A DNA stretch of 60,002 bases, taken from positions 1-60,002 of the forward strand of contig JAAYKC010000018.1 of the NCBI GenBank assembly GCA_012522645.1, in the 5' to 3' direction. The notes under the pieces were generated by a model. The model searched no databases. It saw nothing but the letters and a program-made list of their open reading frames with translations, and was not told the DNA's origin. This DNA is from Thermoplasmatales archaeon. GTDB lineage: Archaea > Thermoplasmatota > Thermoplasmata > Methanomassiliicoccales > Methanomethylophilaceae. A program made the translations under genes and the position numbers. Below, piece after piece: positions 1-60,002 of this stretch; the first letter of the stretch is position 1, and each line of letters opens with the position of its first letter.

Positions 1-132
1 GATCCCATATTCAGTCCGGACGGCAAAATATCCTTTGCAGAGATGCCTCTGGATGAGAAGAATCTCATATCCCATCGCGGAAGGGCGATCGGGCTCCTCA
101 AAAAGGAGCTCAGCACGAAAGGATTGATCTGA
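1..132 (+). CDS. dITP/XTP pyrophosphatase (HAM1/RdgB family), C-terminal fragment; 5' end lies outside the window
   Basis: Frame 1 reads DPIFSPDGKISFAEMPLDEKNLISHRGRAIGLLKKELSTKGLI*. The DPIF..F(A)EM..EKN.ISHRG.A pattern is the conserved C-terminus of HAM1/RdgB NTPases. Stop TGA at 130-132. Confidence 0.7.
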   Translation, partial: DPIFSPDGKISFAEMPLDEKNLISHRGRAIGLLKKELSTKGLI

Positions 133-172
133 AGAATAGCCTTAATTACGAGCGGCGCATCATGAACCGCAC

Positions 173-245
173 GGGTCTGTGGGCTAGCTTGGTATACTTG
201 TGGCTTTGGGAGCCATTGACCCCGGTTCAAATCCGGGCAGACCCA
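173..245 (+). tRNA. tRNA-Pro (anticodon TGG)
   Basis: Acceptor GGGTCTG/CAGACCC with discriminator A. Anticodon arm GTGGC-TTTGGGA-GCCAT. T-arm CCCGG-TTCAAAT-CCGGG. The D-stem pairs weakly and the variable loop is 4 nt. CCA is not encoded. Confidence 0.75.
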
Positions 246-521
246 CTACATCATCAGGCCGGTATACTCGATTTGAAAATCAATGACGGGATATCGAGAA
301 AGAGGGACGATATCGTCAGGGGCATACTGATGCGGCATAATCCCTGAGATTCGATCGGAATCCGCATTCGTCTGAGATGTGCCAGCATATCTTTTTAAGA
401 CAACCGGATCCTGCTGATTTGATGAAATGTTTCATAAAGATCGAAATAGAAACCGACTGTTATGAAAAAAGGACAATTAATGAATCCGTAAAACCTGTCC
501 CGCAGACAGAGCTGTGTTAAA

Positions 522-1220
522 ATGAACGGGAAAGAGACATACGACAAGCTAAAGGAGATGGCCTTCGGTGAAGGGATCGATCTTTTCAGGATAGCGGATG
601 CCGATTGTTTTCTTGACAGTGAATATGAAGGGAACAGGCCGCAGGATTTCCTTGAGGACGTGCGTTCAGTCATAATCATAGGGTCGGTTGTACCCAACGG
701 GGTCGTGGACCCGCTGCCGAAGGGAAGGAGCCAGTACACCAATACGCTGATGGCCGCAACGGCTCTTCTGAGAGTCGCCTCATTCAAACTGGCCCGTTTC
801 ATAGAGAGGACTGGGCACTGGGCGAGCATCGTACCGAACGAAGGAAGTGAGTTCGGATACTGGTATGCCGACAAGGATACTCTGAGAGCGGATCTCTCGG
901 TCAAATGGGCTGCCTACTGCGCAGGAATGGGCAATTACGGCATCAACCAATTGCTGATAACTCCTGAATACGGTCCGAGGGTGAGGCTCACTGCGATCCT
1001 GACCGACATGGTCCTTGATTACGATGGGAAGAGCATGCCCCTCATCAGTGACGCATGCGGCGATTGCCGCCGTTGCATACAGGTATGTCCGGTGCAGGCG
1101 ATCCATGAGGACGGTACATTTGAGAGGTTCAAATGCAAAGAGTATATGTTCAGCGAGCTGGGAGGATTGCGATGCGGATTATGTCTGAAGGTCTGTCCGC
1201 CCGGTTCCGGCAATCCCTGA
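522..1220 (+). CDS. 4Fe-4S dicluster protein of the QueG/reductive-dehalogenase-like family
   Basis: CGDCRRCIQVCP and C...CGLCLKVCP cluster motifs near the C-terminus. The N-terminal GIDLFRIADAD segment resembles epoxyqueuosine-reductase-like proteins. The specific substrate is unknown. Confidence 0.5.
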   Translation: MNGKETYDKLKEMAFGEGIDLFRIADADCFLDSEYEGNRPQDFLEDVRSVIIIGSVVPNGVVDPLPKGRSQYTNTLMAATALLRVASFKLARFIERTGHWASIVPNEGSEFGYWYADKDTLRADLSVKWAAYCAGMGNYGINQLLITPEYGPRVRLTAILTDMVLDYDGKSMPLISDACGDCRRCIQVCPVQAIHEDGTFERFKCKEYMFSELGGLRCGLCLKVCPPGSGNP

Positions 1221-1345
1221 GAAATACAGAGTTTCAGAATCCCGAAACAAAGTTGTCCTATATAACCGAATATGGGCACGGAGAGGCCTTTCTCCGCCCG
1301 GGAACACGGAACGTGTAAATACTGGATGCGCCAGTTCTTCCGCTC

Positions 1346-1675
1346 GTGATTGTTGAATGGGTCTACCTTCTGGTGGCAGGGCTCCTTGAGCCGTGCTGGG
1401 TAATTGCTCTTGAGAAATCAGACAGATTCAGGAAGGTCCCCTGGGCGATAGCAACGGTTGCCATATTGATCGCCAGCCTTTACCTCCTGTCTCTTTCCAT
1501 GGCCCTGATCGGCCCCGGGACATCCTATGCTGTATGGACCGGTATCGGGGCCGTGCTGACCATGGTGCTGGGTATAGTGATCTACAAAGAGCCGGCCGTC
1601 CTGGTCCGCATATCCTTCATAATGTTGATAGTGGCAGGTGTTGTCGGCCTCAATCTTGTTTCGGGGGCAGCGTGA
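1346..1675 (+). CDS. SMR-family small multidrug/guanidinium exporter subunit (SugE/Gdx-like)
   Basis: 109 aa with four hydrophobic segments and a membrane-embedded Glu in TM1 (GLLEPCW). GTG start. Directly followed by a paralog (TGA then ATG). Confidence 0.75.
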   Translation: MIVEWVYLLVAGLLEPCWVIALEKSDRFRKVPWAIATVAILIASLYLLSLSMALIGPGTSYAVWTGIGAVLTMVLGIVIYKEPAVLVRISFIMLIVAGVVGLNLVSGAA

Positions 1676-2026
1676 ATGAAGGAATGCAATAAGCTCTGGA
1701 TGTATCTTCTGATAGCCGGCATATGCGAAATAATCTGGGCTGTCTCTCTGGGATACTCGGAGGGATTCACCATACCGTGGTACGCAGCGGCGGTCGTGAT
1801 CTTCCTGTCCATAAGCATATATCTCCTGTCCAAGGCCATAAACGGCGGCCTCCCGGTCGGAACGGCCTATGCCGTATGGGTGGGCATAGGATCCGTGGGC
1901 ACCATGGCCGTCAGCATCATACTGGGCAATGAGCCGGCAGCCCCTTTGAATATGCTCTTCGTGGGAGCGATCATAATCGGGATCATAGGATTGCAGGTCA
2001 CATGCGGTGCGAAAGCACAGGATTAA
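1676..2026 (+). CDS. SMR-family exporter subunit, paired paralog
   Basis: 116 aa, 4 TM, TM1 Glu (GICEIIW). The tandem arrangement suggests a heterodimeric SMR pair. Confidence 0.75.
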   Translation: MKECNKLWMYLLIAGICEIIWAVSLGYSEGFTIPWYAAAVVIFLSISIYLLSKAINGGLPVGTAYAVWVGIGSVGTMAVSIILGNEPAAPLNMLFVGAIIIGIIGLQVTCGAKAQD

Positions 2027-2053
2027 AGGGTTCATTCTCCCTTACCTCTCCGC

Positions 2054-2539
2054 ATGACAAAATTCGAGATAGGGGATACAGCTCCAGATTTCACACTGTC
2101 CTCGACAGACGGCGGGGATTTCAACCTGTACGGCGAATTGGAGAACGGGCCGGTATTGGTCAACTTCTATGTCGGAGACTTCGGTCTGAACTGCTATAAC
2201 TACTCAGTCAGATTCGTAGAGCGTTACGGCGAGCTGTTGGATGCCGGCACCAGGATGGTGGGGGTCAATTCAGACAGTGCGGACAGCCACAGGAAATGGA
2301 AAGAACGCCTGGAGGCCCCTTATGATTTCCTTTTTGACGAGAACAAGAAAGTGAGCACAGAGTACGGCGCCATAGTCGGACCGGGGCACATGGTCACGGG
2401 CTTCACCAACAGGGAATTCTATCTCATAGGCGGAGACAGGAGGATAAGGTACATCTGGAGAGCGGATGTACCTAAAACGCTCCCTGATTTCGATGAGGTC
2501 CTTGAAGGAGTGAAGAAGGGACTGGCTCTTCAGTTCTGA
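2054..2539 (+). CDS. Redoxin/AhpC-TSA family thiol peroxidase-like protein
   Basis: GDTAPDFTL...VLVNFYVGDFGLNC matches the N-terminal peroxiredoxin/BCP pattern, with one Cys at the expected position. Confidence 0.6.
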   Translation: MTKFEIGDTAPDFTLSSTDGGDFNLYGELENGPVLVNFYVGDFGLNCYNYSVRFVERYGELLDAGTRMVGVNSDSADSHRKWKERLEAPYDFLFDENKKVSTEYGAIVGPGHMVTGFTNREFYLIGGDRRIRYIWRADVPKTLPDFDEVLEGVKKGLALQF

Positions 2540-3207
2540 TCCTTGGTTTCGAGAAATGCTTCCTCCACGGTCAGCAGGGACGAGTTGCGGCCGGCATCCT
2601 TGCGGTCCCGTTTTATGACGAGACGCTTCTCGTGCATCGGAGAATCCAGGACAAGGGATTCATACTCCCCTCCTTCCCCGGTCACGCTGAGCCCGATCCT
2701 CTCTCCCGCTTCGATCAGCCTCTCCTTGCATGCGGCATCCAGCCTGCATCCCAAAAAGGTCTCGTCCAACCCCTCTGCGAAGGTCCCTACGATTATCGCC
2801 TCTATGCCGGCGGCCCCGATCTCGTCGTAAACCAGATTCTGATCCTTCCTCCAGAGGGGGGCGTAGACCATGAGACCCAGATCATCACAGACCGTATTGA
2901 TCCTGTCCCATTGGTAGTCGGACCATATACCGCCCATTATCACTCCGTCCGCCTCCAATCCGCCGAGGACGTCCCTCAGGGCCTTCATGTCCCCGGCCTC
3001 CGTGCCGTCTGTCTCGGCTCCTTTGAACCTCATTCCCACAGCCTCGGCGATCAGGGGCACCAGCCCCGCATTCGGAGTGTGGAATATCCATGAGTCCCCT
3101 GCAGAGGAAATGCCGACCACGCAGCATATCTCGTGACCTGACTGATGAGCCAGGTACATCGCGAGAATGGAATCCTTCCCGCCGGAGCAAAGAGCGGCCA
3201 AGCGCAT
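2530..3207 (-). CDS. Diphthine-ammonia ligase-type ATP pyrophosphatase (Dph6/MJ0570 family)
   Basis: N-terminal MRLAALCSGGKDS PP-loop and overall MJ0570-family layout, 225 aa. Confidence 0.7.
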   Translation of the reverse strand: MRLAALCSGGKDSILAMYLAHQSGHEICCVVGISSAGDSWIFHTPNAGLVPLIAEAVGMRFKGAETDGTEAGDMKALRDVLGGLEADGVIMGGIWSDYQWDRINTVCDDLGLMVYAPLWRKDQNLVYDEIGAAGIEAIIVGTFAEGLDETFLGCRLDAACKERLIEAGERIGLSVTGEGGEYESLVLDSPMHEKRLVIKRDRKDAGRNSSLLTVEEAFLETKDQN

Positions 3208-3262
3208 GAGCCCCTATGGACCAGCAGTAATTTAATCTCTTACAAGCGCAATCGGACCTCTC

Positions 3263-3961
3263 ATGAGAATAGATGAGATGACCTCGGAGGATTTCCGTGA
3301 AGCTGTGATCAAAGGGGCTACTGTCATCCTGCCTTTGGGAGCCACTGAAGCCCACGGACCTCATCTTCCCCTCGGAACCGATACGTTCCAGCCGGAATAT
3401 GTCGCTGAGAGGGTCGCTGAGATGAACGACAACGTTCTGGTCGCACCCGTCATGCCTTACGGGCAGCACTCCTCCATGCGGAACGTGGCCGGCACGATCG
3501 GCATATCATTCGACACACTGCGCGCTTTCGTCACCGACGTCCTGAACTATCTTATCGCTGACGGGATCAGAAGGATAGTCATCATAAGCGGGCATGCCGG
3601 CACATCCCACATGTGCGCCATAACCGAGGCCTGCAGAGCAGTCGTCGGAAGAAGAGATGTGCGGATCGCGTTCTTCTCCGACTATGATATAGCTTCTGAG
3701 ATGACCAATGTGGAGAATGACGGGCACGGGGGCCTGGTCGAGACCTCCAGGATCCTGGATATCCGTCCGGATCTTGTGAGGGGCGCAAGACCTGTGGGAA
3801 CGTACAAGAGTCACGGACACCTTGTTCTCAGGGACGGCAGTGTCTGCTTCCCTGAGGGAATGGCAGGAGACACGAGAGATTCGACCCCTGAATTCGGAAA
3901 AGAGATAAATGACTACGTCGTGAGGGCGGTATCTGAGATCATCAGGGAAGACCTATCATGA
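3263..3961 (+). CDS. Creatininase-family amidohydrolase (ArfB-like)
   Basis: LPLGATEAHGPHLPLGTD and SGHAG motifs typical of the creatininase family. Confidence 0.65.
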   Translation: MRIDEMTSEDFREAVIKGATVILPLGATEAHGPHLPLGTDTFQPEYVAERVAEMNDNVLVAPVMPYGQHSSMRNVAGTIGISFDTLRAFVTDVLNYLIADGIRRIVIISGHAGTSHMCAITEACRAVVGRRDVRIAFFSDYDIASEMTNVENDGHGGLVETSRILDIRPDLVRGARPVGTYKSHGHLVLRDGSVCFPEGMAGDTRDSTPEFGKEINDYVVRAVSEIIREDLS

Positions 3962-4635
3962 GCGTCAATATGAAGAAGGCTGCAGCGGAAAGAGCCGTGG
4001 ACGAATATGTGAAGGACGGAATGAAGGTCGGGCTCGGCACCGGGTCCACTGCATTCTATGCGATCCACAGAGTGGGTGAGCTCGTGGCTAACGGCATGGA
4101 TCTGACATGCGTCGCCACATCCGAGGAGACTGAGAGGATTGCCGGGGACCTCGGGATAAAGGTCGTGGATCTCTCAGAGGTCAACAATCTGGACGTCACG
4201 ATAGACGGTGCTGACGAGGTCACCATGCAACTGCAGCTCATCAAAGGGCTGGGAGGAGCGCTCGTAAGGGAGAAGATCGTCGCAGCGGCATCCCTGGATC
4301 AGATCATAATCGCTGATGAGTCCAAGCTTGTGGAATCCCTGGGGAAGGTGTGCCCTCTGCCTGTGGAGGTCATGATCTTCGGTCATGAGAAAGCAAAGCG
4401 CATGATAGAGCGCCAGGGATGCAAGGCAGTGCTGAGGATGAAGGGCGATGAGCCCTTCGTAACGGACAACGGGAACTACATATACGACTGCAAGTTCGAC
4501 GGTATTGAGAACCCGTACTTCCTGGAGAGCCGCCTGGACACCATACCCGGTGTCGTGGAGAACGGCCTTTTCCTCAACATGACGACCGCAGCATTCGTGG
4601 GCCGTTCCGACGGCACTGTTAAGAAGATCTGCTGA
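3958..4635 (+). CDS. rpiA: Ribose-5-phosphate isomerase A
   Basis: GLGTGSTA, DGADEV and KGLGGALVREKIVA motifs. ATGA overlap with the upstream gene. Confidence 0.9.
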   Translation: MSVNMKKAAAERAVDEYVKDGMKVGLGTGSTAFYAIHRVGELVANGMDLTCVATSEETERIAGDLGIKVVDLSEVNNLDVTIDGADEVTMQLQLIKGLGGALVREKIVAAASLDQIIIADESKLVESLGKVCPLPVEVMIFGHEKAKRMIERQGCKAVLRMKGDEPFVTDNGNYIYDCKFDGIENPYFLESRLDTIPGVVENGLFLNMTTAAFVGRSDGTVKKIC

Positions 4636-4724
4636 CTCTGCGCTCTCTTATAACGCGCGGGCTAATGCTTTTTATATGACCTCAGTATTAGGCAGTCCTG
4701 CTTCCACCAGAAGGTGTATTAATA

Positions 4725-5015
4725 ATGAAATTGCCCAGGACAGTCAAGAGATATTGCCCAAACTGCAAGACCCATTCGGTCCATGATGTAGAGAGGGTTA
4801 AGAAGAAAAAAGCCAGCGAACTGAAATGGGGTCAGAGGAGATTCAGGAAGGTCACTTCCGGATACGGCGGTTTCCCCAGGCCTAAGCCTGAGGGAAGAGA
4901 GAAACCCACCAAGAGGGTGAACCTCAGATACAGATGCACCCAGTGCAAGAAAGCTAACCTGTCTCCCTGCATCAGGGCCAAGAAGTTCGAACTCATGGAG
5001 GGATCGCACCAGTGA
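4725..5015 (+). CDS. rpl44e: 50S ribosomal protein L44e (eL42)
   Basis: MKLPRTVKRYCPNCKTHSVH...YRCTQCKKA zinc-ribbon L44e sequence. A TATA-like tttttatatg lies about 50 nt upstream. Confidence 0.95.
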   Translation: MKLPRTVKRYCPNCKTHSVHDVERVKKKKASELKWGQRRFRKVTSGYGGFPRPKPEGREKPTKRVNLRYRCTQCKKANLSPCIRAKKFELMEGSHQ

Positions 5016-5179
5016 CCGGAAAATTCATAAAAATCAAATGCACGGACTGCAGCAACGAGCAGATCGCTTTTGCCAGGCCGTCTACATTAGTAACCTGCCA
5101 CGCATGTGGCTCCACCCTTATCGTCCCGAAAGGCGGTAAAGGGCAGGTAAAAGGCGAAATCGTAGAAGTAGTAGGTTAA
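5012..5179 (+). CDS. rps27e: 30S ribosomal protein S27e (eS27)
   Basis: Absent from the ORF track because it is only 55 aa. GTG start overlaps the L44e stop. Translation: VTGKFIKIKCTDCSNEQIAFARPSTLVTCHACGSTLIVPKGGKGQVKGEIVEVVG*, with the C-x2-C...C-x2-C S27e zinc ribbon. Confidence 0.85.
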   Translation: MTGKFIKIKCTDCSNEQIAFARPSTLVTCHACGSTLIVPKGGKGQVKGEIVEVVG

Positions 5180-5181
5180 TC

Positions 5182-5955
5182 ATGCCTCGAAACAAGGGTT
5201 TCCCCGAAAGAGGAGAGCTGGTCGTCTGTTCGGTCACCAGTGTCAAGGATTTCGGGGCTTTCGTCACACTTGATGAGTATGGCGACAAGGAGGGTTTCAT
5301 CCACATCAGAGATGCCGCCACCGGCTGGGTCAAGTACCTGCGTGACTACATCCGTGAAGGACAGAAAGTCGTCTGCAAGGTCCTGGGCGTAGACCCGTCC
5401 AAAGGGCACATAGATCTTTCCCTCAAATCCGTGAATGCGCACCAGAAGCGCGAGAAGATCCAGCAGTGGAAGAACGAGAAGAAGGCGGAGAAGCTCGTCG
5501 AGATCATCGCAGAGAGGATGACAATATCCATTGACGATGCATATGATCAGTTCGCCAATGAGCTCATCGACACCTACGAGACTCTGTACGGAGCCTTCGA
5601 GGCCTTCGCCGTTTCCCCGGACGAGATGACCGAGGAGTACAGCGGAGCATGGGTCCAAACATTCCTGGAGGTTGCCCAGGAGAACGTAGCCGTGCCGTCC
5701 GTGAAGATAAGCGGGATATTGGAGCTCAGATCTTTCGCTCCTGACGGCATAGAGCACATAAAGAACGCACTGAACAAAGGCCTTGCTGCGGGCGGCGATG
5801 CGGATGCGGAGATCATTTGCGTGGGATGCCCGAAGTACCGCATAGTCATCACCGCCGAGGATTACAAAACGGCGGAAGAGACGATGAAGGATATCTCTTC
5901 GGCTGCCATCAAGGCCATGGAGAAAGCGGGCGGCGAAGCGTCCCTCAAACGCTGA
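5182..5955 (+). CDS. eif2a: Translation initiation factor 2 subunit alpha (aIF2-alpha)
   Basis: N-terminal S1 domain (GELVVCSVTSVKDFGAFVTLDEYGDKEGFIHI), 257 aa, in the conserved position after rps27e. Confidence 0.9.
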   Translation: MPRNKGFPERGELVVCSVTSVKDFGAFVTLDEYGDKEGFIHIRDAATGWVKYLRDYIREGQKVVCKVLGVDPSKGHIDLSLKSVNAHQKREKIQQWKNEKKAEKLVEIIAERMTISIDDAYDQFANELIDTYETLYGAFEAFAVSPDEMTEEYSGAWVQTFLEVAQENVAVPSVKISGILELRSFAPDGIEHIKNALNKGLAAGGDADAEIICVGCPKYRIVITAEDYKTAEETMKDISSAAIKAMEKAGGEASLKR

Positions 5956-5967
5956 GAAGATTTTTTC

Positions 5968-6156
5968 ATGAGAACCGTGATAAGGGTTTGCAGAAGCTGT
6001 CGCAGATATTCCATGAGGCTGAAGTGCCCGGAATGCGGATCTGACACCCGGCACCCTGCGCCTCCCCGTTACTCCCCGGAGGACAGATACGGAGAGTACA
6101 GGAGGAAGAGCATCATCGAGGAGTACGGCGAGAATGGAAAGCACAGTGATTTATGA
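5968..6156 (+). CDS. nop10: H/ACA RNP protein Nop10
   Basis: CRSCRRYSMRLKCPECGSDTRHPAPPRYSPEDRYGEYRR is a Nop10 zinc ribbon plus the PxRFSP-like segment. Confidence 0.9.
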   Translation: MRTVIRVCRSCRRYSMRLKCPECGSDTRHPAPPRYSPEDRYGEYRRKSIIEEYGENGKHSDL

Positions 6157-6880
6157 TTCAATGCCCCGGACCAAGAAGGCTATTTTCATAGAGGGGCTCC
6201 CAGGAGTGGGGGATATCGGGAAGACGGCCGCGGATTTCATAGTGAAATCCCTGAAAGCCAAGAAGTTCGCCACCATCCTGTCAGAGCACCTTCCGCCCCA
6301 GGTGATCCTCGACGATGACTGCGTCATACGGATGGCGTCCAATGAATTGTGGTACGCCGAGGTCAACGGCAGAGACATAGTGTTCCTGACAGGGGACTTC
6401 CAGGCGATGACCCCTGACGGGCAGTTCCTCTTCTGCAAGAACCTGTTCGATAATGATCTGAAGAAGCTCGATATCTCGGAGATCTATACGCTCGGAGGAT
6501 ACGGCACAGGCAAACTGGTGGATAACCCGCGGATACTGGGTGCCGTCAGCGACATAGGGATGAAAGGAAGGCTGGAGGAGTGCGGTGTCGTCTTCTCCCC
6601 CGGAGAACCGGGGCCCGGGATCGTGGGCGCCAGCGGCCTGTTCGTAGGATTCGGACAGATGGCGGGCATCCCGTCCGCCTGCCTGATGGGCGAGACCTCA
6701 GGTTTCTTCGTAGACTATAAGAGCGCCATAGAGCTGATAAACGTGCTCGAGAAGCTCATGGGCTTCGAGATCGACAAGAAGGAGTTGCTGGAAGGCGCTG
6801 AGCATATCGACGAGCTTAATGCCAGAGTGAAGGAGTACGGTGAGGAGCAGGAGAGGAACAGCCTGACCTACATCGGTTGA
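6134..6880 (+). CDS. Proteasome assembly chaperone family protein (PAC2)
   Basis: IFIEGLPGVGDIGKTAADF N-terminus typical of archaeal PAC2. GAGGAG Shine-Dalgarno before the ATG at 6134. An alternative start at 6161 is possible. Confidence 0.7.
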   Translation: MESTVIYDSMPRTKKAIFIEGLPGVGDIGKTAADFIVKSLKAKKFATILSEHLPPQVILDDDCVIRMASNELWYAEVNGRDIVFLTGDFQAMTPDGQFLFCKNLFDNDLKKLDISEIYTLGGYGTGKLVDNPRILGAVSDIGMKGRLEECGVVFSPGEPGPGIVGASGLFVGFGQMAGIPSACLMGETSGFFVDYKSAIELINVLEKLMGFEIDKKELLEGAEHIDELNARVKEYGEEQERNSLTYIG

Positions 6881-6923
6881 ATTCCCGAATGTGTTAAATA
6901 ATGTATCCATTATCCTACCCTGT

Positions 6924-7034
6924 CCCCACCTAGCTCAGACTGGCTAGAGCGGCTGACTGTAGAGTGTTTCCGGTATTACCGGTGCAGCCGCCGAAATCAG
7001 CAGGTCCCCTGTTCAAATCAGGGGGTGGGGACCA
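6924..7034 (+). tRNA. tRNA-Tyr (anticodon GTA) with a 33-nt canonical intron (6963-6995); CCA encoded
   Basis: Acceptor CCCCACC/GGTGGGG gives the C1:G72 pair. D-arm GCTC/GAGC. Anticodon stem GCTGA/TCAGC with loop CTGTAG|intron|A. T-arm CCCTG-TTCAAAT-CAGGG. The intron contains a CCGGT-ATT-ACCGG hairpin. Confidence 0.85.
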
Positions 7035-7106
7035 TTTTCTTCTGACTTGACAAATTAACAGCCCTAAATAAATATGGATTGAGAATCAGAAATGAAAATA
7101 GTTTGA

Positions 7107-7135
7107 GGAGCGGCCCCGAGGCAGGGGACCGCTCC
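7107..7135 (-). terminator. GC-rich hairpin just downstream of htpG
   Basis: GGAGCGGCCCC-gaggca-GGGGaCCGCTCC inverted repeat lying 15 nt past the htpG stop. It is followed on the minus strand by a T-rich stretch. Confidence 0.3.
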
Positions 7136-7149
7136 TATCCCGTTCCGTA

Positions 7150-9060
7150 TCAAAACATGCTCAGCACAAGGTCCGAGTGTGCGACCGGATCATCAAGAGG
7201 TATGCCCGCCATTATGCTGGCCTGACCATACATGATCCTGACCATATCGGCCGCCTTATCCTTGTCCGACCCGATGGCATCCTCCAGAGCCCTGAACGCT
7301 GAGTGGTCTGCATTGAGCTCCAGTACCCGGGATGCTTTCATCTCGCCGCCCCTGCCGCCGGGCATCTCCCTGAAGTATTTCTCCATCTCGAAGGTTATGC
7401 TGCCGGTGGTCGTGAGCAGAACGGCATGATTCCTGAGCTTGCGGGAGATCCTGACCTCGGCAACATCATCGCCCAGGGTCGCCTTCACGAATTCCAGGGT
7501 ATCCTTGTGCTCTTCATCCTTCTCCTCCGCCTCCTTCCTCTCCTCCTCTGACTCCAACCCGAGGTCCTCGGTGGATACGTTGCAAAAGGGCTTTTTGTCA
7601 TACTCATTGAGGATGCTCACCAGGAACGGATCGACATCGTCTGTCATCAGCAGCACTTCGTAGCCTTTGTCCAGGACAGGTTCCATCTGCGGCAGGCTCT
7701 TAGCCTTCGATGCGGTGCTTGAGACCACATAGTATATCTTCTCCTGGCTCTCCTGCATGTTCTTCACATAATCGGCAAAGCTCACCATACCGCCCTTGGA
7801 GGACTCGAACATCACCAGGTCCTTCAGCGTGTCCTTGTCCGAGCCGAAATTATCCACCATGCCGTACTTGAGCTGCTGCCCGAAGCTGTCATAGAATTCC
7901 TTGTAGACATCCGGTTCATCCTTCATCAGACGCTCCAGCTCCGCCTTCACCTTCTTCGAGAGATTGGCTCCCACTGCTTTGAGGACGCTGTCATTCTGCA
8001 GCACCTCCCTCGATACATTCAGCGAGAAATCAGGTGAATCCACGACACCGCGCACGAAACGGAAGTGATACGGGAGTATGTCCGCACATCTGTCCATGAT
8101 CAGCACTCCGGACGAGTACAGCTGAAGGCCGGGCTGGAAATCGCGTGTGTAGAAATCGTGGGGCGCCCTCTTGGGCACGAACAGCATGGCCTTGTAGCTT
8201 ATGCGGCCCTCGGCATTCACCCGGATCACCGAGACCGGATCCTCATAATCATAGAACTGCCGCTTGTAGAATTCTTTGCATTCGTCATCTGATACCTCGG
8301 ACTTGCTCTTCTGCCAAAGGGGGACCATGCTGTTGATGACCTTGTTCTCAGTCTTCATGACGTAATCCCTTTTCGGCTCTCCGTCCTCATCCGTCTCACC
8401 GGTCTCCTCCCATTCTCCGGCCTCCACATCCATATGGATAGGCCAGCGGATGTAGTCAGAATATGTGACGATGAGCTCCCTGAGGCGCATCCGGTCAAGG
8501 AACTCATCATAGTTCTCCTCTTCCGTGTCCTCTTTTATGTGCATGATGACGTCTGTGCCAAAGGTGTCCTTCTCCCCTTTCTTTATCGTGTAACCGTCGA
8601 TGCCTTTGCTCTCCCATACGGATGCCTCATCTTCGCCGTAGGCTCTGGACACCACGGTCACCTTATCGGCGACCATGAATGCGGAGTAGAATCCCACACC
8701 GAACTGGCCTATGACATCGCTGTCAGCGCCCTCTTCCAATTTCTCCTTGAATTCGAAGGAGTCGCTGTATGCGATCATGCCCAGGTTCTTCTCCATCTCC
8801 TTGGCTGTCATCCCCGTGCCGTTATCGGATACGGTGATGGTGCGCGCCTCCTTATCTACCGAGACATCGATCCTGAAATCCTCCCTTGATATGTCCATGG
8901 AAGGATCGGCTACCATCCTGTGATTCATCTTATCGATCGCGTCGGAAGCGTTCGATATTATCTCCCTCAAAAAGATCTCCTTATGAGTGTAGATCGAGTT
9001 GATCACCAGCTCCATAAGGCGCTTCGTCTCTGCCTTGAACTGTTTCTTTGCCATTTTCAT
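7150..9060 (-). CDS. htpG: Molecular chaperone HtpG (Hsp90), bacterial type
   Basis: FKAETKRLMELVINSIYTHKEIFLREIISNASDAIDK and GQFGVGFYSAFMVADKV are Hsp90 N-domain signatures. 636 aa. Confidence 0.95.
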   Translation of the reverse strand: MKMAKKQFKAETKRLMELVINSIYTHKEIFLREIISNASDAIDKMNHRMVADPSMDISREDFRIDVSVDKEARTITVSDNGTGMTAKEMEKNLGMIAYSDSFEFKEKLEEGADSDVIGQFGVGFYSAFMVADKVTVVSRAYGEDEASVWESKGIDGYTIKKGEKDTFGTDVIMHIKEDTEEENYDEFLDRMRLRELIVTYSDYIRWPIHMDVEAGEWEETGETDEDGEPKRDYVMKTENKVINSMVPLWQKSKSEVSDDECKEFYKRQFYDYEDPVSVIRVNAEGRISYKAMLFVPKRAPHDFYTRDFQPGLQLYSSGVLIMDRCADILPYHFRFVRGVVDSPDFSLNVSREVLQNDSVLKAVGANLSKKVKAELERLMKDEPDVYKEFYDSFGQQLKYGMVDNFGSDKDTLKDLVMFESSKGGMVSFADYVKNMQESQEKIYYVVSSTASKAKSLPQMEPVLDKGYEVLLMTDDVDPFLVSILNEYDKKPFCNVSTEDLGLESEEERKEAEEKDEEHKDTLEFVKATLGDDVAEVRISRKLRNHAVLLTTTGSITFEMEKYFREMPGGRGGEMKASRVLELNADHSAFRALEDAIGSDKDKAADMVRIMYGQASIMAGIPLDDPVAHSDLVLSMF

Positions 9061-9274
9061 CCTCTTCGAATATCGAATAGCTCTATTTAGAGTTTGAACT
9101 TCTATATAAAAGTTTCAATCATAACGCCAACTTGTTTTAGCAAACAGTTAAATTTACAGCAGTGAAGAGGAACAGACGATATCGAACGGACGTATGTCCG
9201 TGAGATACTGTCTGTTTCTCCGCGAAAGTGACTGGCTGTTTGAAGAAGTGGGATTCTTTACAGGATTGTCGGAA

Positions 9275-9565
9275 ATGCCGAGAAAGAATCCTGATAAGAG
9301 AGAAGCGAAACGACTAGAAAAACTTGAGATCGCCAAACAGAGCCTGGGGTGGCGCGCCGCAGAGATGGTGAAGGACGGACTCAGTCTCCGCAAAGCAGGC
9401 GGTATTCTCGGGACGAGCCACCGGTTCGTGAAGAACTGGATCGACAGGCTGCTCGAGAAGAAGCATCATTGGGCATATTCTGAAAGTACGTGTCCCTGTA
9501 CAAAAACGCCGCCAAATCCTCCCGTATCGTCCCGCCGGATGATCCTGATGGATCCTTTAACATGA
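9275..9565 (+). pseudogene. Short HTH ORF resembling the N-terminal DNA-binding part of IS630/Tc1-type transposases; possible remnant
   Basis: RAAEMVKDGLSLRKAGGILGTSHRFVKNWIDRL resembles a transposase HTH. No DDE catalytic region follows. The longer track ORF (9194) has an implausible N-terminus. Confidence 0.3.
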
Positions 9566-9622
9566 GTTGAGTTCAAAAGCTATTAAAGCACCACGAATCA
9601 GTACAAACTTTCGGGTACGGTC

Positions 9623-11386
9623 ATGAAGAAATGGAAATGCACAGTCTGCGGTTACATACATGAAGGAGAGGAACCCCCTGAGAAATGCCCCCGTTGCGGT
9701 GCTCCCCGGTCCGCCTTCGAAGCTTATGATGAAGCAGGCAATAATCCCAATACTGGCACTCACTATGCGAAGAGTGACACGGTGACTGATATTGTGGTTG
9801 TCGGGTCCGGAGCCGCGGCTTTCTCCGCAGCCGTAACAGCCAGGAGCAAGGGATCGGAAGTCATCATGATCGAGAAGGCAGAGGAGGTCGGAGGTACCAC
9901 AAAACGCTCAGGCGGAGGGTATTGGGTCCCGAATAACCGCTTCCAGAAGGATGCAGGGTACAGGGACAGCAAAGATGACGCCCTCCGATATATGGCGAGA
10001 TCCTCGTACCCCGGCGATTACGATCCCGAGGACAGCAAATACGGTCTCAGCGCACATCAGTTCGACCTCATGAGCTCGTTCTGTGATAACGCCCCCGAGA
10101 TGGCGGATTACCTTGAGAGCGTGGGAGCCATCAGATCCAAGATGGGAGTGGGCTGGAACGGCAAGGGCTATTGCGACTATGCCGAATTCCTGCCCGAAAA
10201 CAAAGGGGTCCGGGGACGTCTGCTGTTCTCAGAGAACGACAGGGGGCAGATGGGCTTCGGCCTCATAACCGGATTCAGGGACTGGGCCGATTCCAACGGG
10301 ATAACCATCATAACCAATTGCCGTGCCGCGGACCTCATCAGAAGGGATGGGTCTGTTATTGGCATCGAAGCATTGCAGAACGGTAAGCGCATCAGATTCT
10401 ATGCCCGGCAGGGCGTGATCTTCGGAACCGGAGGATATTCGCATAACAAGGAGCTCATGCAGAGCTTCCAGCCCGGCCCCGTCTACGGAGGGTGCGCGGT
10501 ATCCACCAACACAGGGGATTTCATATCCATTGCCGGCAAAGCAGGAGCCAAGATCGGGAATACCCGTGGTGCATTCAGAGCCGACAGCTTAGCCGAGCTG
10601 TACCTGGAGGACCCCGATAATCTGACGACCGTCTTCTTCGTCCCGGGCGACGGGATGCTCCTCGTCGACAAGCACGGGAAGAGATACGTCAACGAGAAGA
10701 GGAATTATAACGACAGAGGAAAGAGGCACTTCGACTGGGATGCGGGAAGAGCTGAATACAGGACCATGCTCACGTTCATGATCGCCGACGAGCGTACGGC
10801 TTCGATGTGGCAGGGTCACCCGCCGTTCCCGATCAAAGGGAACACTGTGCCAGACTATGTCATTATCGCCGAGGATCTTGATGTCCTGGCAGATAAGATC
10901 GCCGGGCGCCTGAAGAGGATCGCGAACCGTACGGGCGGTTTCTCCCTGGATCCTTCATTCAAAGAGAATCTCAAGGATACGGTGGAGAGGTTCAACGGGT
11001 ACGCCAGGAGCGGCAAGGACCCGGAATTCGGGCGCGGTGATTTCGATTATGATAAGGAATGGTCCATGACCCCTCCGACAGGAGTGGAGTGGCCTGACAA
11101 GAACAGTAAGAATATCACGATGCACCCCCTGAGCAAACCACCGTATTATGCTGCAATAATTGGATCTGGTACATTGGATACCAATGGCGGCCCGGTGATA
11201 GACGGGAGGGCCAGGGTGCTGGATTGGAACAATGAACCCATAGACGGCCTCTACGGAGCCGGCAACTGCATCGCATCGCCGACGGCTGATACATATTGGG
11301 GCGGCGGCAGCACCATAGGTCCGGCGATGACGTTCGGATACATAGCCGGGAAGCAGGCATCATCCAGGAAAAGGAAGAAGGTGTGA
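9623..11386 (+). CDS. Rubredoxin-fused FAD-dependent oxidoreductase (3-ketosteroid-delta1-dehydrogenase / fumarate-reductase flavoprotein family)
   Basis: N-terminal [21 protein letters not shown] rubredoxin-like knuckles, then a [15 protein letters not shown] dinucleotide fold. [16 protein letters not shown] and C-terminal GLYGAGN...[17 protein letters not shown] match the KstD/FAD_binding_2 pattern. Confidence 0.75.
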
Positions 11387-11391
11387 ATCTG

Positions 11392-12072
11392 ATGACTGAG
11401 GAGAAGAGCATAAGAATAACGGAAGGCGGGGCATACATCGTCTCCGGCTCAGTGCCCATATCGGAGAAGATCATAACCCCGGAGGGGAAAGGATACATCT
11501 GGACTGACGGCGGGGATCTGGATCAGAGAAGCAAATACGCACTCTGCAGATGCGGCCGGACTGAGAGCGCCCCATTCTGCGACGGGAAGCACAGTCAGGG
11601 AACCCCTTTCAAAGGAAAGGAGACCGCCGACAGGAAGCCTTATGATGAAAGAGCCAAGACCCTCAAGGGGAAGGGGATGGACCTCAAGGATGACGGACGC
11701 TGTGCGGGTGCCCGCTTCTGCCATACGAACAAAGGGGACGTCTGGAGGCTCGCCAAGAGATCGAATGACCCGGAGAATTATGAGCTGGCTCTCAAAGCCG
11801 CTAATGAATGTCCCACAGGGAGGCTCGTCGCATGCGACAAGGACGGGACCCCTCTCGAAACGGAGCTGGAACAGGAGATAGTCGTGGTCCAGGACCCGGA
11901 GAAGGCCTGCAGCGGAGGATATTACGTGAAGGGCGGGATCAAGCTCATATCATCCGACGGAACGGAATACGAGACCCGCAACCGCTATGTATTGTGCAGA
12001 TGCGGTGCATCCAAGGATACGCCGTTCTGCGATGCCGGTCATGTGGGTCGCCGCTTCAGGGATAAGAAATGA
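11392..12072 (+). CDS. CDGSH iron-sulfur domain protein with a central divergent 4Fe-4S (Fer4_19-like) module
   Basis: Two CDGSH motifs (CRCGRTESAPFCDGKH, CRCGASKDTPFCDAGH) flank DGRCAGARFCHTN...CPTGRL. ATG at 11392 lies 6 nt after the upstream stop. The longer track ORF overlaps the previous gene. Confidence 0.8.
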   Translation: MTEEKSIRITEGGAYIVSGSVPISEKIITPEGKGYIWTDGGDLDQRSKYALCRCGRTESAPFCDGKHSQGTPFKGKETADRKPYDERAKTLKGKGMDLKDDGRCAGARFCHTNKGDVWRLAKRSNDPENYELALKAANECPTGRLVACDKDGTPLETELEQEIVVVQDPEKACSGGYYVKGGIKLISSDGTEYETRNRYVLCRCGASKDTPFCDAGHVGRRFRDKK

Positions 12073-12096
12073 ATCGGCTCCGGGGACCCGGTCCCT

Positions 12097-12744
12097 TCAC
12101 ATCTTCACATTACCGGCTCTCAGGGCGAAGAGCGTGGCTAATGCCATGAATAAGAACATCCCGGCCATTATCCCGAGAACGAACAACGGGAGCATCCCTG
12201 CAAGATAGAGTATGGCGGGGATGCCTATGAAGAAGAAGCCGAGGAACACCACAACGAGAGCAAAGATCCCGCTCATGCCTTTGTTTATCCTGCTGCTCAG
12301 CTGCTCCGCTTCCTTCTTGACATTCATGCAGTCCTCATAGGAGAAATACTTCGTCGGCCTGGCCGCCTCCAGCCCCCTGGCTCTGGAGACCATGTTGTCG
12401 GAGGTACCGTCCCATTTTCCGGATTCGCACATGGTGAACGCAGCGTTCAGATACCATGCGTCAGGATTCTGCGAGTCAAGAGCCATAGCATTATCGATGA
12501 GCCATCTGATCCTGTCATCCTTCCCGAGAGGGTTCCTCCTGGATTCCAGGAGATTCTTGGCCTGAACGATCTTCTCATAAGCGGCCTTCCTGTCCTCGAT
12601 GATCCTGCTCTGATTCTCACTGTACTTCCGCACTATTATGCTCTTGCCGCAATTGGTGCAGACCCCCGAACCCTGTTCGGGATCCATATTGACGTCACCC
12701 CGGCAATAGGGGCATTCGAGGACCTGAAGTTCCATGATCGTCAT
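12097..12744 (-). CDS. Zinc-ribbon membrane protein (hypothetical)
   Basis: N-terminal CPYCRG...CTNCG ribbon, helical middle region, and C-terminal hydrophobic segments. Confidence 0.5.
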   Translation of the reverse strand: MTIMELQVLECPYCRGDVNMDPEQGSGVCTNCGKSIIVRKYSENQSRIIEDRKAAYEKIVQAKNLLESRRNPLGKDDRIRWLIDNAMALDSQNPDAWYLNAAFTMCESGKWDGTSDNMVSRARGLEAARPTKYFSYEDCMNVKKEAEQLSSRINKGMSGIFALVVVFLGFFFIGIPAILYLAGMLPLFVLGIMAGMFLFMALATLFALRAGNVKM

Positions 12745-12879
12745 AGAATCAGCTCTCAGAATAAATCTGTGTGCATGGGTCCGCTTTATCTGCTATGCAC
12801 ACAATACGCTTTATTCAGCATCAATAAATGCAAAGGAGGCAGGTCCATCTTCGAACTACAACTTCCGACAGGCATATGG

Positions 12880-14313
12880 ATGGGGATCATCTTCCCGTTC
12901 TTCCTAGTCATAAACATGATCCTGCTCATCCCTCTCTTCTTCTGGGAGAAGGCTGATCCCCGGGGCACCCTCCTTTGGATGGCAGTGATGATCTTCGTCC
13001 CTCCTGTCGGGTTCGGACTTTATGTCATCATAGGACCGACATACTACTTCCGCTTCAGAGGTTTCAAGATGAAGGCCGAATTGGACGAGTTGATCTCCTC
13101 TACACATGAGAGCAACATGGCCGTCATTGAGAAAAGAGTAAGGAAAGGAGTAACTGACGAAGAAGAGGCCAGATTCATAAAGACCCTGGGCAACGCCGGG
13201 GCGAAATCGTACAGCGACAATAATGATGTGAAGCTGTACATAGACGGACAGGAGAAATTCAGATCGCTTATTCAGGACATAGAGAATGCCGAGAGCAGCA
13301 TACACCTGGAATATTATATTGTCAGGAATGACAGGATAGGCAACAAGATCATGGATGCAATAGAAGTGAAGGCCGCAGAAGGCCTGAAAGTCAGGATCCT
13401 CTTCGATGCCTTCGGGTCCGGCAGAGATATGTGGAAGAGGATGAGGAGTCTGAGGAAGAGCGGTGTGAACGTGACCTTCTTCCATAAGCTGTCCAGGCTT
13501 TTCCTGAACCCCAAGAAGAACAACAGGAATCACAGGAAGATAGCCATAATCGATGATAAGATATGCTATCTGGGGGGGTTCAACATAGGTGATGATTACA
13601 TCAGCAGCGAGGACAAGGGGTATTGGAGGGACACTTCCGTCAGGATCACGGGGGAAGCGGTCAATTGGGTCCAGCTCCGTTTCATCACAGACTGGAGATA
13701 CGCCTTCGGAGAGGATCTGCTCTCCAGCCTGTCATACAGCAACGAGGTCTCAGAAGCGGGGAATACCGGAGTTCAGATCATCTCGGGAGGGCCTGACGTT
13801 CTCAGAGAGAACCCGATAGAGATGCAGTATCTTATGATGTTCTCCGCGGCCAAGGAGACCCTGTACCTGCACACGCCCTTCCTGGCCCCGACCAGCGGCA
13901 TGATTGACGGCCTCAGGATGGCCGCACTGTCCGGCGTCGACGTCAGGCTGATAATACCTGACAGAGCAAATCAGCCTCTGGTCTACTGGTCCAACATGCA
14001 TTATGCAAGTGTTCTGATGAAATCAAACGTCAAAGTGTATCTCTACAGGAACGGATTCATGCATTCCAAGGCCATAGTCGCCGACTCGAAATTCTGCTCA
14101 GTGGGCTCGGCCAATCTGGATGAGAGGAGCATGAATCTGAATTTTGAAACGAACGCGATGATCTACTCAGAAGAGCTCGGACAAACGATGACGAAGGAGT
14201 TCCTCAGGGATCTGGAAAGATGCGAGGAATTCTCTGAGGATAATTACAAAACCATGTCTTTGCGCAGTAAGTTCAAAGTGGGCCTGGCAAGACTCGCGAC
14301 AAGTCTGCTCTGA
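12880..14313 (+). CDS. cls: Cardiolipin synthase-like phospholipase D family protein (bacterial Cls type)
   Basis: Two N-terminal TM helices. Two HKD motifs (HRKIAIIDD..., HSKAIVADSKFCSVGSANLD). Start chosen at the ATG preceding the TM region; the track ORF begins at 12769. Confidence 0.8.
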   Translation: MGIIFPFFLVINMILLIPLFFWEKADPRGTLLWMAVMIFVPPVGFGLYVIIGPTYYFRFRGFKMKAELDELISSTHESNMAVIEKRVRKGVTDEEEARFIKTLGNAGAKSYSDNNDVKLYIDGQEKFRSLIQDIENAESSIHLEYYIVRNDRIGNKIMDAIEVKAAEGLKVRILFDAFGSGRDMWKRMRSLRKSGVNVTFFHKLSRLFLNPKKNNRNHRKIAIIDDKICYLGGFNIGDDYISSEDKGYWRDTSVRITGEAVNWVQLRFITDWRYAFGEDLLSSLSYSNEVSEAGNTGVQIISGGPDVLRENPIEMQYLMMFSAAKETLYLHTPFLAPTSGMIDGLRMAALSGVDVRLIIPDRANQPLVYWSNMHYASVLMKSNVKVYLYRNGFMHSKAIVADSKFCSVGSANLDERSMNLNFETNAMIYSEELGQTMTKEFLRDLERCEEFSEDNYKTMSLRSKFKVGLARLATSLL

Positions 14314-14323
14314 GCTGCGCAGG

Positions 14324-15400
14324 TCACCCGCCCATGCGCTGCTGCTTCTCCCTGTCAGTGTCGGCGAGCTTCTTCAGCGGTTCTTCTGCCGCATCGCATC
14401 CCATGCGCAGGGCCTCTTCCAGATGGCGGACGGCCATCGACTTGTCGGCCCTGACGCCGATCCCTATCGAATACATGATGCCCAGGCGGAGATGCCCCTC
14501 CGGGAGACCCCTGTCCGCTACCATGCGGTAGAGTTTCGCCGCCCGCTTCGGATTCCGGCGTACTCCCTCTCCCGCCGAATACAGATCAGCGAGATTGTAG
14601 ATCGCATTGAGATTCCCTCCTTCAGCGGAGATCCTGAACCACTTCGCCGCTTCCGTGAAGTCCTTCTCTATGCCTTTGCCTTCATAATACATACGGCCTA
14701 TGCTGTATTGGGCATCCGTATCACCCATCAGAGCCGCCTCTCCGTAGGAGAGTATCGCCTTCTCGAGATCGGGCTCCGTTCCTAAGCCGGACTCATAATA
14801 ATTGCCCAATTTGTACATCGCCTCAGGCTTGCCTCTGTGGGCGGAGGTCCTGAAACGTTTCACAGCCTCTTTCAGATCCCCTTCTTCCTCGTGAATGGAG
14901 CCTAATTGAAAGGAACCTTCGGCGCTGCCCCTGTCGGCCGCCTTGCGGAAATAGGATTTCGCCTTCTCATAATCTTTCGGAACATGCTCACCGGATCTGT
15001 ATATGATCCCGAGGCTGATGAGTGCCATGTTATTGCCCCGGTCTGCTGCCTTATTGTACCACTTAATGGCTTCGTCCATATCCTTCTCGGTCCGGTGGCC
15101 GACTGCATGTCTCCAGCCCAATTGGTACTGCGCGTCCGGGAGATCGGCTTCCGCAGCACTGATCAGGAGCTGTTCTGCCTTACCGCTGTCCCGACGAACG
15201 CCCTTCCCCGTCTCGTAGAGGCGGGCAAGATTGTACATACCTCTGACGTTCCCCCGGGATGCGGCTTTGCCGTACCACTTGGCCGCTTTCCTGAGATTCC
15301 TCCGGAGAATGAGACCTTCCTCGTATATCTCGCCCATTTTATTGTGCGAGACGGGACTGCCGTTCCTTTCCAATATCTTCAACAAAGAGGACGGGGCCAT
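14324..15400 (-). CDS. Sel1-repeat (SLR/TPR-like) protein
   Basis: About 8 tandem repeats of the A.kWy.kAA..G...A...LG..Y..G.GV..D type. Confidence 0.85.
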   Translation of the reverse strand: MAPSSLLKILERNGSPVSHNKMGEIYEEGLILRRNLRKAAKWYGKAASRGNVRGMYNLARLYETGKGVRRDSGKAEQLLISAAEADLPDAQYQLGWRHAVGHRTEKDMDEAIKWYNKAADRGNNMALISLGIIYRSGEHVPKDYEKAKSYFRKAADRGSAEGSFQLGSIHEEEGDLKEAVKRFRTSAHRGKPEAMYKLGNYYESGLGTEPDLEKAILSYGEAALMGDTDAQYSIGRMYYEGKGIEKDFTEAAKWFRISAEGGNLNAIYNLADLYSAGEGVRRNPKRAAKLYRMVADRGLPEGHLRLGIMYSIGIGVRADKSMAVRHLEEALRMGCDAAEEPLKKLADTDREKQQRMGG

Positions 15401-15457
15401 TGTACGTACGTATAGCCGAAGTTGCGTATAAGCGTGTTGAGGTTACAAATATGCAGA

Positions 15458-15970
15458 TTACAGGCACTGGCTATCCATACAGTCCAAGCACAGGCGTTTG
15501 CCTTTCCTGATGCGTATATTATCCTCGGAAGCCGATTCTCCGCAGTTCTCGCACACTATGCTCTCCACTATCTCTGCCTCCGCCGGCATACCGTATTCCG
15601 GGGATTTCACGAGGAATATCTCCTCATCCGGTGCCGAAAGCACCCATTTCAGAGTCTTATCCCTGCCGCCGCTTCTGTCGAAGGATCGGGTCACGATACG
15701 GATCGATCTTCCTGTCTTCCTGTCAAAGAAGGAATATGCATGCTTTCCAACCTTCCGGAATATGAGATTCCCCTTTCCTGCAGTACAGGCCAGCATCACC
15801 TGTATGGAGTCCACGCCGCAGGCTGTGTTCTCGGATACGCAAACGATCTCCTCATCCTCGGACCTGTCTATACCCAGCTCCTTGATCACCAGCAGTGCGG
15901 CACGGTATCCCAGGGCAAGCCCGGGGCATTCATGGCCGTGGAATTCTATGCATTTGTTCCAGTCGTTCAT
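15458..15970 (-). CDS. FmdE-domain protein with C-terminal zinc ribbon
   Basis: CIEFHGHECPGLALGYRAA is the FmdE-family signature. C-terminal CENCGE...CLDC. Start ATG at 15970 is preceded by GGAGGT; the track start at 16003 overlaps the upstream gene. Confidence 0.75.
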   Translation of the reverse strand: MNDWNKCIEFHGHECPGLALGYRAALLVIKELGIDRSEDEEIVCVSENTACGVDSIQVMLACTAGKGNLIFRKVGKHAYSFFDRKTGRSIRIVTRSFDRSGGRDKTLKWVLSAPDEEIFLVKSPEYGMPAEAEIVESIVCENCGESASEDNIRIRKGKRLCLDCMDSQCL

Positions 15971-15972
15971 TT

Positions 15973-17262
15973 CTACCTCCTGCAGAGACGGTCCCAGGCC
16001 CATTCGGATTCCGAGAGCACATTCTCCGTGTCCATCGTGATTATTCTTCCTTCATCCAGCACAATATCGCCCTGGCACATCACGGTTCTCACGTTAAGAC
16101 TCGATGCCGAATACGCTATGTTCGATATTATGTTCTCGGGCACCAGCGGCCTGAGGTTCGGCGCTTTGCCGTCCAGGATCACGATGTCGGCGTACTTGCC
16201 CGCCTCTATGGATCCGAGGTCCTTCTCCATCCCTATCGCCTTGGCACCGCCTCTGGTCGCGAAATCGAGAAGCTGTTGGGCATTGCACACTCTCGCATCC
16301 CATCTGCTGGACTTCTGCAGCAGACCCAGTGTCTTCATCTCTGCGAACATGTCCAATGAGTTGTTCGTTGTGCTGCCGTCGGTGCCTATGCTGACATTGA
16401 CCCCGTTCTGCACCATCTCAGGTATGGGGGCCACACCGCCCGTCGCCAGCTTCATGTTCGACACGGGGCAAGTGGATATGGATGACCCTGCTTCCCCCAG
16501 CAGTCTGACCTCATTGAGTGTGAGCCACGCGGAATGGGCGCCTATCCCATTCTTGGAAAGTGCACCGATATGTGCCAGCCATTCCGCCGGCCTCATACCC
16601 GTGCTCTTCCTGTGTTGATTGACCTCTCCCCTGGTCTCTGAGAGATGGAAGTTCAGAGGGAGGTCCTTGCTCTCGGCGAATTCCTTGGCGCCCAGACATG
16701 TCTCCTCATTGCATACGTACACGCCCTGCAGACCGACCCCGGGGATCGCTTTCCTCAGACCCTTGTGAGTCTCATAGAAATGCTTGCAGTTGCTCAGGGG
16801 GTTGCCCTTCTGGGTCGTGAACTCCTCATCCAGGCAGCACCAGCACAGGATGCCCCTGATCCCTGCATCCTCAACGGCTCCGGCGATGACGTCCTGAGAG
16901 TAGTACAGATCAACGAAGGTGGTTGTTCCGCCGCGGATCATCTCCATGCAGCCCAGTCTCGCACCTATGCCTATGTCCTTGTCGGATCTCTCCGAATCTA
17001 CTTTGAATGCCCTGTCCAGGAAGTCCTGGAACGTCATGTCGTCCAGGGACCCCTTCATAACGGACATGGCCACGTGAGTGTGGGTATTTATCATCCCCGG
17101 CATCACTATATCGCCTGAGGCCTCTATCTCCCTGTCGGCGGACCCCTTGTATTTGGGCCCCACGGATTCTATCCTCTCCCCGTCTACGACGACGTCTCCG
17201 CGGATGACTTTCCTGGAGCTGTCCTGAGTGACGATCCACGCATCCCTGATAACGGTCAGCAT
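15973..17262 (-). CDS. mtaD: Amidohydrolase, 5-methylthioadenosine/S-adenosylhomocysteine deaminase-like (MtaD/DadD)
   Basis: MPGMINTHTHVAMS metal-binding HxH motif plus the overall MtaD-like layout. 429 aa. Ends in TAG. Confidence 0.8.
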   Translation of the reverse strand: MLTVIRDAWIVTQDSSRKVIRGDVVVDGERIESVGPKYKGSADREIEASGDIVMPGMINTHTHVAMSVMKGSLDDMTFQDFLDRAFKVDSERSDKDIGIGARLGCMEMIRGGTTTFVDLYYSQDVIAGAVEDAGIRGILCWCCLDEEFTTQKGNPLSNCKHFYETHKGLRKAIPGVGLQGVYVCNEETCLGAKEFAESKDLPLNFHLSETRGEVNQHRKSTGMRPAEWLAHIGALSKNGIGAHSAWLTLNEVRLLGEAGSSISTCPVSNMKLATGGVAPIPEMVQNGVNVSIGTDGSTTNNSLDMFAEMKTLGLLQKSSRWDARVCNAQQLLDFATRGGAKAIGMEKDLGSIEAGKYADIVILDGKAPNLRPLVPENIISNIAYSASSLNVRTVMCQGDIVLDEGRIITMDTENVLSESEWAWDRLCRR

Positions 17263-17336
17263 GCCGCCTAATCCTGTTGCGCTCTATTAACGATTTCCGC
17301 CTTAAGACTGAAATATCCTGTATGTGATGGGGGGAT

Positions 17337-18170
17337 ATGCCATCTAAGCTCATCCTTCTAGGCACAGGCGGGGGGCGGCACACCACCATGTTCCAGGCAC
17401 GCAGCACCGGAGGCTTTCTCCTGAACGCATTGGGCTCCTGGGTGCATGTCGACCCCGGCCCCGGGGCTCTGGTGAACATGATGAGGATCGGCTATAATCT
17501 GGAGAATACGGACGGTATCGTTGTCTCCCACTCCCATCCCGACCATTACTCGGATGCTGAGGTGGCGATAGAGGGGATGAGCCGCGGAGGTTGGGTCAGA
17601 AACGGTAAGCTTTACGGAACCAAGAGCGTCCTCTGCGGACATGACGGCCTGGGGCCCTGCATCTCCGGATACCATCAGCATCTTGCCGTTGAGAAGCACC
17701 TTCTGAAGGCCGGGGACAGAGTGAGCATATGCGGGATCCCTACGGAGATCACAGCCACGATCCACAGCGACCCGTGCAATGTAGGATTCAAATTCAATAC
17801 GGGGGACGGCATCGTCTCATACGTCAGCGATACATCGTACTCTGAGGAGATAGCAAAGCAGCACGAAGGGGCGCGTATCCTCCTTCTGCCTATCACCACC
17901 CCTTCCGGGAACAGGATAGAGCACCACCTGTGCACTGACGACGCTTACGATTTCATCGATATCGTGAAACCTGAGCTTGCCGTGTTCGTGCATATGGGCA
18001 TTGTGATGCTCAGGCGCGATGCCGATGCTCAGGCGGCGGATGTGGAGAAGGCGACGGGCGTCCGGACTGTGGCCGGCAAAGATCTCATGACCTTGGATCT
18101 GGACAACAGAGTGGAGATCGGCAGCGCACCCCTGTATAAGGAATCCTGGAATCCTGCCTGGAACATATGA
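17337..18170 (+). CDS. MBL-fold metallo-hydrolase
   Basis: VVSHSHPDHYSD (HxHxDH) motif. Confidence 0.7.
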   Translation: MPSKLILLGTGGGRHTTMFQARSTGGFLLNALGSWVHVDPGPGALVNMMRIGYNLENTDGIVVSHSHPDHYSDAEVAIEGMSRGGWVRNGKLYGTKSVLCGHDGLGPCISGYHQHLAVEKHLLKAGDRVSICGIPTEITATIHSDPCNVGFKFNTGDGIVSYVSDTSYSEEIAKQHEGARILLLPITTPSGNRIEHHLCTDDAYDFIDIVKPELAVFVHMGIVMLRRDADAQAADVEKATGVRTVAGKDLMTLDLDNRVEIGSAPLYKESWNPAWNI

Positions 18171-18210
18171 TCCTGCACATTTTGATATATGCTGATTCCA
18201 TCTCAGGGGT

Positions 18211-18912
18211 ATGAGGTTCTGCCGGAACTGCGGTAAGGAATTGGGCGAGGAGGATGTTATCTGCCCCCAGTGCGGTTCCGGTCAGGATGATGCACCCATA
18301 AGACCCAGGCCCCGGGACAGGACACCGTATTACGTCATCGCAGCGGTTCTGGTGCTCGTCGCCGCTGTTTTGATCGTCCCGATCTTCTTTCAGGAACAGA
18401 TCTCTGAGCAGCATTCGTACAAGATGACCTTCACAGTGGACTGGTACGCTGTTGTGGACGCCAGCGGGACCGTCGATAACGGCTACGATTCAGATGCGGA
18501 GGTCTACTTCCAAATAACCTACAACGGGAAAACAGAGTATCTTCTGGTAGATACGGACGATCCGCTTGAGTATTATTCAACCCATTCGGTCACTGTATAT
18601 ACCGATGTTTCGACGGCAATGGAGAAAAGAACCGAACCCACAGAATACAATACAACCGTTTTCTATGTCTCCGGAGGAAGGACTGCCGTGTCCATAACGG
18701 TATTCATGCGCGACTACGACGGCGGCGCGAAATTCGGCGAATCCTCTGATGATATCCTGGACATATACGATGCTAACTCTGATTACGGCAGCTCCGGCAG
18801 CCAGGGGATAATAATCAATGTCCCGGTAGGCAAGGATAAAACAGGCCAGTCCGGCGGAGACATGGACCCCCGCGGATTCTTCGGATATACTGTGTCTTTC
18901 GAGAGGATCTAG
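18211..18912 (+). CDS. Zinc-ribbon, single-pass membrane protein with an extracytoplasmic domain (hypothetical)
   Basis: MRFCRNCGKEL...CPQCG at the extreme N-terminus, then a TM segment (YYVIAAVLVLVAAVLIVPIFF). Ends in TAG. Confidence 0.55.
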   Translation: MRFCRNCGKELGEEDVICPQCGSGQDDAPIRPRPRDRTPYYVIAAVLVLVAAVLIVPIFFQEQISEQHSYKMTFTVDWYAVVDASGTVDNGYDSDAEVYFQITYNGKTEYLLVDTDDPLEYYSTHSVTVYTDVSTAMEKRTEPTEYNTTVFYVSGGRTAVSITVFMRDYDGGAKFGESSDDILDIYDANSDYGSSGSQGIIINVPVGKDKTGQSGGDMDPRGFFGYTVSFERI

Positions 18913-19868
18913 CTCACGTAAACTGTGTTGAAAACAGCAGGGAATAAGTGGAATGTGGAGAATGCGTAATTTCCAGATATATCGCCGGGAGGGGAGTCGG
19001 AGCTGGTAGTCTCCAGCATCCAATATCCCTTCGATCCGTGGTATATCTCCTTAACATAGTTCACTCCGTATTCCAGCTTATCATTGCCGGAAATGGCTGA
19101 CTTGGTTCCCGCAGGCTTCATCCCGATTATCGCCATGGCATGCCCTGGCAGAAGGGCTATCCCCGAATCGAATCCTGCCGCCGTCAGAAGTGCCGCCGTC
19201 AGAATGGATGTGTCCTCACAGTCCCCGCCCATGAAATAGAGGGTCTCCACAGGATAGTTCCAGTACTCGTCCGTCCCGTGGATGTCCGAATCGTTCAGAT
19301 ACTTCATATTGCTGTCACCGCTGCGGCCGCGGCTCTGGCAGAAGTTTATGAGGAATGTGGCGTAATTCGGATTTGTTGAATCTGCCGGGCCGTATTCCGA
19401 CGGGAACATGTCTCTGAGCTTTGCCTCGATATCAACGATCGTCCGCCCGATCACTATATACTCGCTCACCGCCCAGATCGTCTTGGAGTTGGTGTCTGTT
19501 CCGGAGGTATACGTTGTGTGAGATGAGGAACCGGCCCGATCTATGGTGCTGCTCATAGCGGCATTGAGGTCATCGGCATCGATCTCGAACTCCAGAGTGT
19601 ATGTCTTCGAGTCAACAATGAATCTCCAGCTGTTGGTCCGTACCAGGTTTTCAGTGCTGTCATCCTTGTCCTGGAACAGGAACGGGGCCAGGGACGCAAC
19701 CAACAGGACTATTACGACTGCTGCGACCGCCCTCGCATTGTTTCTTCTTCCGGTCCTGTCGGGGGCATGGGGAACTTCATCGGAATCTTGCAGATAGGCT
19801 CCGCAGCCCGTACAAAAATTCAGGGACTCGTCGTCGTATGTTCTTCCGCACCTCCCGCAACGCCGCAT
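18909..19868 (-). CDS. Zinc-ribbon, single-pass membrane protein with a transglutaminase-like (Cys-protease fold) extracytoplasmic domain
   Basis: MRRCGRCGRTY...CTGCG ribbon, a TM segment, then GGDCEDTSILTAALL...PGHAMAI, which resembles the transglutaminase-core Cys/His arrangement. ATG at 19868 sits about 25-30 nt downstream of a TATA-like box (leaderless). The track start at 19886 is GTG. Confidence 0.55.
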   Translation of the reverse strand: MRRCGRCGRTYDDESLNFCTGCGAYLQDSDEVPHAPDRTGRRNNARAVAAVVIVLLVASLAPFLFQDKDDSTENLVRTNSWRFIVDSKTYTLEFEIDADDLNAAMSSTIDRAGSSSHTTYTSGTDTNSKTIWAVSEYIVIGRTIVDIEAKLRDMFPSEYGPADSTNPNYATFLINFCQSRGRSGDSNMKYLNDSDIHGTDEYWNYPVETLYFMGGDCEDTSILTAALLTAAGFDSGIALLPGHAMAIIGMKPAGTKSAISGNDKLEYGVNYVKEIYHGSKGYWMLETTSSDSPPGDISGNYAFSTFHLFPAVFNTVYVS

Positions 19869-19892
19869 ATGTTCCGACTGAAACACTGTGCT

Positions 19893-19901
19893 GATATATA
19901 C
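19893..19901 (-). promoter_or_regulatory. TATA-like box for the 18909-19868 gene
   Basis: GATATATAC lies 25-33 nt upstream of the ATG at 19868, consistent with a leaderless archaeal transcript. Confidence 0.3.
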
Positions 19902-20040
19902 TGTGGGACCGGCGGACGGCCCTCTTTGCAGCGAAAGTCACACACAGGAACGGTTCATGCTCCCGATGACTGCCGCATGCACCGGCATCGGATCCTTCGC
20001 GGTATCCGGGCCGTTATTGGCGCAGCATCCCGGGACGGTA

Positions 20041-20104
20041 CGGCCGCACGGAGCGGCCGGCTCCCTGATCCCGGAATGCTGCGCATTCTGTTGTTTCGAT
20101 TTCC
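20041..20104. other. Two consecutive GC-rich hairpins plus a T-rich tract in an unusually GC-rich spacer
   Basis: CGGCCGC-acgga-GCGGCCG (20041-20059) and GAATGC-tgc-GCATTC (20074-20088), followed by tgttgtttcgatttcc. Confidence 0.25.
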
Positions 20105-20106
20105 GT

Positions 20107-20463
20107 TCATTCACCGCATTCATCGTGGTGTATATGATCGTTGCAGACCTCCCCGGTGGATTTCAAATTCCCTCTGAGATAGTCTTCCGCTGCAGCTCTG
20201 GCATCCCCGGATGCGCCCACTATGACCTCGATGCCGTTCTCATTGAACAGATCTATGGCTGCGGCGCCCATACCGCCGGATATTATTACGTCCGCCCCGC
20301 GCTCTTTGAGGAAGACCGGCAGGAATCCGGGGCGGTGTCCCGGGTTCTCTATGGCTTCTGAGCCCGTTATAACGTTGTTCTCGGCATCATATGCCCTGAA
20401 ATATCTGCAGTGACCGAAATGTTGGGTCACGTTCTCTCCATCACTTGCTACTATTATTCTCAT
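20107..20463 (-). CDS. NifX/NifB-C-terminal-like (dinitrogenase FeMo-cofactor-binding family) small protein with a Cys/His-rich tail
   Basis: MRIIVASDGENVTQHFGHCRYFRAYD...GMGAAAIDLFNENGIEV fits the PF02579-like pattern. Tail CNDHIHHDECGE. AGGAG lies 9 nt upstream of the ATG at 20463. Confidence 0.7.
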   Translation of the reverse strand: MRIIVASDGENVTQHFGHCRYFRAYDAENNVITGSEAIENPGHRPGFLPVFLKERGADVIISGGMGAAAIDLFNENGIEVIVGASGDARAAAEDYLRGNLKSTGEVCNDHIHHDECGE

Positions 20464-20516
20464 TTTCTCTCTCCTTTCTCTCTGTAAATCATTTAATCGT
20501 GATATTCTGCCCGACA

Positions 20517-21338
20517 TCATATCTCCAATATATCTCCTGTTCTCAGAAGCTGCACGCTCTCTCCCATCATCTCCTTCATCACCTCATAGGCCGAATCATC
20601 GGTGCAGTGACAGGTACAGAACCGGGCCCCTGTATCCGAAAGGGCCTGGGACATCTCGCGTACATACTGCAGGTCCTCTCCGCTCCCGGGCCTTATCCTG
20701 AGGTGGAATCCTCCCATGACAAGATCGGGGTATCTTCCCAGGATCTCCTTGGCCTCGGCGACGATGTTGACGATCCCGCGGTGAGCGCATCCGGTGATCA
20801 ATACGGACTTCCCGCCCTCTTCGACGATCATGTGCTGCTCATGCTCGAAATCGTCCGGACGGACGTTGCCCTCTGACCCTGCGAATAAGGATCTGTTGCT
20901 CTCCGAGACAGGATATTCTGTTCCGACCTCACTGAATATCGTGATACCGTCCCCCAGTCTGACCTTCCCGGACGTCAGGACCATACGGGCATCATCCATG
21001 AGCCCCGGATCCAGACCTATATCCTCATATCTCCCGCCGGATCTCAGAGCCAGATGGCGATCGAAGGCTTTTCTGTGCACATATACCGGAGCGCTCCCGT
21101 TGACCTCCAGGAATCTCGGGATCCCCCCGCCGTGATCGTAATGCCCGTGGGATATGACGGCCATACGGACTTCTGACAGGTCCACTGCCATGATCTCCGC
21201 ATTCCCGGAGAACATATCGCTCTGCCCTGTATCGAAGAGGATGCTCCCTGCCTCTGACTCCAGATGGAGGCTCAGCCCGTGTTCGCCCCTGGGCCCGCCG
21301 GGGACCGATCTGTTATCAGTCAGAACATGTACCTTCAT
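20517..21338 (-). CDS. MBL-fold metallo-hydrolase family protein
   Basis: VISHGHYDHGGG motif. 273 aa. Stop and start overlap with both neighbours. Confidence 0.7.
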   Translation of the reverse strand: MKVHVLTDNRSVPGGPRGEHGLSLHLESEAGSILFDTGQSDMFSGNAEIMAVDLSEVRMAVISHGHYDHGGGIPRFLEVNGSAPVYVHRKAFDRHLALRSGGRYEDIGLDPGLMDDARMVLTSGKVRLGDGITIFSEVGTEYPVSESNRSLFAGSEGNVRPDDFEHEQHMIVEEGGKSVLITGCAHRGIVNIVAEAKEILGRYPDLVMGGFHLRIRPGSGEDLQYVREMSQALSDTGARFCTCHCTDDSAYEVMKEMMGESVQLLRTGDILEI

Positions 21339-22213
21339 CAGGCGGTCTCTCCGAAAAGCAGTTCTTCAACCCTGCCGAAGATGTCCCGGACGGCGTCACC
21401 GGCGGGACTGTCCGCATCTGCGAGAGTAAGGCCGCGGTTCACAGCCTTCACAGCCTCCGGGTCATAAGGGATCTCGCCTATGTACGGCACTTCCCTCTCT
21501 TCGCAGCGCTCCCTTATGCGTTTCGTCAGCCTGGCATTCAGATCGGCCTTGTTCACGCATACGACAGAGTGGGCCTTCAGACCTTTGGCCGTATCGAGTA
21601 TCCTCTCCATGTCACTGAGCCCGGATACGGACGGTTCCGCAACGATCAATACCATGTCGACGCCGGAAATGGACGCTATGACGGGGCACCCGATTCCCGG
21701 AGATCCGTCTATGATCGCCAGTTCCTCGCCTCCGCCCGCCTTGACCATCTGCTTCTTGACCTCGGTGACCAGCAGGCCCGACGTACCGTTGCCTACCCTC
21801 AGCTGTGCGGTCGAGAATATCCCTTTCTCCGGATCTGTGAATAATCTGATGTCTCCTGCCACTGCAGGGCGCATCTCTATGGCTCCGACAGGGCATATCA
21901 CCTCACAGAGCCCGCACCCCTCACAGACGCGTGCATCGACCGTCGTCGTTATTCCGACATTGACGGCATCGAAACGGCACATCTCCGAGCAGAGCCCGCA
22001 CATAGTGCAGGTCCCTTCGTCGATGCGGGCCTTCGGAAGGCCGAAATAGTCCTTCCTTTCCTCTGTGCCGTCGTACTTGAGTATCAGATGAAGATTCGGT
22101 GCGTCCACGTCACAATCCGCGCATGCCCTCGCTTCGAAGAGGCGGATCAGGGCACCTGCGACGGTCGTCTTGCCGGATCCGCCTTTTCCGCTCAGGATCA
22201 GGAGCTGCTTCAT
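21338..22213 (-). CDS. MinD/ParA-type P-loop ATPase with an inserted 2x[4Fe-4S] ferredoxin module
   Basis: GKGGSGKTT P-loop. CTMCGLCSEMCRFDA and CEGCGLCEVICPVGA cluster motifs. Confidence 0.8.
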   Translation of the reverse strand: MKQLLILSGKGGSGKTTVAGALIRLFEARACADCDVDAPNLHLILKYDGTEERKDYFGLPKARIDEGTCTMCGLCSEMCRFDAVNVGITTTVDARVCEGCGLCEVICPVGAIEMRPAVAGDIRLFTDPEKGIFSTAQLRVGNGTSGLLVTEVKKQMVKAGGGEELAIIDGSPGIGCPVIASISGVDMVLIVAEPSVSGLSDMERILDTAKGLKAHSVVCVNKADLNARLTKRIRERCEEREVPYIGEIPYDPEAVKAVNRGLTLADADSPAGDAVRDIFGRVEELLFGETA

Positions 22214-23052
22214 GCCGTCATCTCCAGGATATTATCCAGGATCTTCCGGAACATCTCCCTGAATTCAGCGCTCTCCTCCGATGCTATCCTTGCCTCGGAG
22301 GTGATATCACTCAGCTCCCTGTCGAACGGAATCCTGCCCAGTACCGGGATGTTCCTCTCGGAGCAATACTCCTCCGAGGGATTCGCCTCGCCTTCGATGT
22401 CCTTGTTGAGTATCACCCCGAAGGGTTTGTTGAATGCACGGGATAATTCCACCACAACGTCCAGATTATGCGCCCCGAATATCGTAGGCTCGGTGACCAG
22501 CACGCAGAAATCTGCGTCCTTTATGCTTTCCATGACCGAGCATGAACTGCCGGGGGGGCAGTCTATGAATGTGAGGTCCTCTTCCGACACAGAAGGATTC
22601 TGAAGGAGCCTGGCTATTATAGGCAGACCTGCCACCTCTCCCACGTCCATAACCCCTGTGCGGACGTGCACATCCCCGGAGATTCCTGATTCCACGCGCC
22701 CGATCGCCCTTGGGTGCTCCGTGATTGCCTCCTGCGGGCAGATCACGGCGCATCCCCCGCATGAGTGGCACATCTCGTTGAACACCTTCACGCGGTCCAG
22801 GGTGTACACCATTGCGTTGAACCTGCAGAACTCTATGCATTCTCTGCATCCGTCGCATTTGTCCGGGTCGGAACGGGGCACGAGAACGGATACCTCCTCG
22901 GACACCACTTCCTTCGGTTTGAGATAAAGATGGCCGTTCGGCTCTTCCACGTCGCAGTCCACATATGCAGAGGTTCCTGCGACCTTCGCGAGATTCACCG
23001 ACACCATAGTCTTGCCGGTGCCTCCCTTGCCGCTTAGCACCGCGATATTCAT
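22210..23052 (-). CDS. MinD/ParA-type P-loop ATPase with an inserted 2x[4Fe-4S] ferredoxin module (paralog)
   Basis: GKGGTGKT P-loop. CDGCRECIEFCRFNA and CHSCGGCAVICPQEA motifs. Confidence 0.8.
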   Translation of the reverse strand: MNIAVLSGKGGTGKTMVSVNLAKVAGTSAYVDCDVEEPNGHLYLKPKEVVSEEVSVLVPRSDPDKCDGCRECIEFCRFNAMVYTLDRVKVFNEMCHSCGGCAVICPQEAITEHPRAIGRVESGISGDVHVRTGVMDVGEVAGLPIIARLLQNPSVSEEDLTFIDCPPGSSCSVMESIKDADFCVLVTEPTIFGAHNLDVVVELSRAFNKPFGVILNKDIEGEANPSEEYCSERNIPVLGRIPFDRELSDITSEARIASEESAEFREMFRKILDNILEMTA

Positions 23053-23417
23053 CAGTTGGCCCCGCCGTGATGCCCTTCATGGATTGTCTCCAGTTCATTC
23101 ATGCCCCCTCCCAGGTATGTATCTATGTTCGTCTTCGCCTTCCCGGGGGCAGCTGCCATTATCTTGATGTTCCCCCCGTTGAGCACTTCATAAGCACGGT
23201 CACCGCACCGTATGGTCAGTAGGACCTTTGCTCCCGTGTCTATTATTATCTGAGCGGCCTTGACCCCTGCGCCCGATGGGCTGTCCATGGCCGGATTAGA
23301 TATGAAATCCGAAGCTTTCGCATCCGTATCATAGATCATGAAATACGGTGCTCTGCTGAGCGATTGGGCTATATCCGGATCTTCCGCCTTGCTGTTGACT
23401 GGCATTATTATTTTCAT
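23052..23417 (-). CDS. NifX/NifB-C-terminal-like small protein with a His-rich tail
   Basis: MKIIMPVNS...APYFMIYD...GAGVKAAQIIIDTGAKVLL pattern. Tail HEGHHGGAN. Confidence 0.7.
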   Translation of the reverse strand: MKIIMPVNSKAEDPDIAQSLSRAPYFMIYDTDAKASDFISNPAMDSPSGAGVKAAQIIIDTGAKVLLTIRCGDRAYEVLNGGNIKIMAAAPGKAKTNIDTYLGGGMNELETIHEGHHGGAN

Positions 23418-23418
23418 T

Positions 23419-23799
23419 TCATTCCTCCTGTCTCTCTGATGCGCTTATCGCATCCATACCCCGAATGCGCCTGCAGGTCTTCCGTCTGTGGCAGTCCCCG
23501 CTGTACTCGCATACCCTGTAGTTGCCTCCTCCGATCACCAGAGGTATCCCCTCTACGAGGGATCTCGCCATCTTCCGTCTGGCTTTGCTGTAGATGTCCT
23601 GCACGGTCGTACGGGCAACGCCCATGCGGTCCGCGCATTCATCCTGCTTCATGCCCATGTGATCTATGAGGCGTATCGTCTCATATTCCTCAACGTCCAT
23701 GCAGATTATCTCCTCCGAACTGAAATTCTCATTCAGCGGACCGTACTCCCTTCTGTTTGGGAGCCGGCAGACATTTCTCCGTTTCTTTGGACGCGGCAT
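23419..23799 (-). CDS. DUF134 (UPF0251) predicted DNA-binding protein with a Cys-rich C-terminal tail
   Basis: MPRPKKRRNVCRLPNRREYGP is the characteristic DUF134 N-terminus. HTH-like core MKQDECADRMGVARTTVQDIYSKARRK. Tail VCEYSGDCHRRKTC. Confidence 0.75.
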   Translation of the reverse strand: MPRPKKRRNVCRLPNRREYGPLNENFSSEEIICMDVEEYETIRLIDHMGMKQDECADRMGVARTTVQDIYSKARRKMARSLVEGIPLVIGGGNYRVCEYSGDCHRRKTCRRIRGMDAISASERQEE

Positions 23800-23866
23800 G
23801 ATCGGTTTCTCCTATATGGCACTTGAATCCCGTGAGGGTAATGTGTGCCCGGGGTATTTTAGTTTC

Positions 23867-23878
23867 TGACATATGTCA
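23867..23878. promoter_or_regulatory. Perfect 12-bp palindrome upstream of the DUF134 operon (candidate operator)
   Basis: TGACATATGTCA lies 68-79 nt upstream of the DUF134 ATG, between AT-rich TATA-like stretches. Confidence 0.3.
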
Positions 23879-24054
23879 ATAACTATTCATGTAATAAAAA
23901 GGTTCTGGTGCGGGAACGGACGGAAGAGATGCCGTCGTTATGATATTTTCATCCGAAGGACGCGGTATCCTCCTCTCACTGCCCGTACGGTACGGCATAT
24001 GCCTCCGTCAGGACATCATGGGCATAAATAGCAAAGGATTAATCGACGGAACCC

Positions 24055-25389
24055 TTGAGTCTGACCGTGAGCGTAGAGGATGCAGTGCTTCGGAGGATCG
24101 TGCCCGATCCCGAGCTTTCAGACAGGATCAGGGCTACCACGGAGAAGATGACGGCCGAGACCGAGAGATATCTGGCCGAGAAAGACATCGCTGCAGAGGT
24201 GAGGTGCGTGGGATCCGTCGCCAAGGGCACATTCCTGGCAGAACCCGATATAGATCTTTTCGTGATGTTCCCCGAGGATACTCCGAGAGAAACGATGGAG
24301 GGAAAGGGACTGCGCATCGGAGAGGACATCCTCGGCGGGAGGAAGATGTACGCTGAGCACCCTTACACAACTGGATCATACGACGGCTTCGAAGTGGACC
24401 TGGTCCCCTGCTACAAGGTAACGAGCCCGGAGAAGATGCTCTCCGCCGTCGACAGGACCCCTTTCCATACGGATTATGTGCTCTCCAAAACAGATGCGGC
24501 CGCGAAGGACCAGATCCGTCTTCTGAAGACGTTCATGAAGGGCATATGGGCCTACGGCGCCGAGCCTAACAACAGAGGATTCTCAGGATACCTCTGCGAA
24601 CTGCTTGTGATACGGTACGGTGACTTCAGATCCGTGCTGGAAGCGGGGGCGACCTGGAAGGAGGGCGTTTCCATATCTATGGATAAGAAGGGGCCTCCGA
24701 TGGTCGCTCCCCTGGTATTCTATGATCCGGTGGACCCCCGCAGGAATGTCGCATCCGCCGTTCACGTAGATACCTTCGCCCTGTTCATAACCGCATGCAA
24801 GGCGTATCTCAACGAACCGTCAGAGAATTTCTTCTTCCCGAATGACAGGGTGCCTGCGCCCACATCCGAGCTCAGAAGACTGGTGAAGGTGCACGGAAGC
24901 CGTCTGCTGACCGTGATATTCAAAAGACCCGACATAAACGAGGACAATCTGCACTCCCAGATGTGGAAGACCCGTTATGCGCTCTCCAAGAAATTGGATG
25001 CCTTCTCCTTCAATGTACTGAGGGCGGTTCACGATCTCGGCCGTGAGGATCTGGCATTCATATTCGAACTGGAGAGGGACCTTCTTTCGAAGACGTTCAA
25101 GCACGTGGGCCCCCCGGTGTGGGTCGGCTCTGCCGGATCATTCCTCGAGAAATGGAGAAACAACGAATTCGGCGAGCCTTTCATAGAGGACGGATCCTGG
25201 AAGGTCATAGCTGAGAGGATGTACTTCACTGCGGCCGAGATGCTCGCGGACGAAGCGGTCTTCTCAGGCATAGGGCGTGAGATAGACCCTGCCACAATGA
25301 GGATCCTGGATCACGACGACACGCTGTCGATGGCGGACGCAGGTCTGCTGACCGATCTTCTGGACCCGAAACTGCCTTGGGAGATATGA
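24055..25389 (+). CDS. cca: CCA-adding enzyme (archaeal class I tRNA nucleotidyltransferase)
   Basis: GSVAKGTFLAEPDIDLFVMFP nucleotidyltransferase motif, RTPFHTDYV, about 440 aa. The start is uncertain (TTG at 24055 or GTG at 24067). Confidence 0.85.
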   Translation: MSLTVSVEDAVLRRIVPDPELSDRIRATTEKMTAETERYLAEKDIAAEVRCVGSVAKGTFLAEPDIDLFVMFPEDTPRETMEGKGLRIGEDILGGRKMYAEHPYTTGSYDGFEVDLVPCYKVTSPEKMLSAVDRTPFHTDYVLSKTDAAAKDQIRLLKTFMKGIWAYGAEPNNRGFSGYLCELLVIRYGDFRSVLEAGATWKEGVSISMDKKGPPMVAPLVFYDPVDPRRNVASAVHVDTFALFITACKAYLNEPSENFFFPNDRVPAPTSELRRLVKVHGSRLLTVIFKRPDINEDNLHSQMWKTRYALSKKLDAFSFNVLRAVHDLGREDLAFIFELERDLLSKTFKHVGPPVWVGSAGSFLEKWRNNEFGEPFIEDGSWKVIAERMYFTAAEMLADEAVFSGIGREIDPATMRILDHDDTLSMADAGLLTDLLDPKLPWEI

Positions 25390-25390
25390 A

Positions 25391-25747
25391 TCAGGCGAAT
25401 GGCGGGTTTATCAGAAGTATCCATGTGCCGAGGGACAGAAGGAAGAACAGAATGTAATTCCCCACCATGGTCTTGGCCTCGATAAGATCCAGATCGAATC
25501 TGAGCAGTTTCATGAGCTCCTTCATGCCTGCGATGACCAGGATCAGAAGCAGCATACCGCCGTACCACTCCCAGGCCTTGTGTATGAATGATGCGACGAT
25601 GCCCATCAGGATCGCCAGAAGCGACACTACCAGCAGAATCTTCGTCCCGTAGATGTCCTTGAGGATGAACTCCCTCTCGTCGAAGTCCGGGGGTACGAAC
25701 TCATACTCCTCCTCCTTCGGCTTGGTGCGTCTTCTTTTTTTAGCCAT
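25391..25747 (-). CDS. Small membrane protein (hypothetical)
   Basis: Basic N-terminus MAKKRRRTKPKEEE followed by three hydrophobic segments. ATG at 25747 is preferred over the TTG at 25759. Confidence 0.45.
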   Translation of the reverse strand: MAKKRRRTKPKEEEYEFVPPDFDEREFILKDIYGTKILLVVSLLAILMGIVASFIHKAWEWYGGMLLLILVIAGMKELMKLLRFDLDLIEAKTMVGNYILFFLLSLGTWILLINPPFA

Positions 25748-25872
25748 TGCAGACGACAACCGATGTCTTCCATTTATAGTTTTATAAGGCCGTCCGTTTT
25801 TCGCCCGTTTTCGGACACCCCCCTTTCTCCGCTTAAATACCTGAACCGTTTAGTGAATGCTGAGGTTAAGAA

Positions 25873-26814
25873 ATGGTCAACGAAACCCTTGAAGACATAC
25901 CAGGAGTAGGACCGGCTATAGCAGAAAAACTCCGTGAAGCGGGTTACGACGATCTGATGACAATCGCTGTCGCCTCCCCGGCCGATCTGGCCGAAAAGTG
26001 CGAATTAGGCGATAAGAAAGCTGCAGACATCATTGAAGGCGCCAAGGTCCTTGCGGACATAGGCAACTTCGAGACCGGAGAGGACATCCTTGAGAGAAGG
26101 AAGAGCGTCACCAAGCTCACGACAGGTTCAAAGGCCATCGACGAGCTTTTGGGCGGCGGGCTTGAAACGCAGGCCATAACGGAATTCTTCGGGGAGTTCG
26201 GCAGCAGCAAGACTCAGATCTGCTTCCAATTGGCAGTGAACGCTACCCTTCCCGAAGAGATGGGCGGATTCGACTCAGAGGTCGTGATAATCGACACCGA
26301 GAACACATTCAGGCCCGAGAGGATCATCCAGATGTCGAACTATCTCGGCATCGATTCCGGGGAAGTGCTGAAGAAGATACACGTGGCCCGGGCTTTCAAC
26401 TCCCAGCATCAGATACTGCTGGTGGACAAAGCAATGGAGCTGGCGAAGACGAAGAAGATCAAACTGCTGATCCTTGACTCGCTCACATCCCATTTCAGGG
26501 CTGAGTACATAGGCCGTGGCGCTCTCGCGGAAAGACAGCAGATGCTGAACCGCCACATGCACGATCTCCTGAGCTTCGCCACGCTGAATAATGCTGCGAT
26601 AGCCGTTACCAACCAGGTCTCATCCAAACCGGATGCGTTCTTCGGAGACCCTACCAGGCCCATAGGCGGACATATAGTAGGTCACACTGCTACATTCCGC
26701 ATCTATCTGCGCAAGGGTAAAGCAGGGAAGAGGGTCGCCAGACTCATAGACTCCCCTAACATGCCCGAGGGCGAAGCGGTCTTCATGATAACCGAAGATG
26801 GTATTAAAGACTGA
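25873..26814 (+). CDS. radA: DNA repair and recombination protein RadA
   Basis: N-terminal HhH ([20 protein letters not shown]). Walker [10 protein letters not shown]. 313 aa. Confidence 0.95.
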
Positions 26815-26828
26815 AACATTGGAGGGGT

Positions 26829-27821
26829 GTGAGCCCCTCCCCTTTCTTTTTTGAGCTTTCCGGAGAGCATGGCAGCCTTTGCTCAGCCGAGGCTTTGGGA
26901 TGCCTCAAGGCGGAAGCGCCGGGATTCAAGGCAATGTCTTCGGGCCCGGGCTATCTGATTGCATCGTTCGAACGGGATGCGGTGGACCCCATAGCTGAGA
27001 GGATCTCCCTGACACGGCACATAGGAAGGCATCTCGGTTCCTTTCATCCGGACGATCTCTCAGACTTCGGCGGCATACGGATACCGGAAGGTACTTTCTC
27101 CATAAGATGCAAAAGGTTCGAAGGGATGATCAGGGGGGTAGACTCCCAGGACCTCGTAAGGAAACTGGGAAATGAATTATCCAGGACCAATGACGTGGAC
27201 CTCAAAGACCCGGACATAGAGGTCAGGATCCTGATGAGCGATATGATCCACATATTCCTCTCCGACAGGGCCGTGGACAGGGAGACTTTGGAGAACAGGA
27301 AGGTTAGCGAGCGGCCCTTCTTCTCACCGATATCGCTGCATCCCAAATATGCCAGGGCATTGATCAATCTCACAGGCGCAAGGAAAGGGGACCTGGTCCT
27401 CGATCCGTTCTGCGGCACCGGGGGGATAGTCATCGAAGCTGCGTCGATGGGGATGAGGGCCGTTGCCTCTGATTTTGACCCGGAGATGGTAGCCGGGACC
27501 AGAGAGAACATGGATTTCTTTGGTCTGGAGCTGGAAGACAGCGATGTTTTGGACGTATCTGACATAGGCGGCAGATTCTGTCCCGTGGATGTCATCGCCA
27601 CGGACCCTCCGTACGGCAGGTCAACAAAAACGGGAGGGGAGAATGTCGACAGCATCTATGCCAGAGCCATGATGTCCTTCGGCACGGTGCTGAAACCTAA
27701 CGGTACTGCGGGAGTGGTCCTACCCCATGAACTGGACCCTTCGCCCCTCAGTATGGAGAGCCTGCATGTTCAGAGGGTTCACGGATCCCTGTCCAGATAC
27801 TATCATGTTCTGAGGAACTGA
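26829..27821 (+). CDS. THUMP-domain tRNA (guanine10-N2)-methyltransferase (archaeal Trm11/TrmG10 type)
   Basis: DPFCGTGGIVIEAA SAM motif and ATDPPYG catalytic motif. GTG start preceded by GGAGGGG. Confidence 0.75.
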   Translation: MSPSPFFFELSGEHGSLCSAEALGCLKAEAPGFKAMSSGPGYLIASFERDAVDPIAERISLTRHIGRHLGSFHPDDLSDFGGIRIPEGTFSIRCKRFEGMIRGVDSQDLVRKLGNELSRTNDVDLKDPDIEVRILMSDMIHIFLSDRAVDRETLENRKVSERPFFSPISLHPKYARALINLTGARKGDLVLDPFCGTGGIVIEAASMGMRAVASDFDPEMVAGTRENMDFFGLELEDSDVLDVSDIGGRFCPVDVIATDPPYGRSTKTGGENVDSIYARAMMSFGTVLKPNGTAGVVLPHELDPSPLSMESLHVQRVHGSLSRYYHVLRN

Positions 27822-27851
27822 CTTAATTATATCCAAAGCGGTTACGGCTGC

Positions 27852-28667
27852 GTGAACAGATATCTCAGGCTTTTCAGGCTCGGGAATGCAGTGATGGGTT
27901 TCATCGGCGTCATAGCCGGCGCCTTCATAGCTGCGGGCCTGGATATCGGAGGATACTGGATCAATATATTGATAGCATGTCTGATCGTCGTTGCCGTAAT
28001 GGCCGGAGGGAACTCCGTTAATGACTACGTGGACAGGGAGATAGATAAGACAGCGCATCCCGAACGCCCGATACCCATGGGCGAGATAGAACCGGAGCAT
28101 GCGCTCCGGGTCGGCCTGGCATCCCTTGTGCTGGCATGTCTCATATCTGTCCTGATGAGGAGTGCCCCGCTTACATGCATAGTCGTCGCCGCATGTATCC
28201 TGATGGTCCTCTATGAGATGGTGCTGAAGCAGAAGGGCTTCGCCGGCAACCTTACGATAGGCGTTCTGACGGGAATGGTCTTCCTGTTCGGCGGTGCCGT
28301 GGTCGGCAACATGGCCGATGCGGCCATATTCGCAGTGATGGCCTTCCTGGCGACTACGGGGCGGGAAGTGACCAAGGACATAGAGGATATGGAGAGCGAT
28401 GAGGGGAGGAGCACCCTGCCCATGATGATCGGTGAAAGGAATGCGGCATTCGTATCCGCGGCCTTCTTCGTCACAGGTCCCGTTCTGAGTCTGTGGCCTT
28501 TCTTCAGCGGCAAGTTGGGAATCCTGTATCTCTCGGTCCTGCTTGCTGATGCAATGTTTATATACGCTGCCTTGGTTGTTTTCAAAGACCCCCGCAAGGC
28601 TCAGAAAACGGCTAAGGCCGCCATGTTCGCAGCCATTGTGGCATTTGTGCTCGGAGCATTATCATGA
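27852..28667 (+). CDS. Digeranylgeranylglyceryl phosphate synthase (UbiA prenyltransferase family)
   Basis: NSVNDYVDREIDKTAHPERPIP Asp-rich motif, multiple TM segments, and coupling to the GGGP synthase gene. Confidence 0.85.
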   Translation: MNRYLRLFRLGNAVMGFIGVIAGAFIAAGLDIGGYWINILIACLIVVAVMAGGNSVNDYVDREIDKTAHPERPIPMGEIEPEHALRVGLASLVLACLISVLMRSAPLTCIVVAACILMVLYEMVLKQKGFAGNLTIGVLTGMVFLFGGAVVGNMADAAIFAVMAFLATTGREVTKDIEDMESDEGRSTLPMMIGERNAAFVSAAFFVTGPVLSLWPFFSGKLGILYLSVLLADAMFIYAALVVFKDPRKAQKTAKAAMFAAIVAFVLGALS

Positions 28668-29401
28668 ATGTTAAGAAATATCTGATGGACGGGATCAGCA
28701 AGGGGACGCTGCACATGTCCCTTCTGGATCCTGACAAACAAACACCGGATGAGGCGGCAAGGATCGCCTTGGAATGTAAGAAGGCAGGTACGGATGCTGT
28801 GATGATAGGCGGATCCACCGGCGTGACCCAGGAGAACCTGGACGCAACGGCCATCGCCATAAAGAAGGCCACCGGGCTGCCGGTGATCTTCTTCCCGGGA
28901 GGGCCCCAGGCTCTCTCCCCCCATTGCGATGCAATCTATTTCATGAGCATGATCAACAGCACGGATCTGAATTATGTCATGAATGCTCAGATCCACACAA
29001 GCCTTGCCATCAGAAAACTCGGGATCGAGCCTATAAGCATGGGCTACATCGTAGTGGAACCCGGCATGAGAGTGGGTGAGGTGGGAAAGGCTGATCTCAT
29101 CAAAAGGGACGACCGTAAGAAGGCTATGTCATGTGCTCTCGCCGCGGAATACCTCGGAATGAGCTTCGTATATCTGGAGGCGGGCAGCGGTGCCGATCTT
29201 CCGGTACCCCCCGAGATGGTCAGAGCGGTGAAGGAGATACTGAAGGTCCCCCTCATCGTAGGCGGAGGCATAAGAACGCCGGAGGCTGCCCGTGCCGCAA
29301 GGGAGGCGGGAGCAGATGCTGTCGTCACCGGTACGTTCCTGGAACGCTGCAACGACAGCGGACTGCTCAACAGCGTGGTCAAAGCCTCGAAGGGGATCTA
29401 A
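28664..29401 (+). CDS. Geranylgeranylglyceryl phosphate synthase (PcrB/GGGPS family)
   Basis: TIM-barrel PcrB pattern (GGSTGVT...YLEAGSGA...IVGGGIRT). ATGA overlap with the upstream gene. Confidence 0.85.
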   Translation: MNVKKYLMDGISKGTLHMSLLDPDKQTPDEAARIALECKKAGTDAVMIGGSTGVTQENLDATAIAIKKATGLPVIFFPGGPQALSPHCDAIYFMSMINSTDLNYVMNAQIHTSLAIRKLGIEPISMGYIVVEPGMRVGEVGKADLIKRDDRKKAMSCALAAEYLGMSFVYLEAGSGADLPVPPEMVRAVKEILKVPLIVGGGIRTPEAARAAREAGADAVVTGTFLERCNDSGLLNSVVKASKGI

Positions 29402-30843
29402 TCGTAGTTTTCCCTTAGGTCCTCTATCTTCTTCGCCTTGGCGGAGTATTCCATGGACCCCACCTCTACGAATTCGACTCTGGGTATGTCTATCAGATCC
29501 TCTGCGATACCGTCGGATATCTCTCTCACGTCAGATACCATGGAGATTATCCTCTCCTTCAGCTCATCACCGGGCACAAGAGTCTCCACCTCGAATGTGA
29601 GAACGTCCCTGTAGCCCTCCTTCGTGATTCTCAGTTGATATTCCACGACATCGCTCTCCTTGAACAGGACCTCGTCGAACAGCAAAGGATACACCTTGTA
29701 TCCCATGCCGACCTTGAATTGCATATCCATCCTGCCGCGGGGCTTGTTCAGCTTCTTGTTGAAGGACATCCCGCACTTGCAGGGCGGATCCTGCATGGAC
29801 ACCGTGTCACTCGTACGATATCTCAGGAGGATCGTCCCCTGTGAATTAAGACCGGAGACCACCAGCTCCCCTTCCTGCCCCGGAGGCACGTGCTTGCCTG
29901 TCTCCGGGTCGATGACCTCGAAGAGGATGTTCGCTTCATCGGTGTGCAGGCCGTCCTGCTCATCGCATTCCACTGCACATGCCAGTCCCATCTCTGTCAT
30001 CCCCCATACATCCAGGACCTTGCATCCCCATGCATCCTCCAGCGCACCCCTGACGCTCTCAGACAACGGCTCGGAGGTCGATATTATCTTCTTTATCTTC
30101 AGGGCCTTGAGATCCGTCTCCTTGCCCATAAGGGCGGTAACTCTGTAGATGAACGACGGAAGGCCGATTATATGCGTGGTTTTTGCCTCCCTCATAACTT
30201 CCATCTGCACCTTTATGTCCGTATCCGTGCATGTGGACGACCCATAGCCCAATACCTTACAGGCGGCGGACATCAACAGGCTGGGATCCCATGCCGAGAC
30301 GGCAGGGAACATTATGTGAAGCGAATCCCCCTTCCTCATACCGATGTTCGAAAGAGCAGATGCGATGATGTCCACCTTGTCCACAAGGTCCCCGGAGGTG
30401 AATCCGATTCTCTTCCTGGTCCCGGTTGTACCGGTGGTTGTGAATTCCTTCGCAAGCTTAGTGGCCGATACCCCGCAGAAGGCGAGCTGCTTCTCCGCCA
30501 GCTCATGAGAATATGTGAACGGCACCCTTTCCAGGTCCTCGTAAGTTCTTATGTCCTCAGGCCTGATCCCTGCATCCTTGTACAGATTCCTGTAATGCGG
30601 TGCCTCTGCCTCCGCATACTTCATCTGCTCTCTGAATCTCAGGAGCTGGTACTCTTCGAAGTCCTCTCTACTTATCGTATCCTTCCTTTCATAATCCTGA
30701 AGCTTGAAACCGCTCTTCTTCAGAGTTTCCCTTGCTTTGATGGCCATCCATCCTTCCAGAGGGTTCTCGCAGTCCTTGGGTACCTTCCTGGACAGGAGCA
30801 TGCGCCTTACGAAAAATGCCTTCATGGAATTCATAATTTCCAT
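29398..30843 (-). CDS. Adenylate-forming ligase of the phenylacetate-CoA ligase / coenzyme F390 synthetase family
   Basis: FTTTGTTGTRKRIGFT AMP-binding motif and PaaK-like length (481 aa). Ends in TAG. Confidence 0.7.
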   Translation of the reverse strand: MEIMNSMKAFFVRRMLLSRKVPKDCENPLEGWMAIKARETLKKSGFKLQDYERKDTISREDFEEYQLLRFREQMKYAEAEAPHYRNLYKDAGIRPEDIRTYEDLERVPFTYSHELAEKQLAFCGVSATKLAKEFTTTGTTGTRKRIGFTSGDLVDKVDIIASALSNIGMRKGDSLHIMFPAVSAWDPSLLMSAACKVLGYGSSTCTDTDIKVQMEVMREAKTTHIIGLPSFIYRVTALMGKETDLKALKIKKIISTSEPLSESVRGALEDAWGCKVLDVWGMTEMGLACAVECDEQDGLHTDEANILFEVIDPETGKHVPPGQEGELVVSGLNSQGTILLRYRTSDTVSMQDPPCKCGMSFNKKLNKPRGRMDMQFKVGMGYKVYPLLFDEVLFKESDVVEYQLRITKEGYRDVLTFEVETLVPGDELKERIISMVSDVREISDGIAEDLIDIPRVEFVEVGSMEYSAKAKKIEDLRENYD

Positions 30844-30937
30844 GGGGTGTGGGACTGGTACGACCGTATAAGATTATATCGGGGAAGCGTCGTCCGCTGG
30901 ATGTAAATAGGGGAATGGCCTTAGGAGGACCGTTAAG

Positions 30938-31240
30938 ATGACACTTACACCGGAAATGGCAAGATCAGGCGTTACGCCTCAGATGCTGTCCGCGGCACAC
31001 AGGTTCAAATGCCCCAGATGCGGAAAGGAATTCAGTCTCTTCCAGTCAAGAGCCATCGCATGCAGATCCTGCCCTCAGAGCACCAAGAACTGCAAGTATG
31101 TCAGATGCATACACTGCGATACCGAGTTCCCCATGCAGGGCCTTGTCGTCAACACAAAAGAGAAGGAGAAGTTCCTCTCCAACTACATGAACGGAGTTGT
31201 GAAGAACTACCACGGATCCTTCGGGTATTCCCGTAGATAG
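30938..31240 (+). CDS. Cys-rich zinc-finger protein (hypothetical)
   Basis: CPRCGKEF, CRSCP and CIHCDTEF knuckles. Ends in TAG. Confidence 0.45.
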   Translation: MTLTPEMARSGVTPQMLSAAHRFKCPRCGKEFSLFQSRAIACRSCPQSTKNCKYVRCIHCDTEFPMQGLVVNTKEKEKFLSNYMNGVVKNYHGSFGYSRR

Positions 31241-31241
31241 A

Positions 31242-32600
31242 TCATACGCAGAATGTTTTCCTGCGATACATCGTGGTCCCGTCCTTTGCTGTGACGTTGA
31301 ACAGGCAGAAGGGTATCAGTTTACCGTCTAACGTCACCACGTGTATGCAGCAACGCTCCCATCTTTCAGTTTCACCGGTCCATGCGTCCTGGAAAGCCAT
31401 CGCGGATACTGTCAGATAATGTGTCTTGGCCCTCTTGACAAAGGATTTCCACGAATTATCCTCACTGTTGGAACTTCCGTCCATCGTCTCCTCTATCACC
31501 TTCCAGTATGTGGAGAGTTCCGTTCTGGTCTTCTCGGCAACATTGTCCGTCTTCTTGGGCGGACCCAGGGCCATCGTTGTCAACGGGAACAGACTGCCGT
31601 CGGGCAGGACCACCGAAAGGGACTTCAGATCACAGTGCACATTCGCACATGAGGTGGGCATGAAATTATCCGCCCTGAGCATGCCCTTGGTCTGCTTCTC
31701 GATCGCCTTGGTGAGATCTGACAGATAGACCCTGCTCTCGTCCTTCGGATCCTCGGGATATCTCCCGAAATGGGCTATGGGTTGGAAATGCACCCCCTTA
31801 ACAACAGGGACATTCTCTCCTGCGAACTTGATGATCTCGCCCACGGAATCGAGATTTATATCCGGAGATACTGTGACCACCAGGGTTATCCCTACGCCGC
31901 CCACTTCCCTGCAGTTCTCTATCGCTTTCTTCTTGACGTCAAAAAGGGGCTTTCCCCGGGTCTTCATGTATATCTCGTCATTCAGACCGTCGAATTGCAT
32001 GTAGAAATCATCGACACCGGCATCCCTGAGCGCTCTCAGATATTCTATGTCCCCGGATATGCGCAGGGCATTGGTATTCACCTCAACATGCTCGATGCCC
32101 ATCTCCTTGGCCATCCTGACTATCTCCGGCAGATCGTCCCTGACCGTGGGCTCTCCTCCGGACAGTTGTATGCAGCGCGGGCTGTCGACGTAATCGACTA
32201 TGGTCTTGAACATGCCTCTTATCGTTTCCATGTCCGGATGGAAATCATACCCGCACCCATTGGCTGTGGCGAAACATATGGGACAGTTCAGATTGCAGCG
32301 GTTGGTCACCTCAACGACCACGAGGCAGGTATGCTGCAGATGCTTTTCGCAAAGACCGCATTCTTGGGGACAGTCCTTTATCTCGCCCACGGCTCTCTTC
32401 TTAGGCGTCTTCGGAACGGCTGCGAATTCGTAAAGATCCTTGTAATTCTTCGCACCGGACCATATCTTTACCTTCCAGTCTCCGTGTTCGGGACACGTCT
32501 TGACGATGAAGATGTCGTCGCCCTCTTCCACTTTATCCGCATGTATGGTCTTCAGGCACACAGGGCACAGGGCATTGGTCTCGCCTATCTTATTAGCCAT
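31242..32600 (-). CDS. Radical SAM protein with N-terminal zinc ribbon; candidate tetraether lipid synthase (Tes / GDGT-MAS, MJ0619-family-like)
   Basis: CNLNCPICFA radical-SAM CxxxCxxC motif. N-terminal CPVCLKTIHADKVEEGDDIFIVKTCPEHG and CPQECGLCEKHLQHTC auxiliary Cys motifs. The specific function is inferred from architecture and lipid-gene proximity only. Confidence 0.6.
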   Translation of the reverse strand: MANKIGETNALCPVCLKTIHADKVEEGDDIFIVKTCPEHGDWKVKIWSGAKNYKDLYEFAAVPKTPKKRAVGEIKDCPQECGLCEKHLQHTCLVVVEVTNRCNLNCPICFATANGCGYDFHPDMETIRGMFKTIVDYVDSPRCIQLSGGEPTVRDDLPEIVRMAKEMGIEHVEVNTNALRISGDIEYLRALRDAGVDDFYMQFDGLNDEIYMKTRGKPLFDVKKKAIENCREVGGVGITLVVTVSPDINLDSVGEIIKFAGENVPVVKGVHFQPIAHFGRYPEDPKDESRVYLSDLTKAIEKQTKGMLRADNFMPTSCANVHCDLKSLSVVLPDGSLFPLTTMALGPPKKTDNVAEKTRTELSTYWKVIEETMDGSSNSEDNSWKSFVKRAKTHYLTVSAMAFQDAWTGETERWERCCIHVVTLDGKLIPFCLFNVTAKDGTTMYRRKTFCV

Positions 32601-32692
32601 TGTGAAATGGAAAGTTCCTGCTCAGATATAACAACTGCTGAAAGCAGAAAATAAAAGTAAAAGGAAAACGTTTGGCGGGATCCGTTGCCGGA

Positions 32693-33142
32693 TCACGCTC
32701 TCTTCTGCTCGAACAGACCCTCGGCCGTTGTGAGTGCGCCGTTTGCGAGGTACTCCTCGAACCAGGACTCACCGGACTCGGGCTCCACGAGGGAGGGGCC
32801 GGACCTTACTGCGCCCATGTACTCCAGGTCGGTGTGACCCTTCATGACGGGCTTGTTGTTCTTGCAGTATTTCCAGCCGGAATCCTCACCTGTGAGGACG
32901 ATGTCCCTGATGGAGAGCTTGTGGCAGTATGCACCGTTAACGGTGATGTTGCCGTCCTTACCGGAGTAGTCAGCATATACGGTGAGATCCCCGATCACCT
33001 TCTTGGCGATGAATCTCTCTCCGTTGAATATCCTGTCAGTTCCGGCGCTTTCGATTATCTTCTTGATATCGTCTTCCTTCAGGCCCTTGACTTCCATGTT
33101 CTTCTTCGCAGCATCGCTGAATGTTATTGCCATTTCTGTCAC
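32693..33142 (-). CDS. Hypothetical 149-aa protein co-transcribed with the URO-D methyltransferase
   Basis: 1-nt gap to the upstream gene. I recognise no motif in it, and no DxHxxG corrinoid motif is present. Confidence 0.5.
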   Translation of the reverse strand: MTEMAITFSDAAKKNMEVKGLKEDDIKKIIESAGTDRIFNGERFIAKKVIGDLTVYADYSGKDGNITVNGAYCHKLSIRDIVLTGEDSGWKYCKNNKPVMKGHTDLEYMGAVRSGPSLVEPESGESWFEEYLANGALTTAEGLFEQKRA

Positions 33143-33143
33143 C

Positions 33144-34268
33144 TCACCACGTTCCGTAGGTACCGAAGTCCCTAGCAGCTCTGGTCATAGCGAGGAGGTT
33201 ACCCGGTATCGTGTACGGGGGCGTCTCGCATGTGTTGCCCAGAATGAACCCTTTCTTGGCGTCGCGGCCGGCAAGGAGACATTCCTTGGAGCGCTCGTAC
33301 ACCGCCTTCGGGTTCGGGTTGATCATCAGCTTCGTGTCGACGGATCCCATACAGGTCGCGACATCCTGGAACTCCTGCTTCAGCAGTTCGGACGGGAAGT
33401 CGATACGGCCCTTGTATCCGACATGTATAACCGTGAACGGAGACCATACCAGGTTGTTCCTGAAGACCTTATAGGAGGTCTCGTGGTTACCGCACAGGTG
33501 GTAGAATATCTGAGGTCCGGCTCCCTTTCTGAAGCACTGGTCCACGTAGTGGCCCATCTTCTTGGCACCGTACTCCTCTACCTGCTCGTCCGCGAATATA
33601 TCGTTGTTCGCCAGAACGGATCCGACGATCAGCATTGCCATACCGTACTTGTCAGACAAAGCGTCCGCACCGTTTATGGAGGTCTCAACGAAGGTATCGA
33701 CCAGCTTGTGCGCCAGGTCAGGCTCGGTGAAGGTCCACATGATGAAGTTCTCGACTCCGATCAGCTCTGCGGATGCTCCGACAAGGTCGAACCCGTATGA
33801 TATGGGAACCAGCGTGTGAGGCAGGTTCTTCTGCACATAGTCATACAGGTTGTAGAACAGAGGTATGGTCGATCCCTTCAGAAGGTCTTCCTTCTCGATG
33901 GGTTTCAGGTTCTCAATGCCCTCTGCGGTCGGCTCATATATCGGCCCTGTGGGGATCGGCGGGAGCGTGTCCTTGTATACCAGAGTCATGCCCAGTTCTC
34001 TTACCCACGGAAGAGAGAAGAACCAGTGCGTGACAGGCAGCAGGTCAAACAGCTCGGCGATGTATCCGACACAGTGTATTCCTAGTTCCGGTTTCTCGTA
34101 GAAGTCCCTGATCGTGAACCCGCAGTGCACGGCAGCGTTCGACAGCATGATAGGATCAACGTCGATTCTGTCGTGGTAGTTGTCCACAAAGGGGCTTGCG
34201 AATCTCTTGGCGGCATTTGCGTGCCATCCGTTGAGATCGTTTGTAGGGAATAATTCTTCGTAGCCCAT
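33144..34268 (-). CDS. Uroporphyrinogen-decarboxylase (URO-D) family methyltransferase, MtaA/MtbA-like
   Basis: YHLCGNHE (H-x-C zinc ligands) and distal NTCE, in a 374-aa URO-D-like layout. Confidence 0.65.
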   Translation of the reverse strand: MGYEELFPTNDLNGWHANAAKRFASPFVDNYHDRIDVDPIMLSNAAVHCGFTIRDFYEKPELGIHCVGYIAELFDLLPVTHWFFSLPWVRELGMTLVYKDTLPPIPTGPIYEPTAEGIENLKPIEKEDLLKGSTIPLFYNLYDYVQKNLPHTLVPISYGFDLVGASAELIGVENFIMWTFTEPDLAHKLVDTFVETSINGADALSDKYGMAMLIVGSVLANNDIFADEQVEEYGAKKMGHYVDQCFRKGAGPQIFYHLCGNHETSYKVFRNNLVWSPFTVIHVGYKGRIDFPSELLKQEFQDVATCMGSVDTKLMINPNPKAVYERSKECLLAGRDAKKGFILGNTCETPPYTIPGNLLAMTRAARDFGTYGTW

Positions 34269-34298
34269 AGTAATCCCAATGTGTTATTCTCTGAGCGC

Positions 34299-34306
34299 TA
34301 TATATA
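34299..34306 (-). promoter_or_regulatory. TATA box for the URO-D methyltransferase operon
   Basis: TATATATA lies 31-38 nt upstream of the ATG at 34268, implying a (near-)leaderless mRNA. A 7-bp inverted repeat ATATCAC...GTGATAT lies further upstream (about 34340-34366). Confidence 0.35.
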
Positions 34307-34435
34307 CGTTGTCCGCAAGAAAATGCAACATCGTTCCATATCACCTTTTTAAAGAAGTGATATTGGAATTATATTTCATAAAAATGTGTTTCAAAGAAAT
34401 ATTGTTTCAAAATACGGAAAATAGCCTTTTTTTGA

Positions 34436-34834
34436 TCAGCGGTACTTACTGTATCTGTCCAGCAGTCTGCATATCCTGTCCGTCTCCTCTTTCGTGAGAT
34501 CCCCTTCTTCGATGAAGGTCCTGACGAAATCCTTGGCATCCTTGGTGGATATGCGTGTCGCCTTGGCTATGACGGATGCCGTGAAAGACGATGCTTTGGA
34601 TTCATCCATCTGCGTAGAGACGATTATCTCATTCAGATCGTACTTGAAGGGCGCCACTCTGTGCGTATTGAGCATGGCCTGCCTTTTGGAATGCTCCTTC
34701 GTCTTGGTCCTGGGCTTTCGTTTCTTATAAGTGCTCCGGGGTTTGTTAACAACTAATGTGCCCCTGCTGTCACCCGTGCCGTCCGTTGCGCTGTCTTCCG
34801 TGTTTACCAAGATAAAACTCCTGGTTGATGACAC
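34436..34834 (-). CDS. Hypothetical protein with a basic N-terminal region
   Basis: The ORF has a GTG start, a KKRKPRTKTKEHSKRQ basic stretch and a helical C-terminal half. I recognise no family. Confidence 0.35.
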   Translation of the reverse strand: MSSTRSFILVNTEDSATDGTGDSRGTLVVNKPRSTYKKRKPRTKTKEHSKRQAMLNTHRVAPFKYDLNEIIVSTQMDESKASSFTASVIAKATRISTKDAKDFVRTFIEEGDLTKEETDRICRLLDRYSKYR

Positions 34835-34913
34835 AGGTTAACCTACTTAAAGATAGCCCGAAACCGAATATAATAGGGGGTAAAGGGTTTCAGCCGCTGT
34901 CGGGAGAATCCGA

Positions 34914-35168
34914 TCAGATCTTCTCTTTGGCCCTTGCCAGGCTCCTGGCGATGAGTGTTGTCATCACAACCGCAAGAATGGTCACGATCACAGCATATAT
35001 CGCCATCCCCATCAGATCGTTGGCCGTACCGAATACCTTATTGACGGCTGCTTTGATCGCTTCGTTCCAAGACAGAGCTGCCACGAGACCGAATGCGGAC
35101 GTTATCAACGCCGCGAACGTCTCGAGGACTTGTACATTGAATTTCTTCCTTTCATCCTCTGAAGACAT
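34914..35168 (-). CDS. Small membrane protein (hypothetical)
   Basis: ATG at 35168 preceded by GGGAG. Two hydrophobic helices. Confidence 0.45.
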   Translation of the reverse strand: MSSEDERKKFNVQVLETFAALITSAFGLVAALSWNEAIKAAVNKVFGTANDLMGMAIYAVIVTILAVVMTTLIARSLARAKEKI

Positions 35169-35291
35169 AGGTGCTCCCTCACATGTCATCTGAATTTACA
35201 GATATAATTGATTCTGTCCCATGAGTTCAGAGATGGTAGCTTAATGAACTTTTTATATGCTTAATCCGTCAGCGGTTGGAGGTTATAAAGC

Positions 35292-35969
35292 ATGGAAGAA
35301 GAATATCGTTCTCTCCCCTTAATCGGGGACAATGCACCGGAATTCAAAGCTGTTACGACCAAGGGCAGTCTCAATTTCCCCTCAGACTACAAAGGGAAAT
35401 GGGTCATTCTGTTCTCGCACCCGGCTGACTTCACGCCTGTCTGCACCACAGAGTTCATGACCTTCGCCAATGGCGCAGAAGAGCTGAAAGCGCTCAACAC
35501 CGAGCTCGTCGGCCTCTCCGTTGACGGTCTCACCTCCCACATCGCATGGCTGAGGAAGATAAAGGAGCTCGAGTGGAACGGCATGAAGAACGTGGATGTC
35601 GAGTTCCCCCTCATCGAGGACCTGAAGATGGATGTGGCCAAGAAATACGGCATGATCCAGCCCAACAGCTCGAACACGCAGGCCGTCAGGGCCATGTTCT
35701 TCATAGACCCCAAGGGGATCGTCAGATGCATACAGTACTACCCTCTGTCCACCGGAAGGAACTTCCACGAGATGGTCAGGGTCATCAAGGCACTGCAGAA
35801 GGCGGACAAGGACAGTGTCGCGACACCTGCCAACTGGATGCCCGGGGATGACACCATCTCCCCCGCTCCCGGCACCATGGAAGGCGCCAAGGAGAGGATG
35901 TCCGGCAAGAACAAGGACATGTACTGCCTTGACTGGTTCCTCTGCTTCAACAAGGAGAAGAAGAACTGA
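35292..35969 (+). CDS. Peroxiredoxin (Prx6/1-Cys-like thioredoxin peroxidase)
   Basis: FSHPADFTPVCTTE peroxidatic-Cys motif. 225 aa. Confidence 0.9.
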   Translation: MEEEYRSLPLIGDNAPEFKAVTTKGSLNFPSDYKGKWVILFSHPADFTPVCTTEFMTFANGAEELKALNTELVGLSVDGLTSHIAWLRKIKELEWNGMKNVDVEFPLIEDLKMDVAKKYGMIQPNSSNTQAVRAMFFIDPKGIVRCIQYYPLSTGRNFHEMVRVIKALQKADKDSVATPANWMPGDDTISPAPGTMEGAKERMSGKNKDMYCLDWFLCFNKEKKN

Positions 35970-36019
35970 AACCGGGGGCTCCGCCCCCTTATCAAACTCT
36001 TTAACTTTCTGGAATATGA

Positions 36020-36104
36020 TGGTGCGGGGGAAGGGATTCGAACCCATGAACCGCTGAGGACAGGATCTTAAGTCCCGCGCCTTTGGCCGCTCGGCAACCC
36101 CCGC
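36020..36104 (-). tRNA. tRNA-Leu (anticodon TAA), long variable arm, CCA encoded
   Basis: The reverse complement reads GCGGGGG-TT-GCC..GGC-G-CGGGA-CTTAAGA-TCCTG-(variable arm)-ATGGG-TTCGAAT-CCCTT-CCCCCGC-A-CCA. Confidence 0.85.
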
Positions 36105-36225
36105 TTTGTGCTACGGGATGATAAACCCGTTTAATAATTCATGCTCTCGAACCTGTGCCGGCTCTGATGTTGTCTTCTGGACTCTGCTCCAATAATATAT
36201 ACGCAGAAGTGATGCCCTATCATCG

Positions 36226-36624
36226 ATGTCCTACAGCATACCCAGCGACGAACGGCTGTCCGAAGCCATCTTCATCGTGATGTACAGGAACCAGCAGGTG
36301 AGATCCCAGTCGGAGATGGCGGAACTGGTGCTCAGGGAGATCAACAAGGACGGCAGCAATTATCGTGCCAGCGGCGAGCGCATCAGACGCCTTGCCGTGA
36401 ACAGGGGGCTGTCCCAGATATCCATAGACTACAACGATGCCGAGAACAGAGATCTGCCGGAGATCTGTCCAGTCTGCAGGAATCCCCTGATCGGGATAAG
36501 TAATACCACCCTGGACGGAGGGGAGACGGAGATCCTGAGGAAGTGCCAGGTGTGCACATATTCCGTCGGGACCCGGATGCGAATCCCGGGTAAGTACACA
36601 TTCACGAAGGGGCGCAGAAGATGA
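36226..36624 (+). CDS. Hypothetical protein with C-terminal zinc ribbon
   Basis: CPVCRNPL...CQVCTY. Confidence 0.4.
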   Translation: MSYSIPSDERLSEAIFIVMYRNQQVRSQSEMAELVLREINKDGSNYRASGERIRRLAVNRGLSQISIDYNDAENRDLPEICPVCRNPLIGISNTTLDGGETEILRKCQVCTYSVGTRMRIPGKYTFTKGRRR

Positions 36625-36775
36625 CGCCGGGCGAAGAGGATGTCACGAAGGCCCCGGAGGATGTCCGTTCTGAAGACGATGCCGATCCTTGTTGGATGCG
36701 GCCCCTGGTATCGGTGAAGAGTCAGGACAGAAAGGATATATGATTCCATTCGATTAGGTGGACTCGGAGACGGGG

Positions 36776-37681
36776 ATGAAGAACTGGGAGTTCGACAAGG
36801 TAAGAGACAAGACTGTGAAGTTGGACAACGCCCTGGCTGATATGATGGGGCTCGTGGACGGCGGATACATCTACAGCACGCTTTTCGAGTACGATAACGA
36901 GAGCCCGAAGAAATACGAGCTCATCCTGTCCACTTATCCTCAGGAGAACTACAGGACGCTTACTAACATCACGATGTACATCCAGGATGTGCCGGGCTCC
37001 AGCGCCCAGGCGGCCAGATTCCTGGGGGACAGGGACATCAACATACTGAACTCCATCTCCCTGGAGGGCATATCCGATACGATCATCATATGGAAGATGC
37101 TCGTGGACCTTAACTTCGCAGGAGAAGTGAGCATTCTCACAGAGAAGTTCGCCGAGCTGAAGGAGAGGAATGACCCCTCTGTCTCCAAGATAGATCACAT
37201 ACAGATCAAGCCTGCCGATATAGGCCGCGTCTTCAGGACCGAAGGGCGTTCCGACAAGATAGAGATCAGGAGAGGAGTCCCGATCACCCTCAAGGATAAT
37301 ACCTATGACCTCTCGGTCGAGTACAGCGACATCTTCGAGGACTTCGAGGGAGAATCCGTCATGGTGGCAGCGGACTACGCCTCCTGGATCGTCTCCATCT
37401 CATTCTTCAAAGGAGAGACGAAACTGGTGAGGATAGGTCTGGAGATACCCGACTGCCCCGGATCCATAACCCAAGTACTGGATTGGATAGCGACAAAGAA
37501 CGTCAATCTCATCTCGGTGTTCAGCAAGATAAAGATCTGCTATCAGACGATGACATTGGACCTGGTGGCCGATTTCAGCGGCTGCAGGATGTCGATGGAC
37601 GAGTTCAGGATCAGCCTCGAGGATGCCCTGGAGGACATGAACGGGATCTTCGTCCTGACCCAGTATGAGGAGTTGAAATGA
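36776..37681 (+). CDS. Double ACT-domain protein, first gene of the acs operon
   Basis: Two ACT-like segments (ITMYIQDVPGSSAQAARFLGDRDINILNS; IGLEIPDCPGSITQVLDWIATKNVNLISVF). ATG at 36776 preceded by GGAG (the track gives GTG at 36758). ATGA overlap with acsB. Confidence 0.55.
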   Translation: MKNWEFDKVRDKTVKLDNALADMMGLVDGGYIYSTLFEYDNESPKKYELILSTYPQENYRTLTNITMYIQDVPGSSAQAARFLGDRDINILNSISLEGISDTIIIWKMLVDLNFAGEVSILTEKFAELKERNDPSVSKIDHIQIKPADIGRVFRTEGRSDKIEIRRGVPITLKDNTYDLSVEYSDIFEDFEGESVMVAADYASWIVSISFFKGETKLVRIGLEIPDCPGSITQVLDWIATKNVNLISVFSKIKICYQTMTLDLVADFSGCRMSMDEFRISLEDALEDMNGIFVLTQYEELK

Positions 37682-39891
37682 GCGTTCCCCCGACAGTTGA
37701 CGGGACGGCTTCCAAATACGGCATTGATTCCGCAGAGGAGATATCCTTCCTGCTGGAGAAGGTGAAGGCACCCGACGTCCCGTCCTTACTGGCACTTGCA
37801 GCAGAAGGGTCTGATGCCCTGGTGTCACTGGCCAAAAGATGCGTCAGGGCGGCCTCTGCGAAGCACGGAGACAACACCATTCTGGAATATCCCGAGACCG
37901 GGTACGGCGTGCCTTCCTTGTACGCCTGGAAGGGCATAGAGCGTCTGACCCTGAGGGATGCGACAGAGCTGTTGGATTCTCTTGATCCTGCGAAAAATGT
38001 TACTCTGGAAGACGGCCTGGCGGCAGGGGAGAATGCGATGTACGCAGCGGACATCCTCGAAGCGATAACCTATATCGGTGCCGAAGAGGCGAACCGGGAC
38101 GGTTTCATACCCGACCGCGTGATAAGGGAACTGGGGCTCAGTCTCGTGGACGAGACCATTCCGGGAGCTGCGGTTTTCTTGGGCGATACGGAGAGCGGAA
38201 ACGTGGCCCGGATGGCCAAGGACATACAGTCAAAAGGCATGCTGGGTCTTGTGACGTCCGGTACGCTTTCACCCGGATATGCAGAGAAGATGAGAGAGAA
38301 CGACATCGCCATGGGGCTTGACAGGATGATGTATCCTCTCGGCAACTTCACGGGAATAGTGCATGCCCTCAATTTCGATGTACGTGCGGCCCTCACTTTC
38401 GGAGGGGTCACGTCCGGCGACAGGGAAAAATTGTCATCGTATCTGGCCAAAAGACCAAAGGTCTTCGTGATCAAGACCGGAGATCTCAGCAGACTGGAGG
38501 CCTCTATCGCCTTCGCGGCCCTCATGCACAGTGCGCCCATAATCACAGACTCCGATCTGCCGGAGGTGCCCGGTGCCGTGAAGAGCACCGAAGACCTGGA
38601 GAGAATGGTCCAGGTGGGCATAGAGGAAAGAGGGATAATCGTAACACTGGAACCTCTGGATCTGCCTGTCGGCTACGGTCCGTCCTTCGAGGGAGAAGTA
38701 CTGAGAAAGCCTGATACATACATGGAAGCGGGAGGAGGCAGGAGCACAGCCTTCGAGTTGCTCGTCTCCAGGAACGAGGGCGAGATAGAGGACGGCAGGA
38801 TCCTCCTCATAGGCAAGGACCTGGACAAGATATCTGAGGGCTCCGTCATCCCTCTGGCTATGATCGTAGAAGTCTACGGCAGGGATATGCAGAGTGATCT
38901 GGAGCCTGTCATGGAACGCAGATTCCACAGCGGCATAAACTTCGCTGAGGGCATCTGGCACACCGGCCAGAGGAACTCGAATTGGGTCAGGATAAGCAAG
39001 AAGGCAGCGGCGAAGGGCTTCCGCATGACAGATCTGGGCAAGATGCTGATGCATACAGTCAGAAAAGAGTTCGGCAAGATCGTCACACGCATCCAGGTAA
39101 CTGTAATTACTGACCCTGACGAGATAGAGCGCCGCCTTCCAGCTGCCAAGGAAATCTATGGTGCCAGAGATGAAAGGATGAGAGGCCTCAAAGATGATCT
39201 GGTAGACTGTTTCTACACCTGCGCAATGTGCCAGTCCTTCGCTCCAGGGCACATATGCATCATATCACCGGAAAGACTGGGTCTTTGCGGTGCGATTAAC
39301 TGGCTGGATGCGAAGGCGGGCAATGAACTGGCCCCTTCCGGCCCCAATATGCCGGTAAGCATGGGGGTCACACTGGATAGTGCCAAAGGGGAATGGTCCG
39401 GAGTCAATGAGGTCGTGTCATCCGCATCATCCGGTACCGTTGAGAGGATGTGCCTCTACAGCCTGATGGACGCTCCGATGACCTCCTGCGGCTGCTTTGA
39501 GGTCATAATCGCGATGACCGTGGACATGCAGTCCGTGGTGCTCGTTGACAGGGATTATCTCGGCATGACGCCGATCGGCATGAAATTCTCCACCCTGGCC
39601 GGCTCCATAGGCGGGGGAAGGCAGACCCCCGGGTTCATGGGCGTCGGCAGGAAGTACATAACCAGTGAGAAGTTCATAGCCGCCGAGGGTGGGCTGCCCA
39701 GAGTCTCCTGGATGCCCAAGCGGCTCAAGGAGATGCTCGGCGAGGAGCTTGGTAAAAGGTGCCAGGATCTGGGAATTCCAGACCTCATGGACAAGATCGC
39801 AGACGAAACAATAACAGATGACGCCGAGGGGCTCATGGCGTGGATGGCAGAGGTTGATCATCCCGCCCTCCATATGGAGCCTCTCCTGTAG
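37678..39891 (+). CDS. acsB: Acetyl-CoA synthase, bacterial full-length AcsB type (A-cluster subunit)
   Basis: CAMCQSFAPGHICIISPERLGLCG matches the C-x2-C-x8-C-x9-C [4Fe-4S] ligand pattern. SCGCFE is the Cys-Gly-Cys Ni-binding motif. 737 aa including the about 300-aa N-terminal domain, colinear with Moorella-type AcsB. Ends in TAG. Confidence 0.92.
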   Translation: MSVPPTVDGTASKYGIDSAEEISFLLEKVKAPDVPSLLALAAEGSDALVSLAKRCVRAASAKHGDNTILEYPETGYGVPSLYAWKGIERLTLRDATELLDSLDPAKNVTLEDGLAAGENAMYAADILEAITYIGAEEANRDGFIPDRVIRELGLSLVDETIPGAAVFLGDTESGNVARMAKDIQSKGMLGLVTSGTLSPGYAEKMRENDIAMGLDRMMYPLGNFTGIVHALNFDVRAALTFGGVTSGDREKLSSYLAKRPKVFVIKTGDLSRLEASIAFAALMHSAPIITDSDLPEVPGAVKSTEDLERMVQVGIEERGIIVTLEPLDLPVGYGPSFEGEVLRKPDTYMEAGGGRSTAFELLVSRNEGEIEDGRILLIGKDLDKISEGSVIPLAMIVEVYGRDMQSDLEPVMERRFHSGINFAEGIWHTGQRNSNWVRISKKAAAKGFRMTDLGKMLMHTVRKEFGKIVTRIQVTVITDPDEIERRLPAAKEIYGARDERMRGLKDDLVDCFYTCAMCQSFAPGHICIISPERLGLCGAINWLDAKAGNELAPSGPNMPVSMGVTLDSAKGEWSGVNEVVSSASSGTVERMCLYSLMDAPMTSCGCFEVIIAMTVDMQSVVLVDRDYLGMTPIGMKFSTLAGSIGGGRQTPGFMGVGRKYITSEKFIAAEGGLPRVSWMPKRLKEMLGEELGKRCQDLGIPDLMDKIADETITDDAEGLMAWMAEVDHPALHMEPLL

Positions 39892-39899
39892 GTGATGAA

Positions 39900-40823
39900 A
39901 TGGCAGAGATACCATCAGTGAAGGAGAAATACACAGGTAAGATAGAAGAGATAGTATTCGGCAACTGTGTCGCCGGAGGCGCGGACGGAATGCCTTTCCT
40001 CTCCTTCGAGAATACGCTGAAGAGACGCCCGATGATAGCGGGCGAGGTGGTCGATGATCTGACCGACTATCCTGAAATCGCTGCCGAGATGTTCGACGGC
40101 CGCCAGAAGGACCCGGTGGAATGGGCCAATATGTGGAAGGAGATCGGTGCAGATATGATCTGCATGAGGTTCCCGGGCGCAGCCCCCGACAAGAAGGGCA
40201 CAACACCGGATGCGGCCGTCAGCATAGTGAAGAGCATCGCTGAGAAGACCGGGCTGCCGATCATGGTCACTGGATGCGGCATCCCTGATATCGATAATAA
40301 ACTGGCGGAAGCAGTCGGAGGTGCCATGAAGGGCACCAAGATCATATTGGGAAAGACAGAGGAGCACGAGTACAAGAAAATCTCCGCGGTCTGCGTATCC
40401 AACGGGCATGCGGTCCTGGCCTTCTCGAATCTGGATATAAACCTGGCAAAGCAGATGAATATCCTGCTCACTGATTTCGGTGTCGGGAGGGACGGCATAA
40501 CAATGGACCCCCTCATGGCAGCCCTGGGTATGGGGCTCGATTACTCTTACTCCGTGAATGAGAGGATCAGGCTGGCGGCGCTGTCAGGGGACAGGATGCT
40601 GCAGGTCCCCATGGTGTGCGACTGCACGGGAGCCTGGGACGTCGGGGATGCGGTGAGCACCGACGATCCGTCCCTTGGCGATGCGAAGCACAGGGTCGCC
40701 TGGTGGGAGGCCATGACCGCCCTTGCCGCAATGCTCTCCGGAGCGGACATACTCGTAATGAGGGGGCCCGGAGCCGCTGATATGGCCAGGGTGTACGCCG
40801 AGGAACTGACGGGGGTGTCCTGA
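39900..40823 (+). CDS. acsD: Corrinoid iron-sulfur protein small subunit (AcsD / CdhD-like)
   Basis: Colinear with AcsD (…PIMVTGCG…, NLDINLAKQMNILL, SVNERIRLAALSGDRMLQVPMVC). 307 aa. Confidence 0.85.
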   Translation: MAEIPSVKEKYTGKIEEIVFGNCVAGGADGMPFLSFENTLKRRPMIAGEVVDDLTDYPEIAAEMFDGRQKDPVEWANMWKEIGADMICMRFPGAAPDKKGTTPDAAVSIVKSIAEKTGLPIMVTGCGIPDIDNKLAEAVGGAMKGTKIILGKTEEHEYKKISAVCVSNGHAVLAFSNLDINLAKQMNILLTDFGVGRDGITMDPLMAALGMGLDYSYSVNERIRLAALSGDRMLQVPMVCDCTGAWDVGDAVSTDDPSLGDAKHRVAWWEAMTALAAMLSGADILVMRGPGAADMARVYAEELTGVS

Positions 40824-42151
40824 TGGCCACCGCCATAGAATACTTCAAATTGCTCCCGAAGACCAACTGCAAGGACTGCGGACAGCCCACATGCCTCGCC
40901 TTCGCCATGCTGTTGGCCAACCAGAAGGCGAAGATAGAGGACTGCCCGCACGTGAGCAAGGAATCTAAGGCTGTTCTCAGCGAATCCGCGGCACCCCTCA
41001 TGCGCACTGTCAGCGTCGGAACGGGGGGATCGGCAGTGGAGATGGGCGGGGAGACAGTGATCTACCGCCATGAGCGCCGTTTCGTCAATCAGACCGCATA
41101 CGCTCTGACCGTCTGCGATGACCTGGAGGGGAAGGCTCTGGAGGACAGAGTGAATACCGTTTCCGCTCTCAGCTTCGAACGTGTCGGGATGATCTTCGCA
41201 GCGGACATGATATCGATCAAGAACGTGAGCGGCGATCCTTCCAGATTCGCCGAGACCGCCAAGGCTGTATCCGCTCTTTGGAAGAAGCCCTTTATCCTGG
41301 AAACCGATGATGTATCTGCCATGGAGAAGGCTCTCGAAGCCGTGGGAAAACTGCGCCCCATGATTTACGGTGCAGGGCCCGGCAATCTGGACCGGATGGC
41401 TGCTCTGGCCAAGAAGCACGGCTGCACCCTGGGCATCAAAGCCGACGGTCCGGAATCCGCAGCCGATCTCTCTGTGAAGGCGAAGGCCGCCGGGGCGGAG
41501 GATCTGGTACTTGATCTGGGATGCCCCAATCTCAAGAGATGCCTGGAGGATCAGACCGTTGCAAGACGTGCGGCGGTGAAGAAGAAGTTCAAGCCGCTGG
41601 GATATCCCCTCATGAACAGAGTGGGGTGCGGGGAGTACGCCGTGGCGATCGCGGCGGTGTCCACTATGAAGTACGGCAGCCTCGTCATATTCGATGATCT
41701 GAAGAACTACGAGGCCCTGCCCCTCATGACCCTGAGGCAGAACATCTACACAGACCCGCAGGTCCCGATACAGGTCAAGCAGGCCCTTTACCCCATAGGC
41801 AACCCGGGAGAGCATTCGCCGGTGATGTTCACGACCAATTTCTCCCTTACCTACTTCACGGTCAGGGCGGACATAGAGAAGAGCAGGATACCGGTCTGGC
41901 TGCAGATAGTCAACACAGAGGGGCTGTCGGTCCTGACGGCCTATGCTGCAGGGAAATTCGAGCCTGAGAAGGTAGCCGAAGCGTTCGAGGAATCAGGCGT
42001 GCTGTCGAAAACGAACGGTCCGGTCGTGGTGCCGGGGCTCGTAGCACGCATGTCCGGCAAACTGGAAGAGGCCATCGGCAGGAAGGTCATCGTAGGAACC
42101 AATGAGTCAAAGCACATCCCGAAGCACCTGAAGGAGATCACTTCCCAGTAA
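40823..42151 (+). CDS. acsC: Corrinoid iron-sulfur protein large subunit (AcsC / CdhE-like)
   Basis: N-terminal LPKTNCKDCGQPTCLAFAMLLANQKAKIEDCP [4Fe-4S] motif. 442 aa. 1-nt overlap with acsD. Confidence 0.9.
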   Translation: MATAIEYFKLLPKTNCKDCGQPTCLAFAMLLANQKAKIEDCPHVSKESKAVLSESAAPLMRTVSVGTGGSAVEMGGETVIYRHERRFVNQTAYALTVCDDLEGKALEDRVNTVSALSFERVGMIFAADMISIKNVSGDPSRFAETAKAVSALWKKPFILETDDVSAMEKALEAVGKLRPMIYGAGPGNLDRMAALAKKHGCTLGIKADGPESAADLSVKAKAAGAEDLVLDLGCPNLKRCLEDQTVARRAAVKKKFKPLGYPLMNRVGCGEYAVAIAAVSTMKYGSLVIFDDLKNYEALPLMTLRQNIYTDPQVPIQVKQALYPIGNPGEHSPVMFTTNFSLTYFTVRADIEKSRIPVWLQIVNTEGLSVLTAYAAGKFEPEKVAEAFEESGVLSKTNGPVVVPGLVARMSGKLEEAIGRKVIVGTNESKHIPKHLKEITSQ

Positions 42152-42878
42152 GACTCTCTGCCAGGACCGCAAGGGCCTTCCCGAACTCCGTGTCGGACGG
42201 AATATCAAGGCACTCGCTCTCCACAGCGGACCTGACGATGTACTCGTCATGGGGCATAAGGAAGACATCCTCAAAGCCCAATTCTGCGGCGTAGCTCAGA
42301 AGGCTGTCCGCAGGACCGGCCACGTTGTTTATCACCAGGATCCTCCGCCCGGCATCAATGCTGACCTCGTCGACTATGCCGGACAGCCGGGATGCTGTCT
42401 TGATGCCTGTCCGTGTCGGATCGGAAACGAATACTATGGCGTCAGTCCGGGGAAGCGTCTTCCTGGACAGATGCTCCATGCCCGCTTCATTATCTATCAC
42501 CACATTATCGTACACGGGTATGATTTTGGCAAGGCAGTCCTTCATCACCCCGTTCACGAAGCAGTAGCATCCCTGGCCCTGAGGCCTTCCCATGACCAGC
42601 AGATCCACATTCCCTTCTTCGGATATTATCTGACGGACATGGTTCGCCACATACTCCTGCTTGCTTATGCCCGCAGGAACTATGTCCGGGTTGTTGACGA
42701 TGTCATTCCTGAGCTCCCCCACGGAGCCCAGCGGTTCCATTCCCAGCTTATCGCAGAGATTCGAGTTGGGGTCCGCATCCACTGCAAGGACGACCCCGTC
42801 CCTGGAGAGCAGTCTGATGAGCTGAGAGGAGATCGTGCTCTTGCCCACGCCGCCCTTGCCCGCCAGAGCGATTATCAA
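42138..42878 (-). CDS. cooC: CooC/AcsF-type Ni-insertion accessory ATPase
   Basis: (M)IIALAGKGGVGKSTISS deviant Walker A. The TTG start at 42878 is preceded by GGGGAGG and overlaps the upstream TGA. The track's 307-aa version overlaps the upstream gene. Confidence 0.8.
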   Translation of the reverse strand: MIIALAGKGGVGKSTISSQLIRLLSRDGVVLAVDADPNSNLCDKLGMEPLGSVGELRNDIVNNPDIVPAGISKQEYVANHVRQIISEEGNVDLLVMGRPQGQGCYCFVNGVMKDCLAKIIPVYDNVVIDNEAGMEHLSRKTLPRTDAIVFVSDPTRTGIKTASRLSGIVDEVSIDAGRRILVINNVAGPADSLLSYAAELGFEDVFLMPHDEYIVRSAVESECLDIPSDTEFGKALAVLAESLTGK

Positions 42879-43885
42879 AACCCGTACCTCCCCTTCATCT
42901 CCCTGGATACCCCGCTGAGGAGATCCAGTACAGAGTCCACCGCTTCCGGTGTCAGCCCTTCGAGGCCGCACTGCGGCGTGATCAGGGACCTGCGGGCTAT
43001 CAGCCCTTTGTCCAGGCCCTTGCTCTGGAGCTTCTCCATCACATTCTCCAGCTTGGCACATAGGCTCCTGACGGTCTCCCTGCTCAGATCCTCCTCTCTG
43101 TTGGGGATCAACCCCCAGGAAAGGGCGCCTCCTCTGTCAATGAACGCCTTCAGATCGTCAATGTATAGTGCCAGATTGTCTGAATATGAGTAAGCGTCGA
43201 AGCTCAGGATGTCCAATTTGGTCCTCAGGACCATGCCCCAGTCTGTGTTGCCGCAGCAGTGCACTGCCCGATAGCCTTCCACTCCGTCCATGGCCTCATT
43301 GATCCAATTCACCGCATCCTCTTCGCTTATCTGAGCGAAAGGTGAGCCCAGCAGAGAAAGGGATGGTTCATCGAAGAAGATTATGACACAGTCATTGGCC
43401 TTCATGAGCCTGTGCGCCTGCCATCTGGCTGTCATACAGACCGTCTTCCTGACTATCTCCCCGTAGGTCTCGTCGTATATCACCGAGCGTCCGTTGACAT
43501 CCTGGATCTGCAGACCTTCGCTTATGGGCCCGGTGACCTGCCCCTTAACCGCCCTGAACCGGGAGATGTCGTTGCCCAAAAGGCCGTATAACCCTGCGTG
43601 GCACTTCTCCGGAGGTTTGAAGAACTCCTCATTCTCGAATACTATCGCTTCGTATATTTCGGTCGGATCATAATCATCCAGATTCACGAAGACCTTCTCC
43701 CCCTCTGTCCTCAGCCCGGGAAGGTGCGCTCCGGTCTGCACGTACATGCTCTCCCGGATCCCCCTGGAAAGCTGCGGCCAGGAAGGGCAGTCCACCCTTC
43801 CGTCCAATATCCTGTCAAGCGCATCCTCCGGCTCATAAAAGGGCATAGACCCTATCAAAGTGGTAGCGAACTTCCAATCCATCAT
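42875..43885 (-). CDS. Core-MetE-like (cobalamin-independent methionine synthase catalytic-domain family) Zn methyltransferase
   Basis: ATTLIGSMP N-terminus. VHCCGNTDW (H-x-C) and LITPQCGLEG (PxCGL) zinc-ligand motifs of the MetE C-terminal domain. 336 aa, single domain. Confidence 0.65.
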   Translation of the reverse strand: MMDWKFATTLIGSMPFYEPEDALDRILDGRVDCPSWPQLSRGIRESMYVQTGAHLPGLRTEGEKVFVNLDDYDPTEIYEAIVFENEEFFKPPEKCHAGLYGLLGNDISRFRAVKGQVTGPISEGLQIQDVNGRSVIYDETYGEIVRKTVCMTARWQAHRLMKANDCVIIFFDEPSLSLLGSPFAQISEEDAVNWINEAMDGVEGYRAVHCCGNTDWGMVLRTKLDILSFDAYSYSDNLALYIDDLKAFIDRGGALSWGLIPNREEDLSRETVRSLCAKLENVMEKLQSKGLDKGLIARRSLITPQCGLEGLTPEAVDSVLDLLSGVSREMKGRYGF

Positions 43886-43906
43886 AGCATAGACCCCGTA
43901 TCCTTA

Positions 43907-45421
43907 TTAAAAATGCACCGAGGGGAACTGATCCCTTTCCGTGTGCGGAAGGAACTGCGCCGAGGTGTACTCATCATAGAATGCGGGGTCGGAACTGAGA
44001 TCCAGATATGTCGCATTGCAAGATATCGCATCTGTCCTGGTCCGGACGCTCTCCGACAGCAGATAATTGACCGCTCCGCCGAGGGATGCATTACCCAGAT
44101 AGACATATTTTGACCTGTCCACATCCGGGAAGAGCCCGATGGTGATCGCTGAGTCCAGGTTTATGAAGTTCCCGAAGCCGCCCGCTATGTAGATCTTATC
44201 CAGATCTCCGAATCCTATCCCCATGCTCCTTACCAGCGTCCTTGCAGCAGAGTAGATCGCAGCCTTGGTGAGCATTATGTCCATTATCTCAGACTGTGTT
44301 ATGACAACACCCGGTGCGATTGTGAATACCCCGTCCTCCGCATCCGCCCTCTCCGTGAAGTTCCCGCGCCTGTCGATCATGCCGGCGGCGAACAGCTGAG
44401 CCACAAGGTCGATTATCCCTGAACCGCATATGCCCTTCGGCTCCCCGCCTCCTATCACAGTGTATCTCACCTTGCAGTCTTCCACCTTCACACCGTCTAT
44501 CGCACCCAACTGTGCCAGCATACCCGATGTTGTCGTGGATCCCTCGAATGCGGGACCGGCTGATGACGAGCATACGAGCATCATGTCCCTGTTGCCCAGA
44601 GCCACCTCGCCGTTGGTGCCCACGTCTATCAGGAGGGACATTCCTTCAGAGAGATCCATTCCTGCCACGGTTATGTCACTCACCACGTCCCCTCCGACAT
44701 ACGATGATATGGCCGGCATCGTGTACACCAGGGCATCCGGGCTGACATCCAGTCCGCTCCCTGATCCCGTGGTCTCGGCCTTGACGAATACCGGTATGTA
44801 AGGAGGTTCCCTTATGGGTGAGGGGTCCACACCCAGGAACAAGTGCGTCATTGCCGTATTTCCTGACACGCAGACCGCATTTATGTTCTGTGTTCCCTCA
44901 GTGAAGGTATACAGGAGATCGTTTATCGTGCTCAGCACAAGACCTTTGAGCTCCGATGCCCCGCCATCGGCAGAGTACTGCATCCTGGCCAGAACATCCT
45001 CCCCTCGGTCCCTTTGCATATTGACGCCGGCGGCACGATACAGTGCCAGATGATCGTCCATATCCACGACCTCGATTGCCACGGTGGTCGTCCCGATATC
45101 TATGGCCAGACCGTGCCCGCTTGTAACAGAGGTCTTGTCATCCACGGGTATCCTCCTGTGATCCGTGATCCCCACGACCTTGTTCTTCTCTGCGGCCTTC
45201 TGGGTCATTACCTCGATGTCCTCTTCGACCGGAGTCTGACAGGCGAGAACCCTTTTCTTGATCTCACTGCCTATGATGACGGAGCACTTACCGCACCTCC
45301 CCTGACCCCCGCAGGGGAGGTTTATGGTCACTCCCGCCGCTGCCGCAGCCTGCGCTATGGTTGTCCCGGGCTCCACCTCAGCAGTCTTGTTCTCACTGAC
45401 GAATCTGACTCGAAAGGTCAT
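43907..45421 (-). CDS. Reductive activator of corrinoid Fe-S protein (RACo type: 2Fe-2S ferredoxin + ASKHA ATPase)
   Basis: N-terminal LPCGGQGRCGKCSVII...LACQT plant-type 2Fe-2S motif followed by a large actin-fold/DUF4445-like region. ATG at 45421; the track ORF extends to 45610. Confidence 0.8.
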   Translation of the reverse strand: MTFRVRFVSENKTAEVEPGTTIAQAAAAAGVTINLPCGGQGRCGKCSVIIGSEIKKRVLACQTPVEEDIEVMTQKAAEKNKVVGITDHRRIPVDDKTSVTSGHGLAIDIGTTTVAIEVVDMDDHLALYRAAGVNMQRDRGEDVLARMQYSADGGASELKGLVLSTINDLLYTFTEGTQNINAVCVSGNTAMTHLFLGVDPSPIREPPYIPVFVKAETTGSGSGLDVSPDALVYTMPAISSYVGGDVVSDITVAGMDLSEGMSLLIDVGTNGEVALGNRDMMLVCSSSAGPAFEGSTTTSGMLAQLGAIDGVKVEDCKVRYTVIGGGEPKGICGSGIIDLVAQLFAAGMIDRRGNFTERADAEDGVFTIAPGVVITQSEIMDIMLTKAAIYSAARTLVRSMGIGFGDLDKIYIAGGFGNFINLDSAITIGLFPDVDRSKYVYLGNASLGGAVNYLLSESVRTRTDAISCNATYLDLSSDPAFYDEYTSAQFLPHTERDQFPSVHF

Positions 45422-45481
45422 GGTACCGTATATCACAAGGATACCAATAAAAGAATGTGCGGGAAACCGATATAACAGCGT

Positions 45482-46198
45482 ATGATTATCCCCGGCAACA
45501 TGAAGATCTCGGGCTTCCTGAAGACCACCCTCCTCGATTGGGATGGGAAGGTCGCATGCACAATCTATCTGGCGGGATGTAATTTCAGATGCCCGTATTG
45601 TCACAACCACAGTCTTGTGCTGACGCCCGATAAGACAGACGACCTGCCGTTGGATGAGATATTGGATTACATTGAAAGGAACTCGGATTTCCTTGACGGC
45701 GTGGTCATATCCGGAGGCGAACCCACCTTGAACAAAGATCTGCCCGGCCTCATCAAGAGGCTGCGAAAATTAGGCATGAAAATAAAGATCGACACCAACG
45801 GGACGAGACCTGACATGCTGGACGACCTGATAGGCGCAGGGATGGTGGATTTCGTCGCCATGGATGTAAAGGCACCGCTGGATGGAAGATACTCGGCGGT
45901 CACAGGCGTGGAGGCGGATGTCTCCGACATCAGGAGGAGCATCCGGATCATCATGGAATCAGGAGTGGACTACGAGTTCAGGACCACGGTTGTGCCGGTC
46001 CTGCTCAAACCGGAGGATATGGAAGATATCTTCAGGGACATCCGCGGTGCCAAGAGATACAGACTTCATCAGTTCCGTCCCGTGAGCTGTCTGGACGAGA
46101 ACTTCACTGTCCTGGATCCGTATCCCGAGTCCGTACTGGTAGAGATGGGCGAAAAGGCCAAGAAATACGTCAAAGACGTCCGCATAAGGGGGATCTGA
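45482..46198 (+). CDS. Radical SAM activating enzyme (NrdG/PflA-like)
   Basis: DWDGKVACTIYLAGCNFRCPYCHN is the CxxxCxxC motif in NrdG-like context. GGEPTL. Confidence 0.75.
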   Translation: MIIPGNMKISGFLKTTLLDWDGKVACTIYLAGCNFRCPYCHNHSLVLTPDKTDDLPLDEILDYIERNSDFLDGVVISGGEPTLNKDLPGLIKRLRKLGMKIKIDTNGTRPDMLDDLIGAGMVDFVAMDVKAPLDGRYSAVTGVEADVSDIRRSIRIIMESGVDYEFRTTVVPVLLKPEDMEDIFRDIRGAKRYRLHQFRPVSCLDENFTVLDPYPESVLVEMGEKAKKYVKDVRIRGI

Positions 46199-46202
46199 GA
46201 CC

Positions 46203-47702
46203 TCAGACCTTGGGCGCAGTGCCCACCACCCTGCTGGAATCGTTAATGAATACTATCTCGGCCAATGCATTGCCCAGGAAGAAATCCGCCGCGCCCTCGT
46301 CCTTGGTTATGATCCCTGCGGATGCACCGAATTCCGAGGAGTTTATCAGTTCCACGGCATCCTCCAGATCCTGAGCTATCTGTATCGACAGCACGGGAAG
46401 GGAATTGTCCATGTTATTGAGGTCGTGCTCCTCGGGAAGCCCTGTGAAAACTGCGGGGGTCACGAAATAGCCATTCTCCAGGAACTCCCCCTTCACCCTC
46501 TTGCCTCCGAACAGGAGGTTATCCCTATTGGATTCAACCGTACAGAGCAGCCTTTCCAGATCCCTTTCGGACATTACGGGGCCCATGGTGCTCTCCTTTT
46601 CCGTCGGATCGCCGACCTTGATGTTCTTCAGTTCCAGCAGCAGCGCCCTCTGGAAGGAATCCGCATCGTCCGCAGTGACCACTACCTTGGATGTGGCATC
46701 CGTCCGCTGCCCGGAATACAGGACCATAGAGTCTACGACAAGTTTGGCGGCCTCCTTCATGCTGGCGGGCTTATACACCAGTATAGGGTTCATCCCCTTC
46801 GTCTCATTTATGAAGGCCAGGTCCTCATTCATCTGCATGAACATCATATCCTCAGCCAATACGCCCGAGCCTGAGAACGCTATGCCCTCCAGCTCCGTAC
46901 TGTCTGCAAGCGCCTTTGCCGAAGCATCTGTTTTGTCTGTTATGATATTCAATACCCCGGCGGGCAGGCGGACCATTTCCAATATGCTGTATACTGAATA
47001 AACCGGCATCGGGACCAGACCTGAAGGTATCATCACCACTGTGTTCCCCTCGATCATCGCAGATATTGCGAATCCCATCGGCGCCGCAAGCGGTGAGTTA
47101 TAGGAGGTTATGACCCCCCATACTCCCGCAGGATCACCGCATTCACCTTCACGCACGAAGGCACATGCATCATCGATTATCTCGATCAGGCGGTCCACTT
47201 CTTCCAAGGCATCCTTCCTGACCATTCCTGTGCTCAGAGTCAGTATCCCGGCCAGCCTGTACCTCTGCTTCATGATGAAATCATTGGCCGTCTCAAAATA
47301 TCCCGCTCTCTCAGCAGGGCTGATCCCCGACCACGAATCGTAGGCTTCACCGGCGGCCTCCACCGCTCTGTCCACCAAACCCTCGTCCGGTTCCTGGAAT
47401 CTCCCGAAGATTATGGTCTTGTCTATGGGGCTGGAAACATCGAAGGACCTGCCGGAGGCTATCTTGACACCGCCTACGTAACTGGGATAGTCCTTCTTCT
47501 CTGTGTTGAAGACCGCATTCAGTACGTTCTCGTACATACGGTCATCTTCTGCGACCGCATCATCGGGATTTTTCATGTCCGGATAATGTGCGGTCTCCCG
47601 TTTTATATGTTCCCGCAGTGGGTCGGTGTCTGAGGAGGGGTGTTCTGCGGAATGCCGTCTGTATGCATTAAATACGGGGGTGTGCACCGACCTTGTTTCC
47701 AT
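46203..47702 (-). CDS. Aldehyde dehydrogenase-superfamily protein lacking the catalytic cysteine
   Basis: ALDH landmarks are present (GVITSYNSPLA, IAFSGSG, ETKGMNP, GDP, GYFVTPAVF, NSSEFGASAGIIT). The GQxCxA nucleophile motif reads GQRTDA. Confidence 0.75.
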   Translation of the reverse strand: METRSVHTPVFNAYRRHSAEHPSSDTDPLREHIKRETAHYPDMKNPDDAVAEDDRMYENVLNAVFNTEKKDYPSYVGGVKIASGRSFDVSSPIDKTIIFGRFQEPDEGLVDRAVEAAGEAYDSWSGISPAERAGYFETANDFIMKQRYRLAGILTLSTGMVRKDALEEVDRLIEIIDDACAFVREGECGDPAGVWGVITSYNSPLAAPMGFAISAMIEGNTVVMIPSGLVPMPVYSVYSILEMVRLPAGVLNIITDKTDASAKALADSTELEGIAFSGSGVLAEDMMFMQMNEDLAFINETKGMNPILVYKPASMKEAAKLVVDSMVLYSGQRTDATSKVVVTADDADSFQRALLLELKNIKVGDPTEKESTMGPVMSERDLERLLCTVESNRDNLLFGGKRVKGEFLENGYFVTPAVFTGLPEEHDLNNMDNSLPVLSIQIAQDLEDAVELINSSEFGASAGIITKDEGAADFFLGNALAEIVFINDSSRVVGTAPKV

Positions 47703-47721
47703 TTCGTATGACTGTTACGAA
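47703..47721. promoter_or_regulatory. Palindrome TTCGTA-N7-TACGAA abutting the ALDH-like start codon (candidate operator)
   Basis: Inverted repeat at 47703-47708 / 47716-47721. A third TACGAA lies at 47747-47752. TATA-like runs lie at 47728-47738 and 47756-47770. Confidence 0.25.
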
Positions 47722-47942
47722 TTTCAGTATCTATATGCTTCTATTCTACGAATCTCGAATTATATTTTACGTTTTTCAACTATCTGAATTAAATATGAGG
47801 AATGGAATCGGTCTTTGGTCTGTCCCGGAACAGGTGCCGTCCGGCAATCTCATCCCGGGATCGGGCTCATCCGCAAAAGGAGGAATGAGAAATAACTGAG
47901 AAGTTAGGTAACGGCGGACCGCTCGGTCTGAGCGCGTTCGCA

Positions 47943-48461
47943 TTGACTACGTTCTGCCTGATGGTCCATAATGCCGGGCTGTTCGATGTGAACTCTATGA
48001 TAATGGCCATGGCCTTTGCATACGGCGGTGCGATGCAGATGATTGCCGGAGCGATGGAATGGAGGCGCGGGAACACCTTCGGAACGGCAGCTTTCCTGTC
48101 CTACGGCGCATTCTGGGTATCATTCGGTTTGATGACACTGCTCCCCGAGACAGGGATGATCATAGCAGCTGACGGCATGGCCATGGCCACCTACATGTTC
48201 GCATGGGGGCTCTTCACCGGCCTGATGTTCATAGGGACCCTCAAGTCCCCTATAGCCCTCCGGGTCGTCTTCGCCCTGCTGACTATAGTCTTCATGATGC
48301 TGGCGGTCAACTATGCCATCGGCGTTGAAGTGATATTCACCAGGATCATATCCGTCTTCGGCCTGGCTCTCGCCCTCTCGGCGCTCTACACCGGAATGGG
48401 GGAGCTCATCAACGAAATGCACGGAAAGGAGATCCTGCCGCTGGGTGTCAGGAAGAGCTGA
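47943..48461 (+). CDS. satP: GPR1/FUN34/YaaH-family acetate/succinate channel (SatP-like); homology extends upstream to 47889
   Basis: FAYGGAMQMIAGAMEWRRGNTFGTAAFLSYGAFW core. The conserved N-terminal (E)KLGNGGPLGLSAFA is encoded in frame at 47898-47942, upstream of the first canonical start. Confidence 0.75.
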   Translation: MTTFCLMVHNAGLFDVNSMIMAMAFAYGGAMQMIAGAMEWRRGNTFGTAAFLSYGAFWVSFGLMTLLPETGMIIAADGMAMATYMFAWGLFTGLMFIGTLKSPIALRVVFALLTIVFMMLAVNYAIGVEVIFTRIISVFGLALALSALYTGMGELINEMHGKEILPLGVRKS

Positions 48462-48561
48462 GTACAGGTTATTCCGACTGTTCCGCAGGAATGGCAAACC
48501 CCTTCTTTTTCATGTTTCATACGTCCGCGGCCGGCTTTTCAGAACGTACTGTGCGTGGAAC

Positions 48562-48571
48562 AATTATATAC
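48562..48571 (+). promoter_or_regulatory. TATA box for tRNA-Val
   Basis: AATTATATAC is centred about 30 nt upstream of the tRNA 5' end. Confidence 0.35.
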
Positions 48572-48596
48572 AAAATAGAACCTAGGCTCGCGGGCC

Positions 48597-48672
48597 GGGC
48601 TCGTGGTCTAGGGGTTATGACGTCGCCTTCACACGGCGAAGGTCGCCGGTTCAAATCCGGCCGAGCCCACCA
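48597..48672 (+). tRNA. tRNA-Val (anticodon CAC), CCA encoded
   Basis: Acceptor GGGCTCG/CGAGCCC. Anticodon arm TCGCC-TTCACAC-GGCGA. T-arm GCCGG-TTCAAAT-CCGGC. Discriminator A then CCA. Confidence 0.9.
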
Positions 48673-48800
48673 TCCTCCTATCTGATTCATCTCAGCTTCC
48701 CGGAGGGGCGGGATTCCTTGCAAATGTATCTATATCCGGCCGTGCACTGTGCTTATGAGGTAAGGAAAAAAAGGAATTCCTTACTTATGGAGAGGAGATC

Positions 48801-48971
48801 ATGGAAATGGCAACAATAACCGCAAAGGGCCAGGTCACTATACCGAAGAAGGTTAGGGACCGCCTTAAACTGGAACCCGGGATGAAGCTCGCCTTCATTG
48901 ATTACAAGGATGATGCGTGCATAGTGACCCCTACCAAGAACGTACATTACGGAGAGATCTCTCTGGATTGA
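48801..48971 (+). CDS. AbrB/SpoVT-domain antitoxin-like protein (56 aa)
   Basis: Not in the ORF track. MEMATITAKGQVTIPKKVRDRLKLEPGMKLAF is the SpoVT-AbrB swapped-hairpin signature. GGAGAGGAG Shine-Dalgarno upstream. The minus-strand track ORF 48753-48947 is its shadow. Confidence 0.7.
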   Translation: MEMATITAKGQVTIPKKVRDRLKLEPGMKLAFIDYKDDACIVTPTKNVHYGEISLD

Positions 48972-49084
48972 AATGATTGAGGCAGGATTGAAACACCGTT
49001 ACAAACCCTTTAATCAAACCTTTACTCCGTCAGGGACCGTGCGGTCTGAACCTGTTTCTGCCACCGCGGTACCGGAACAGCCGC

Positions 49085-50209
49085 CTATCTGATCAGAGCC
49101 ATGTTCTCATGCCGGATCACATCGTCATAGCTCTTATGACCCAGTACGGATTCGATCTTATCACTGTGGAGACCTTTGATCTTGTTTATCTCCTCTGAAT
49201 CATAATCGGGCGTGCCCTTCGCGAAGGTCTTGCCGTCGCATTCTATGGAGACCACATCACCTCTGTTGAACAGACCGCGAACCTCCGTGATGCCCACTGC
49301 CAGAAGGCTCTTGCCTTTTCTCAGAGCCTCTGCGCCGCCGACATCCACTACGATGGTCCCGGCGGATCTGGCACTCTTTATCCAGATCTGCTTCTTGCGC
49401 TCGTTGGCCTTCGGGATGAATATCGTGCCGATGTCCTCCCCTCCGGCGGCCCTCAGGATCGGGTCCTCTTCGGAGCTTGATGCGATTATCATGTACAGCC
49501 CCGCCTCAGAGCATATCCTGGCGGCATTGATCTTGGTCTTCATGCCGCCTACTCCTACACCGGAGGTCGAATCCCCGGCCATGGACTCAACGGCCCCGTC
49601 TATGGATTCCACTGTGCTTATCAGTCTTGCATCGCCGTGTATCTTAGGATTCTTGTCATACAGGCCGTCCACATCCGACAGCAGGATCAGCAGGTCGGCG
49701 TCCATCTTGCTGCCCACATAGGCTGACAGCGTGTCGTTATCGCCGAACATCGCATCGATCTCCTTCACACAGACGACATCGTTCTCATTGATGACCGGCA
49801 CGACCCCGTAGCCCAGCAGCGTCTGGATGGCATTCCTCAGATTGAGATATTTCTCCCTGTCGGAGTAGAAATCCAGTGTCAGCAGTATCTGAGCTATGGT
49901 GAGTCCCTGCTTCTCGAAACTGTCGCTCCATTTCTGCATCAGGATGCTCTGACCCACTGAAGCGGCGGCCTGTCTTATGGGTACCTCCTTGGGCTTCGGC
50001 CTGGCCTTCATGGCCTTGAGGCCCGCGCCTATGGCTCCGGAGGAGACCACCAGCACTTTCTTGCCTGAGTCCATCAGCTCTTTCACCTGACGTGCCACGG
50101 AGTCCATGAACTCCTGCGATGCGGTATCGTCCTCCCTGATTATGGATGACGTGCCTATCTTGATCACAATCGTGGAGACACCGGAGAGAAGAGCCTTCCT
50201 GTCGGTCAA
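49085..50209 (-). CDS. proB: Glutamate 5-kinase with PUA domain
   Basis: IVIKIGTSSI...VVSSGAIGAG kinase motifs and a C-terminal PUA-like region. Ends in TAG. Confidence 0.9.
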   Translation of the reverse strand: MTDRKALLSGVSTIVIKIGTSSIIREDDTASQEFMDSVARQVKELMDSGKKVLVVSSGAIGAGLKAMKARPKPKEVPIRQAAASVGQSILMQKWSDSFEKQGLTIAQILLTLDFYSDREKYLNLRNAIQTLLGYGVVPVINENDVVCVKEIDAMFGDNDTLSAYVGSKMDADLLILLSDVDGLYDKNPKIHGDARLISTVESIDGAVESMAGDSTSGVGVGGMKTKINAARICSEAGLYMIIASSSEEDPILRAAGGEDIGTIFIPKANERKKQIWIKSARSAGTIVVDVGGAEALRKGKSLLAVGITEVRGLFNRGDVVSIECDGKTFAKGTPDYDSEEINKIKGLHSDKIESVLGHKSYDDVIRHENMALIR

Positions 50210-51516
50210 ATCCTCAGCTCCCCATCTATCATGCGGTGAGTGTATTTCTTGGAGCCTTTGCCGACATAGTCCTTCACTACCTGGCCGTTACCCAGGAGGA
50301 CGTACTTGTAGATCATCAGACCCTCCATGCCCACCGGTCCGCGGGAATGCACTTTGTTCGTGCTTATCCCCACTTCCGCGCCCTTGCCGAAACGATAGCC
50401 GTCAGCGAATCTGGTGGAGGCGTTGACCATCACGTCCGCCGAATCCACATTCTTGACGAAGGCTATCACCGCATCGCTGTCCTCTGCCACTATGAGGTCC
50501 GTGTGGTGGGATCCGTGGAGATTGATGAAATCTATGGCCTCCGTCAGGGAATGAACCACTTTGACCGCGAGAATCAGATCGTTGTACTCCTCATCCCAAT
50601 CCGACTCCAAGGCCTTTTTAGCCCCTTCCATGTACGGCAGAGCCTCCTCATCAGCCCTGACCTCGACCCCGCCCTTCACAAGAGCATCGTTTATCCGGGG
50701 CAGGAATTCCTCGGCCGCTTCCGCATCCACCAGGAGAGTCTCGATGGCGTTGCACACCGCAGGATACTGCATCTTGGAATCTGCGGTCAGATTGACGGCT
50801 TTCTCCACATCAGCGGATCTGTGAACATATGCGTGACATATCCCCGCGGCATGACCCAGGACCGGGATCTTGGTGCTCTCCTGAATGTACCTGACGAACT
50901 CGTTGCTGCCTCTGGGTATCAGGAGATCGATCTTGTCGTCCATGCTCAGTATCTTGCTTACGTCGTCTCTGGATTCCATCAGCACGAAGGCATCCCTGGG
51001 CACTCCTGCAGAAGCGGCGGCGTCAGACAGTATGTCGAAGAGCTCCCTGTTGGATGCTGCAGCCTCGCTTCCTCCCTTGAACACAACGGAATTCCCTGAT
51101 TTGAGGCACAGGGCCATTATCTGAGGTACGACGTCCGGTCTCGATTCGAATATCGTGCCTATCATGCCTATTGGGCTCCGGACCTGATAGAGCTCCAGGC
51201 CCTCATCCAGTTCTATTGAGGACATGGTCTCGCCGACCGGGTCCGGCAGCTTTGCCACATCCTTTATCCCTGAGATCATGCCGTCGATCTTCTCCGCATC
51301 GACCTTCAGCCTCTTCGCCAGTGCCTGGGTCATCCTTCCCTCAAGGACCTCTTTCTCAGCGGCCTCCATATCCTTGGCGTTGGCCATGATTATCCTGACC
51401 TTGCCCTTGTCCAGAGCAGATGCCATGGCCTCCAGGGCAGCATTCTTCGTTTCTGTGCTCAAAGCGGCCATCCGCAGAGATGCTCTCTTGGCTTTCGTGA
51501 CTTCTTCGGTTATCAT
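50206..51516 (-). CDS. proA: Gamma-glutamyl phosphate reductase
   Basis: ALDH-fold ProA pattern with catalytic CNAIETLLV. 4-nt overlap with proB. Confidence 0.9.
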   Translation of the reverse strand: MITEEVTKAKRASLRMAALSTETKNAALEAMASALDKGKVRIIMANAKDMEAAEKEVLEGRMTQALAKRLKVDAEKIDGMISGIKDVAKLPDPVGETMSSIELDEGLELYQVRSPIGMIGTIFESRPDVVPQIMALCLKSGNSVVFKGGSEAAASNRELFDILSDAAASAGVPRDAFVLMESRDDVSKILSMDDKIDLLIPRGSNEFVRYIQESTKIPVLGHAAGICHAYVHRSADVEKAVNLTADSKMQYPAVCNAIETLLVDAEAAEEFLPRINDALVKGGVEVRADEEALPYMEGAKKALESDWDEEYNDLILAVKVVHSLTEAIDFINLHGSHHTDLIVAEDSDAVIAFVKNVDSADVMVNASTRFADGYRFGKGAEVGISTNKVHSRGPVGMEGLMIYKYVLLGNGQVVKDYVGKGSKKYTHRMIDGELRI

Positions 51517-51635
51517 CGTAATGCTCTGAGTATAAGTTCCCGCCTAAATATGCATTCCTAGATTCGACATTGTTATAGATTTAAGTAAAATATTTGAACT
51601 GCTGTTGCGTTACACGGACCATGGCGAGCTGTCAG

Positions 51636-52241
51636 ATGGAAATCCTGTACATGGACCCCACCACATACACTGCGGTCTCGAATCACGAGATGAGACAGGC
51701 CATACTCGGTGAGCTCTTCAGGTCATACCGCAAAGGGAAGAAGATCACGAAACAGGATCTGGCCGATGCCCTTGACATAAAGTACCAGCAGCTTGTTTAC
51801 CAATTATCCAACCACCTTCAAGACTTCTGGACGGTGATCGGTGAGAAGAAGATCAGAGGCACAAGGGTGGAGTACATAGCACCGTCAAACCCCCACGGGA
51901 TCTATATATGCCTGGGAAAGGACCGCAGGATATACATGGTCGATCCGCTGGCTGATATCTACGGTCCGCTGGATGAGGTGGGCCTGAGATGCGATAAATG
52001 CTCCGTAGAGGAGGCTGAGCACTGCATTGCGTCCCTCGTTGAGAAGAACATAGTCGGGAAGGATCTGAACATCTCCGAGAGGGAGACTCTCAGTGCCAAC
52101 AAGCGCAGCGGCCTGAGACCCTTGGACAGGGGCATCATCGAAGCCCTCAAAGGTGTCGCCTTCGGAGACAGATGCGTGCTGGTGATACCCTGCGAAAGAT
52201 GCAGCTTCATGAACAGGCATAATATAGTGATGATAGACTGA
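51636..52241 (+). CDS. Winged-helix (ArsR-like) DNA-binding protein with C-terminal Cys pairs
   Basis: HEMRQAILGELF...KITKQDLADALDIKYQQLVYQLSNHL is a wHTH. CDKC...C and CERC pairs follow. The start is uncertain (51594/51621/51636/51651). Confidence 0.45.
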   Translation: MEILYMDPTTYTAVSNHEMRQAILGELFRSYRKGKKITKQDLADALDIKYQQLVYQLSNHLQDFWTVIGEKKIRGTRVEYIAPSNPHGIYICLGKDRRIYMVDPLADIYGPLDEVGLRCDKCSVEEAEHCIASLVEKNIVGKDLNISERETLSANKRSGLRPLDRGIIEALKGVAFGDRCVLVIPCERCSFMNRHNIVMID

Positions 52242-52250
52242 GGTTTTTTC

Positions 52251-53348
52251 ATGAGTGAGAAGAAAACCAGGATGCTTGTGCTCGGAGGATATCTTGGGGC
52301 CGGCAAGACAACATTGGCAGTGAACTTGGCAAAGGAGCTTCATCATAAGCACGGGAAGACCGTTGCCATAATAACCAACGATCAGGGCAACGTTCTTGTC
52401 GATACGGAATACTCCAGAGGTGCCGGGCTGGACACCAGGGAGATCTCCGGAGGGTGCTTCTGCACGAACTTTGACAACCTGGTCTGCAATGCGCGTGATC
52501 TGGTGGTCACCGGTAAACCGGATGTCATCATCGCCGAGCCCATCGGAACCTCCACCAATATCATGAGCAGCGTGGTTGCGCCCATGAGGAGCCTTTATCC
52601 GGATGAGTTCAGCGTCGTTCCTTTCATCGTGGTCGTGGACTGCGTCAGGGCCCTGGATATCCTGAACGGCGAGAAGGAGAGGACTGAGGACACGGTGGAC
52701 CTCATACCCGCTCACCAGATCAGGGAAGCAGAGGTCATAGTCCTCACGAAGACGGACATAGTCGACGATGATACGGAGATCAGAGTGACTGACCGCCTGA
52801 GGGGGATCCTTCCGAAGGCCCGCATCATACCCACATCCTCAGCGGATCTGAGGAACATGGATGACATAATGGATCTTGTTCTCTCGGAAGAGGTCAGTTC
52901 CAAGACCCCCATCAACGAGAAGGATCCCGGATTCGCCTTCGAAAAAGCGAAGCTCGGATGGTATTCCGGAACTTTCGATATGACCCCTTCTGACAGCATC
53001 GACATGTATTCTCTGTGTACCTATCTCCTCAAAGGCGTGGCTGACGAATACGGAACGGATTCCGTAGTTCACGTGAAGGTTGTCATAGAGGCTCCTGATG
53101 CTGCTGCGAAGATGTCCCTGGTCCAAAAGGAGATGCAGGTGGACAGCATACACGGATCCAGATATGTCAGGGAGAAGGGCATGCTCATCCTGAACGCCAG
53201 GGTCGTATCCCCTCCGAAACGTCTCGAGGAGACGATGAGAGGCCTCATCGATAATGTGCGCAAAGAGTATGGTTGCACCCTCGAGGTGACAGGGGAGAAA
53301 TGCTTCATGCCGAAGCCTGAATCGCCGAGCCATTTCTTCTTTGAATAA
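52251..53348 (+). CDS. G3E-family P-loop GTPase (CobW/COG0523-like metallochaperone)
   Basis: GGYLGAGKTT Walker A, SGGCFC (variant of the GCxCC metal motif), and LTKTD (NKxD-like). Confidence 0.65.
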   Translation: MSEKKTRMLVLGGYLGAGKTTLAVNLAKELHHKHGKTVAIITNDQGNVLVDTEYSRGAGLDTREISGGCFCTNFDNLVCNARDLVVTGKPDVIIAEPIGTSTNIMSSVVAPMRSLYPDEFSVVPFIVVVDCVRALDILNGEKERTEDTVDLIPAHQIREAEVIVLTKTDIVDDDTEIRVTDRLRGILPKARIIPTSSADLRNMDDIMDLVLSEEVSSKTPINEKDPGFAFEKAKLGWYSGTFDMTPSDSIDMYSLCTYLLKGVADEYGTDSVVHVKVVIEAPDAAAKMSLVQKEMQVDSIHGSRYVREKGMLILNARVVSPPKRLEETMRGLIDNVRKEYGCTLEVTGEKCFMPKPESPSHFFFE

Positions 53349-53513
53349 GAATTTGAAAAATACTATTCGTTTGTCCAGTAGAATCAGATTTTATCTGTTC
53401 TATTAGACAAATGTCTAATGTATTTTTAATTGAAACAACGAATAAACATTAAGTTTATATCGCTCCAGAGCACATTAACGTGCACGCGGCAAATGTGCCG
53501 CAAGGTGAGAATA

Positions 53514-55118
53514 ATGGCCTCCATAGATAACGCAAGATCTACTACCGGAACGAAGTGTCGCGTTCCTGATGTCAACCCCGTGAGCGGCATGTGCCCCATC
53601 TGCGTAGAGGATTGCAACACCCTCTGCGAGATAGGCAAGTCCGCTTTCAGGGGCAGAGAGGTGCTCTATCCCAGCCCTGAGTATTTCGGCATCAGCACAG
53701 CCTCCTCCAACAAGGACTTCTTCCTAGATTGGTCCCATTTCCAGATAATGGCTGAGCTCCTGAATGCCAAGGGTATAGAGCCTGATTCGGATGTGGCATT
53801 CTTCGAGAATGCCGATGTCAGGACCGTCATCGCCGCCGGGTCGAAGAAACCCATCCCGATGAAGCTGCCCGTGCACCTGGCCGGGCTCGGGTCAACGGCA
53901 ATCGCCAAGAAGTACTGGCGTGAGCTGGCTGCAGGGGCCGCCCTGTCCGGGGTCTGCCAGGTCATAGGGGAGAATGTATGCGGTATGGATTCGGATGCTG
54001 TATACAGCAACGGCAAGGTCCAGAACTCCAAGGAGATGGAGTTCCGTGTGAATTCCTACAGAGATCACTGGGACGGCGAGAACGGCAGGATAGTCGTACA
54101 GACCAATGTGGAGGACCAGCGCGGAGGCGTTGACGATTATGTCATATCCAAGCTTAACGTGGATGTGATCGAGAGGAAATGGGGGCAGGGTGCCAAGGCC
54201 ATCGGGGGAGAGGTCAGAGTGACATCCCTGGAAAAGGCACAGGAGCTCAAGAAGAGAGGATACATTGTGGATCCCGATCCCGAGGATCCGGATATCCAGT
54301 CTGCTTTCGGATTCGGGGTGTTCGATTCATTCGAAAGACACAGCCGCGTCGGGTTCCCTCAATACGAATCATTCCTGGAGGACGTTGATCAGTTGAGATC
54401 CAAGGGGGTAAGCAACATTTTCCTCAAGACAGGAGCCTTCAAGCCCGAGGCTGTTGCCTTCACTATGAAATGCGCGTCCGATGCCAAGATCGATCTGCTC
54501 ACCTTCGATGCGGCAGGGGGCGGTACGGGAATGTCCCCCGTGCCGATGATGAATGAGATGTCCACGCCCACGATACACCTGTACTCTCAGGTGATGCAGT
54601 GCGCCAAGATGCTGAAGTCCCGGGGCAGATATGTCCCTGACCTCTCCTTCGCAGGAGGTTTCATCAACGAGACTCAGATGTACAAAGCATTCGCCCTCTC
54701 TGATATGGGGGACGGCCCGGCGGTCAAATCCATTGCGATGGCCAGAGCGCCTCTGGCGGCGGCCATGAAGGGCAGGCATTTCTCCGACCTTGCCAAAGAG
54801 GGGAAGCTCCCGGCAGCCTTCACCAAGCAGTACGGTGAGAATCCTGAGAAGTTCTTCATAGGGGCGAGCAACATGGCCAAGAAGCACAAGGGCAAGACAC
54901 TCGGCACGGACATACCCTGGGGCGCCCTGGGCCTGTACACGTACTGGAACGACAGGATCGGCCTCGGCCTGAAGCAGCTCATGGCAGGAACCCGCAGGTT
55001 CAAGCTGAATTGCATAGAGCATGAGGATATCGTATCCCTCACAGAATATGCTGAGAAGGTCACGGGCGTTGAGACCCTTGAGAACAGGGCGGCCCGTGTC
55101 ATGGAAGCGTACCTCTGA
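53514..55118 (+). CDS. FMN-binding glutamate-synthase-related protein (GltB central-domain-like) with an N-terminal Cys cluster
   Basis: DAAGGGTGMSP (GG(T)GxSP FMN-domain motif). N-terminal CPICVEDCNTLCE. ATG at 53514 is preceded by AAGGTGA. Confidence 0.65.
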   Translation: MASIDNARSTTGTKCRVPDVNPVSGMCPICVEDCNTLCEIGKSAFRGREVLYPSPEYFGISTASSNKDFFLDWSHFQIMAELLNAKGIEPDSDVAFFENADVRTVIAAGSKKPIPMKLPVHLAGLGSTAIAKKYWRELAAGAALSGVCQVIGENVCGMDSDAVYSNGKVQNSKEMEFRVNSYRDHWDGENGRIVVQTNVEDQRGGVDDYVISKLNVDVIERKWGQGAKAIGGEVRVTSLEKAQELKKRGYIVDPDPEDPDIQSAFGFGVFDSFERHSRVGFPQYESFLEDVDQLRSKGVSNIFLKTGAFKPEAVAFTMKCASDAKIDLLTFDAAGGGTGMSPVPMMNEMSTPTIHLYSQVMQCAKMLKSRGRYVPDLSFAGGFINETQMYKAFALSDMGDGPAVKSIAMARAPLAAAMKGRHFSDLAKEGKLPAAFTKQYGENPEKFFIGASNMAKKHKGKTLGTDIPWGALGLYTYWNDRIGLGLKQLMAGTRRFKLNCIEHEDIVSLTEYAEKVTGVETLENRAARVMEAYL

Positions 55119-55180
55119 AACGACCCGAAGGGGTCCCTTAAAACCACTTACTTTTTAATGAACTTCCTCTATGATAACGC

Positions 55181-55774
55181 ATGAGGAAGAAGGAGCTTGA
55201 GATATCCTTGGAATCCATCCTCGGGTTCGATGATCCGGATCCTTCCCTGGAGCAGTATCCGACGCCCTCCGCCATAGCCTCTGACGTACTGTTCTCGGCT
55301 TATGCCTCGGGCGATGTCGCCGATTCCTCGGTTGCGGATCTCGGTTGCGGCCCCGGCATATTCTCCATAGGCGCCTGGATCTTAGGTGCAGGGAAGGTCA
55401 GGGGGTATGATGTATCGCCCTCTGCCATAGATGTAGCCGAGAGGAACGCCGGAAGATTCGAAGCTGACATCGAATTCACGGTTTGTGATGTGAGCGAGGT
55501 ATCCGAGAGCGCGGACACCGTATTCATGAACCCTCCCTTCGGATGTCAGAAGAAGAGGGCGGACAGACCCTTCCTTGATAAGGCAATGGAGATAGGGAGC
55601 AGCATATACTCCATCCATAAAGCAGAGACTTTGCCGTTCCTTACAGAGTATGTATCCGCCGCAGGAAGAGAAGTGACCGGCTATGCTACCTATAAGTATT
55701 ATATCCCCCACACGTTCTCGTTCCACAGCAAGACGAAACAGACGATTGACGTTGTGGTTGTCAATATAAGGTGA
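55181..55774 (+). CDS. METTL5-like N6-adenine methyltransferase (class I SAM MTase, NPPF motif)
   Basis: LEQYPTPS, DLGCGPGIFS and MNPPFG motifs. Confidence 0.7.
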   Translation: MRKKELEISLESILGFDDPDPSLEQYPTPSAIASDVLFSAYASGDVADSSVADLGCGPGIFSIGAWILGAGKVRGYDVSPSAIDVAERNAGRFEADIEFTVCDVSEVSESADTVFMNPPFGCQKKRADRPFLDKAMEIGSSIYSIHKAETLPFLTEYVSAAGREVTGYATYKYYIPHTFSFHSKTKQTIDVVVVNIR

Positions 55775-55778
55775 ATTC

Positions 55779-56342
55779 ATGTCAAAAAGCAGAAAGGTTT
55801 TCCCGGGCGATGAGATCGCGGTTGAAGAGGAGTATGCGGCTTCCGACGGAACGTTCGTAAGTGACGGCAAGATCTATGCATCCCAGATAGGGGATCTGGT
55901 TCTTGATGACGACGAGTACACAGCCAGGGTCGAGAGCCCCAACCCGCCCAATATACTGAAGGAGGGCGATATCGTGTACGCTGTTGTAGCGGATATAAGG
56001 AAAACTATGGCCACGGCGGATGTGGTGGCCAAGGACGGTACTGAGAGGCAGGTGGGAGGCGAGACATACGCCACAATACACGTGTCCAAGATCTCGCCCG
56101 GCTACACAGAGGACGTTTCCAAAGAGCTCAGGAAGGGCGATTTCATAAGGGCCAGAGTGATAGGCATCAAACCGTCGCTGCAGCTTACGACGAAAGAGGA
56201 GAATCTCGGAGTCATACGCGCCCTTTGCAGCAGATGCAAGGAGGAATTCGTCAGGAAGGGCGAGAACAGGCTGCACTGCGAAGAATGTAATTATACCATG
56301 TCCAGGAAACTGGCTGACGATTACGGCGACGTGCAGATCTGA
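55779..56342 (+). CDS. csl4: Exosome complex RNA-binding protein Csl4
   Basis: An S1 fold followed by a C-terminal zinc ribbon CSRCKEEF...CEECNY. 187 aa. Confidence 0.8.
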   Translation: MSKSRKVFPGDEIAVEEEYAASDGTFVSDGKIYASQIGDLVLDDDEYTARVESPNPPNILKEGDIVYAVVADIRKTMATADVVAKDGTERQVGGETYATIHVSKISPGYTEDVSKELRKGDFIRARVIGIKPSLQLTTKEENLGVIRALCSRCKEEFVRKGENRLHCEECNYTMSRKLADDYGDVQI

Positions 56343-56344
56343 AG

Positions 56345-56971
56345 ATGAGACTGGTGGCACTGCTCTCAGACGGGATCGATTCCCCTGTCGCGGTCTATCT
56401 CATGTGCCGGGCCGGCGCAGAAGTGATCCTCCTGAATATGGATAACGGCATATTCTGCGCCCCTGAATCTAAGGAAAAGGTGCGCCTGTTGGCAGAGAGG
56501 CTGCGCCTGGAGACGGGGCAGGAGCTCCCGCTTTACACAGCTGATCACGGTAACACTCTCGTTGCGTTCGCAGAGAAATGCGAGGATAATTACAGATGCA
56601 TACTGTGCAAGAGATCCATGCTTGGCTCTGCCAAGCTCTTCGCTCTTGATCACGGAGCGGACGGGATCCTCATGGGCGATTCCTTGGGGCAGGTAGCATC
56701 CCAGACCCTGTCCAACATACGATCGGAGCAGCATGGCCTGGGATTCCCCGTCATCAGACCGTTGATCGGCCTCGACAAACAAGAGATAATAGATATGGCT
56801 CAGAAGATCGGCACATATGAGATCTCGATCATGCGCACGGACGGATGCGGCGCTGTACCGAAATACCCCATGACTGAGGCCGGGGTCTACAAAACAAGGG
56901 AACAGCAGGAGAGAGTCGACTTCGATTCCCTCATCAGACATACGGCGGATTCCGCTGTAAGGACTCAGTAA
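56345..56971 (+). CDS. thiI: ThiI-like PP-loop ATP pyrophosphatase (tRNA 4-thiouridine/thiazole sulfur transferase core) without a THUMP domain
   Basis: LLSDGIDSPVA (SGGxDS-type PP-loop as in ThiI) and CILCKRSM CxxC motif. Only 208 aa. Confidence 0.65.
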   Translation: MRLVALLSDGIDSPVAVYLMCRAGAEVILLNMDNGIFCAPESKEKVRLLAERLRLETGQELPLYTADHGNTLVAFAEKCEDNYRCILCKRSMLGSAKLFALDHGADGILMGDSLGQVASQTLSNIRSEQHGLGFPVIRPLIGLDKQEIIDMAQKIGTYEISIMRTDGCGAVPKYPMTEAGVYKTREQQERVDFDSLIRHTADSAVRTQ

Positions 56972-57231
56972 CGGCTGAAGACTGTGCAGGAATACAGATC
57001 GTCGTCCTCGTACATCATGTCCATTGTCACGGTCCTGATGTATCTGGCCTGAACACGGGATATGTAAAGGATGTTATTCCCCACAGGAATACGTATATCC
57101 GTATCCTTGGGAGGCTTTATAGAGATCGGTACCATCACAGGGCCTCTGCAGGCAGTACTGATACGATAATCCTGACCGGAGTCCTCTATCATCTTCCTCA
57201 CGTCGTCAGAGACGACGATGTCGCTTTCCAT
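56965..57231 (-). CDS. Hypothetical 88-aa protein
   Basis: ORF with coding-like composition, convergent with thiI. I recognise no motif. Confidence 0.35.
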   Translation of the reverse strand: MESDIVVSDDVRKMIEDSGQDYRISTACRGPVMVPISIKPPKDTDIRIPVGNNILYISRVQARYIRTVTMDMMYEDDDLYSCTVFSRY

Positions 57232-57310
57232 AAGGTCTGAGAAAGAGGATACCCGTTATAACCTTTGTCTGATACCGAAGAATTAAACCTGTGCTCTATC
57301 ATCAGAATGC

Positions 57311-57772
57311 ATGGTTCTTATCTTGGACAGCTCGGCCCTTTTTGCGATGGAGGATCTTCCGGAGGAGGATTCTCTGTGCCCCCCGGGAGTTGTGGAGGAG
57401 CTCAGGAGACTCAAGGACGGGCGCCTGGACCTTTGGGGAGACCTTTTGCGCGTATCAGACTGCACGAAGGCCTCTGAGGACCGGGTCAAAGCAACAGCTA
57501 AGAAGAGCGGCGATTTGGGCAGGCTGTCGCCCGTGGACGTAAGCGTCATAGCACTGGCGCTTGATGTGAACGGCATCGTCCTCTCTGATGATTATTCGAT
57601 AGAGAATGTCTGCGCGATCATGGGGATCGAATACCGTGCGGTAGGAACATCCGGCATAAAACGGATAGAGAAATGGAACTACCGGTGCCTGGGGTGCGGC
57701 AGATGGTTCAAGGAGAAACTGGATGACTGCCCCGTCTGCGGTTCCGGCATGAGAGCCCATCGTAAGAGATGA
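57311..57772 (+). CDS. nob1: Nob1 endonuclease (PIN domain + zinc ribbon)
   Basis: MVLILDSSALF PIN start with acidic residues. C-terminal CLGCGRWF...CPVCGS. Confidence 0.8.
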   Translation: MVLILDSSALFAMEDLPEEDSLCPPGVVEELRRLKDGRLDLWGDLLRVSDCTKASEDRVKATAKKSGDLGRLSPVDVSVIALALDVNGIVLSDDYSIENVCAIMGIEYRAVGTSGIKRIEKWNYRCLGCGRWFKEKLDDCPVCGSGMRAHRKR

Positions 57773-58876
57773 TCACGGGAAGATCCCTTTGCAGCGTATG
57801 AGATTTGCCATGCGCCTCTTGCCCAGAAGTGACATGCACAACCCTGTCCTGAAATCGGAGCCGAATGCAAAGATATCAGCGAGCTTCTTATCTCTTGCCG
57901 CCGTTCTGAGCTGAGGAAGCATCACCCTGCGCCATTCTGTCTGGTAATCCTCCAGCGGTCTCCCGTCAGAGATGTTGTCCGCCGCCACTTTACCGCATAT
58001 GCGGCCCGCCATGAGAGCCAGCGGGACTCCTCCGCCGTTCACTGATATCACATGACCTGCCGCATCACCCACGGTCATCCCGTTACCCGCAACCGTGTTG
58101 CTCACCGGGCCCTCACTGGGAACGTGCTTGCCTGCAAGTTTGGTTGTTATATTGAGATCGTGCTTGAGCACGAATTTATTGAAGTATTCGCTCAAAGTAC
58201 CGTCAGAGAACTTCGGAGAGAAGCCTACTCCGACATTGGCACGACCGTCCTTGGGTATTATCCAACTGTAAGCCCCGGGGGCGATGCCTCCGAAGAACAT
58301 CACGATATACGGATCGAAATCCCCGTCAGCCTGAGCGGTCACCGCAGGATAGGGGTTCTTCGGCCTCGGCAGACCCAGCGCCCGGGATACTCTTGACCCG
58401 GGACCGTCTGCTCCGATTATCACCTTGTACTCTATCTCACCGAGAGACGTCACGGCCCTGCCGTCCTCTATGTCCGAGAACTGACAGCTGCTGATGAGCT
58501 CAGCACCTTCTTCCACAGCGAGCTTCGCCAGATGCTGATCGAATCTGTCCCTGTCGGTCGTGTATCCTGTGAACGGGAATTCCGTCTCCTTCCCCTTGGG
58601 GTTGACGAGTCTGATCCCTTCTATATCCCTCAGTCTGAGATTATCAGGGATCACATCGAACAGCTCCTCTAAGTTCCCGGCCTTCGGGAACATGTTCGAT
58701 ACCTCTTCGTTGGAGGTCATCAGCTCCCCGCACCTCACAGGTGCCCCTATCTCGGACTTCCTGTCTATGATCGTTACTTCAGCTCCGTTGAGCGCTGCGA
58801 ATCTGGCTGCGGTGGTTCCGGCCGGACCGGCCCCCACTACGAGCACGTCCGTCTTGATATTGGGCATAGCATTCAC
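57773..58876 (-). CDS. Geranylgeranyl reductase family flavoprotein (digeranylgeranylglycerophospholipid reductase-like)
   Basis: DVLVVGAGPAGTTAARFAA FAD fold. 367 aa. Coupled to the polyprenyl synthase gene. Confidence 0.8.
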   Translation of the reverse strand: MNAMPNIKTDVLVVGAGPAGTTAARFAALNGAEVTIIDRKSEIGAPVRCGELMTSNEEVSNMFPKAGNLEELFDVIPDNLRLRDIEGIRLVNPKGKETEFPFTGYTTDRDRFDQHLAKLAVEEGAELISSCQFSDIEDGRAVTSLGEIEYKVIIGADGPGSRVSRALGLPRPKNPYPAVTAQADGDFDPYIVMFFGGIAPGAYSWIIPKDGRANVGVGFSPKFSDGTLSEYFNKFVLKHDLNITTKLAGKHVPSEGPVSNTVAGNGMTVGDAAGHVISVNGGGVPLALMAGRICGKVAADNISDGRPLEDYQTEWRRVMLPQLRTAARDKKLADIFAFGSDFRTGLCMSLLGKRRMANLIRCKGIFP

Positions 58877-59838
58877 CTGTCGCGGGACACAGTATACTGT
58901 GCCAGAAGTATAAGTGATTCTTTGAATTCGGACTCGGGGATGTCGGACAGATACTTCTTCGCCCTATCCGCCGACATCTGTGCTCTTGCAACGCACCTGT
59001 CTAAGGAGTCCGTGCTCTTGATGAGCTCCAATGCTCTCTGCTTCTCCTCTTCGGTGAGCCCTTTCTTCCTGAACAGGGAAGCCATTTCTTTCCCGTGGAT
59101 TGCATGTTCCATGGCGTATATGATCGGCAACGTGGGCTTACCCTCCTCCAGATCGATCCCGATCTTCTTTCCGGTCATCCCTGGGTCCCCGGTGACATCC
59201 AGAACGTCATCGATTATCTGGAAGGCTATCCCTATTTCTGCCGCGAAACGTCCCATCTTATCTGTGGTCTTCTCGTCCGAGTCCGCAAGCATCGCACCCG
59301 CTCTGGCGCACGCCTCGATAAGGCTGGAGGTCTTGCCTCCGATTATCTCAAGATAATCATCCTCTGTGACCTTGTCCTTGTGCTCGAAACGCTGCTGCAC
59401 GAACTCGCTCTCTGCCATCGCTATCGCCGCACTGACTATCGTCTTGACTATATCTGCATGGGATTCGGCCAATATGCTGAAACCTTTGGCCAGCAGGAAG
59501 TCCCCTGTCACAACGGCTTTGCTGATGGAATACTCCCTGTGCAAAGTTCTCCTTCCCCGGCGCACCTCGCCGTTATCATTTATGTCATCGTGGATCAGCG
59601 AAGCGTTGTGCACTATCTCGAAGGCCGTTCCGACTCTCGCAGCGATCTCTCTGTCCTTCCCTCCGCATGCCAAGAAAGAGAGCATGCAGACCGCGGGCCT
59701 GAACTTCTTGCCGCCGGAACCCATCACATACTGACACATCTCATTGAGTTCAGAATTCTCAGAATAGGTAGCCTCTTCAGAGATCTTATCCACTCTCTGC
59801 ATATCATCTAAGATGGTATCGTACCAGGCCCTGGGCAT
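58873..59838 (-). CDS. Polyprenyl diphosphate synthase (GGPP synthase-like)
   Basis: First (LIHDDINDN) and second (IIDDVLD) Asp-rich motifs. Confidence 0.85.
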   Translation of the reverse strand: MPRAWYDTILDDMQRVDKISEEATYSENSELNEMCQYVMGSGGKKFRPAVCMLSFLACGGKDREIAARVGTAFEIVHNASLIHDDINDNGEVRRGRRTLHREYSISKAVVTGDFLLAKGFSILAESHADIVKTIVSAAIAMAESEFVQQRFEHKDKVTEDDYLEIIGGKTSSLIEACARAGAMLADSDEKTTDKMGRFAAEIGIAFQIIDDVLDVTGDPGMTGKKIGIDLEEGKPTLPIIYAMEHAIHGKEMASLFRKKGLTEEEKQRALELIKSTDSLDRCVARAQMSADRAKKYLSDIPESEFKESLILLAQYTVSRDR

Positions 59839-59944
59839 TGCAGATGGCTACACATATTACCTACTTAAATTCTTTCCAGTTTATCAAAAATGCAATCTGG
59901 CATAAGCCGGATATAATAAAAAAAGAAAGGGGTTGTTAAGGGGT

Positions 59945-60001
59945 TTAAGGCAGTATGCTGCCTATGAAATCGCCTGTTGCCTGACCGATGAGATCCAGCA
60001 G
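59945..60001 (-). CDS. C-terminal fragment of an unidentified ORF running off the window edge
   Basis: The reverse strand reads LLDLIGQATGDFIGSILP* with TAA at 59945-59947, followed by a GGCAG-tatg-CTGCC hairpin. Confidence 0.25.
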   Translation of the reverse strand: MLDLIGQATGDFIGSILP

Positions 60002-60002
60002 A

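Follow-up and report, generated by a model that had tools for sequence, protein, structure and literature searches.

Six closely packed genes on the minus strand (20107-23799) of a 60,002-nt window, the whole stretch of Thermoplasmatales DNA that was analysed, constitute an archaeal homologue of the genes for the ORP complex of Desulfovibrio vulgaris (Orp3/Orp4, Orp5/Orp8 and MrpORP). We consider it probable that their products form an ORP-type complex for the ATP-dependent handling of metal-sulfur clusters, and that the operon is autoregulated by the DUF134 protein that it encodes. Because of the homology, the module is neither new in kind nor uncharacterised. A preliminary description of this DNA had presented a machine of unknown function, which has to be amended in that the genes belong to a published system; for the system in Desulfovibrio, a putative role in cell division has been proposed.

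Gene content of the operon

All six ORFs were verified at their positions, and every domain exceeds its Pfam gathering threshold (PF02001, PF02579 twice, CbiA/ParA with Fer4 twice, and PF00753). The genes encode a DUF134/UPF0251 protein (23419-23799; 126 aa, PF02001 at 1e-19), NifX-like A (23052-23417; 121 aa, PF02579 at 5e-16), two ATPases with CbiA/ParA and Fer4 domains, MinD-Fer A (22210-23052; 280 aa) and MinD-Fer B (21338-22213; 291 aa), an MBL-fold protein (20517-21338; 273 aa, PF00753) and NifX-like B (20107-20520 as first read; PF02579 and NCBIfam NF041136). This agrees with the domain content given in the preliminary description, whose motifs were likewise all found (C-x5-C-x5-C, HEGHHGGAN, CxxCxxCxxxC twice in each ATPase, HGHYDHGGG and CNDHIHHDECGE). 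Its account of overlapping or near-abutting junctions holds for the first four: a 1-nt gap at 23418 between the DUF134 and NifX-like A genes, a 1-nt overlap at 23052 between those for NifX-like A and MinD-Fer A, a 4-nt overlap at 22210-22213 between the ATPase genes and a 1-nt overlap at 21338 between those for MinD-Fer B and the MBL-fold protein. The last, a 4-nt overlap of the MBL and NifX-like B genes at 20517-20520, is doubtful and probably not real. Homologues of NifX-like B, as well as the gene calls of three related archaea, begin at the equivalent of Met20, and GGAG precedes this ATG at 20463. It is probably the true start, giving a protein of 118 aa, and in place of the overlap 53 nt would then separate the MBL gene from the start.

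Both MinD-Fer proteins are MinD-type SIMIBI ATPases that have a deviant Walker A motif and into which a 2x[4Fe-4S] ferredoxin domain (two motifs each) is inserted; they are paralogues of a single architecture with 29% identity. The insertion, unique to the MinD-Fer family, follows switch I and precedes the next core strand. MinD-Fer B, which has more than 7,494 homologues at E<=1e-10, has as invariant residues K10, K15, C34, the eight ferredoxin cysteines, D169 and C176, and the cysteine seven residues after the Walker B aspartate is invariant in both paralogues. The AF2 model of MinD-Fer B (pLDDT 87) is nearest in fold to MinD and FleN, and then to HypB, CooC1 and NifH (Foldseek).

The two NifX-fold proteins score 59.3 and 73.2 bits against PF02579 (cut-off 26.3). 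By its sequence matches, NifX-like A has the NifX fold of the MTH1175/TM1290/orange-protein type: it matches PDB entries 1eo1 (5e-14), 1rdu (1e-10) and the D. gigas ORP, 2wfb (2.4e-8), with MTH1175 and TM1290 as its closest solved relatives. Its tail, HEGHHGGAN, is rich in histidine, H113 and H117 being conserved at 96-99% among homologues, and it lacks Cys17, a residue of 72% of them. NifX-like B ends in CNDHIHHDECGE, matches PDB entries 1t3v/1o13 and 2yx6, and aligns with positions 258-365 of the MrpORP model NF041136 (E=7e-30), scoring 104.5 bits where the equivalog cut-off is 450; its motifs are conserved at 88% or more among homologues. Relatives bind cofactors (NifB-co, FeMo-co), clusters (Mo-Cu-S or [3Fe-4S]-like) or thioferrate. 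The PF02579 proteins have no nitrogenase context here; a homologue search of the window for NifH found none, in keeping with the earlier statement that the window has no nitrogenase genes. More generally, the family binds complex or anionic Fe-S species (PMC5524996).

The MBL-fold protein carries the motifs HGHYDHGGG, TGCAH and TCHCT, and its PDB matches, 2p4z (1.5e-40) and 3h3e (8e-30), are both uncharacterised proteins. The DUF134 protein scores 71.3 bits against PF02001 (cut-off 27), and five cysteines, C11, C55, C97, C103 and C109, are each conserved in at least 94% of 66 aligned sequences. Its AF2 model is confident for residues 32-89 and of low confidence in the Cys-rich parts. The modelled core is a sigma-70 region-4-like HTH, matching sigma region 4 over ~48 residues at an rmsd of 0.6-0.9 Å (Foldseek), and DNA binding is predicted. 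We regard the protein as a candidate autoregulator and putative Fe-S or redox sensor.

Conservation of the module and its operator

We surveyed synteny in 80 sampled genomes or loci, drawing the per-gene counts from the 52 loci that were fully flanked. The order DUF134-NifX-MinD-MinD-(MBL)-NifX recurs across these 52, which come from many anaerobic lineages, so that the co-conservation that the preliminary description had called for checking is found. MinD-Fer A is present in 52/52, NifX-like A and MinD-Fer B in 51/52 each, DUF134 in 46/52 and a terminal NifX or Mrp-NifX protein in 44/52. The MBL gene, present in 19/52, encodes an accessory member of the module. One order across 80 sampled genomes is clustering far beyond chance. 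Bacterial operons also hold genes of Fe-S biogenesis, namely for a Mrp/NUBPL-type ATPase and NifU_N/IscU, and Mrp genes, fused or adjacent, occur in bacterial versions. The 60-kb window contains no gene for Mrp/NBP35, its version of the module has neither IscU nor DUF5320, and the route of cluster supply is therefore not visible at the locus.

Metatranscriptome contigs tile the entire operon and span four of the five gene junctions. They stop at a 26-bp imperfect palindrome, an inverted repeat at 23860-23885, the most 5' contig ending at 23859. The 12-bp core of the palindrome, TGACATATGTCA (23867-23878), lies 79 nt 5' of the DUF134 ATG, with GAAACT coming next, and is the sole match in the window at up to one mismatch. 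The core was found upstream of DUF134 genes in 27 exact matches when 0.39 were expected; it is exact in three archaeal loci (L001, L087 and L089) and identical between Methanomassiliicoccales and Bacillota. When up to two mismatches are allowed, 45 of 56 loci keep it upstream of their DUF134 gene, and the operator usually occurs as paired copies 36-39 bp apart. Judged by this conservation, the palindrome, which had been pointed out upstream of the operon from the window alone, is a real operator maintained from bacteria to archaea, and one that is new here. Copies also lie 5' of genes for IscU, DUF364/DUF4213, DUF5320 and a GltB-like Fe-S/FMN protein; those before the IscU and DUF364 genes tie the module to Fe-S biogenesis. 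Co-occurrence points to the five-cysteine DUF134 protein as the candidate regulator acting through this operator. On inspection, the T-rich stretch TTTTTATTA (23892-23900, minus strand), which lies upstream of the operator at ~24 nt from its centre, may serve as the TATA-like box of the predicted operon promoter; in related archaeal loci, TATAAAT or TTATAA occupies the equivalent position.

Proposed function and its alternatives

The reading that we favour is of a cytoplasmic machine that, in a strictly reducing environment, would receive, hold and pass on clusters of the Fe-S or another metal-sulfur type. MinD-Fer A and MinD-Fer B are likely to pair up as an ATP-sandwich heterodimer because of their deviant Walker A motifs, translational coupling and invariable co-occurrence, co-purification being shown only for Orp3/Orp4. 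Each subunit would bear two [4Fe-4S] clusters, the motifs being present in the proteins of the window and the clusters demonstrated in Orp3/Orp4. The two NifX-fold carriers may dock on the ATPase pair and hold a cargo cluster by means of the His/Cys motifs conserved in them and, by analogy with NifH, CooC, Nbp35 and HypB, ATP binding and hydrolysis could gate the hand-over of a cluster or electron from the carrier to a client or the reverse. The MBL-fold protein would be an optional metal-dependent accessory. Finally, the DUF134 protein may bind the TGACATATGTCA operator, which would overlap the transcription start, repressing or derepressing according to Fe-S or redox status and so taking the role of OrpR, the [4Fe-4S] sensor of Desulfovibrio. 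ATP-driven cluster or metal transfer with NifX carriers, and possibly a cluster-sensing regulator, had been suggested from the window, and the suggestion is borne out in part by the Desulfovibrio homologues, which associate in a complex and both hold and accept clusters: Orp3 co-purifies with Orp4 and Orp8, and the ORP proteins hold Fe-S clusters, which MrpORP transfers to them (PMC6345978). Cluster handling is further supported by the Mrp/NBP35-type carriers and IscU in the bacterial module and the operator regulon, and by the published regulation of the Desulfovibrio orp operons, which an Fe-S sensor confines to very low redox potential (PMC8359166).

Alternatively, the operon might serve in the handling and detoxification of Mo, W or Cu thiometallates, the NifX folds binding Mo/W-S(-Cu) species that the ATPase pair loads or unloads. 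The habitat is sulfidic, the D. gigas ORP, a relative of NifX-like A, contains a [S2MoS2CuS2MoS2] cluster, and a link to the Mo cofactor was suggested by the authors who discussed AF2378-2380 of A. fulgidus (PMC3949148). We nevertheless find this unlikely, if worth keeping in mind, since NifX-like A is nearer to MTH1175/TM1290 than to ORP, and Mod/Tup/Wtp (Mo/W transport) or molybdopterin genes do not recur in the 80 loci, where an ABC transporter of the iron-chelate type, IscU and Mrp are the neighbours that do recur. Another way to read the ATPases is as a low-potential reductase or activator following NifH/BchL-like logic, in which ATP would drive electrons, not a cluster, to the client. 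Such a role, which overlaps with cluster handling, would suit the union of a deviant Walker A motif and Fe-S cluster motifs on one polypeptide, the presence of NifH and BchL among the Foldseek matches, and the invariant cysteine after the Walker B aspartate, whose spacing matches that of D125-C132 in the verified NifH sequence. It would also suit the expression of the Desulfovibrio orp operons, which occurs only at very low redox potential, ~-425 mV, through an Fe-S sensor (PMC8359166). It is quite unlikely all the same, for the alignment with NifH is reliable only at the P-loop and switch I, the position of NifH Cys97 is not a cysteine, PF00142 is scored below its threshold, and no sampled locus has a NifDK/BchNB-like partner.

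That the MinD-like pair localises a division or polar complex strikes us as very unlikely. The top Foldseek matches of the ATPase are indeed MinD, FleN/FlhG and McdA, but likeness of fold is generic to SIMIBI ATPases, HypB, CooC and NifH among them, and the two proteins reach only 46-49 bits against the NCBIfam model minD_arch, whose cut-off is 201.75. MinC and MinE are missing from the operon and the sampled loci, inspection of the ATPase C-termini did not reveal a conserved basic amphipathic membrane-targeting helix, and what the operons and the operator regulon contain are genes for Cys-rich metal proteins, IscU and the Mrp carriers among them, instead of division genes. As for the MBL-fold protein, the JGI and NCBI pipelines name its homologues [quoted passage not shown] (EC 2.5.1.105), which would make it an enzyme of the methanopterin pathway and the cluster a chance juxtaposition of unrelated genes. 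This is hardly credible: homologues from Clostridia, which are not known as methanopterin makers, bear the identical name, every context examined for MBL homologues falls within an ORP-type module, and RNA contigs cross the junction between the MBL and ATPase genes.

Relation to known systems

Several other systems share parts with the module. Like the maturation line of the nitrogenase cofactor, with its NifU scaffold, NifX/NafY carriers and NifH ATPase, the extended bacterial version of the module combines carriers of the NifX fold with a NifU_N/IscU scaffold and with a SIMIBI ATPase that bears Fe-S and whose Walker A motif is deviant, whereas NifB radical-SAM, NifEN, NifDK and a NifH orthologue are all absent from it, and the single bridging cluster of NifH contrasts with the ferredoxin inserts of the module ATPases. 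The SIMIBI ATPases that insert metallocentres, namely Mrp/Nbp35/ApbC, CooC and ATPase-type HypB, have the same fold class, conserved cysteines near the switch regions and ATP-dependent dimerisation, which is predicted for the MinD-Fer pair too, but the CxxC of Nbp35 and the CxC of CooC are absent from the MinD-Fer ATPases, which have the 2x[4Fe-4S] insertion. IssA, which stores thioferrate in Pyrococcus furiosus, and MTH1175-type proteins share with the module the IPR003731/PF02579 fold and an anaerobic, sulfidic context. IssA, however, has a cationic Gly/Arg/Trp tail (PMC5524996), while the NifX tails of the window are rich in His or in Cys/His; a Gly/Arg-rich region resembling such a tail occurs in the separate DUF5320 protein of bacterial operons, which the window lacks.

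The closest counterpart is the ORP complex. Fievet et al. in 2011 and follow-up papers reportedly described it as "anaerobe-specific" in sulfate-reducing bacteria, and its phenotype in Desulfovibrio is said to be morphological and to have been read as a putative role in cell division. Its genes form two divergent operons dependent on sigma-54, OrpR and IHF, unlike the single operon with a TATA-like box described here, which no EBP gene adjoins; in place of OrpR, the window has DUF134 and a conserved palindromic operator. MrpORP is a fusion of a Mrp/NBP35 P-loop domain to a Di-Nase domain, of which the window keeps only the free Di-Nase half, so that two NifX folds stand against Orp5, Orp8 and the fused Di-Nase domain in Desulfovibrio. 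The inserted MBL-fold gene and the archaeal host are further differences. Nevertheless, both systems possess two MinD-type ATPases that are paralogues and bear two ferredoxin motifs of the [4Fe-4S] kind apiece (Orp3/Orp4 being compared by their published description) and single-domain NifX-fold or "Di-Nase" proteins (Orp5 and Orp8, the orange protein), the motifs HFGHC and C(x)DH are common to MrpORP and the window in their Di-Nase domains, and both are restricted to anaerobes, with their genes clustered and co-expressed.

The operon, its probable transcript and its spread

All six genes of the operon are found on the minus strand at 20107-23799, as the preliminary description had proposed, and each of their domains exceeds its Pfam gathering score. 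The DUF134 gene (23419-23799; 126 aa; PF02001) is followed by those for NifX-like A (23052-23417; 121 aa; PF02579), the paralogous ATPases MinD-ferredoxin A (22210-23052; 280 aa) and MinD-ferredoxin B (21338-22213; 291 aa), both matching the CbiA/ParA and Fer4 families, the MBL-fold protein (20517-21338; 273 aa; PF00753), and NifX-like B (20107-20520; longest ORF 137 aa; PF02579). The motifs originally ascribed to these proteins were all recovered. Head to tail, the ORFs are joined by a 1-nt gap and overlaps of 1, 4, 1 and 4 nt. The first four junctions stand as first reported, but the last overlap (20520/20517) is probably a 53-nt spacer with the start of NifX-like B at ATG 20463, because residues 1-19 are not conserved among 49 homologues, the protein is called at 118 aa in three related archaea, and a GGAG precedes this internal ATG.

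Two metatranscriptome runs from the same samples as the metagenomes holding the window sequence yielded RNA contigs that tile 20092-23859, to be read with the caveats that these are assembled contigs, that the library label is odd and that DNA carry-over is possible. Individual contigs cross the MBL/ATPase-B junction (20639-21968), the ATPase-B/ATPase-A and ATPase-A/NifX-A junctions (22089-23181 and 22256-23351) and the NifX-A/DUF134 junction (23176-23422); none covers 18800-19470 or 23952-24175. This pattern fits a single transcript running from the operator region to just beyond NifX-like B.

The flanking genes, which encode an amidohydrolase, a second MBL-fold protein, zinc-ribbon proteins, the CCA-adding enzyme, RadA and a methyltransferase, are housekeeping or membrane functions unrelated to the operon, and the six genes are a self-contained unit. 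As stated in the preliminary description, nitrogenase genes are absent: a search of the window found no NifH, and a nitrogenase-related role is rejected, NifH, NifD and NifK all being missing. Searches of the window for DUF5320, IscU and Mrp/NBP35 genes likewise found none; a weak P-loop match at 42138-43061 belongs to a CooC-like gene in the ACS/CODH block. An Rfam scan of the operon region returned no RNA element, and scans for sigma-70 promoter and intrinsic terminator consensus sequences, which are unsuited to an archaeon, stayed at background. Several operon proteins have their closest homologues in Candidatus Methanomethylophilaceae or Methanomassiliicoccales archaea, RadA and a CCA enzyme of archaeal type are encoded in the window, and near-identical DNA is present in metagenomes from anaerobic digesters, wastewater, manure and landfill. 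Elsewhere in the window, a full-length HSP90/HtpG homologue lies at 7150-9060 (PF00183, 1.5e-106); since HtpG is uncommon in archaea, this gene may be another bacterial acquisition.

The module is widespread. More than 7,494 of 8,000 candidates scored belong to the MinD-ferredoxin B family at E<=1e-10, and conservation is unusually high, with about 58-62% identity between the archaeal protein and its Bacillota counterparts. For gene content we compared the six window proteins with all ORFs of the best 80 of at least 551 related stretches, from a scan with one genome per species. These loci are mostly from Bacillota, with others from Synergistaceae, Cloacimonadota, Sphaerochaeta, Anaerolineaceae, Izemoplasmatales and two Methanomassiliicoccales. 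The operon genes do co-occur elsewhere: in the 52 loci whose flanks are complete, MinD-ferredoxin A is found in 52, MinD-ferredoxin B and NifX-like A in 51 each, DUF134 in 46, a terminal NifX-like B or Mrp-NifX fusion in 44, and the MBL gene in 19. Eleven loci keep the exact six-gene order and 14 the five-gene order lacking MBL, and independent gene calls with precomputed Pfam matches agree with this picture. A long 'Mrp-NifX' ORF in L002 proved to be a high-GC out-of-frame extension rather than a fusion.

Extended bacterial versions follow the order (DUF5320)-DUF134-(NifU_N/IscU)-NifX-MinD-Fer-MinD-Fer-MBL-Mrp/NUBPL-type ATPase-NifX, often accompanied by DUF364/DUF4213, DUF5714 or a C_GCAxxG_C_C-NifX fusion. 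DUF5320 (PF17253), absent from the window, opens the operon in 31 of the 80 loci (for example L049 433-735, L084 3171-3455 and L034 5914-6258); its N terminus carries the motif MPRGDGTGP, its middle is rich in Gly and Arg and recalls the cationic tail by which IssA binds anionic thioferrate, and its C terminus is a coiled coil. Between DUF5320 and DUF134, at about -58 to -20 upstream of the latter, loci such as L012, L013, L014, L015, L020, L038 and L053 carry a strong hairpin of 13-16 bp, also absent from the window, whose pairing is kept while the stem sequence varies; perhaps it acts as an attenuator, terminator or processing site that separates DUF5320 expression from that of the remaining genes.

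In four Methanomassiliicoccales relatives (L001, L087, L088 and L089), one of which lacks the MBL gene, the module sits in differing genomic neighborhoods and thus behaves as a portable unit. The window encodes an oxidoreductase with rubredoxin-like (RUBY_RBDX) and FAD_binding_2 domains at 9623-11386, at a distance of 12 kb from the operon; in one of these relatives, L089, a gene with this domain pair (2784-4568) is less than 1 kb upstream of the module.

The upstream palindrome and DUF134

Upstream of DUF134, where the preliminary description had placed a palindrome, a perfect 12-bp core, TGACATATGTCA, lies at 23867-23878 within a 26-bp imperfect palindrome at 23860-23885, one base beyond the end of the most 5' RNA contig (23859). 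It is the sole match with at most one mismatch in the 60-kb window. Matches were counted in the 400 nt that precede DUF134, for the 56 loci with a placeable start, taking the expectation from the density in the rest of each locus. The exact core occurs 27 times in 21 of these loci (0.39 expected); with up to one mismatch there are 54 matches in 39 loci (1.09 expected), and with up to two, 71 matches in 45 (2.66 expected). The sites are usually paired, 36-39 bp apart, and their position is right in front of either DUF134 or, in the many bacterial operons that begin with it, the DUF5320 gene. Nearly all other matches in the loci also precede module genes, and several stand ahead of other genes: NifU_N/IscU (L066, L085/L086), DUF4213/DUF364 (L081/L082), a second NifX gene (L017) and a Cys-rich GltB-like FMN protein of ~520 aa (L042, L050).

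Among archaea the core is exact in the window, L001, L087 and L089, with the close variant CGGCATATGCCG in L088; GAAACT comes after it, and a TATA-like box stands ~20-25 nt upstream, the distance at which archaeal transcription starts. Judged by its sequence conservation, the palindrome is an operator shared across Bacteria and Archaea, a new finding; our literature search returned no mention of the motif in this context, and searches on DUF134/UPF0251, DUF5320, COG1149 and MJ0301/K06897 returned nothing relevant. The six operon proteins are ~45-62% identical to Bacillota homologues (loci L003-L080), and the operator is identical. Together with the unrelated contexts in L087-L089, this suggests that operon, regulator and binding site moved between domains as one.

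As the module's sole DNA-binding protein, and one compatible with a palindrome, DUF134 is the obvious candidate to bind the operator; the proposal draws on their co-occurrence. Its model is confident for an HTH core (residues 32-89), some 48 residues of which can be superposed on sigma-70 region 4 at 0.6-0.9 A, and of low confidence in the Cys-rich N- and C-terminal parts. Its five cysteines (C11, C55, C97, C103 and C109) are each at least 94% conserved.

Two further observations concern operator-like sequences. Other contigs of metagenome run X3 have matches confined to the operator stretch 23860-23887 and a short piece of DUF134, which fits other community members with the same operator. The window also encodes a CobW/HypB/UreG-family (CobW-type) GTPase at 52251-53348 and then, at 53430-55118, a Cys-rich Glu_synthase-like FMN protein 39% identical to the operator-bearing GltB-like genes of L042 and L050. 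Before this gene of the window lies a degenerate palindrome, TTAGACAAATGTCTAA (53403-53418), whose 10-bp core has one mismatch; this match is not significant by count, with 3 such cores in 60 kb versus 1.8 expected.

Ligand patterns and folds of the operon proteins

Across 76-82 sequences per paralogue, both ATPases conserve at 94% or more a deviant Walker A (SGKGGxGKT), eight ferredoxin cysteines, a switch I cysteine (DCDV) and a cysteine seven residues past the Walker B aspartate (DGSPGIGC in B, DCPPGSSC in A). The signature lysine of the deviant Walker A marks ATP-sandwich dimers. NifX-like A conserves H113 and H117 of its His-rich tail at 96% or more, and most homologues carry Cys17 and Cys71, position 17 being Ala in the window protein. 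In NifX-like B, H34, H37, C38, H62, C126, H129, H131 and C135 are conserved at 88% or more. Together with the DUF134 cysteines and the motifs of the MBL protein, these sequence patterns are those of metal or cluster ligands.

We found no solved structure of the MinD-ferredoxin family. The AlphaFold2 model of ATPase B (pLDDT 87) has a core to which Foldseek finds MinD, FleN/FlhG and McdA nearest, then ATPase-type HypB, CooC1, NifH and BchL; the predicted fold is a generic SIMIBI one, for which Foldseek does not discriminate positioning from metallocenter ATPases. The Walker-B+7 cysteine has the spacing of NifH cluster ligand Cys132, in a reference sequence that agrees with the PDB at 289/290 positions. 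In the automatic alignment with NifH, the P-loop and switch I are the only trustworthy parts; there ATPase C34 pairs with the non-ligand NifH Cys38, and the residue at the NifH Cys97 position is not Cys; a putative NifH-like inter-subunit cluster site is therefore only a lead.

The MBL protein has its closest solved relatives in the uncharacterized structural-genomics proteins 2p4z (1.5e-40) and TM1679 (3h3e), and conserves its HxHxDH site together with TGCAH and TCHCT. We class it as an optional accessory of the module that depends on metal.

Function and relation to known systems

The operon is very probably an ORP-type module, related to the orange protein complex known from Desulfovibrio vulgaris Hildenborough (PMC6345978). 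NifX-like B matches the C-terminal domain of MrpORP (positions 258-365 of the NCBIfam model 'iron-sulfur cluster carrier protein MrpORP', E=7e-30), and its TQHFGHCRYF and CNDH are counterparts of the conserved Di-Nase domain motifs CxHFGHCE and CDH (PMC6345978). Among solved structures, NifX-like A has a match in the D. gigas ORP (2wfb, 2.4e-8), with MTH1175 and TM1290 closer. In D. vulgaris, Orp3 and Orp4 are paralogues with two [4Fe-4S] ferredoxin motifs apiece, Orp5 is homologous to a NifX-fold protein that binds a [2Fe-2S] cluster, the orange protein itself (Orp8) binds a Mo-Cu-S cluster non-covalently, and Orp9, or MrpORP, fuses a 'Di-Nase' NifX-fold domain to an Mrp/NBP35 domain (PMC6345978). 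Orp4 and Orp8 co-purify with Orp3, and MrpORP holds [4Fe-4S] and [3Fe-4S]-like clusters and passes clusters to apo-Orp3/4/8 in vitro (PMC6345978), so that, for homologues, it is on record that an Mrp-type carrier supplies the ATPase pair with Fe-S clusters. Transcription of the orp genes is confined to very low redox potential and controlled by OrpR, a sigma-54 activator that carries a [4Fe-4S] cluster; the Archaeoglobus fulgidus homologues AF2378-AF2380 show constitutive high expression (PMC3949148). The earlier statement that such modules have no experimentally assigned function thus needs qualifying: the ORP homologues have published biochemistry, but the physiological role proposed for them is only putative.

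On balance, and with some reserve, we favor ORP-type, ATP-gated cluster handling under the control of DUF134. The gene content and cluster-binding motifs are observed in the window, and the Orp3/4/8 complex, its bound Fe-S clusters and expression confined to strongly reducing conditions are documented for homologues, as is the binding of complex or anionic metal-sulfur species by NifX-fold proteins. The two ATPases would pair as an ATP-sandwich heterodimer on which the NifX-fold proteins dock as cluster carriers, and ATP turnover would gate the passing of a cluster, or of electrons for cluster assembly, to a client. The DUF134 cysteines may sense Fe-S or redox state and so control the operon at the operator. 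Possible clients are proteins of an ACS/CODH-related block at 36758-45610, which comprises a beta subunit of the CdhC/ACS type (37678-39891), two subunits of a corrinoid Fe-S protein, both of the CdhD family (39900-42151), the P-loop ATPase resembling CooC (42138-43061) and RACo, a reductive activator (43907-45610).

Other readings draw on parts of the same evidence. Handling of Mo, W or Cu thiometallates would agree with the Mo-Cu-S cluster of Orp8; we think this reading unlikely. An ATP-driven reductase serving a client overlaps in part with ATP-gated cluster handling and, taken by itself, seems rather improbable. The literature describes the anaerobe-specific orp genes as 'putatively involved in cell division', and a role in division or positioning would suit the MinD-like relatives of ATPase B; given that this fold is a generic one, we consider it very unlikely. 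A methanopterin function for the MBL gene is scarcely tenable. Its homologues P0241-P0360 are pipeline-named '7,8-dihydropterin-6-yl-methyl-4-(beta-D-ribofuranosyl)aminobenzene 5'-phosphate synthase', a methanopterin-pathway enzyme, even in Clostridia, which are not known to make methanopterin, so that the name is probably over-propagated. We rejected this assignment since, in addition, every homologue context examined lies inside the module.

A bolder proposal, to which we give little credence at present, is that module, Cys-rich regulator and operator would form a self-contained, anaerobe-specific pathway that builds, stores or delivers Fe-S or heterometal-sulfur clusters straight from sulfidic metal pools and was transferred between Bacteria and Archaea as a unit, operator included. 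If true, it would be an extra system of cluster biogenesis and trafficking beside ISC, SUF and NIF, and could matter to lineages in which, as reported for some Methanomassiliicoccales (PMC8351635), SufBC is missing.

Few conserved gene clusters that still await a function are as widespread in strict anaerobes as the ORP-type module. That an archaeal methanogen lineage has the same operon as bacteria, that one 12-bp operator is common to two domains of life, and that the bacterial regulon takes in IscU and Mrp-type Fe-S carriers shift the functional debate from 'cell division' towards metallocluster handling. A testable hypothesis is gained, namely that DUF134 is an Fe-S or redox-sensing regulator of the module. 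Specialists in anaerobe Fe-S biology are unlikely to be surprised; our contributions are the cross-domain operator, the IscU/Mrp regulon link, transcript evidence, one gene-start correction and a warning about the MBL name, and the gain lies in testable handles on a long-standing unknown.

Set beside known systems, the extended bacterial operons resemble a stripped-down version of the nitrogenase-cofactor line, running from scaffold to carrier to Fe-S ATPase. The kind of system is already known from the ORP complex, and its archaeal occurrence has been noted before. The window version differs from that of Desulfovibrio in being a single operon, in having a DUF134 gene and operator where Desulfovibrio has OrpR and sigma-54, in a Di-Nase domain that is free of the Mrp domain, and in the inserted MBL gene, and this variant is itself common among anaerobes.

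Follow-up and report, generated by a model that had tools for sequence, protein, structure and literature searches.

Why should a methyl-reducing methanogen carry a bacterial-type acetyl-CoA synthase (ACS) and a corrinoid iron-sulfur protein (CFeSP) with neither a CODH nor a methyltransferase of the AcsE/MeTr type nearby? This question was raised by a cluster of seven genes within a window of 60,002 bp, i.e., the whole stretch of DNA analyzed in this study, from a Methanomethylophilaceae archaeon of the order Methanomassiliicoccales, whose members are the principal consumers of methylamines and methanol among the methanogens of human and ruminant guts. The contig is 99.88% identical to MAG GCA_019136715.1, so that the window represents a close strain of that genome, though the sequences are not identical. 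A plus-strand unit encoding a tandem-ACT protein, AcsB, AcsD, and AcsC converges with a minus-strand unit encoding a RACo-type activase, a putative MesB-type methionine synthase, and a CooC/AcsF-type ATPase. All seven ORFs were confirmed on the window sequence at the coordinates of the initial annotation, and an independent gene call on the MAG contig revealed the same boundaries except for the ACT protein, which started at an upstream GTG (36758; 307 aa) and not at the ATG of position 36776. The overlaps described there were also found, namely ATGA between the ACT gene and acsB and a single base (TGATG) between acsD and acsC, while mesB and cooC overlap by TTGA, with TTG as the cooC start, and the convergent 3' ends of acsC and cooC overlap by 14 nt. 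Its list of parts was borne out by curated models, Pfam domains, and matches to solved structures.

AcsB (37678..39891, plus strand, 737 aa) was identified as a bacterial-type three-domain ACS based on its score against NF040764 (839.6 bits; cutoff 800), the Pfam domains CODH_A_N, CdhC, and ACS_CODH_B_C, and an alignment of its residues 44-737 to residues 27-728 of Moorella ACS, which covered the full length with 684 bits, compared to only 361 bits for archaeal CdhC. In ACS, four cysteines hold the [4Fe-4S] cluster of the A-cluster, and a Cys-Gly-Cys motif holds its two Ni ions. Both motifs, aligned to those of Moorella, are intact as initially annotated, the former as CxxCx8Cx9C from residue 515 (CAMCQSFAPGHICIISPERLGLC) and the latter as CGC from residue 604. 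The two CFeSP subunits were assigned in the same way. AcsD (39900..40823, plus strand, 307 aa), the small subunit, reached 299 bits on NF003376 (cutoff 280), contained the CdhD-type barrel, and matched the small subunit of the C. hydrogenoformans CoFeSP (2h9a_B) with 209 bits. The large subunit AcsC (40823..42151, plus strand, 442 aa) reached 528 bits on NF003195 (cutoff 306) and 361 bits against Moorella CFeSP (4djd_C), with Pfam FeS and CdhD domains and an N-terminal [4Fe-4S] motif CxxCxxxxC...C. The curated scores and the matches to bacterial structures agree with the bacterial type proposed for these proteins. While A-cluster and corrinoid protein carry out identical chemistry in the archaeal acetyl-CoA decarbonylase/synthase (CdhABCDE), AcsB of this cluster differs in its bacterial N-terminal domain, and CdhA and CdhB do not accompany it.

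On the opposite strand, the activase (43907..45421, 504 aa) displayed the Pfam domains Fer2, Raco_middle, and RACo_C_ter and matched C. hydrogenoformans RACo (3zyy) with 349 bits, but stayed below the cutoff of the NCBIfam AcsV model (NF040756; 420 bits, cutoff 800). It is a short form of this ATP-dependent reductive activase of corrinoid protein without the RACo_linker domain, which is present in the 634-aa ortholog of the basal clade of the order. The P-loop ATPase (42138..42878, minus strand, 246 aa, initiated at a TTG that overlaps the mesB stop codon) revealed CooC1 (3kje, E = 2.7e-15) as top match among solved structures, with a deviant Walker A motif (GKGGVGKS) at the N-terminus and a CxC Ni motif (CYC, residues 104-106) aligned to the CYC of 3kje. 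On curated models it only gave generic CbiA/MinD-type matches below the cutoffs. Going by its genomic context, this putative Ni-insertion ATPase would serve ACS rather than CODH; its overlap with mesB is kept in loci L012, L019, and L020. For AcsB, AcsC, AcsD, RACo, and the CooC-type ATPase, full-length homology was found to structurally characterised bacterial proteins of the system used by acetogens and carboxydotrophs (Moorella thermoacetica, Carboxydothermus hydrogenoformans). From that system the cluster differs in having no AcsA/CooS or AcsE/MeTr nearby, in the missing RACo linker, and in the direction proposed below, which is cleavage instead of synthesis.

The seventh protein (42875..43885, minus strand, 336 aa) was assigned as a putative Zn-dependent methyl-corrinoid:homocysteine methyltransferase, i.e., a core methionine synthase of the MesB type without a folate domain, based on Zn-ligand spacing and predicted fold. 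Its candidate Zn ligands H209, C211, D230, and C306 show exactly the spacing of positions 214, 216, 235, and 311 of Dehalococcoides mccartyi MesB, while those of MesA (216/218/240/301) and MesC (204/206/225/314) differ (PMC7857596). D172 corresponds to D177 of the D. mccartyi enzyme, and S13 (within IGSMP) and D172 represent the equivalents of the homocysteine-binding Ser and of the Asp, respectively. These two residues and the candidate ligands were invariant across 30 homologs. Among 150 representatives of the family, the ligands were nearly invariant, with Asp at the third position in every one, and the equivalents of S13 and D172 were kept in 129 and 144; this third ligand is Asp in characterised MesB and Glu in E. 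coli MetE (PMC7857596). With about 340 aa, no folate domain, equally spaced HxC...D...C ligands, and clustering with acsC/acsD, the protein resembles the MesB family as described (PMC7857596). The acsC/acsD pair lies less than 1 kb from mesB, and all 123 MesB-bearing proteomes of Price et al. 2021 encode AcsC and AcsD (PMC7857596). The adjacency of the RACo and mesB genes was also present in another Thermoplasmatota lineage.

Since MetE, MtaA/MT2, and UroD all have the same fold with a His-x-Cys...Cys zinc site, the 336-aa protein might instead transfer methyl groups from CFeSP to coenzyme M or another thiol, thereby channeling acetate methyls into methanogenesis rather than into methionine. 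No Pfam or NCBIfam model recognised it or its close homologs, which are named "hypothetical protein" in NCBI, and its AlphaFold2 model (pLDDT 91.9, MetE-like fold) also matched MtaA-like 4ay7 and UroD in a Foldseek search. However, MesD (3rpd) and the MetE catalytic domain ranked first (E = 1e-9), about 1000-fold ahead of the UroD/MtaA-type structures (1e-6), and the equivalents of Ser13 and Asp172 as well as the MesB-type Asp ligand are conserved. Relatives with 36-42% identity occur in Chloroflexota and Thermoplasmatota and are named methionine synthase by NCBI, one Chloroflexota cluster of that name matching with 245 bits and 42% identity. The family is moreover widespread in non-methanogenic Chloroflexota and Thermodesulfobacteriota, two lineages that are not known to make coenzyme M. 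A characterised member makes methionine (PMC7005905), and we regard a coenzyme M methyltransferase as highly improbable.

The gene order recurs in at least eight other Methanomassiliicoccales loci covering both families of the order, and dN/dS values of 0.056-0.076 for all seven genes indicated strong purifying selection, so that the arrangement seems to reflect more than chance. Altogether, the analysis shows what the seven genes encode, that their catalytic motifs are intact, that their arrangement is conserved, and that they are under purifying selection. Linkage of mesB with the genes for RACo, CooC, and AcsBCD was detected in both families and, in rearranged form, in the basal clade, where AcsE, MTHFR, and MetV are encoded within 10 kb of the module (L012/L013); this AcsE scored 274 bits on NF005719 (cutoff 259). 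The MALP genome of that clade reportedly encodes ACS/CODH and a complete THF C1 pathway (PMC6147122). Given AcsE and MTHFR adjacent to the module, and reportedly CODH, in a basal relative, the stripped-down state of the other families is derived, and the stripping may not be complete. The cluster is a clear example of a bacterial carbon-fixation module that an archaeon acquired and subsequently pared down, with the gut clades lacking AcsE and MTHFR near it.

Whether CODH and MeTr are truly missing from the window was addressed by Pfam scans of all greedy-called ORFs of at least about 150 aa, which revealed no CODH/prismane, CdhB, or Pterin_bind proteins in the 60 kb and thereby upheld the initial claim. 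Likewise, the 10 kb on either side of the module in L019 and L020 encoded no CODH, CdhB, or AcsE, and neither these neighborhoods nor the 60 kb contained MetF, MetH, or MetE. The label "CODH-less" given to the module thus holds for the window and for these ±10-kb neighborhoods, but not as a statement on whole genomes, with the basal clade keeping AcsE and MTHFR and reportedly CODH. A CODH gene (cooS/cdhA), perhaps along with acsE and metF, could accordingly reside elsewhere in the genome and complete a bacterial-type THF-dependent Wood-Ljungdahl pathway from which MesB only taps methyl groups. Apart from the gene content of the basal clade (L012/L013, MALP; PMC6147122), such a split is suggested by a CooT and CooC-like pair located away from the acs genes in another Methanomassiliicoccales genome (L017) and by the full N-terminal domain of AcsB, which serves CODH docking in acetogens. 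We nevertheless consider it unlikely in view of the missing CODH and Pterin_bind proteins in the window and near the module in either derived family, of published descriptions of host-associated Methanomassiliicoccales, which report no Wood-Ljungdahl pathway, and of the acetate requirement of isolates (PMC10658910).

Most likely, the seven-gene set represents the form that the "incomplete Wood-Ljungdahl" module for methyl supply, known from Dehalococcoides, takes in the Methanomassiliicoccales. The analogy with D. mccartyi drawn in the initial annotation held up in that AcsB, AcsCD, and MesB are present and CODH and AcsE are missing from the 60 kb. In D. mccartyi, AcsB, AcsCD, and a folate-independent core methionine synthase using methylcobalamin are likewise found (Zhuang et al. 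2014, as cited in PMC7005905; Deobald et al. 2020, PMC7005905). [quoted passage not shown] We assign a probability of roughly 60% to an equivalent route from acetyl-CoA via methyl-CFeSP to methionine with release of CO. [quoted passage not shown] MesB would then move it from methyl-Co(III) to zinc-activated homocysteine to yield methionine, and the CO would be released or used by something encoded outside the cluster. At the expense of ATP, RACo would re-reduce accidentally oxidised Co(II), and the CooC/AcsF-like ATPase would load nickel into AcsB. Within this scheme, we infer the direction of ACS, the direct transfer from CFeSP to MesB, what becomes of the CO, and what the ACT protein does. 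[quoted passage not shown] A gene for an acetate channel of the AceTr family is located 2.5 kb from the RACo gene.

If the sole methionine route of these organisms were an acetate-fed, nickel- and cobamide-dependent ACS/CFeSP/MesB pathway, this would help to explain their need for acetate. It would also predict release of CO into the gut, fill a gap in methionine synthesis, and offer a lineage-specific metabolic target; in one genome reconstruction, methionine is not listed among the complete pathways (PMC7824343). As a counterpoint, other methyl-corrinoid proteins abound in a methyl-reducing methanogen and could supply MesB. With such donors plentiful, cleavage of acetyl-CoA with release of toxic CO looks wasteful.

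Alternatively, CFeSP might be charged mainly by other means than acetyl-CoA cleavage, e.g., by a methyltransferase acting on methanogenic substrates, so that MesB draws on it and ACS functions as an overflow or buffer only. This would explain how a methylotroph spares its acetyl-CoA, and according to Price et al. paralogs of MesB and MesC may in some cases depend on different corrinoid proteins (PMC7857596). But AcsB and the Ni chaperone show conservation as strong as that of MesB (dN/dS of 0.069 and 0.063, respectively) and are always co-located with mesB, which is hard to explain for a dispensable ACS, and a candidate charging enzyme consistently linked to the module was not found. We therefore judge this reading to be quite unlikely. 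The ACS reaction is also reversible, as is well established, and the initial annotation had considered a role in the opposite direction, in which methyl groups from methanol or methylamines would pass to CFeSP and be joined by ACS with CoA and exogenous gut CO to acetyl-CoA for assimilation. Methyl-corrinoid chemistry is plentiful in the organism, and a Methanomassiliicoccales-specific URO-D/MtaA-like gene is located near the module in three lineages but unlinked to it in L015/L016, L017/L018, and L019. Yet the cluster encodes neither an enzyme that produces CO nor a methyltransferase known to charge CFeSP, MesB would be left without a role, and rumen relatives require acetate (PMC10658910). 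With such poor support, operation in reverse appears very unlikely.

Returning to the Dehalococcoides-like route, a further component is the tandem-ACT protein (36776..37681, plus strand, 301 aa; alternative GTG start at 36758), which we propose, based on its predicted fold and gene position, as a putative small-molecule-sensing regulatory partner of ACS. Pfam ACT matches in each half were weak, but the best Foldseek matches of its AlphaFold2 model (pLDDT 81) were tandem-ACT regulators, with GcvR-like 1u8s, SerB2, an aspartate-kinase beta subunit, and an AHAS small subunit at the top, so that the model resembles regulatory subunits of amino-acid biosynthetic enzymes. The family comprises only 331 matches, and every named one was from Methanomassiliicoccales. 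In all loci examined its gene was located directly 5' of acsB, and with a dN/dS of 0.056 it is conserved more strongly than any other gene of the module. Co-translated with AcsB, the protein probably senses a small molecule such as methionine, SAM, or homocysteine and thereby tunes the flux. The new element is this tandem-ACT protein, which is specific to the lineage, coupled to acsB in translation, and possibly a feedback sensor. A further-reaching idea is that it serves a CODH-free ACS as a regulatory subunit for sensing amino acids (methionine, SAM, or homocysteine). This ACS would then be the first under feedback control, a bacterial carbon-fixation enzyme gained by horizontal transfer and rebuilt for the sole anabolic purpose of generating methyl groups, with release of CO in animal guts. 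We regard this idea as tentative and rather doubtful. The AcsB of the basal clade (1009 aa) contains 310 additional aa, which were considered as a fused ACT protein, but neither BLASTP nor hhalign revealed any similarity.

The novelty claimed in the initial annotation was overstated, since Price et al. 2021 had already predicted the link between MesB and CoFeSP for the Methanomassiliicoccales (PMC7857596). They defined the MesB family from the Dehalococcoides enzyme, predicted CoFeSP as methyl donor, showed mesB-acsCD operons in methanogens, counted one Methanomassiliicoccus proteome as MesB, and stated that "The Methanomassiliicoccales have MesB only", which they call consistent with the predicted donor (PMC7857596). 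In Borrel 2014, the module is not discussed. The route itself has, as initially stated and as far as the searchable literature shows, no experimental demonstration in any archaeon. Compared to D. mccartyi, the module differs in its methanogenic archaeal host, in its organization as one compact convergent cluster including RACo and a CooC/AcsF-type chaperone, and in the extra tandem-ACT protein coupled to acsB. Among gut Methanosarcinales, Methanimicrococcus and Methanolapillus are likewise host-associated, methyl-reducing methanogens in need of acetate, which have lost CdhA/CdhB and retained ACS and/or corrinoid subunits, but their Cdh is of the archaeal type, they belong to an H4MPT-containing lineage, and no link to MesB was described in that study (PMC11362671).

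Three neighboring genes were considered as further members and rejected. In L012, an ortholog of the URO-D/MtaA-like gene (33144-34268) with 55% identity is located near the module, and the gene is also found near it in L020, but it was not present within 10 kb of the module in L015/L016, L017/L018, and L019 and is therefore no consistent member. The radical-SAM gene flanking the RACo gene was identified as an NrdG2 equivalog (208.8 bits; cutoff 131), its product being just 24% identical to the radical-SAM protein of L012, and the aldehyde dehydrogenase flanking RACo showed only 28% identity to the copy in L012. Upstream of the plus-strand unit, a conserved BRE/TATA-like element (AAAGGATATATGA; 36731..36743, plus strand) located 33-45 nt 5' of the ACT-protein ATG is a candidate for its promoter. 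The motif AAAGGATATATGATT of this putative promoter is kept at equal distance in L001-L005, while the flanking intergenic sequence diverges, and L019 carries a near-identical version.

The window proved to be archaeal, since it encodes RadA, an archaeal CCA-adding enzyme, GGGP and DGGGP synthases and a geranylgeranyl reductase, and its proteins were closest to those of Methanomethylophilaceae MAGs and RumEn M2. All seven open reading frames of the module (36776-45421) were found where the initial annotation had placed them, namely those for a tandem-ACT protein (36776-37681), acsB (37678-39891), acsD (39900-40823), and acsC (40823-42151) on the plus strand, and RACo (43907-45421), mesB (42875-43885), and cooC (42138-42878) on the minus strand. 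The junctions it described were also recovered, with an ATGA common to the ACT gene and acsB, one base common to acsD and acsC, and a cooC TTG start overlapping the TGA of mesB; acsC and cooC are convergent and overlap by 14 nt. An independent gene call on MAG contig JAGVTR010000010.1 (GCA_019136715.1, 99.88% identical to the window) gave the same boundaries, the sole difference being an ACT protein begun at an upstream GTG.

The related genomes UBA381, STF1_170, and RumEn M2, a 65%-identity MAG, and two Methanomassiliicoccaceae loci (L019 and L020) all had an identical gene order, ACT-acsB-acsD-acsC and then cooC-mesB-RACo in convergent orientation; a shorter termite-gut contig (L004) shared it as far as the contig goes, ending inside mesB. 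Compared with UBA381, dN/dS was 0.056-0.076 for all seven genes and below that of two flanking genes, which argues that they are functional and not decaying. Synonymous divergence from UBA381 was 0.68-1.37 in the seven genes and only 0.38-0.43 in the flanking URO-D-like and peroxiredoxin genes (33144-35969), a gap that could stem from unequal codon constraints or from recombination that the module underwent in the past. A AAAGGATATATGATT element located 33-45 nt 5' of the ATG at 36776 was kept in six other loci of both families, with a diverging spacer around it, and may represent a BRE/TATA-type promoter of the plus-strand unit; this position favours the ATG as start of the ACT protein. Similarly, a TTTTATTG element about 27 nt 5' of the RACo start is the putative promoter of that unit. 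The stop codon of acsB is TAG (39889-39891), as in three comparison loci (L001, L002, and L005), and read-through would lengthen the protein by only 9 residues. Of the 50 ORFs in the window, 6 stop at TAG; UAG is decoded as pyrrolysine in this lineage.

AcsB matched NF040764 with 839.6 bits (cutoff 800), and its residues 44-737 scored 684 bits against Moorella ACS versus 361 bits against archaeal CdhC. Based on these scores and the full-length match, it belongs to the bacterial three-domain type, and both A-cluster motifs are intact, as had been proposed from the sequence. The Phe corresponding to Moorella F229, named as a CO-alcove residue in a preprint (bioRxiv 10.1101/2020.06.23.165407), is conserved as well. 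The CFeSP subunits were assigned by NF003376 for AcsD (299 bits, cutoff 280; 209 bits against the solved bacterial CoFeSP subunit) and NF003195 for AcsC (528 bits, cutoff 306; 361 bits against its solved counterpart). RACo (504 aa) displayed [2Fe-2S], middle, and ASKHA domains and 349 bits against 3zyy, lacked the linker domain, and stayed under the NCBIfam AcsV cutoff. For the CooC/AcsF-like protein, no curated model reached its cutoff in the profile search; its closest solved match was CooC1 (E 2.7e-15), with aligned Walker A and CxC motifs.

The 336-aa mesB product had no Pfam match, only a 32-bit MesA-type match in NCBIfam, and no solved structure matched by sequence. Several lines of evidence, drawn from alignments and a predicted structure, nevertheless place it in the MesB family. 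Its candidate Zn ligands H209, C211, D230, and C306 are spaced exactly as residues 214, 216, 235, and 311 of D. mccartyi MesB, MesA and MesC having different spacings (Price et al. 2021, PMC7857596), and D172 is the counterpart of D177. The third ligand is Asp in characterised MesB and Glu in E. coli MetE (PMC7857596). These five residues and S13 were invariant among 30 homologs down to 53% identity, and among 150 representatives of the family with mutual identity below 50%, the ligands were conserved in 150 (H), 147 (C), 150 (D), and 148 (C). Relatives at 36-42% identity, named methionine synthase at NCBI, came from Chloroflexota/Anaerolineae and other Thermoplasmatota, and further ones from Thermodesulfobacteriota. 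The AF2 model (pLDDT 91.9) matched the MesD core synthase and MetE catalytic domains at E ~1e-9, and UroD and MtaA-type methyltransferases more weakly, at 1e-6. That the protein is instead a CoM methyltransferase, as the latter matches might suggest, is most improbable given this ranking, the conserved homocysteine-binding residues, and the wide distribution of the family in non-methanogens.

Pfam scans of all greedily called ORFs from about 150 aa upwards detected neither CODH/prismane nor CdhB nor a pterin-binding protein in the 60 kb, and the gene calls for L019 and L020 likewise include none within 10 kb of the module. Thus, the reported absence of these genes from the window stood, while the label "CODH-less" holds only locally, for the window and the module surroundings; its extension beyond them draws on published statements that host-associated Methanomassiliicoccales lack the Wood-Ljungdahl pathway. 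The main rival explanation, an ordinary split pathway with CODH and AcsE encoded elsewhere, appears unlikely. In a basal clade of the order (L012/L013), the rearranged module adjoins a genuine AcsE (274 bits, cutoff 259), MTHFR, MetV, and a long-form RACo, and the MALP genome of this clade was reported to have ACS/CODH as well as the full THF pathway (PMC6147122), so that the reduced module of the gut clades is a derived state. Between acsC and cooC, L012 carries a 754-aa ORF (12349-14613, minus strand) without Pfam or NCBIfam match and a 149-aa fn3-like ORF. In L017, another Methanomassiliicoccales genome (GCA_049718775.1), a CooT and CooC-like nickel-chaperone pair (2036-3037) has neither acs nor CODH genes within 10 kb, a hint that an additional system for maturing Ni enzymes exists in some members.

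The best-supported reading, to which we assign a probability of roughly 0.6, is a Dehalococcoides-like route in which ACS would cleave acetyl-CoA, the methyl group would pass to AcsCD and from there via MesB to homocysteine, and CO would remain as by-product, with RACo and the CooC/AcsF-like ATPase as probable maintenance factors. The direction of ACS, direct transfer from CFeSP to MesB, and the fate of CO are what we infer here. The route is supported by the acetate requirement of rumen isolates of the order (PMC10658910), a gene for an AceTr-family acetate channel 2.5 kb away from RACo, the adjacency of RACo and mesB, which also occurs outside the order (L011), and the biochemical and labelling precedent in D. 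mccartyi (PMC7005905; PMC7857596). Charging of CFeSP from methanogenic substrates instead is quite unlikely, as it does not explain why AcsB and its Ni chaperone are so strictly conserved. Reverse operation of ACS with exogenous CO is very unlikely, since it would leave MesB without a role and is at odds with acetate auxotrophy.

Transfer from CoFeSP to a core MetE was proposed for Dehalococcoides by Deobald et al. 2020 (PMC7005905), and Price et al. 2021 (PMC7857596) coined MesB, found AcsC or AcsD in all MesB-containing proteomes, showed mesB-acsCD operons in methanogens, and stated that Methanomassiliicoccales "have MesB only", consistent with their prediction. Hence, the module is a well-conserved example of a known arrangement and not a new system. 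The earlier statement that neither direction had been demonstrated in archaea agrees with our finding no archaeal experiment on the route, but its novelty is preceded by that prediction. CdhDE were drawn in a Methanomassiliicoccus scheme (Cozannet et al., PMC7824343), and gut Methanosarcinales retain Cdh subunits without CdhA/B in parallel (PMC11362671); no open paper we found stated that the route would be CODH-free and release CO in Methanomassiliicoccales, and none mentioned the ACT protein.

The tandem-ACT family comprised 331 matches, compared with 3770 for MesB, and all its named members were Methanomassiliicoccales. In the loci compared, the gene always lay immediately 5' of acsB, and it was the best conserved of the cluster within the window clade. 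Its AF2 model (pLDDT 81) resembled tandem-ACT proteins that regulate amino-acid biosynthesis (GcvR-like, SerB2, aspartate-kinase beta subunit, AHAS small subunit). We infer a ligand-sensing regulatory partner of ACS, fitting an anabolic, amino-acid-linked role; possibly a new regulatory component, it was given too little weight initially. The protein was absent from the basal clade (L012/L013). An ACT-AcsB fusion there was rejected, the extra AcsB N-terminus being unrelated to the ACT protein; in L012 (16975-20004, minus strand), this 310-aa extension had no detectable family and could reflect an over-long gene call.

In the AceTr (GPR1/FUN34/YaaH) gene (47886-48461, plus strand), the conserved N-terminal GNGGPLGL precedes the first canonical start codon and sits just 3' of an in-frame TGA (47886-47888), and ATA at 47892, preceded by GGAGG, is the sole plausible start. 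L001 and L005 share this arrangement, so it is no assembly error. An NrdG2-type radical-SAM activase (45482-46198, plus strand) and an aldehyde dehydrogenase (46203-47702, minus strand) flank RACo not only in the window but also in L019 and L020, and L012 has a distant radical-SAM gene (24% identity) between RACo and mesB; this synteny may be coincidental. A divergent URO-D/MtaA-CmuA-like protein with HxC...C (33144-34268, minus strand) belongs to a family of 207 matches with names solely from Methanomassiliicoccales. The module has a 55%-identical ortholog nearby in L012 and a copy nearby in L020; no linkage was found in L015/L016, L017/L018, or L019. Another radical-SAM protein (31242-32600, minus strand) passed the NCBIfam cutoff of 490 for "radical SAM (seleno)protein TrsS", scoring 518.7 bits, and also matched tetraether lipid synthase Tes (389 bits). 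An FmdE-domain protein with a DksA/TraR-type zinc finger is encoded at 15458-16003 (minus strand); to our knowledge, the lineage lacks a CO2-reduction pathway. Finally, five clustered genes at 20517-23799 (minus strand), encoding DUF134, a NifB/NifX-like protein (Nitro_FeMo-Co), two CbiA/ParA-type P-loop ATPases into which 4Fe-4S ferredoxin domains are inserted, and a protein of metallo-beta-lactamase fold, resemble a set that handles metalloclusters and is unrelated to the acs module.

Follow-up and report, generated by a model that had tools for sequence, protein, structure and literature searches.

The closest described enzyme is the core methionine synthase (core-MetE) of Dehalococcoides mccartyi. 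The protein of strain CBDB1 (cbdbA481, 343 aa) has been purified, and its zinc ligands are His215, Cys217, Asp236 and Cys312 (Deobald et al. 2020, PMC7005905). His122, which lies in an HxxG motif, was proposed to be the lower ligand of the cobalt, and the gene shares an operon with those for SAM synthetase and SAH hydrolase (PMC7005905). The D. mccartyi enzyme methylates homocysteine from methylcobalamin and not from methyl-tetrahydrofolate; the assays used free methylcobalamin only, with a Km of ~240 μM (PMC7005905). Cleavage of acetyl-CoA has been proposed as the source of the methyl group in Dehalococcoides (PMC7005905 and the labelling study cited there).

Price, Deutschbauer and Arkin (2021, PMC7857596) defined the MesB family, with a phmmer score of at least 173 bits to DET0516 of D. 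mccartyi 195 (Q3Z939) as the threshold for membership. The key residues of DET0516 are H, C, D and C at positions 214, 216, 235 and 311, and S, W and D at positions 15, 69 and 177 (PMC7857596). Essentially all proteomes with MesB encode AcsC/AcsD; in methanogens mesB clusters with acsCD, and the methylated corrinoid iron–sulfur protein (methyl-CoFeSP; CFeSP below) is the predicted donor (PMC7857596). The Methanomassiliicoccales are stated to have MesB only. The related MesA is predicted to use MtrA, a protein that the Methanomassiliicoccales lack (PMC7857596). Published work thus already covers this kind of enzyme, its occurrence in the order and the prediction of its donor.

The locus described here lies in a 60,002-nucleotide stretch of a Methanomassiliicoccales genome (the window). 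Its features are as follows, in positions of the window:

37678..39891, (+) strand: acsB, bacterial-type acetyl-CoA synthase (ACS), 737 aa, with a CODH_A_N domain
39900..40823, (+) strand: acsD, corrinoid iron–sulfur protein small subunit (Pfam CdhD)
40823..42151, (+) strand: acsC, corrinoid iron–sulfur protein large subunit (Pfam FeS and CdhD, 330 bits)
42138..42878, (-) strand: cooC/acsF-type P-loop Ni-insertion ATPase, 246 aa, TTG start
42875..43885, (-) strand: mesB, predicted 336-aa core methionine synthase (MesB family), ATG start
42970-42968, (-) strand: predicted zinc ligand C306 of MesB
43198-43196, (-) strand: predicted zinc ligand D230 of MesB
43255-43253, (-) strand: predicted zinc ligand C211 of MesB
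43261-43259, (-) strand: predicted zinc ligand H209 of MesB
43372-43370, (-) strand: predicted homocysteine ligand D172 of MesB
43849-43847, (-) strand: predicted homocysteine ligand S13 of MesB
43907..45421, (-) strand: RACo/AcsV-type reductive activase of corrinoid proteins, 504 aa, ATG at 45421

The genes on the (-) strand form a three-gene operon in the order RACo, mesB, cooC. The activase, whose longest open reading frame extends to 45610, has the Pfam domains Fer2, Raco_middle and RACo_C_ter and scores 420 bits to the NCBIfam model AcsV. It ends at 43907, so that 21 nt separate it from mesB. The TGA stop of mesB (42877-42875) shares four nucleotides (TTGA) with the TTG start of cooC at 42878, which is preceded by GGGGAGG. 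The position between a corrinoid activase and cooC, and the translational coupling to cooC, were both part of an earlier sequence-only reading of this DNA, and both hold: RACo lies 21 nt upstream, cooC follows directly, and the gene order and the stop/start overlap are repeated in relatives of 84%, 60% and 57% identity (loci L005-L009). The operon is convergent with one on the (+) strand that encodes an ACT-domain protein, AcsB, AcsD and AcsC, so arranged that acsC faces cooC. Both acsC and acsD are within 1 kb of mesB, and the genome thus encodes the CoFeSP expected of an organism with MesB. Among metatranscriptomes, three studies (wastewater, bioreactor and digester) contributed four libraries in which short contigs match parts of cooC, mesB and RACo exactly. 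These contigs are a weak hint of transcription, being low in depth, possibly derived from carried-over DNA and in no case spanning two genes.

The 336-aa open reading frame had been singled out for two motifs, VHCCGN and PQCGL, which are found in the translation at residues 208–213 and 304–308. The protein scores 254.7 bits in phmmer against a 342-aa Dehalococcoidales homolog (locus L097), well within the MesB family; the residues of this homolog agree with the published numbering of Q3Z939, and it serves here as the DET0516-type reference. The score to the cbdbA481-like protein of locus L096 is 248.2 bits. A 343-aa Dehalococcoidales homolog has H122, H215, C217, D236 and C312 exactly as published for cbdbA481, and BLASTP aligns our protein to it with 40% identity over 310 residues (236 bits, E 2e-80). 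Residues H209, C211, D230 and C306 align with 214, 216, 235 and 311 of DET0516. The MetE-type zinc ligands noted earlier are therefore H209, C211 and C306, together with D230 at the position of the MetE glutamate. The counterparts of S13 and D172 in DET0516 are S15 and D177, the equivalents of Ser433 and Asp599 of MetE. The third homocysteine position is W69 in DET0516 and F66 in this protein; it varies across the family, as already reported (PMC7857596). Every MesB feature that can be read from sequence is present, and those of canonical MetE, MesA and MtaA/MtbA are not. Together with the predicted fold, these alignments support the assignment of the protein as a MesB-family core methionine synthase of the Dehalococcoides type, in line with the ‘core-MetE’ type that the sequence-only reading had proposed. 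That such enzymes take methyl groups from methylcobalamin rather than methyl-folate is borne out for the characterized members (PMC7005905) and is predicted for the present one.

General family models recognize the protein poorly. A Pfam scan returned no family at E<=1, including Meth_synt_1 and PF01208, and a sequence search of PDB chains gave no meaningful match. Against NCBIfam it reached 32.3 bits to PRK00957, the MesA model (cut-off 258), and 12.1 bits to MtbA (E 0.076; cut-off 600). Both values are below the cut-offs, and the protein is placed on the MesB/Dehalococcoides side. Homologs are nevertheless abundant, with 3770 in a 90%-clustered database and 1583 cluster representatives at 50% identity. 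In an alignment of 45 diverse members, the invariant or nearly invariant positions are IGS-x-P (12-15), WPQLP, G119-P120, D172-E173-P174, H209, C211, W216, D230, G258, P261 and C306-G307. The four zinc ligands are invariant (45/45), and the homocysteine ligands D172 and S13 are kept in 43 and 42 of the 45. Residue 116 is Gln, which is the family rule (39/45). A MesB-like subfamily without zinc ligands exists and has been proposed to be non-catalytic in Chloroflexales (PMC7857596). A non-catalytic role of this kind is extremely improbable here, given that all four ligands are intact and conserved throughout the alignment.

The AlphaFold2 model (pLDDT 96.7, pTM 0.94) is a single barrel. It agrees with the earlier remark that the folate-binding N-terminal duplicate is missing: the protein is one domain of 336 aa, with one barrel in the model and no Meth_synt_1 match. 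In a Foldseek search of the PDB, the best 29 matches were all B12-independent methionine synthases of the MetE or MesD type (E 2.5e-10 to 1e-6), with uroporphyrinogen decarboxylases and a Methanosarcina MtaA-like methyltransferase ranked below them. A scan of species-representative genomes found the closest relatives within the Methanomassiliicoccales (46–84% identity), followed by Dehalococcoidia and other Chloroflexota (37–42% over the full length), and then by Elusimicrobia, a Deltaproteobacteria MAG and Deferrimicrobiaceae. The Methanomassiliicoccales sequences form a separate clade in a quick IQ-TREE tree with SH-aLRT support only.

The host genome (1.34 Mb, 171 contigs, 91.75% complete) carries HcyBio, the methanogen-type gene for homocysteine biosynthesis (504 bits), and a methionine synthase is therefore expected. 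Profile searches of this 91.75% complete genome gave no match to PF01717 or PF02574, the families of MetE and MetH. The only two pterin-binding proteins are a dihydropteroate synthase and an AcsE homolog, so no MetH was found. A canonical methionine synthase elsewhere, which the sequence-only reading had named as evidence against itself, is thus not seen in the assembly. No real match to PF01717 occurs in any of the 151 genomes of the order; partial matches of 18–28 bits were rejected as MetE, being MtaA/MtbA-like proteins with HICGDT motifs. AdoHcyase was not found in the host genome (~92% complete); at this completeness nothing is concluded from it. The AcsE homolog (290 bits) adjoins a MetF-like gene on contig C34, and with its discovery the idea that MesB replaces AcsE as a methyl-pterin:CFeSP methyltransferase was dropped. 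CODH was found neither in this genome (91.75% complete) nor in its 95% complete congener, and a lone Prismane match in the host genome was rejected as CODH and is a hybrid-cluster protein (hydroxylamine reductase). The same search found CODH in 0/9, 0/3 and 0/4 genomes of three other genera with both MesB and ACS (g6, g3 and g20, respectively). In g6, a genome of 99% completeness encodes both MesB and ACS, with no AcsE and no CODH found.

The acceptor of the methyl group deserves separate consideration. The H-x-C...C zinc motif and the barrel fold are common to MtaA and MtbA, and there is the weak NCBIfam match to MtbA (E 0.076). The protein might accordingly act as a methyl-corrinoid:thiol methyltransferase whose acceptor is coenzyme M or some other thiol, and such an enzyme could also run in reverse, loading CFeSP from methyl-CoM for acetyl-CoA synthesis. 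The nearest relatives outside the order, however, belong to Dehalococcoidia and other bacteria. Collectively, these are not known as users of coenzyme M. The conserved homocysteine ligands S13 and D172 and the ranking of MetE above MtaA-like chains in the structural search also stand against this function. The host owns two full-length MtaA/MtbA-like genes, on contigs C75 and C18, so MesB is not needed for methylation of coenzyme M. For the reverse route, the failure to find CODH makes acetyl-CoA synthesis from CO2 unlikely here. We consider a coenzyme M or other thiol methyltransferase very unlikely. The earlier caveat that coenzyme M could be the acceptor has accordingly lost most of its force, in view of a mostly bacterial family, conserved homocysteine ligands and separate MtaA/MtbA-like enzymes; homocysteine is the probable acceptor.

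The gene neighborhood is conserved well beyond this genome. RACo-mesB-cooC lies beside acsB/D/C in those Methanomassiliicoccales loci that are long enough to show it. A colinear acsB-acsD-acsC-RACo-mesB-cooC arrangement is present in the Deltaproteobacteria MAG, a Deferrimicrobiaceae MAG and two further bacterial MAGs. In two Elusimicrobia MAGs, cooC is directly 3′ of mesB, and in one of them ACS is ~8 kb away. The Dehalococcoidales loci instead group mesB with genes for an MTA-phosphorylase-like protein, for AdoHcyase and for SAM synthetase, with no acs genes among them. As mesB in Dehalococcoidia groups with SAM-cycle genes, its synteny with acs is lineage-specific.

MesB and ACS (PF03598) also occur together. 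Both are present in 78 and both absent in 58 of the 151 genomes of the order; five have MesB only and ten ACS only, which makes 15/151 discordant. Since the genomes are related and not independent, these counts are read as a pattern rather than as statistics. All ten genomes with ACS only belong to one genus (g7) and have a divergent ACS. The joint loss of MesB and ACS, which is near-complete, took place within the Methanomethylophilaceae. Four of the five genomes with MesB only have CFeSP genes, and in one genus (g19) acsC and acsD adjoin mesB and AcsE is present, with no ACS found. From these exceptions, the constant partner of MesB looks like CFeSP rather than ACS. What this analysis establishes is the family to which the protein belongs, its ligands and fold, and the synteny and co-occurrence.

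The order also offers other corrinoid proteins as donors. Methyl-reducing Methanomassiliicoccales carry several methyl-corrinoid proteins, and MesB could be a methionine synthase charged from methanol or methylamines by a methanogenic corrinoid protein of the MtaC/MtmC/MtbC type. The CFeSP neighborhood would then reflect shared use of RACo or co-regulation only. Some MesB paralogs may bind other corrinoid proteins (PMC7857596), and free methylcobalamin is accepted in vitro (PMC7005905), both of which fit such a donor. Yet the 58 genomes without ACS belong to the same methyl-reducing order and are also without MesB, a joint loss that would not be expected if methanogenic proteins supplied the methyl group. 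The g19 mesB, moreover, adjoins acsC and acsD although no ACS was found, and bacteria that are not methanogens share the acs-RACo-mesB-cooC order. We judge a methanogenic donor unlikely.

Likely, in our assessment, is that the protein is a MesB-family core methionine synthase fed, most probably, by the methylated AcsCD encoded next to it, with RACo re-reducing AcsCD. In the proposed mechanism, zinc bound by H209, C211, D230 and C306 in the single (β/α)8 barrel would activate the thiol of L-homocysteine, which S13 and D172 would hold in place. The thiolate would accept a methyl cation from the methyl-Co(III) corrinoid, yielding methionine and Co(I). The physiological donor would most likely be methylated AcsCD, and RACo, as a predicted co-transcribed partner, would re-reduce AcsCD after its oxidation to Co(II). 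The sequence-only reading had predicted methylated CFeSP as the donor; this fits the conserved synteny, the co-occurrence with ACS and CFeSP across the 151 genomes and the finding of no other methionine synthase. Weighing against it are Gln116 at the position of His122, the proposed lower cobalt ligand, and the lineage-specific character of the acs synteny.

We infer two routes by which AcsCD could be methylated. In the first, AcsB would split acetyl-CoA and hand its methyl group to AcsCD; with no CODH, CO would be released. Given that no CODH was found, this is the most plausible direction for AcsB. In the second, the AcsE/MetF pair on C34 would supply the methyl group from methyl-tetrahydrofolate, which the location of AcsE beside the MetF-like gene makes a second possible source. 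Both routes may exist within the order, as g6 has a genome with ACS and no AcsE found, and g19 has AcsE and no ACS found. A further proposal is possible, although we consider it less likely than not. In lineages where no CODH was found (this genus and g6), the set AcsB-AcsCD-RACo-CooC-MesB may have been retained solely to supply the methyl group of methionine by cleavage of acetyl-CoA, as proposed for Dehalococcoides, and not for carbon fixation, and the 58 genomes that lack MesB and ACS would be those of methionine auxotrophs.

Four observations appear to go modestly beyond Price et al. The first is the translationally coupled RACo-mesB-cooC operon, whose synteny is conserved throughout the order and in members of several phyla of bacteria. 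The second is the near-complete co-loss of MesB and ACS within the Methanomethylophilaceae. The third is that many genomes with MesB and ACS are without CODH. The fourth is a genus with MesB, CFeSP and AcsE in which no ACS was found. The assignment supplies the correct name for a gene recorded as ‘hypothetical protein’ (NCBI) and ‘cobalamin-independent methionine synthase II’ (JGI). It adds comparative support for the predicted direct hand-over of a methyl group from the Wood–Ljungdahl corrinoid protein to homocysteine. The RACo/cooC operon and the MesB genus without ACS point to CFeSP, not ACS, as the constant partner, and the distribution of mesB hints at which Methanomassiliicoccales are able to synthesize methionine themselves.

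The comparison with known systems can be summarized by enzyme. With the D. mccartyi core-MetE the protein shares its length (336 versus 342–343 aa), an identical spacing of the H-C-D-C ligands and the lack of a folate-binding domain; both genomes encode AcsC/AcsD, with no other methionine synthase found. The two differ in residue 116, which is Gln here and corresponds to His122 in the D. mccartyi enzyme, and in gene context, as mesB in Dehalococcoidia is with MTA phosphorylase-like, SAH hydrolase and SAM synthetase genes and here is beside acsBDC. AcsE and MetF are present in this host, whereas D. mccartyi is without both.

Tandem-repeat MetE (PF01717 and PF08267) has the same barrel fold, zinc–thiolate chemistry and C-terminal PxCGL motif. 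In contrast to it, the protein is half the size, has no N-terminal folate repeat, has Asp in place of Glu as a zinc ligand and has no Pfam match. MesA (the MTH775 type, PRK00957) is a core methionine synthase of one domain as well, with methylcobalamin as a methyl donor in vitro, but the score of 32.3 bits falls far short of its curated cut-off of 258 bits. MtaA and MtbA, of the URO-D family, are also barrels with an H-x-C...C zinc site, and corrinoid proteins are their methyl donors. Their thiol substrate is another one, their rank in the fold comparison is lower, and this genome has separate genes for them.

If the proposal holds, the system would parallel MetH, with AcsE as the folate module, AcsCD as the corrinoid module, RACo as the reactivation module and MesB as the homocysteine module. 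The modules would here be separate proteins, with a homocysteine module that adopts the fold of MetE instead of that of PF02574. Reactivation by RACo would be driven by ATP and ferredoxin, and would not depend on SAM as it does in MetH.

The genome holding the window encodes an acetyl-CoA synthase (ACS), preceded by a gene that is also found 5' of acsB in Methanomethylophilaceae relatives:

36758-37681, + strand, ACT-domain protein of approximately 300 aa, translationally coupled to acsB
37678-39891, acsB

Conceivably, the ACT-domain protein senses amino acids and regulates the module. A whole-genome search gave no catalytic subunit of CO dehydrogenase (CODH), and none was found in the congener G105; the sole Prismane match in the window's genome, on contig C160, is a hybrid-cluster protein. 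Among genomes with both ACS and MesB, CODH was likewise found in 0/9 of genus g6, 0/3 of g3 and 0/4 of g20. In the congener G147, a separate contig carries a stand-alone CooS.

In families f3, f4 and f6 of the order, the TIGR01702 (CODH) and PF03598 (ACS) matches share a single open frame of approximately 1360-1390 aa, which suggests fused CODH-ACS genes; examples, among others, are:

G024:C1:1619776-1623042, shared CODH/ACS frame
G010:C8:63947-67219, shared CODH/ACS frame
G015:C40:83450-86698, shared CODH/ACS frame

Families f1 and f7, unlike these three, have a stand-alone AcsB of approximately 730 aa.

In genus g19, mesB adjoins acsC and acsD, an AcsE homolog is present, and the PF03598 search gave no ACS match:

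G005:C20:264706-268535, mesB/acsC/acsD
G020:C1:18908-22730, mesB/acsC/acsD

Judged by gene content, this genus is a putative case of a corrinoid iron-sulfur protein/MesB pair without acetyl-CoA synthase. Its AcsE matches contain one in-frame TGA. Ten genomes of genus g7 (Methanomethylophilaceae) carry a divergent ACS-like gene (e.g. G054:C1:620900-621331; ORFs of approximately 650-730 aa) and MesB was found in none of the ten; the gene scores 104-126 bits against PF03598 in nine genomes and 35 bits in one, compared with 190-230 elsewhere.

In the window's genome, contig C34 carries a convergent, overlapping gene pair (L002:504-1415, +, and 1405-2184, -), distant from the acs cluster. The pair codes for an AcsE homolog, which scores 290 bits with PRK07535, and for a MetF-like methylenetetrahydrofolate reductase. 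Two further genes lie close together in the window:

31242-32600, - strand, radical SAM protein
33144-34268, - strand, atypical URO-D family protein

The former matches the NCBIfam model 'radical SAM (seleno)protein TrsS' over cut-off (519 bits), above the tetraether lipid synthase Tes model (389 bits); the latter reaches just 40-57 bits with MtaA/CmuA models.

In one Candidatus Methanarcanum MAG, a Peptidase_C69 gene (615 aa, L008:6062-7909) separates RACo from mesB, and the mesB-cooC coupling is retained despite this insertion.

His122 of D. mccartyi core-MetE was put forward as the lower cobalt ligand and said to be conserved in Dehalococcoidia (Deobald et al., PMC7005905). The position is Cys in one Dehalococcoidaceae MAG (L053), and Gln in 39 of the 45 aligned MesB homologs.
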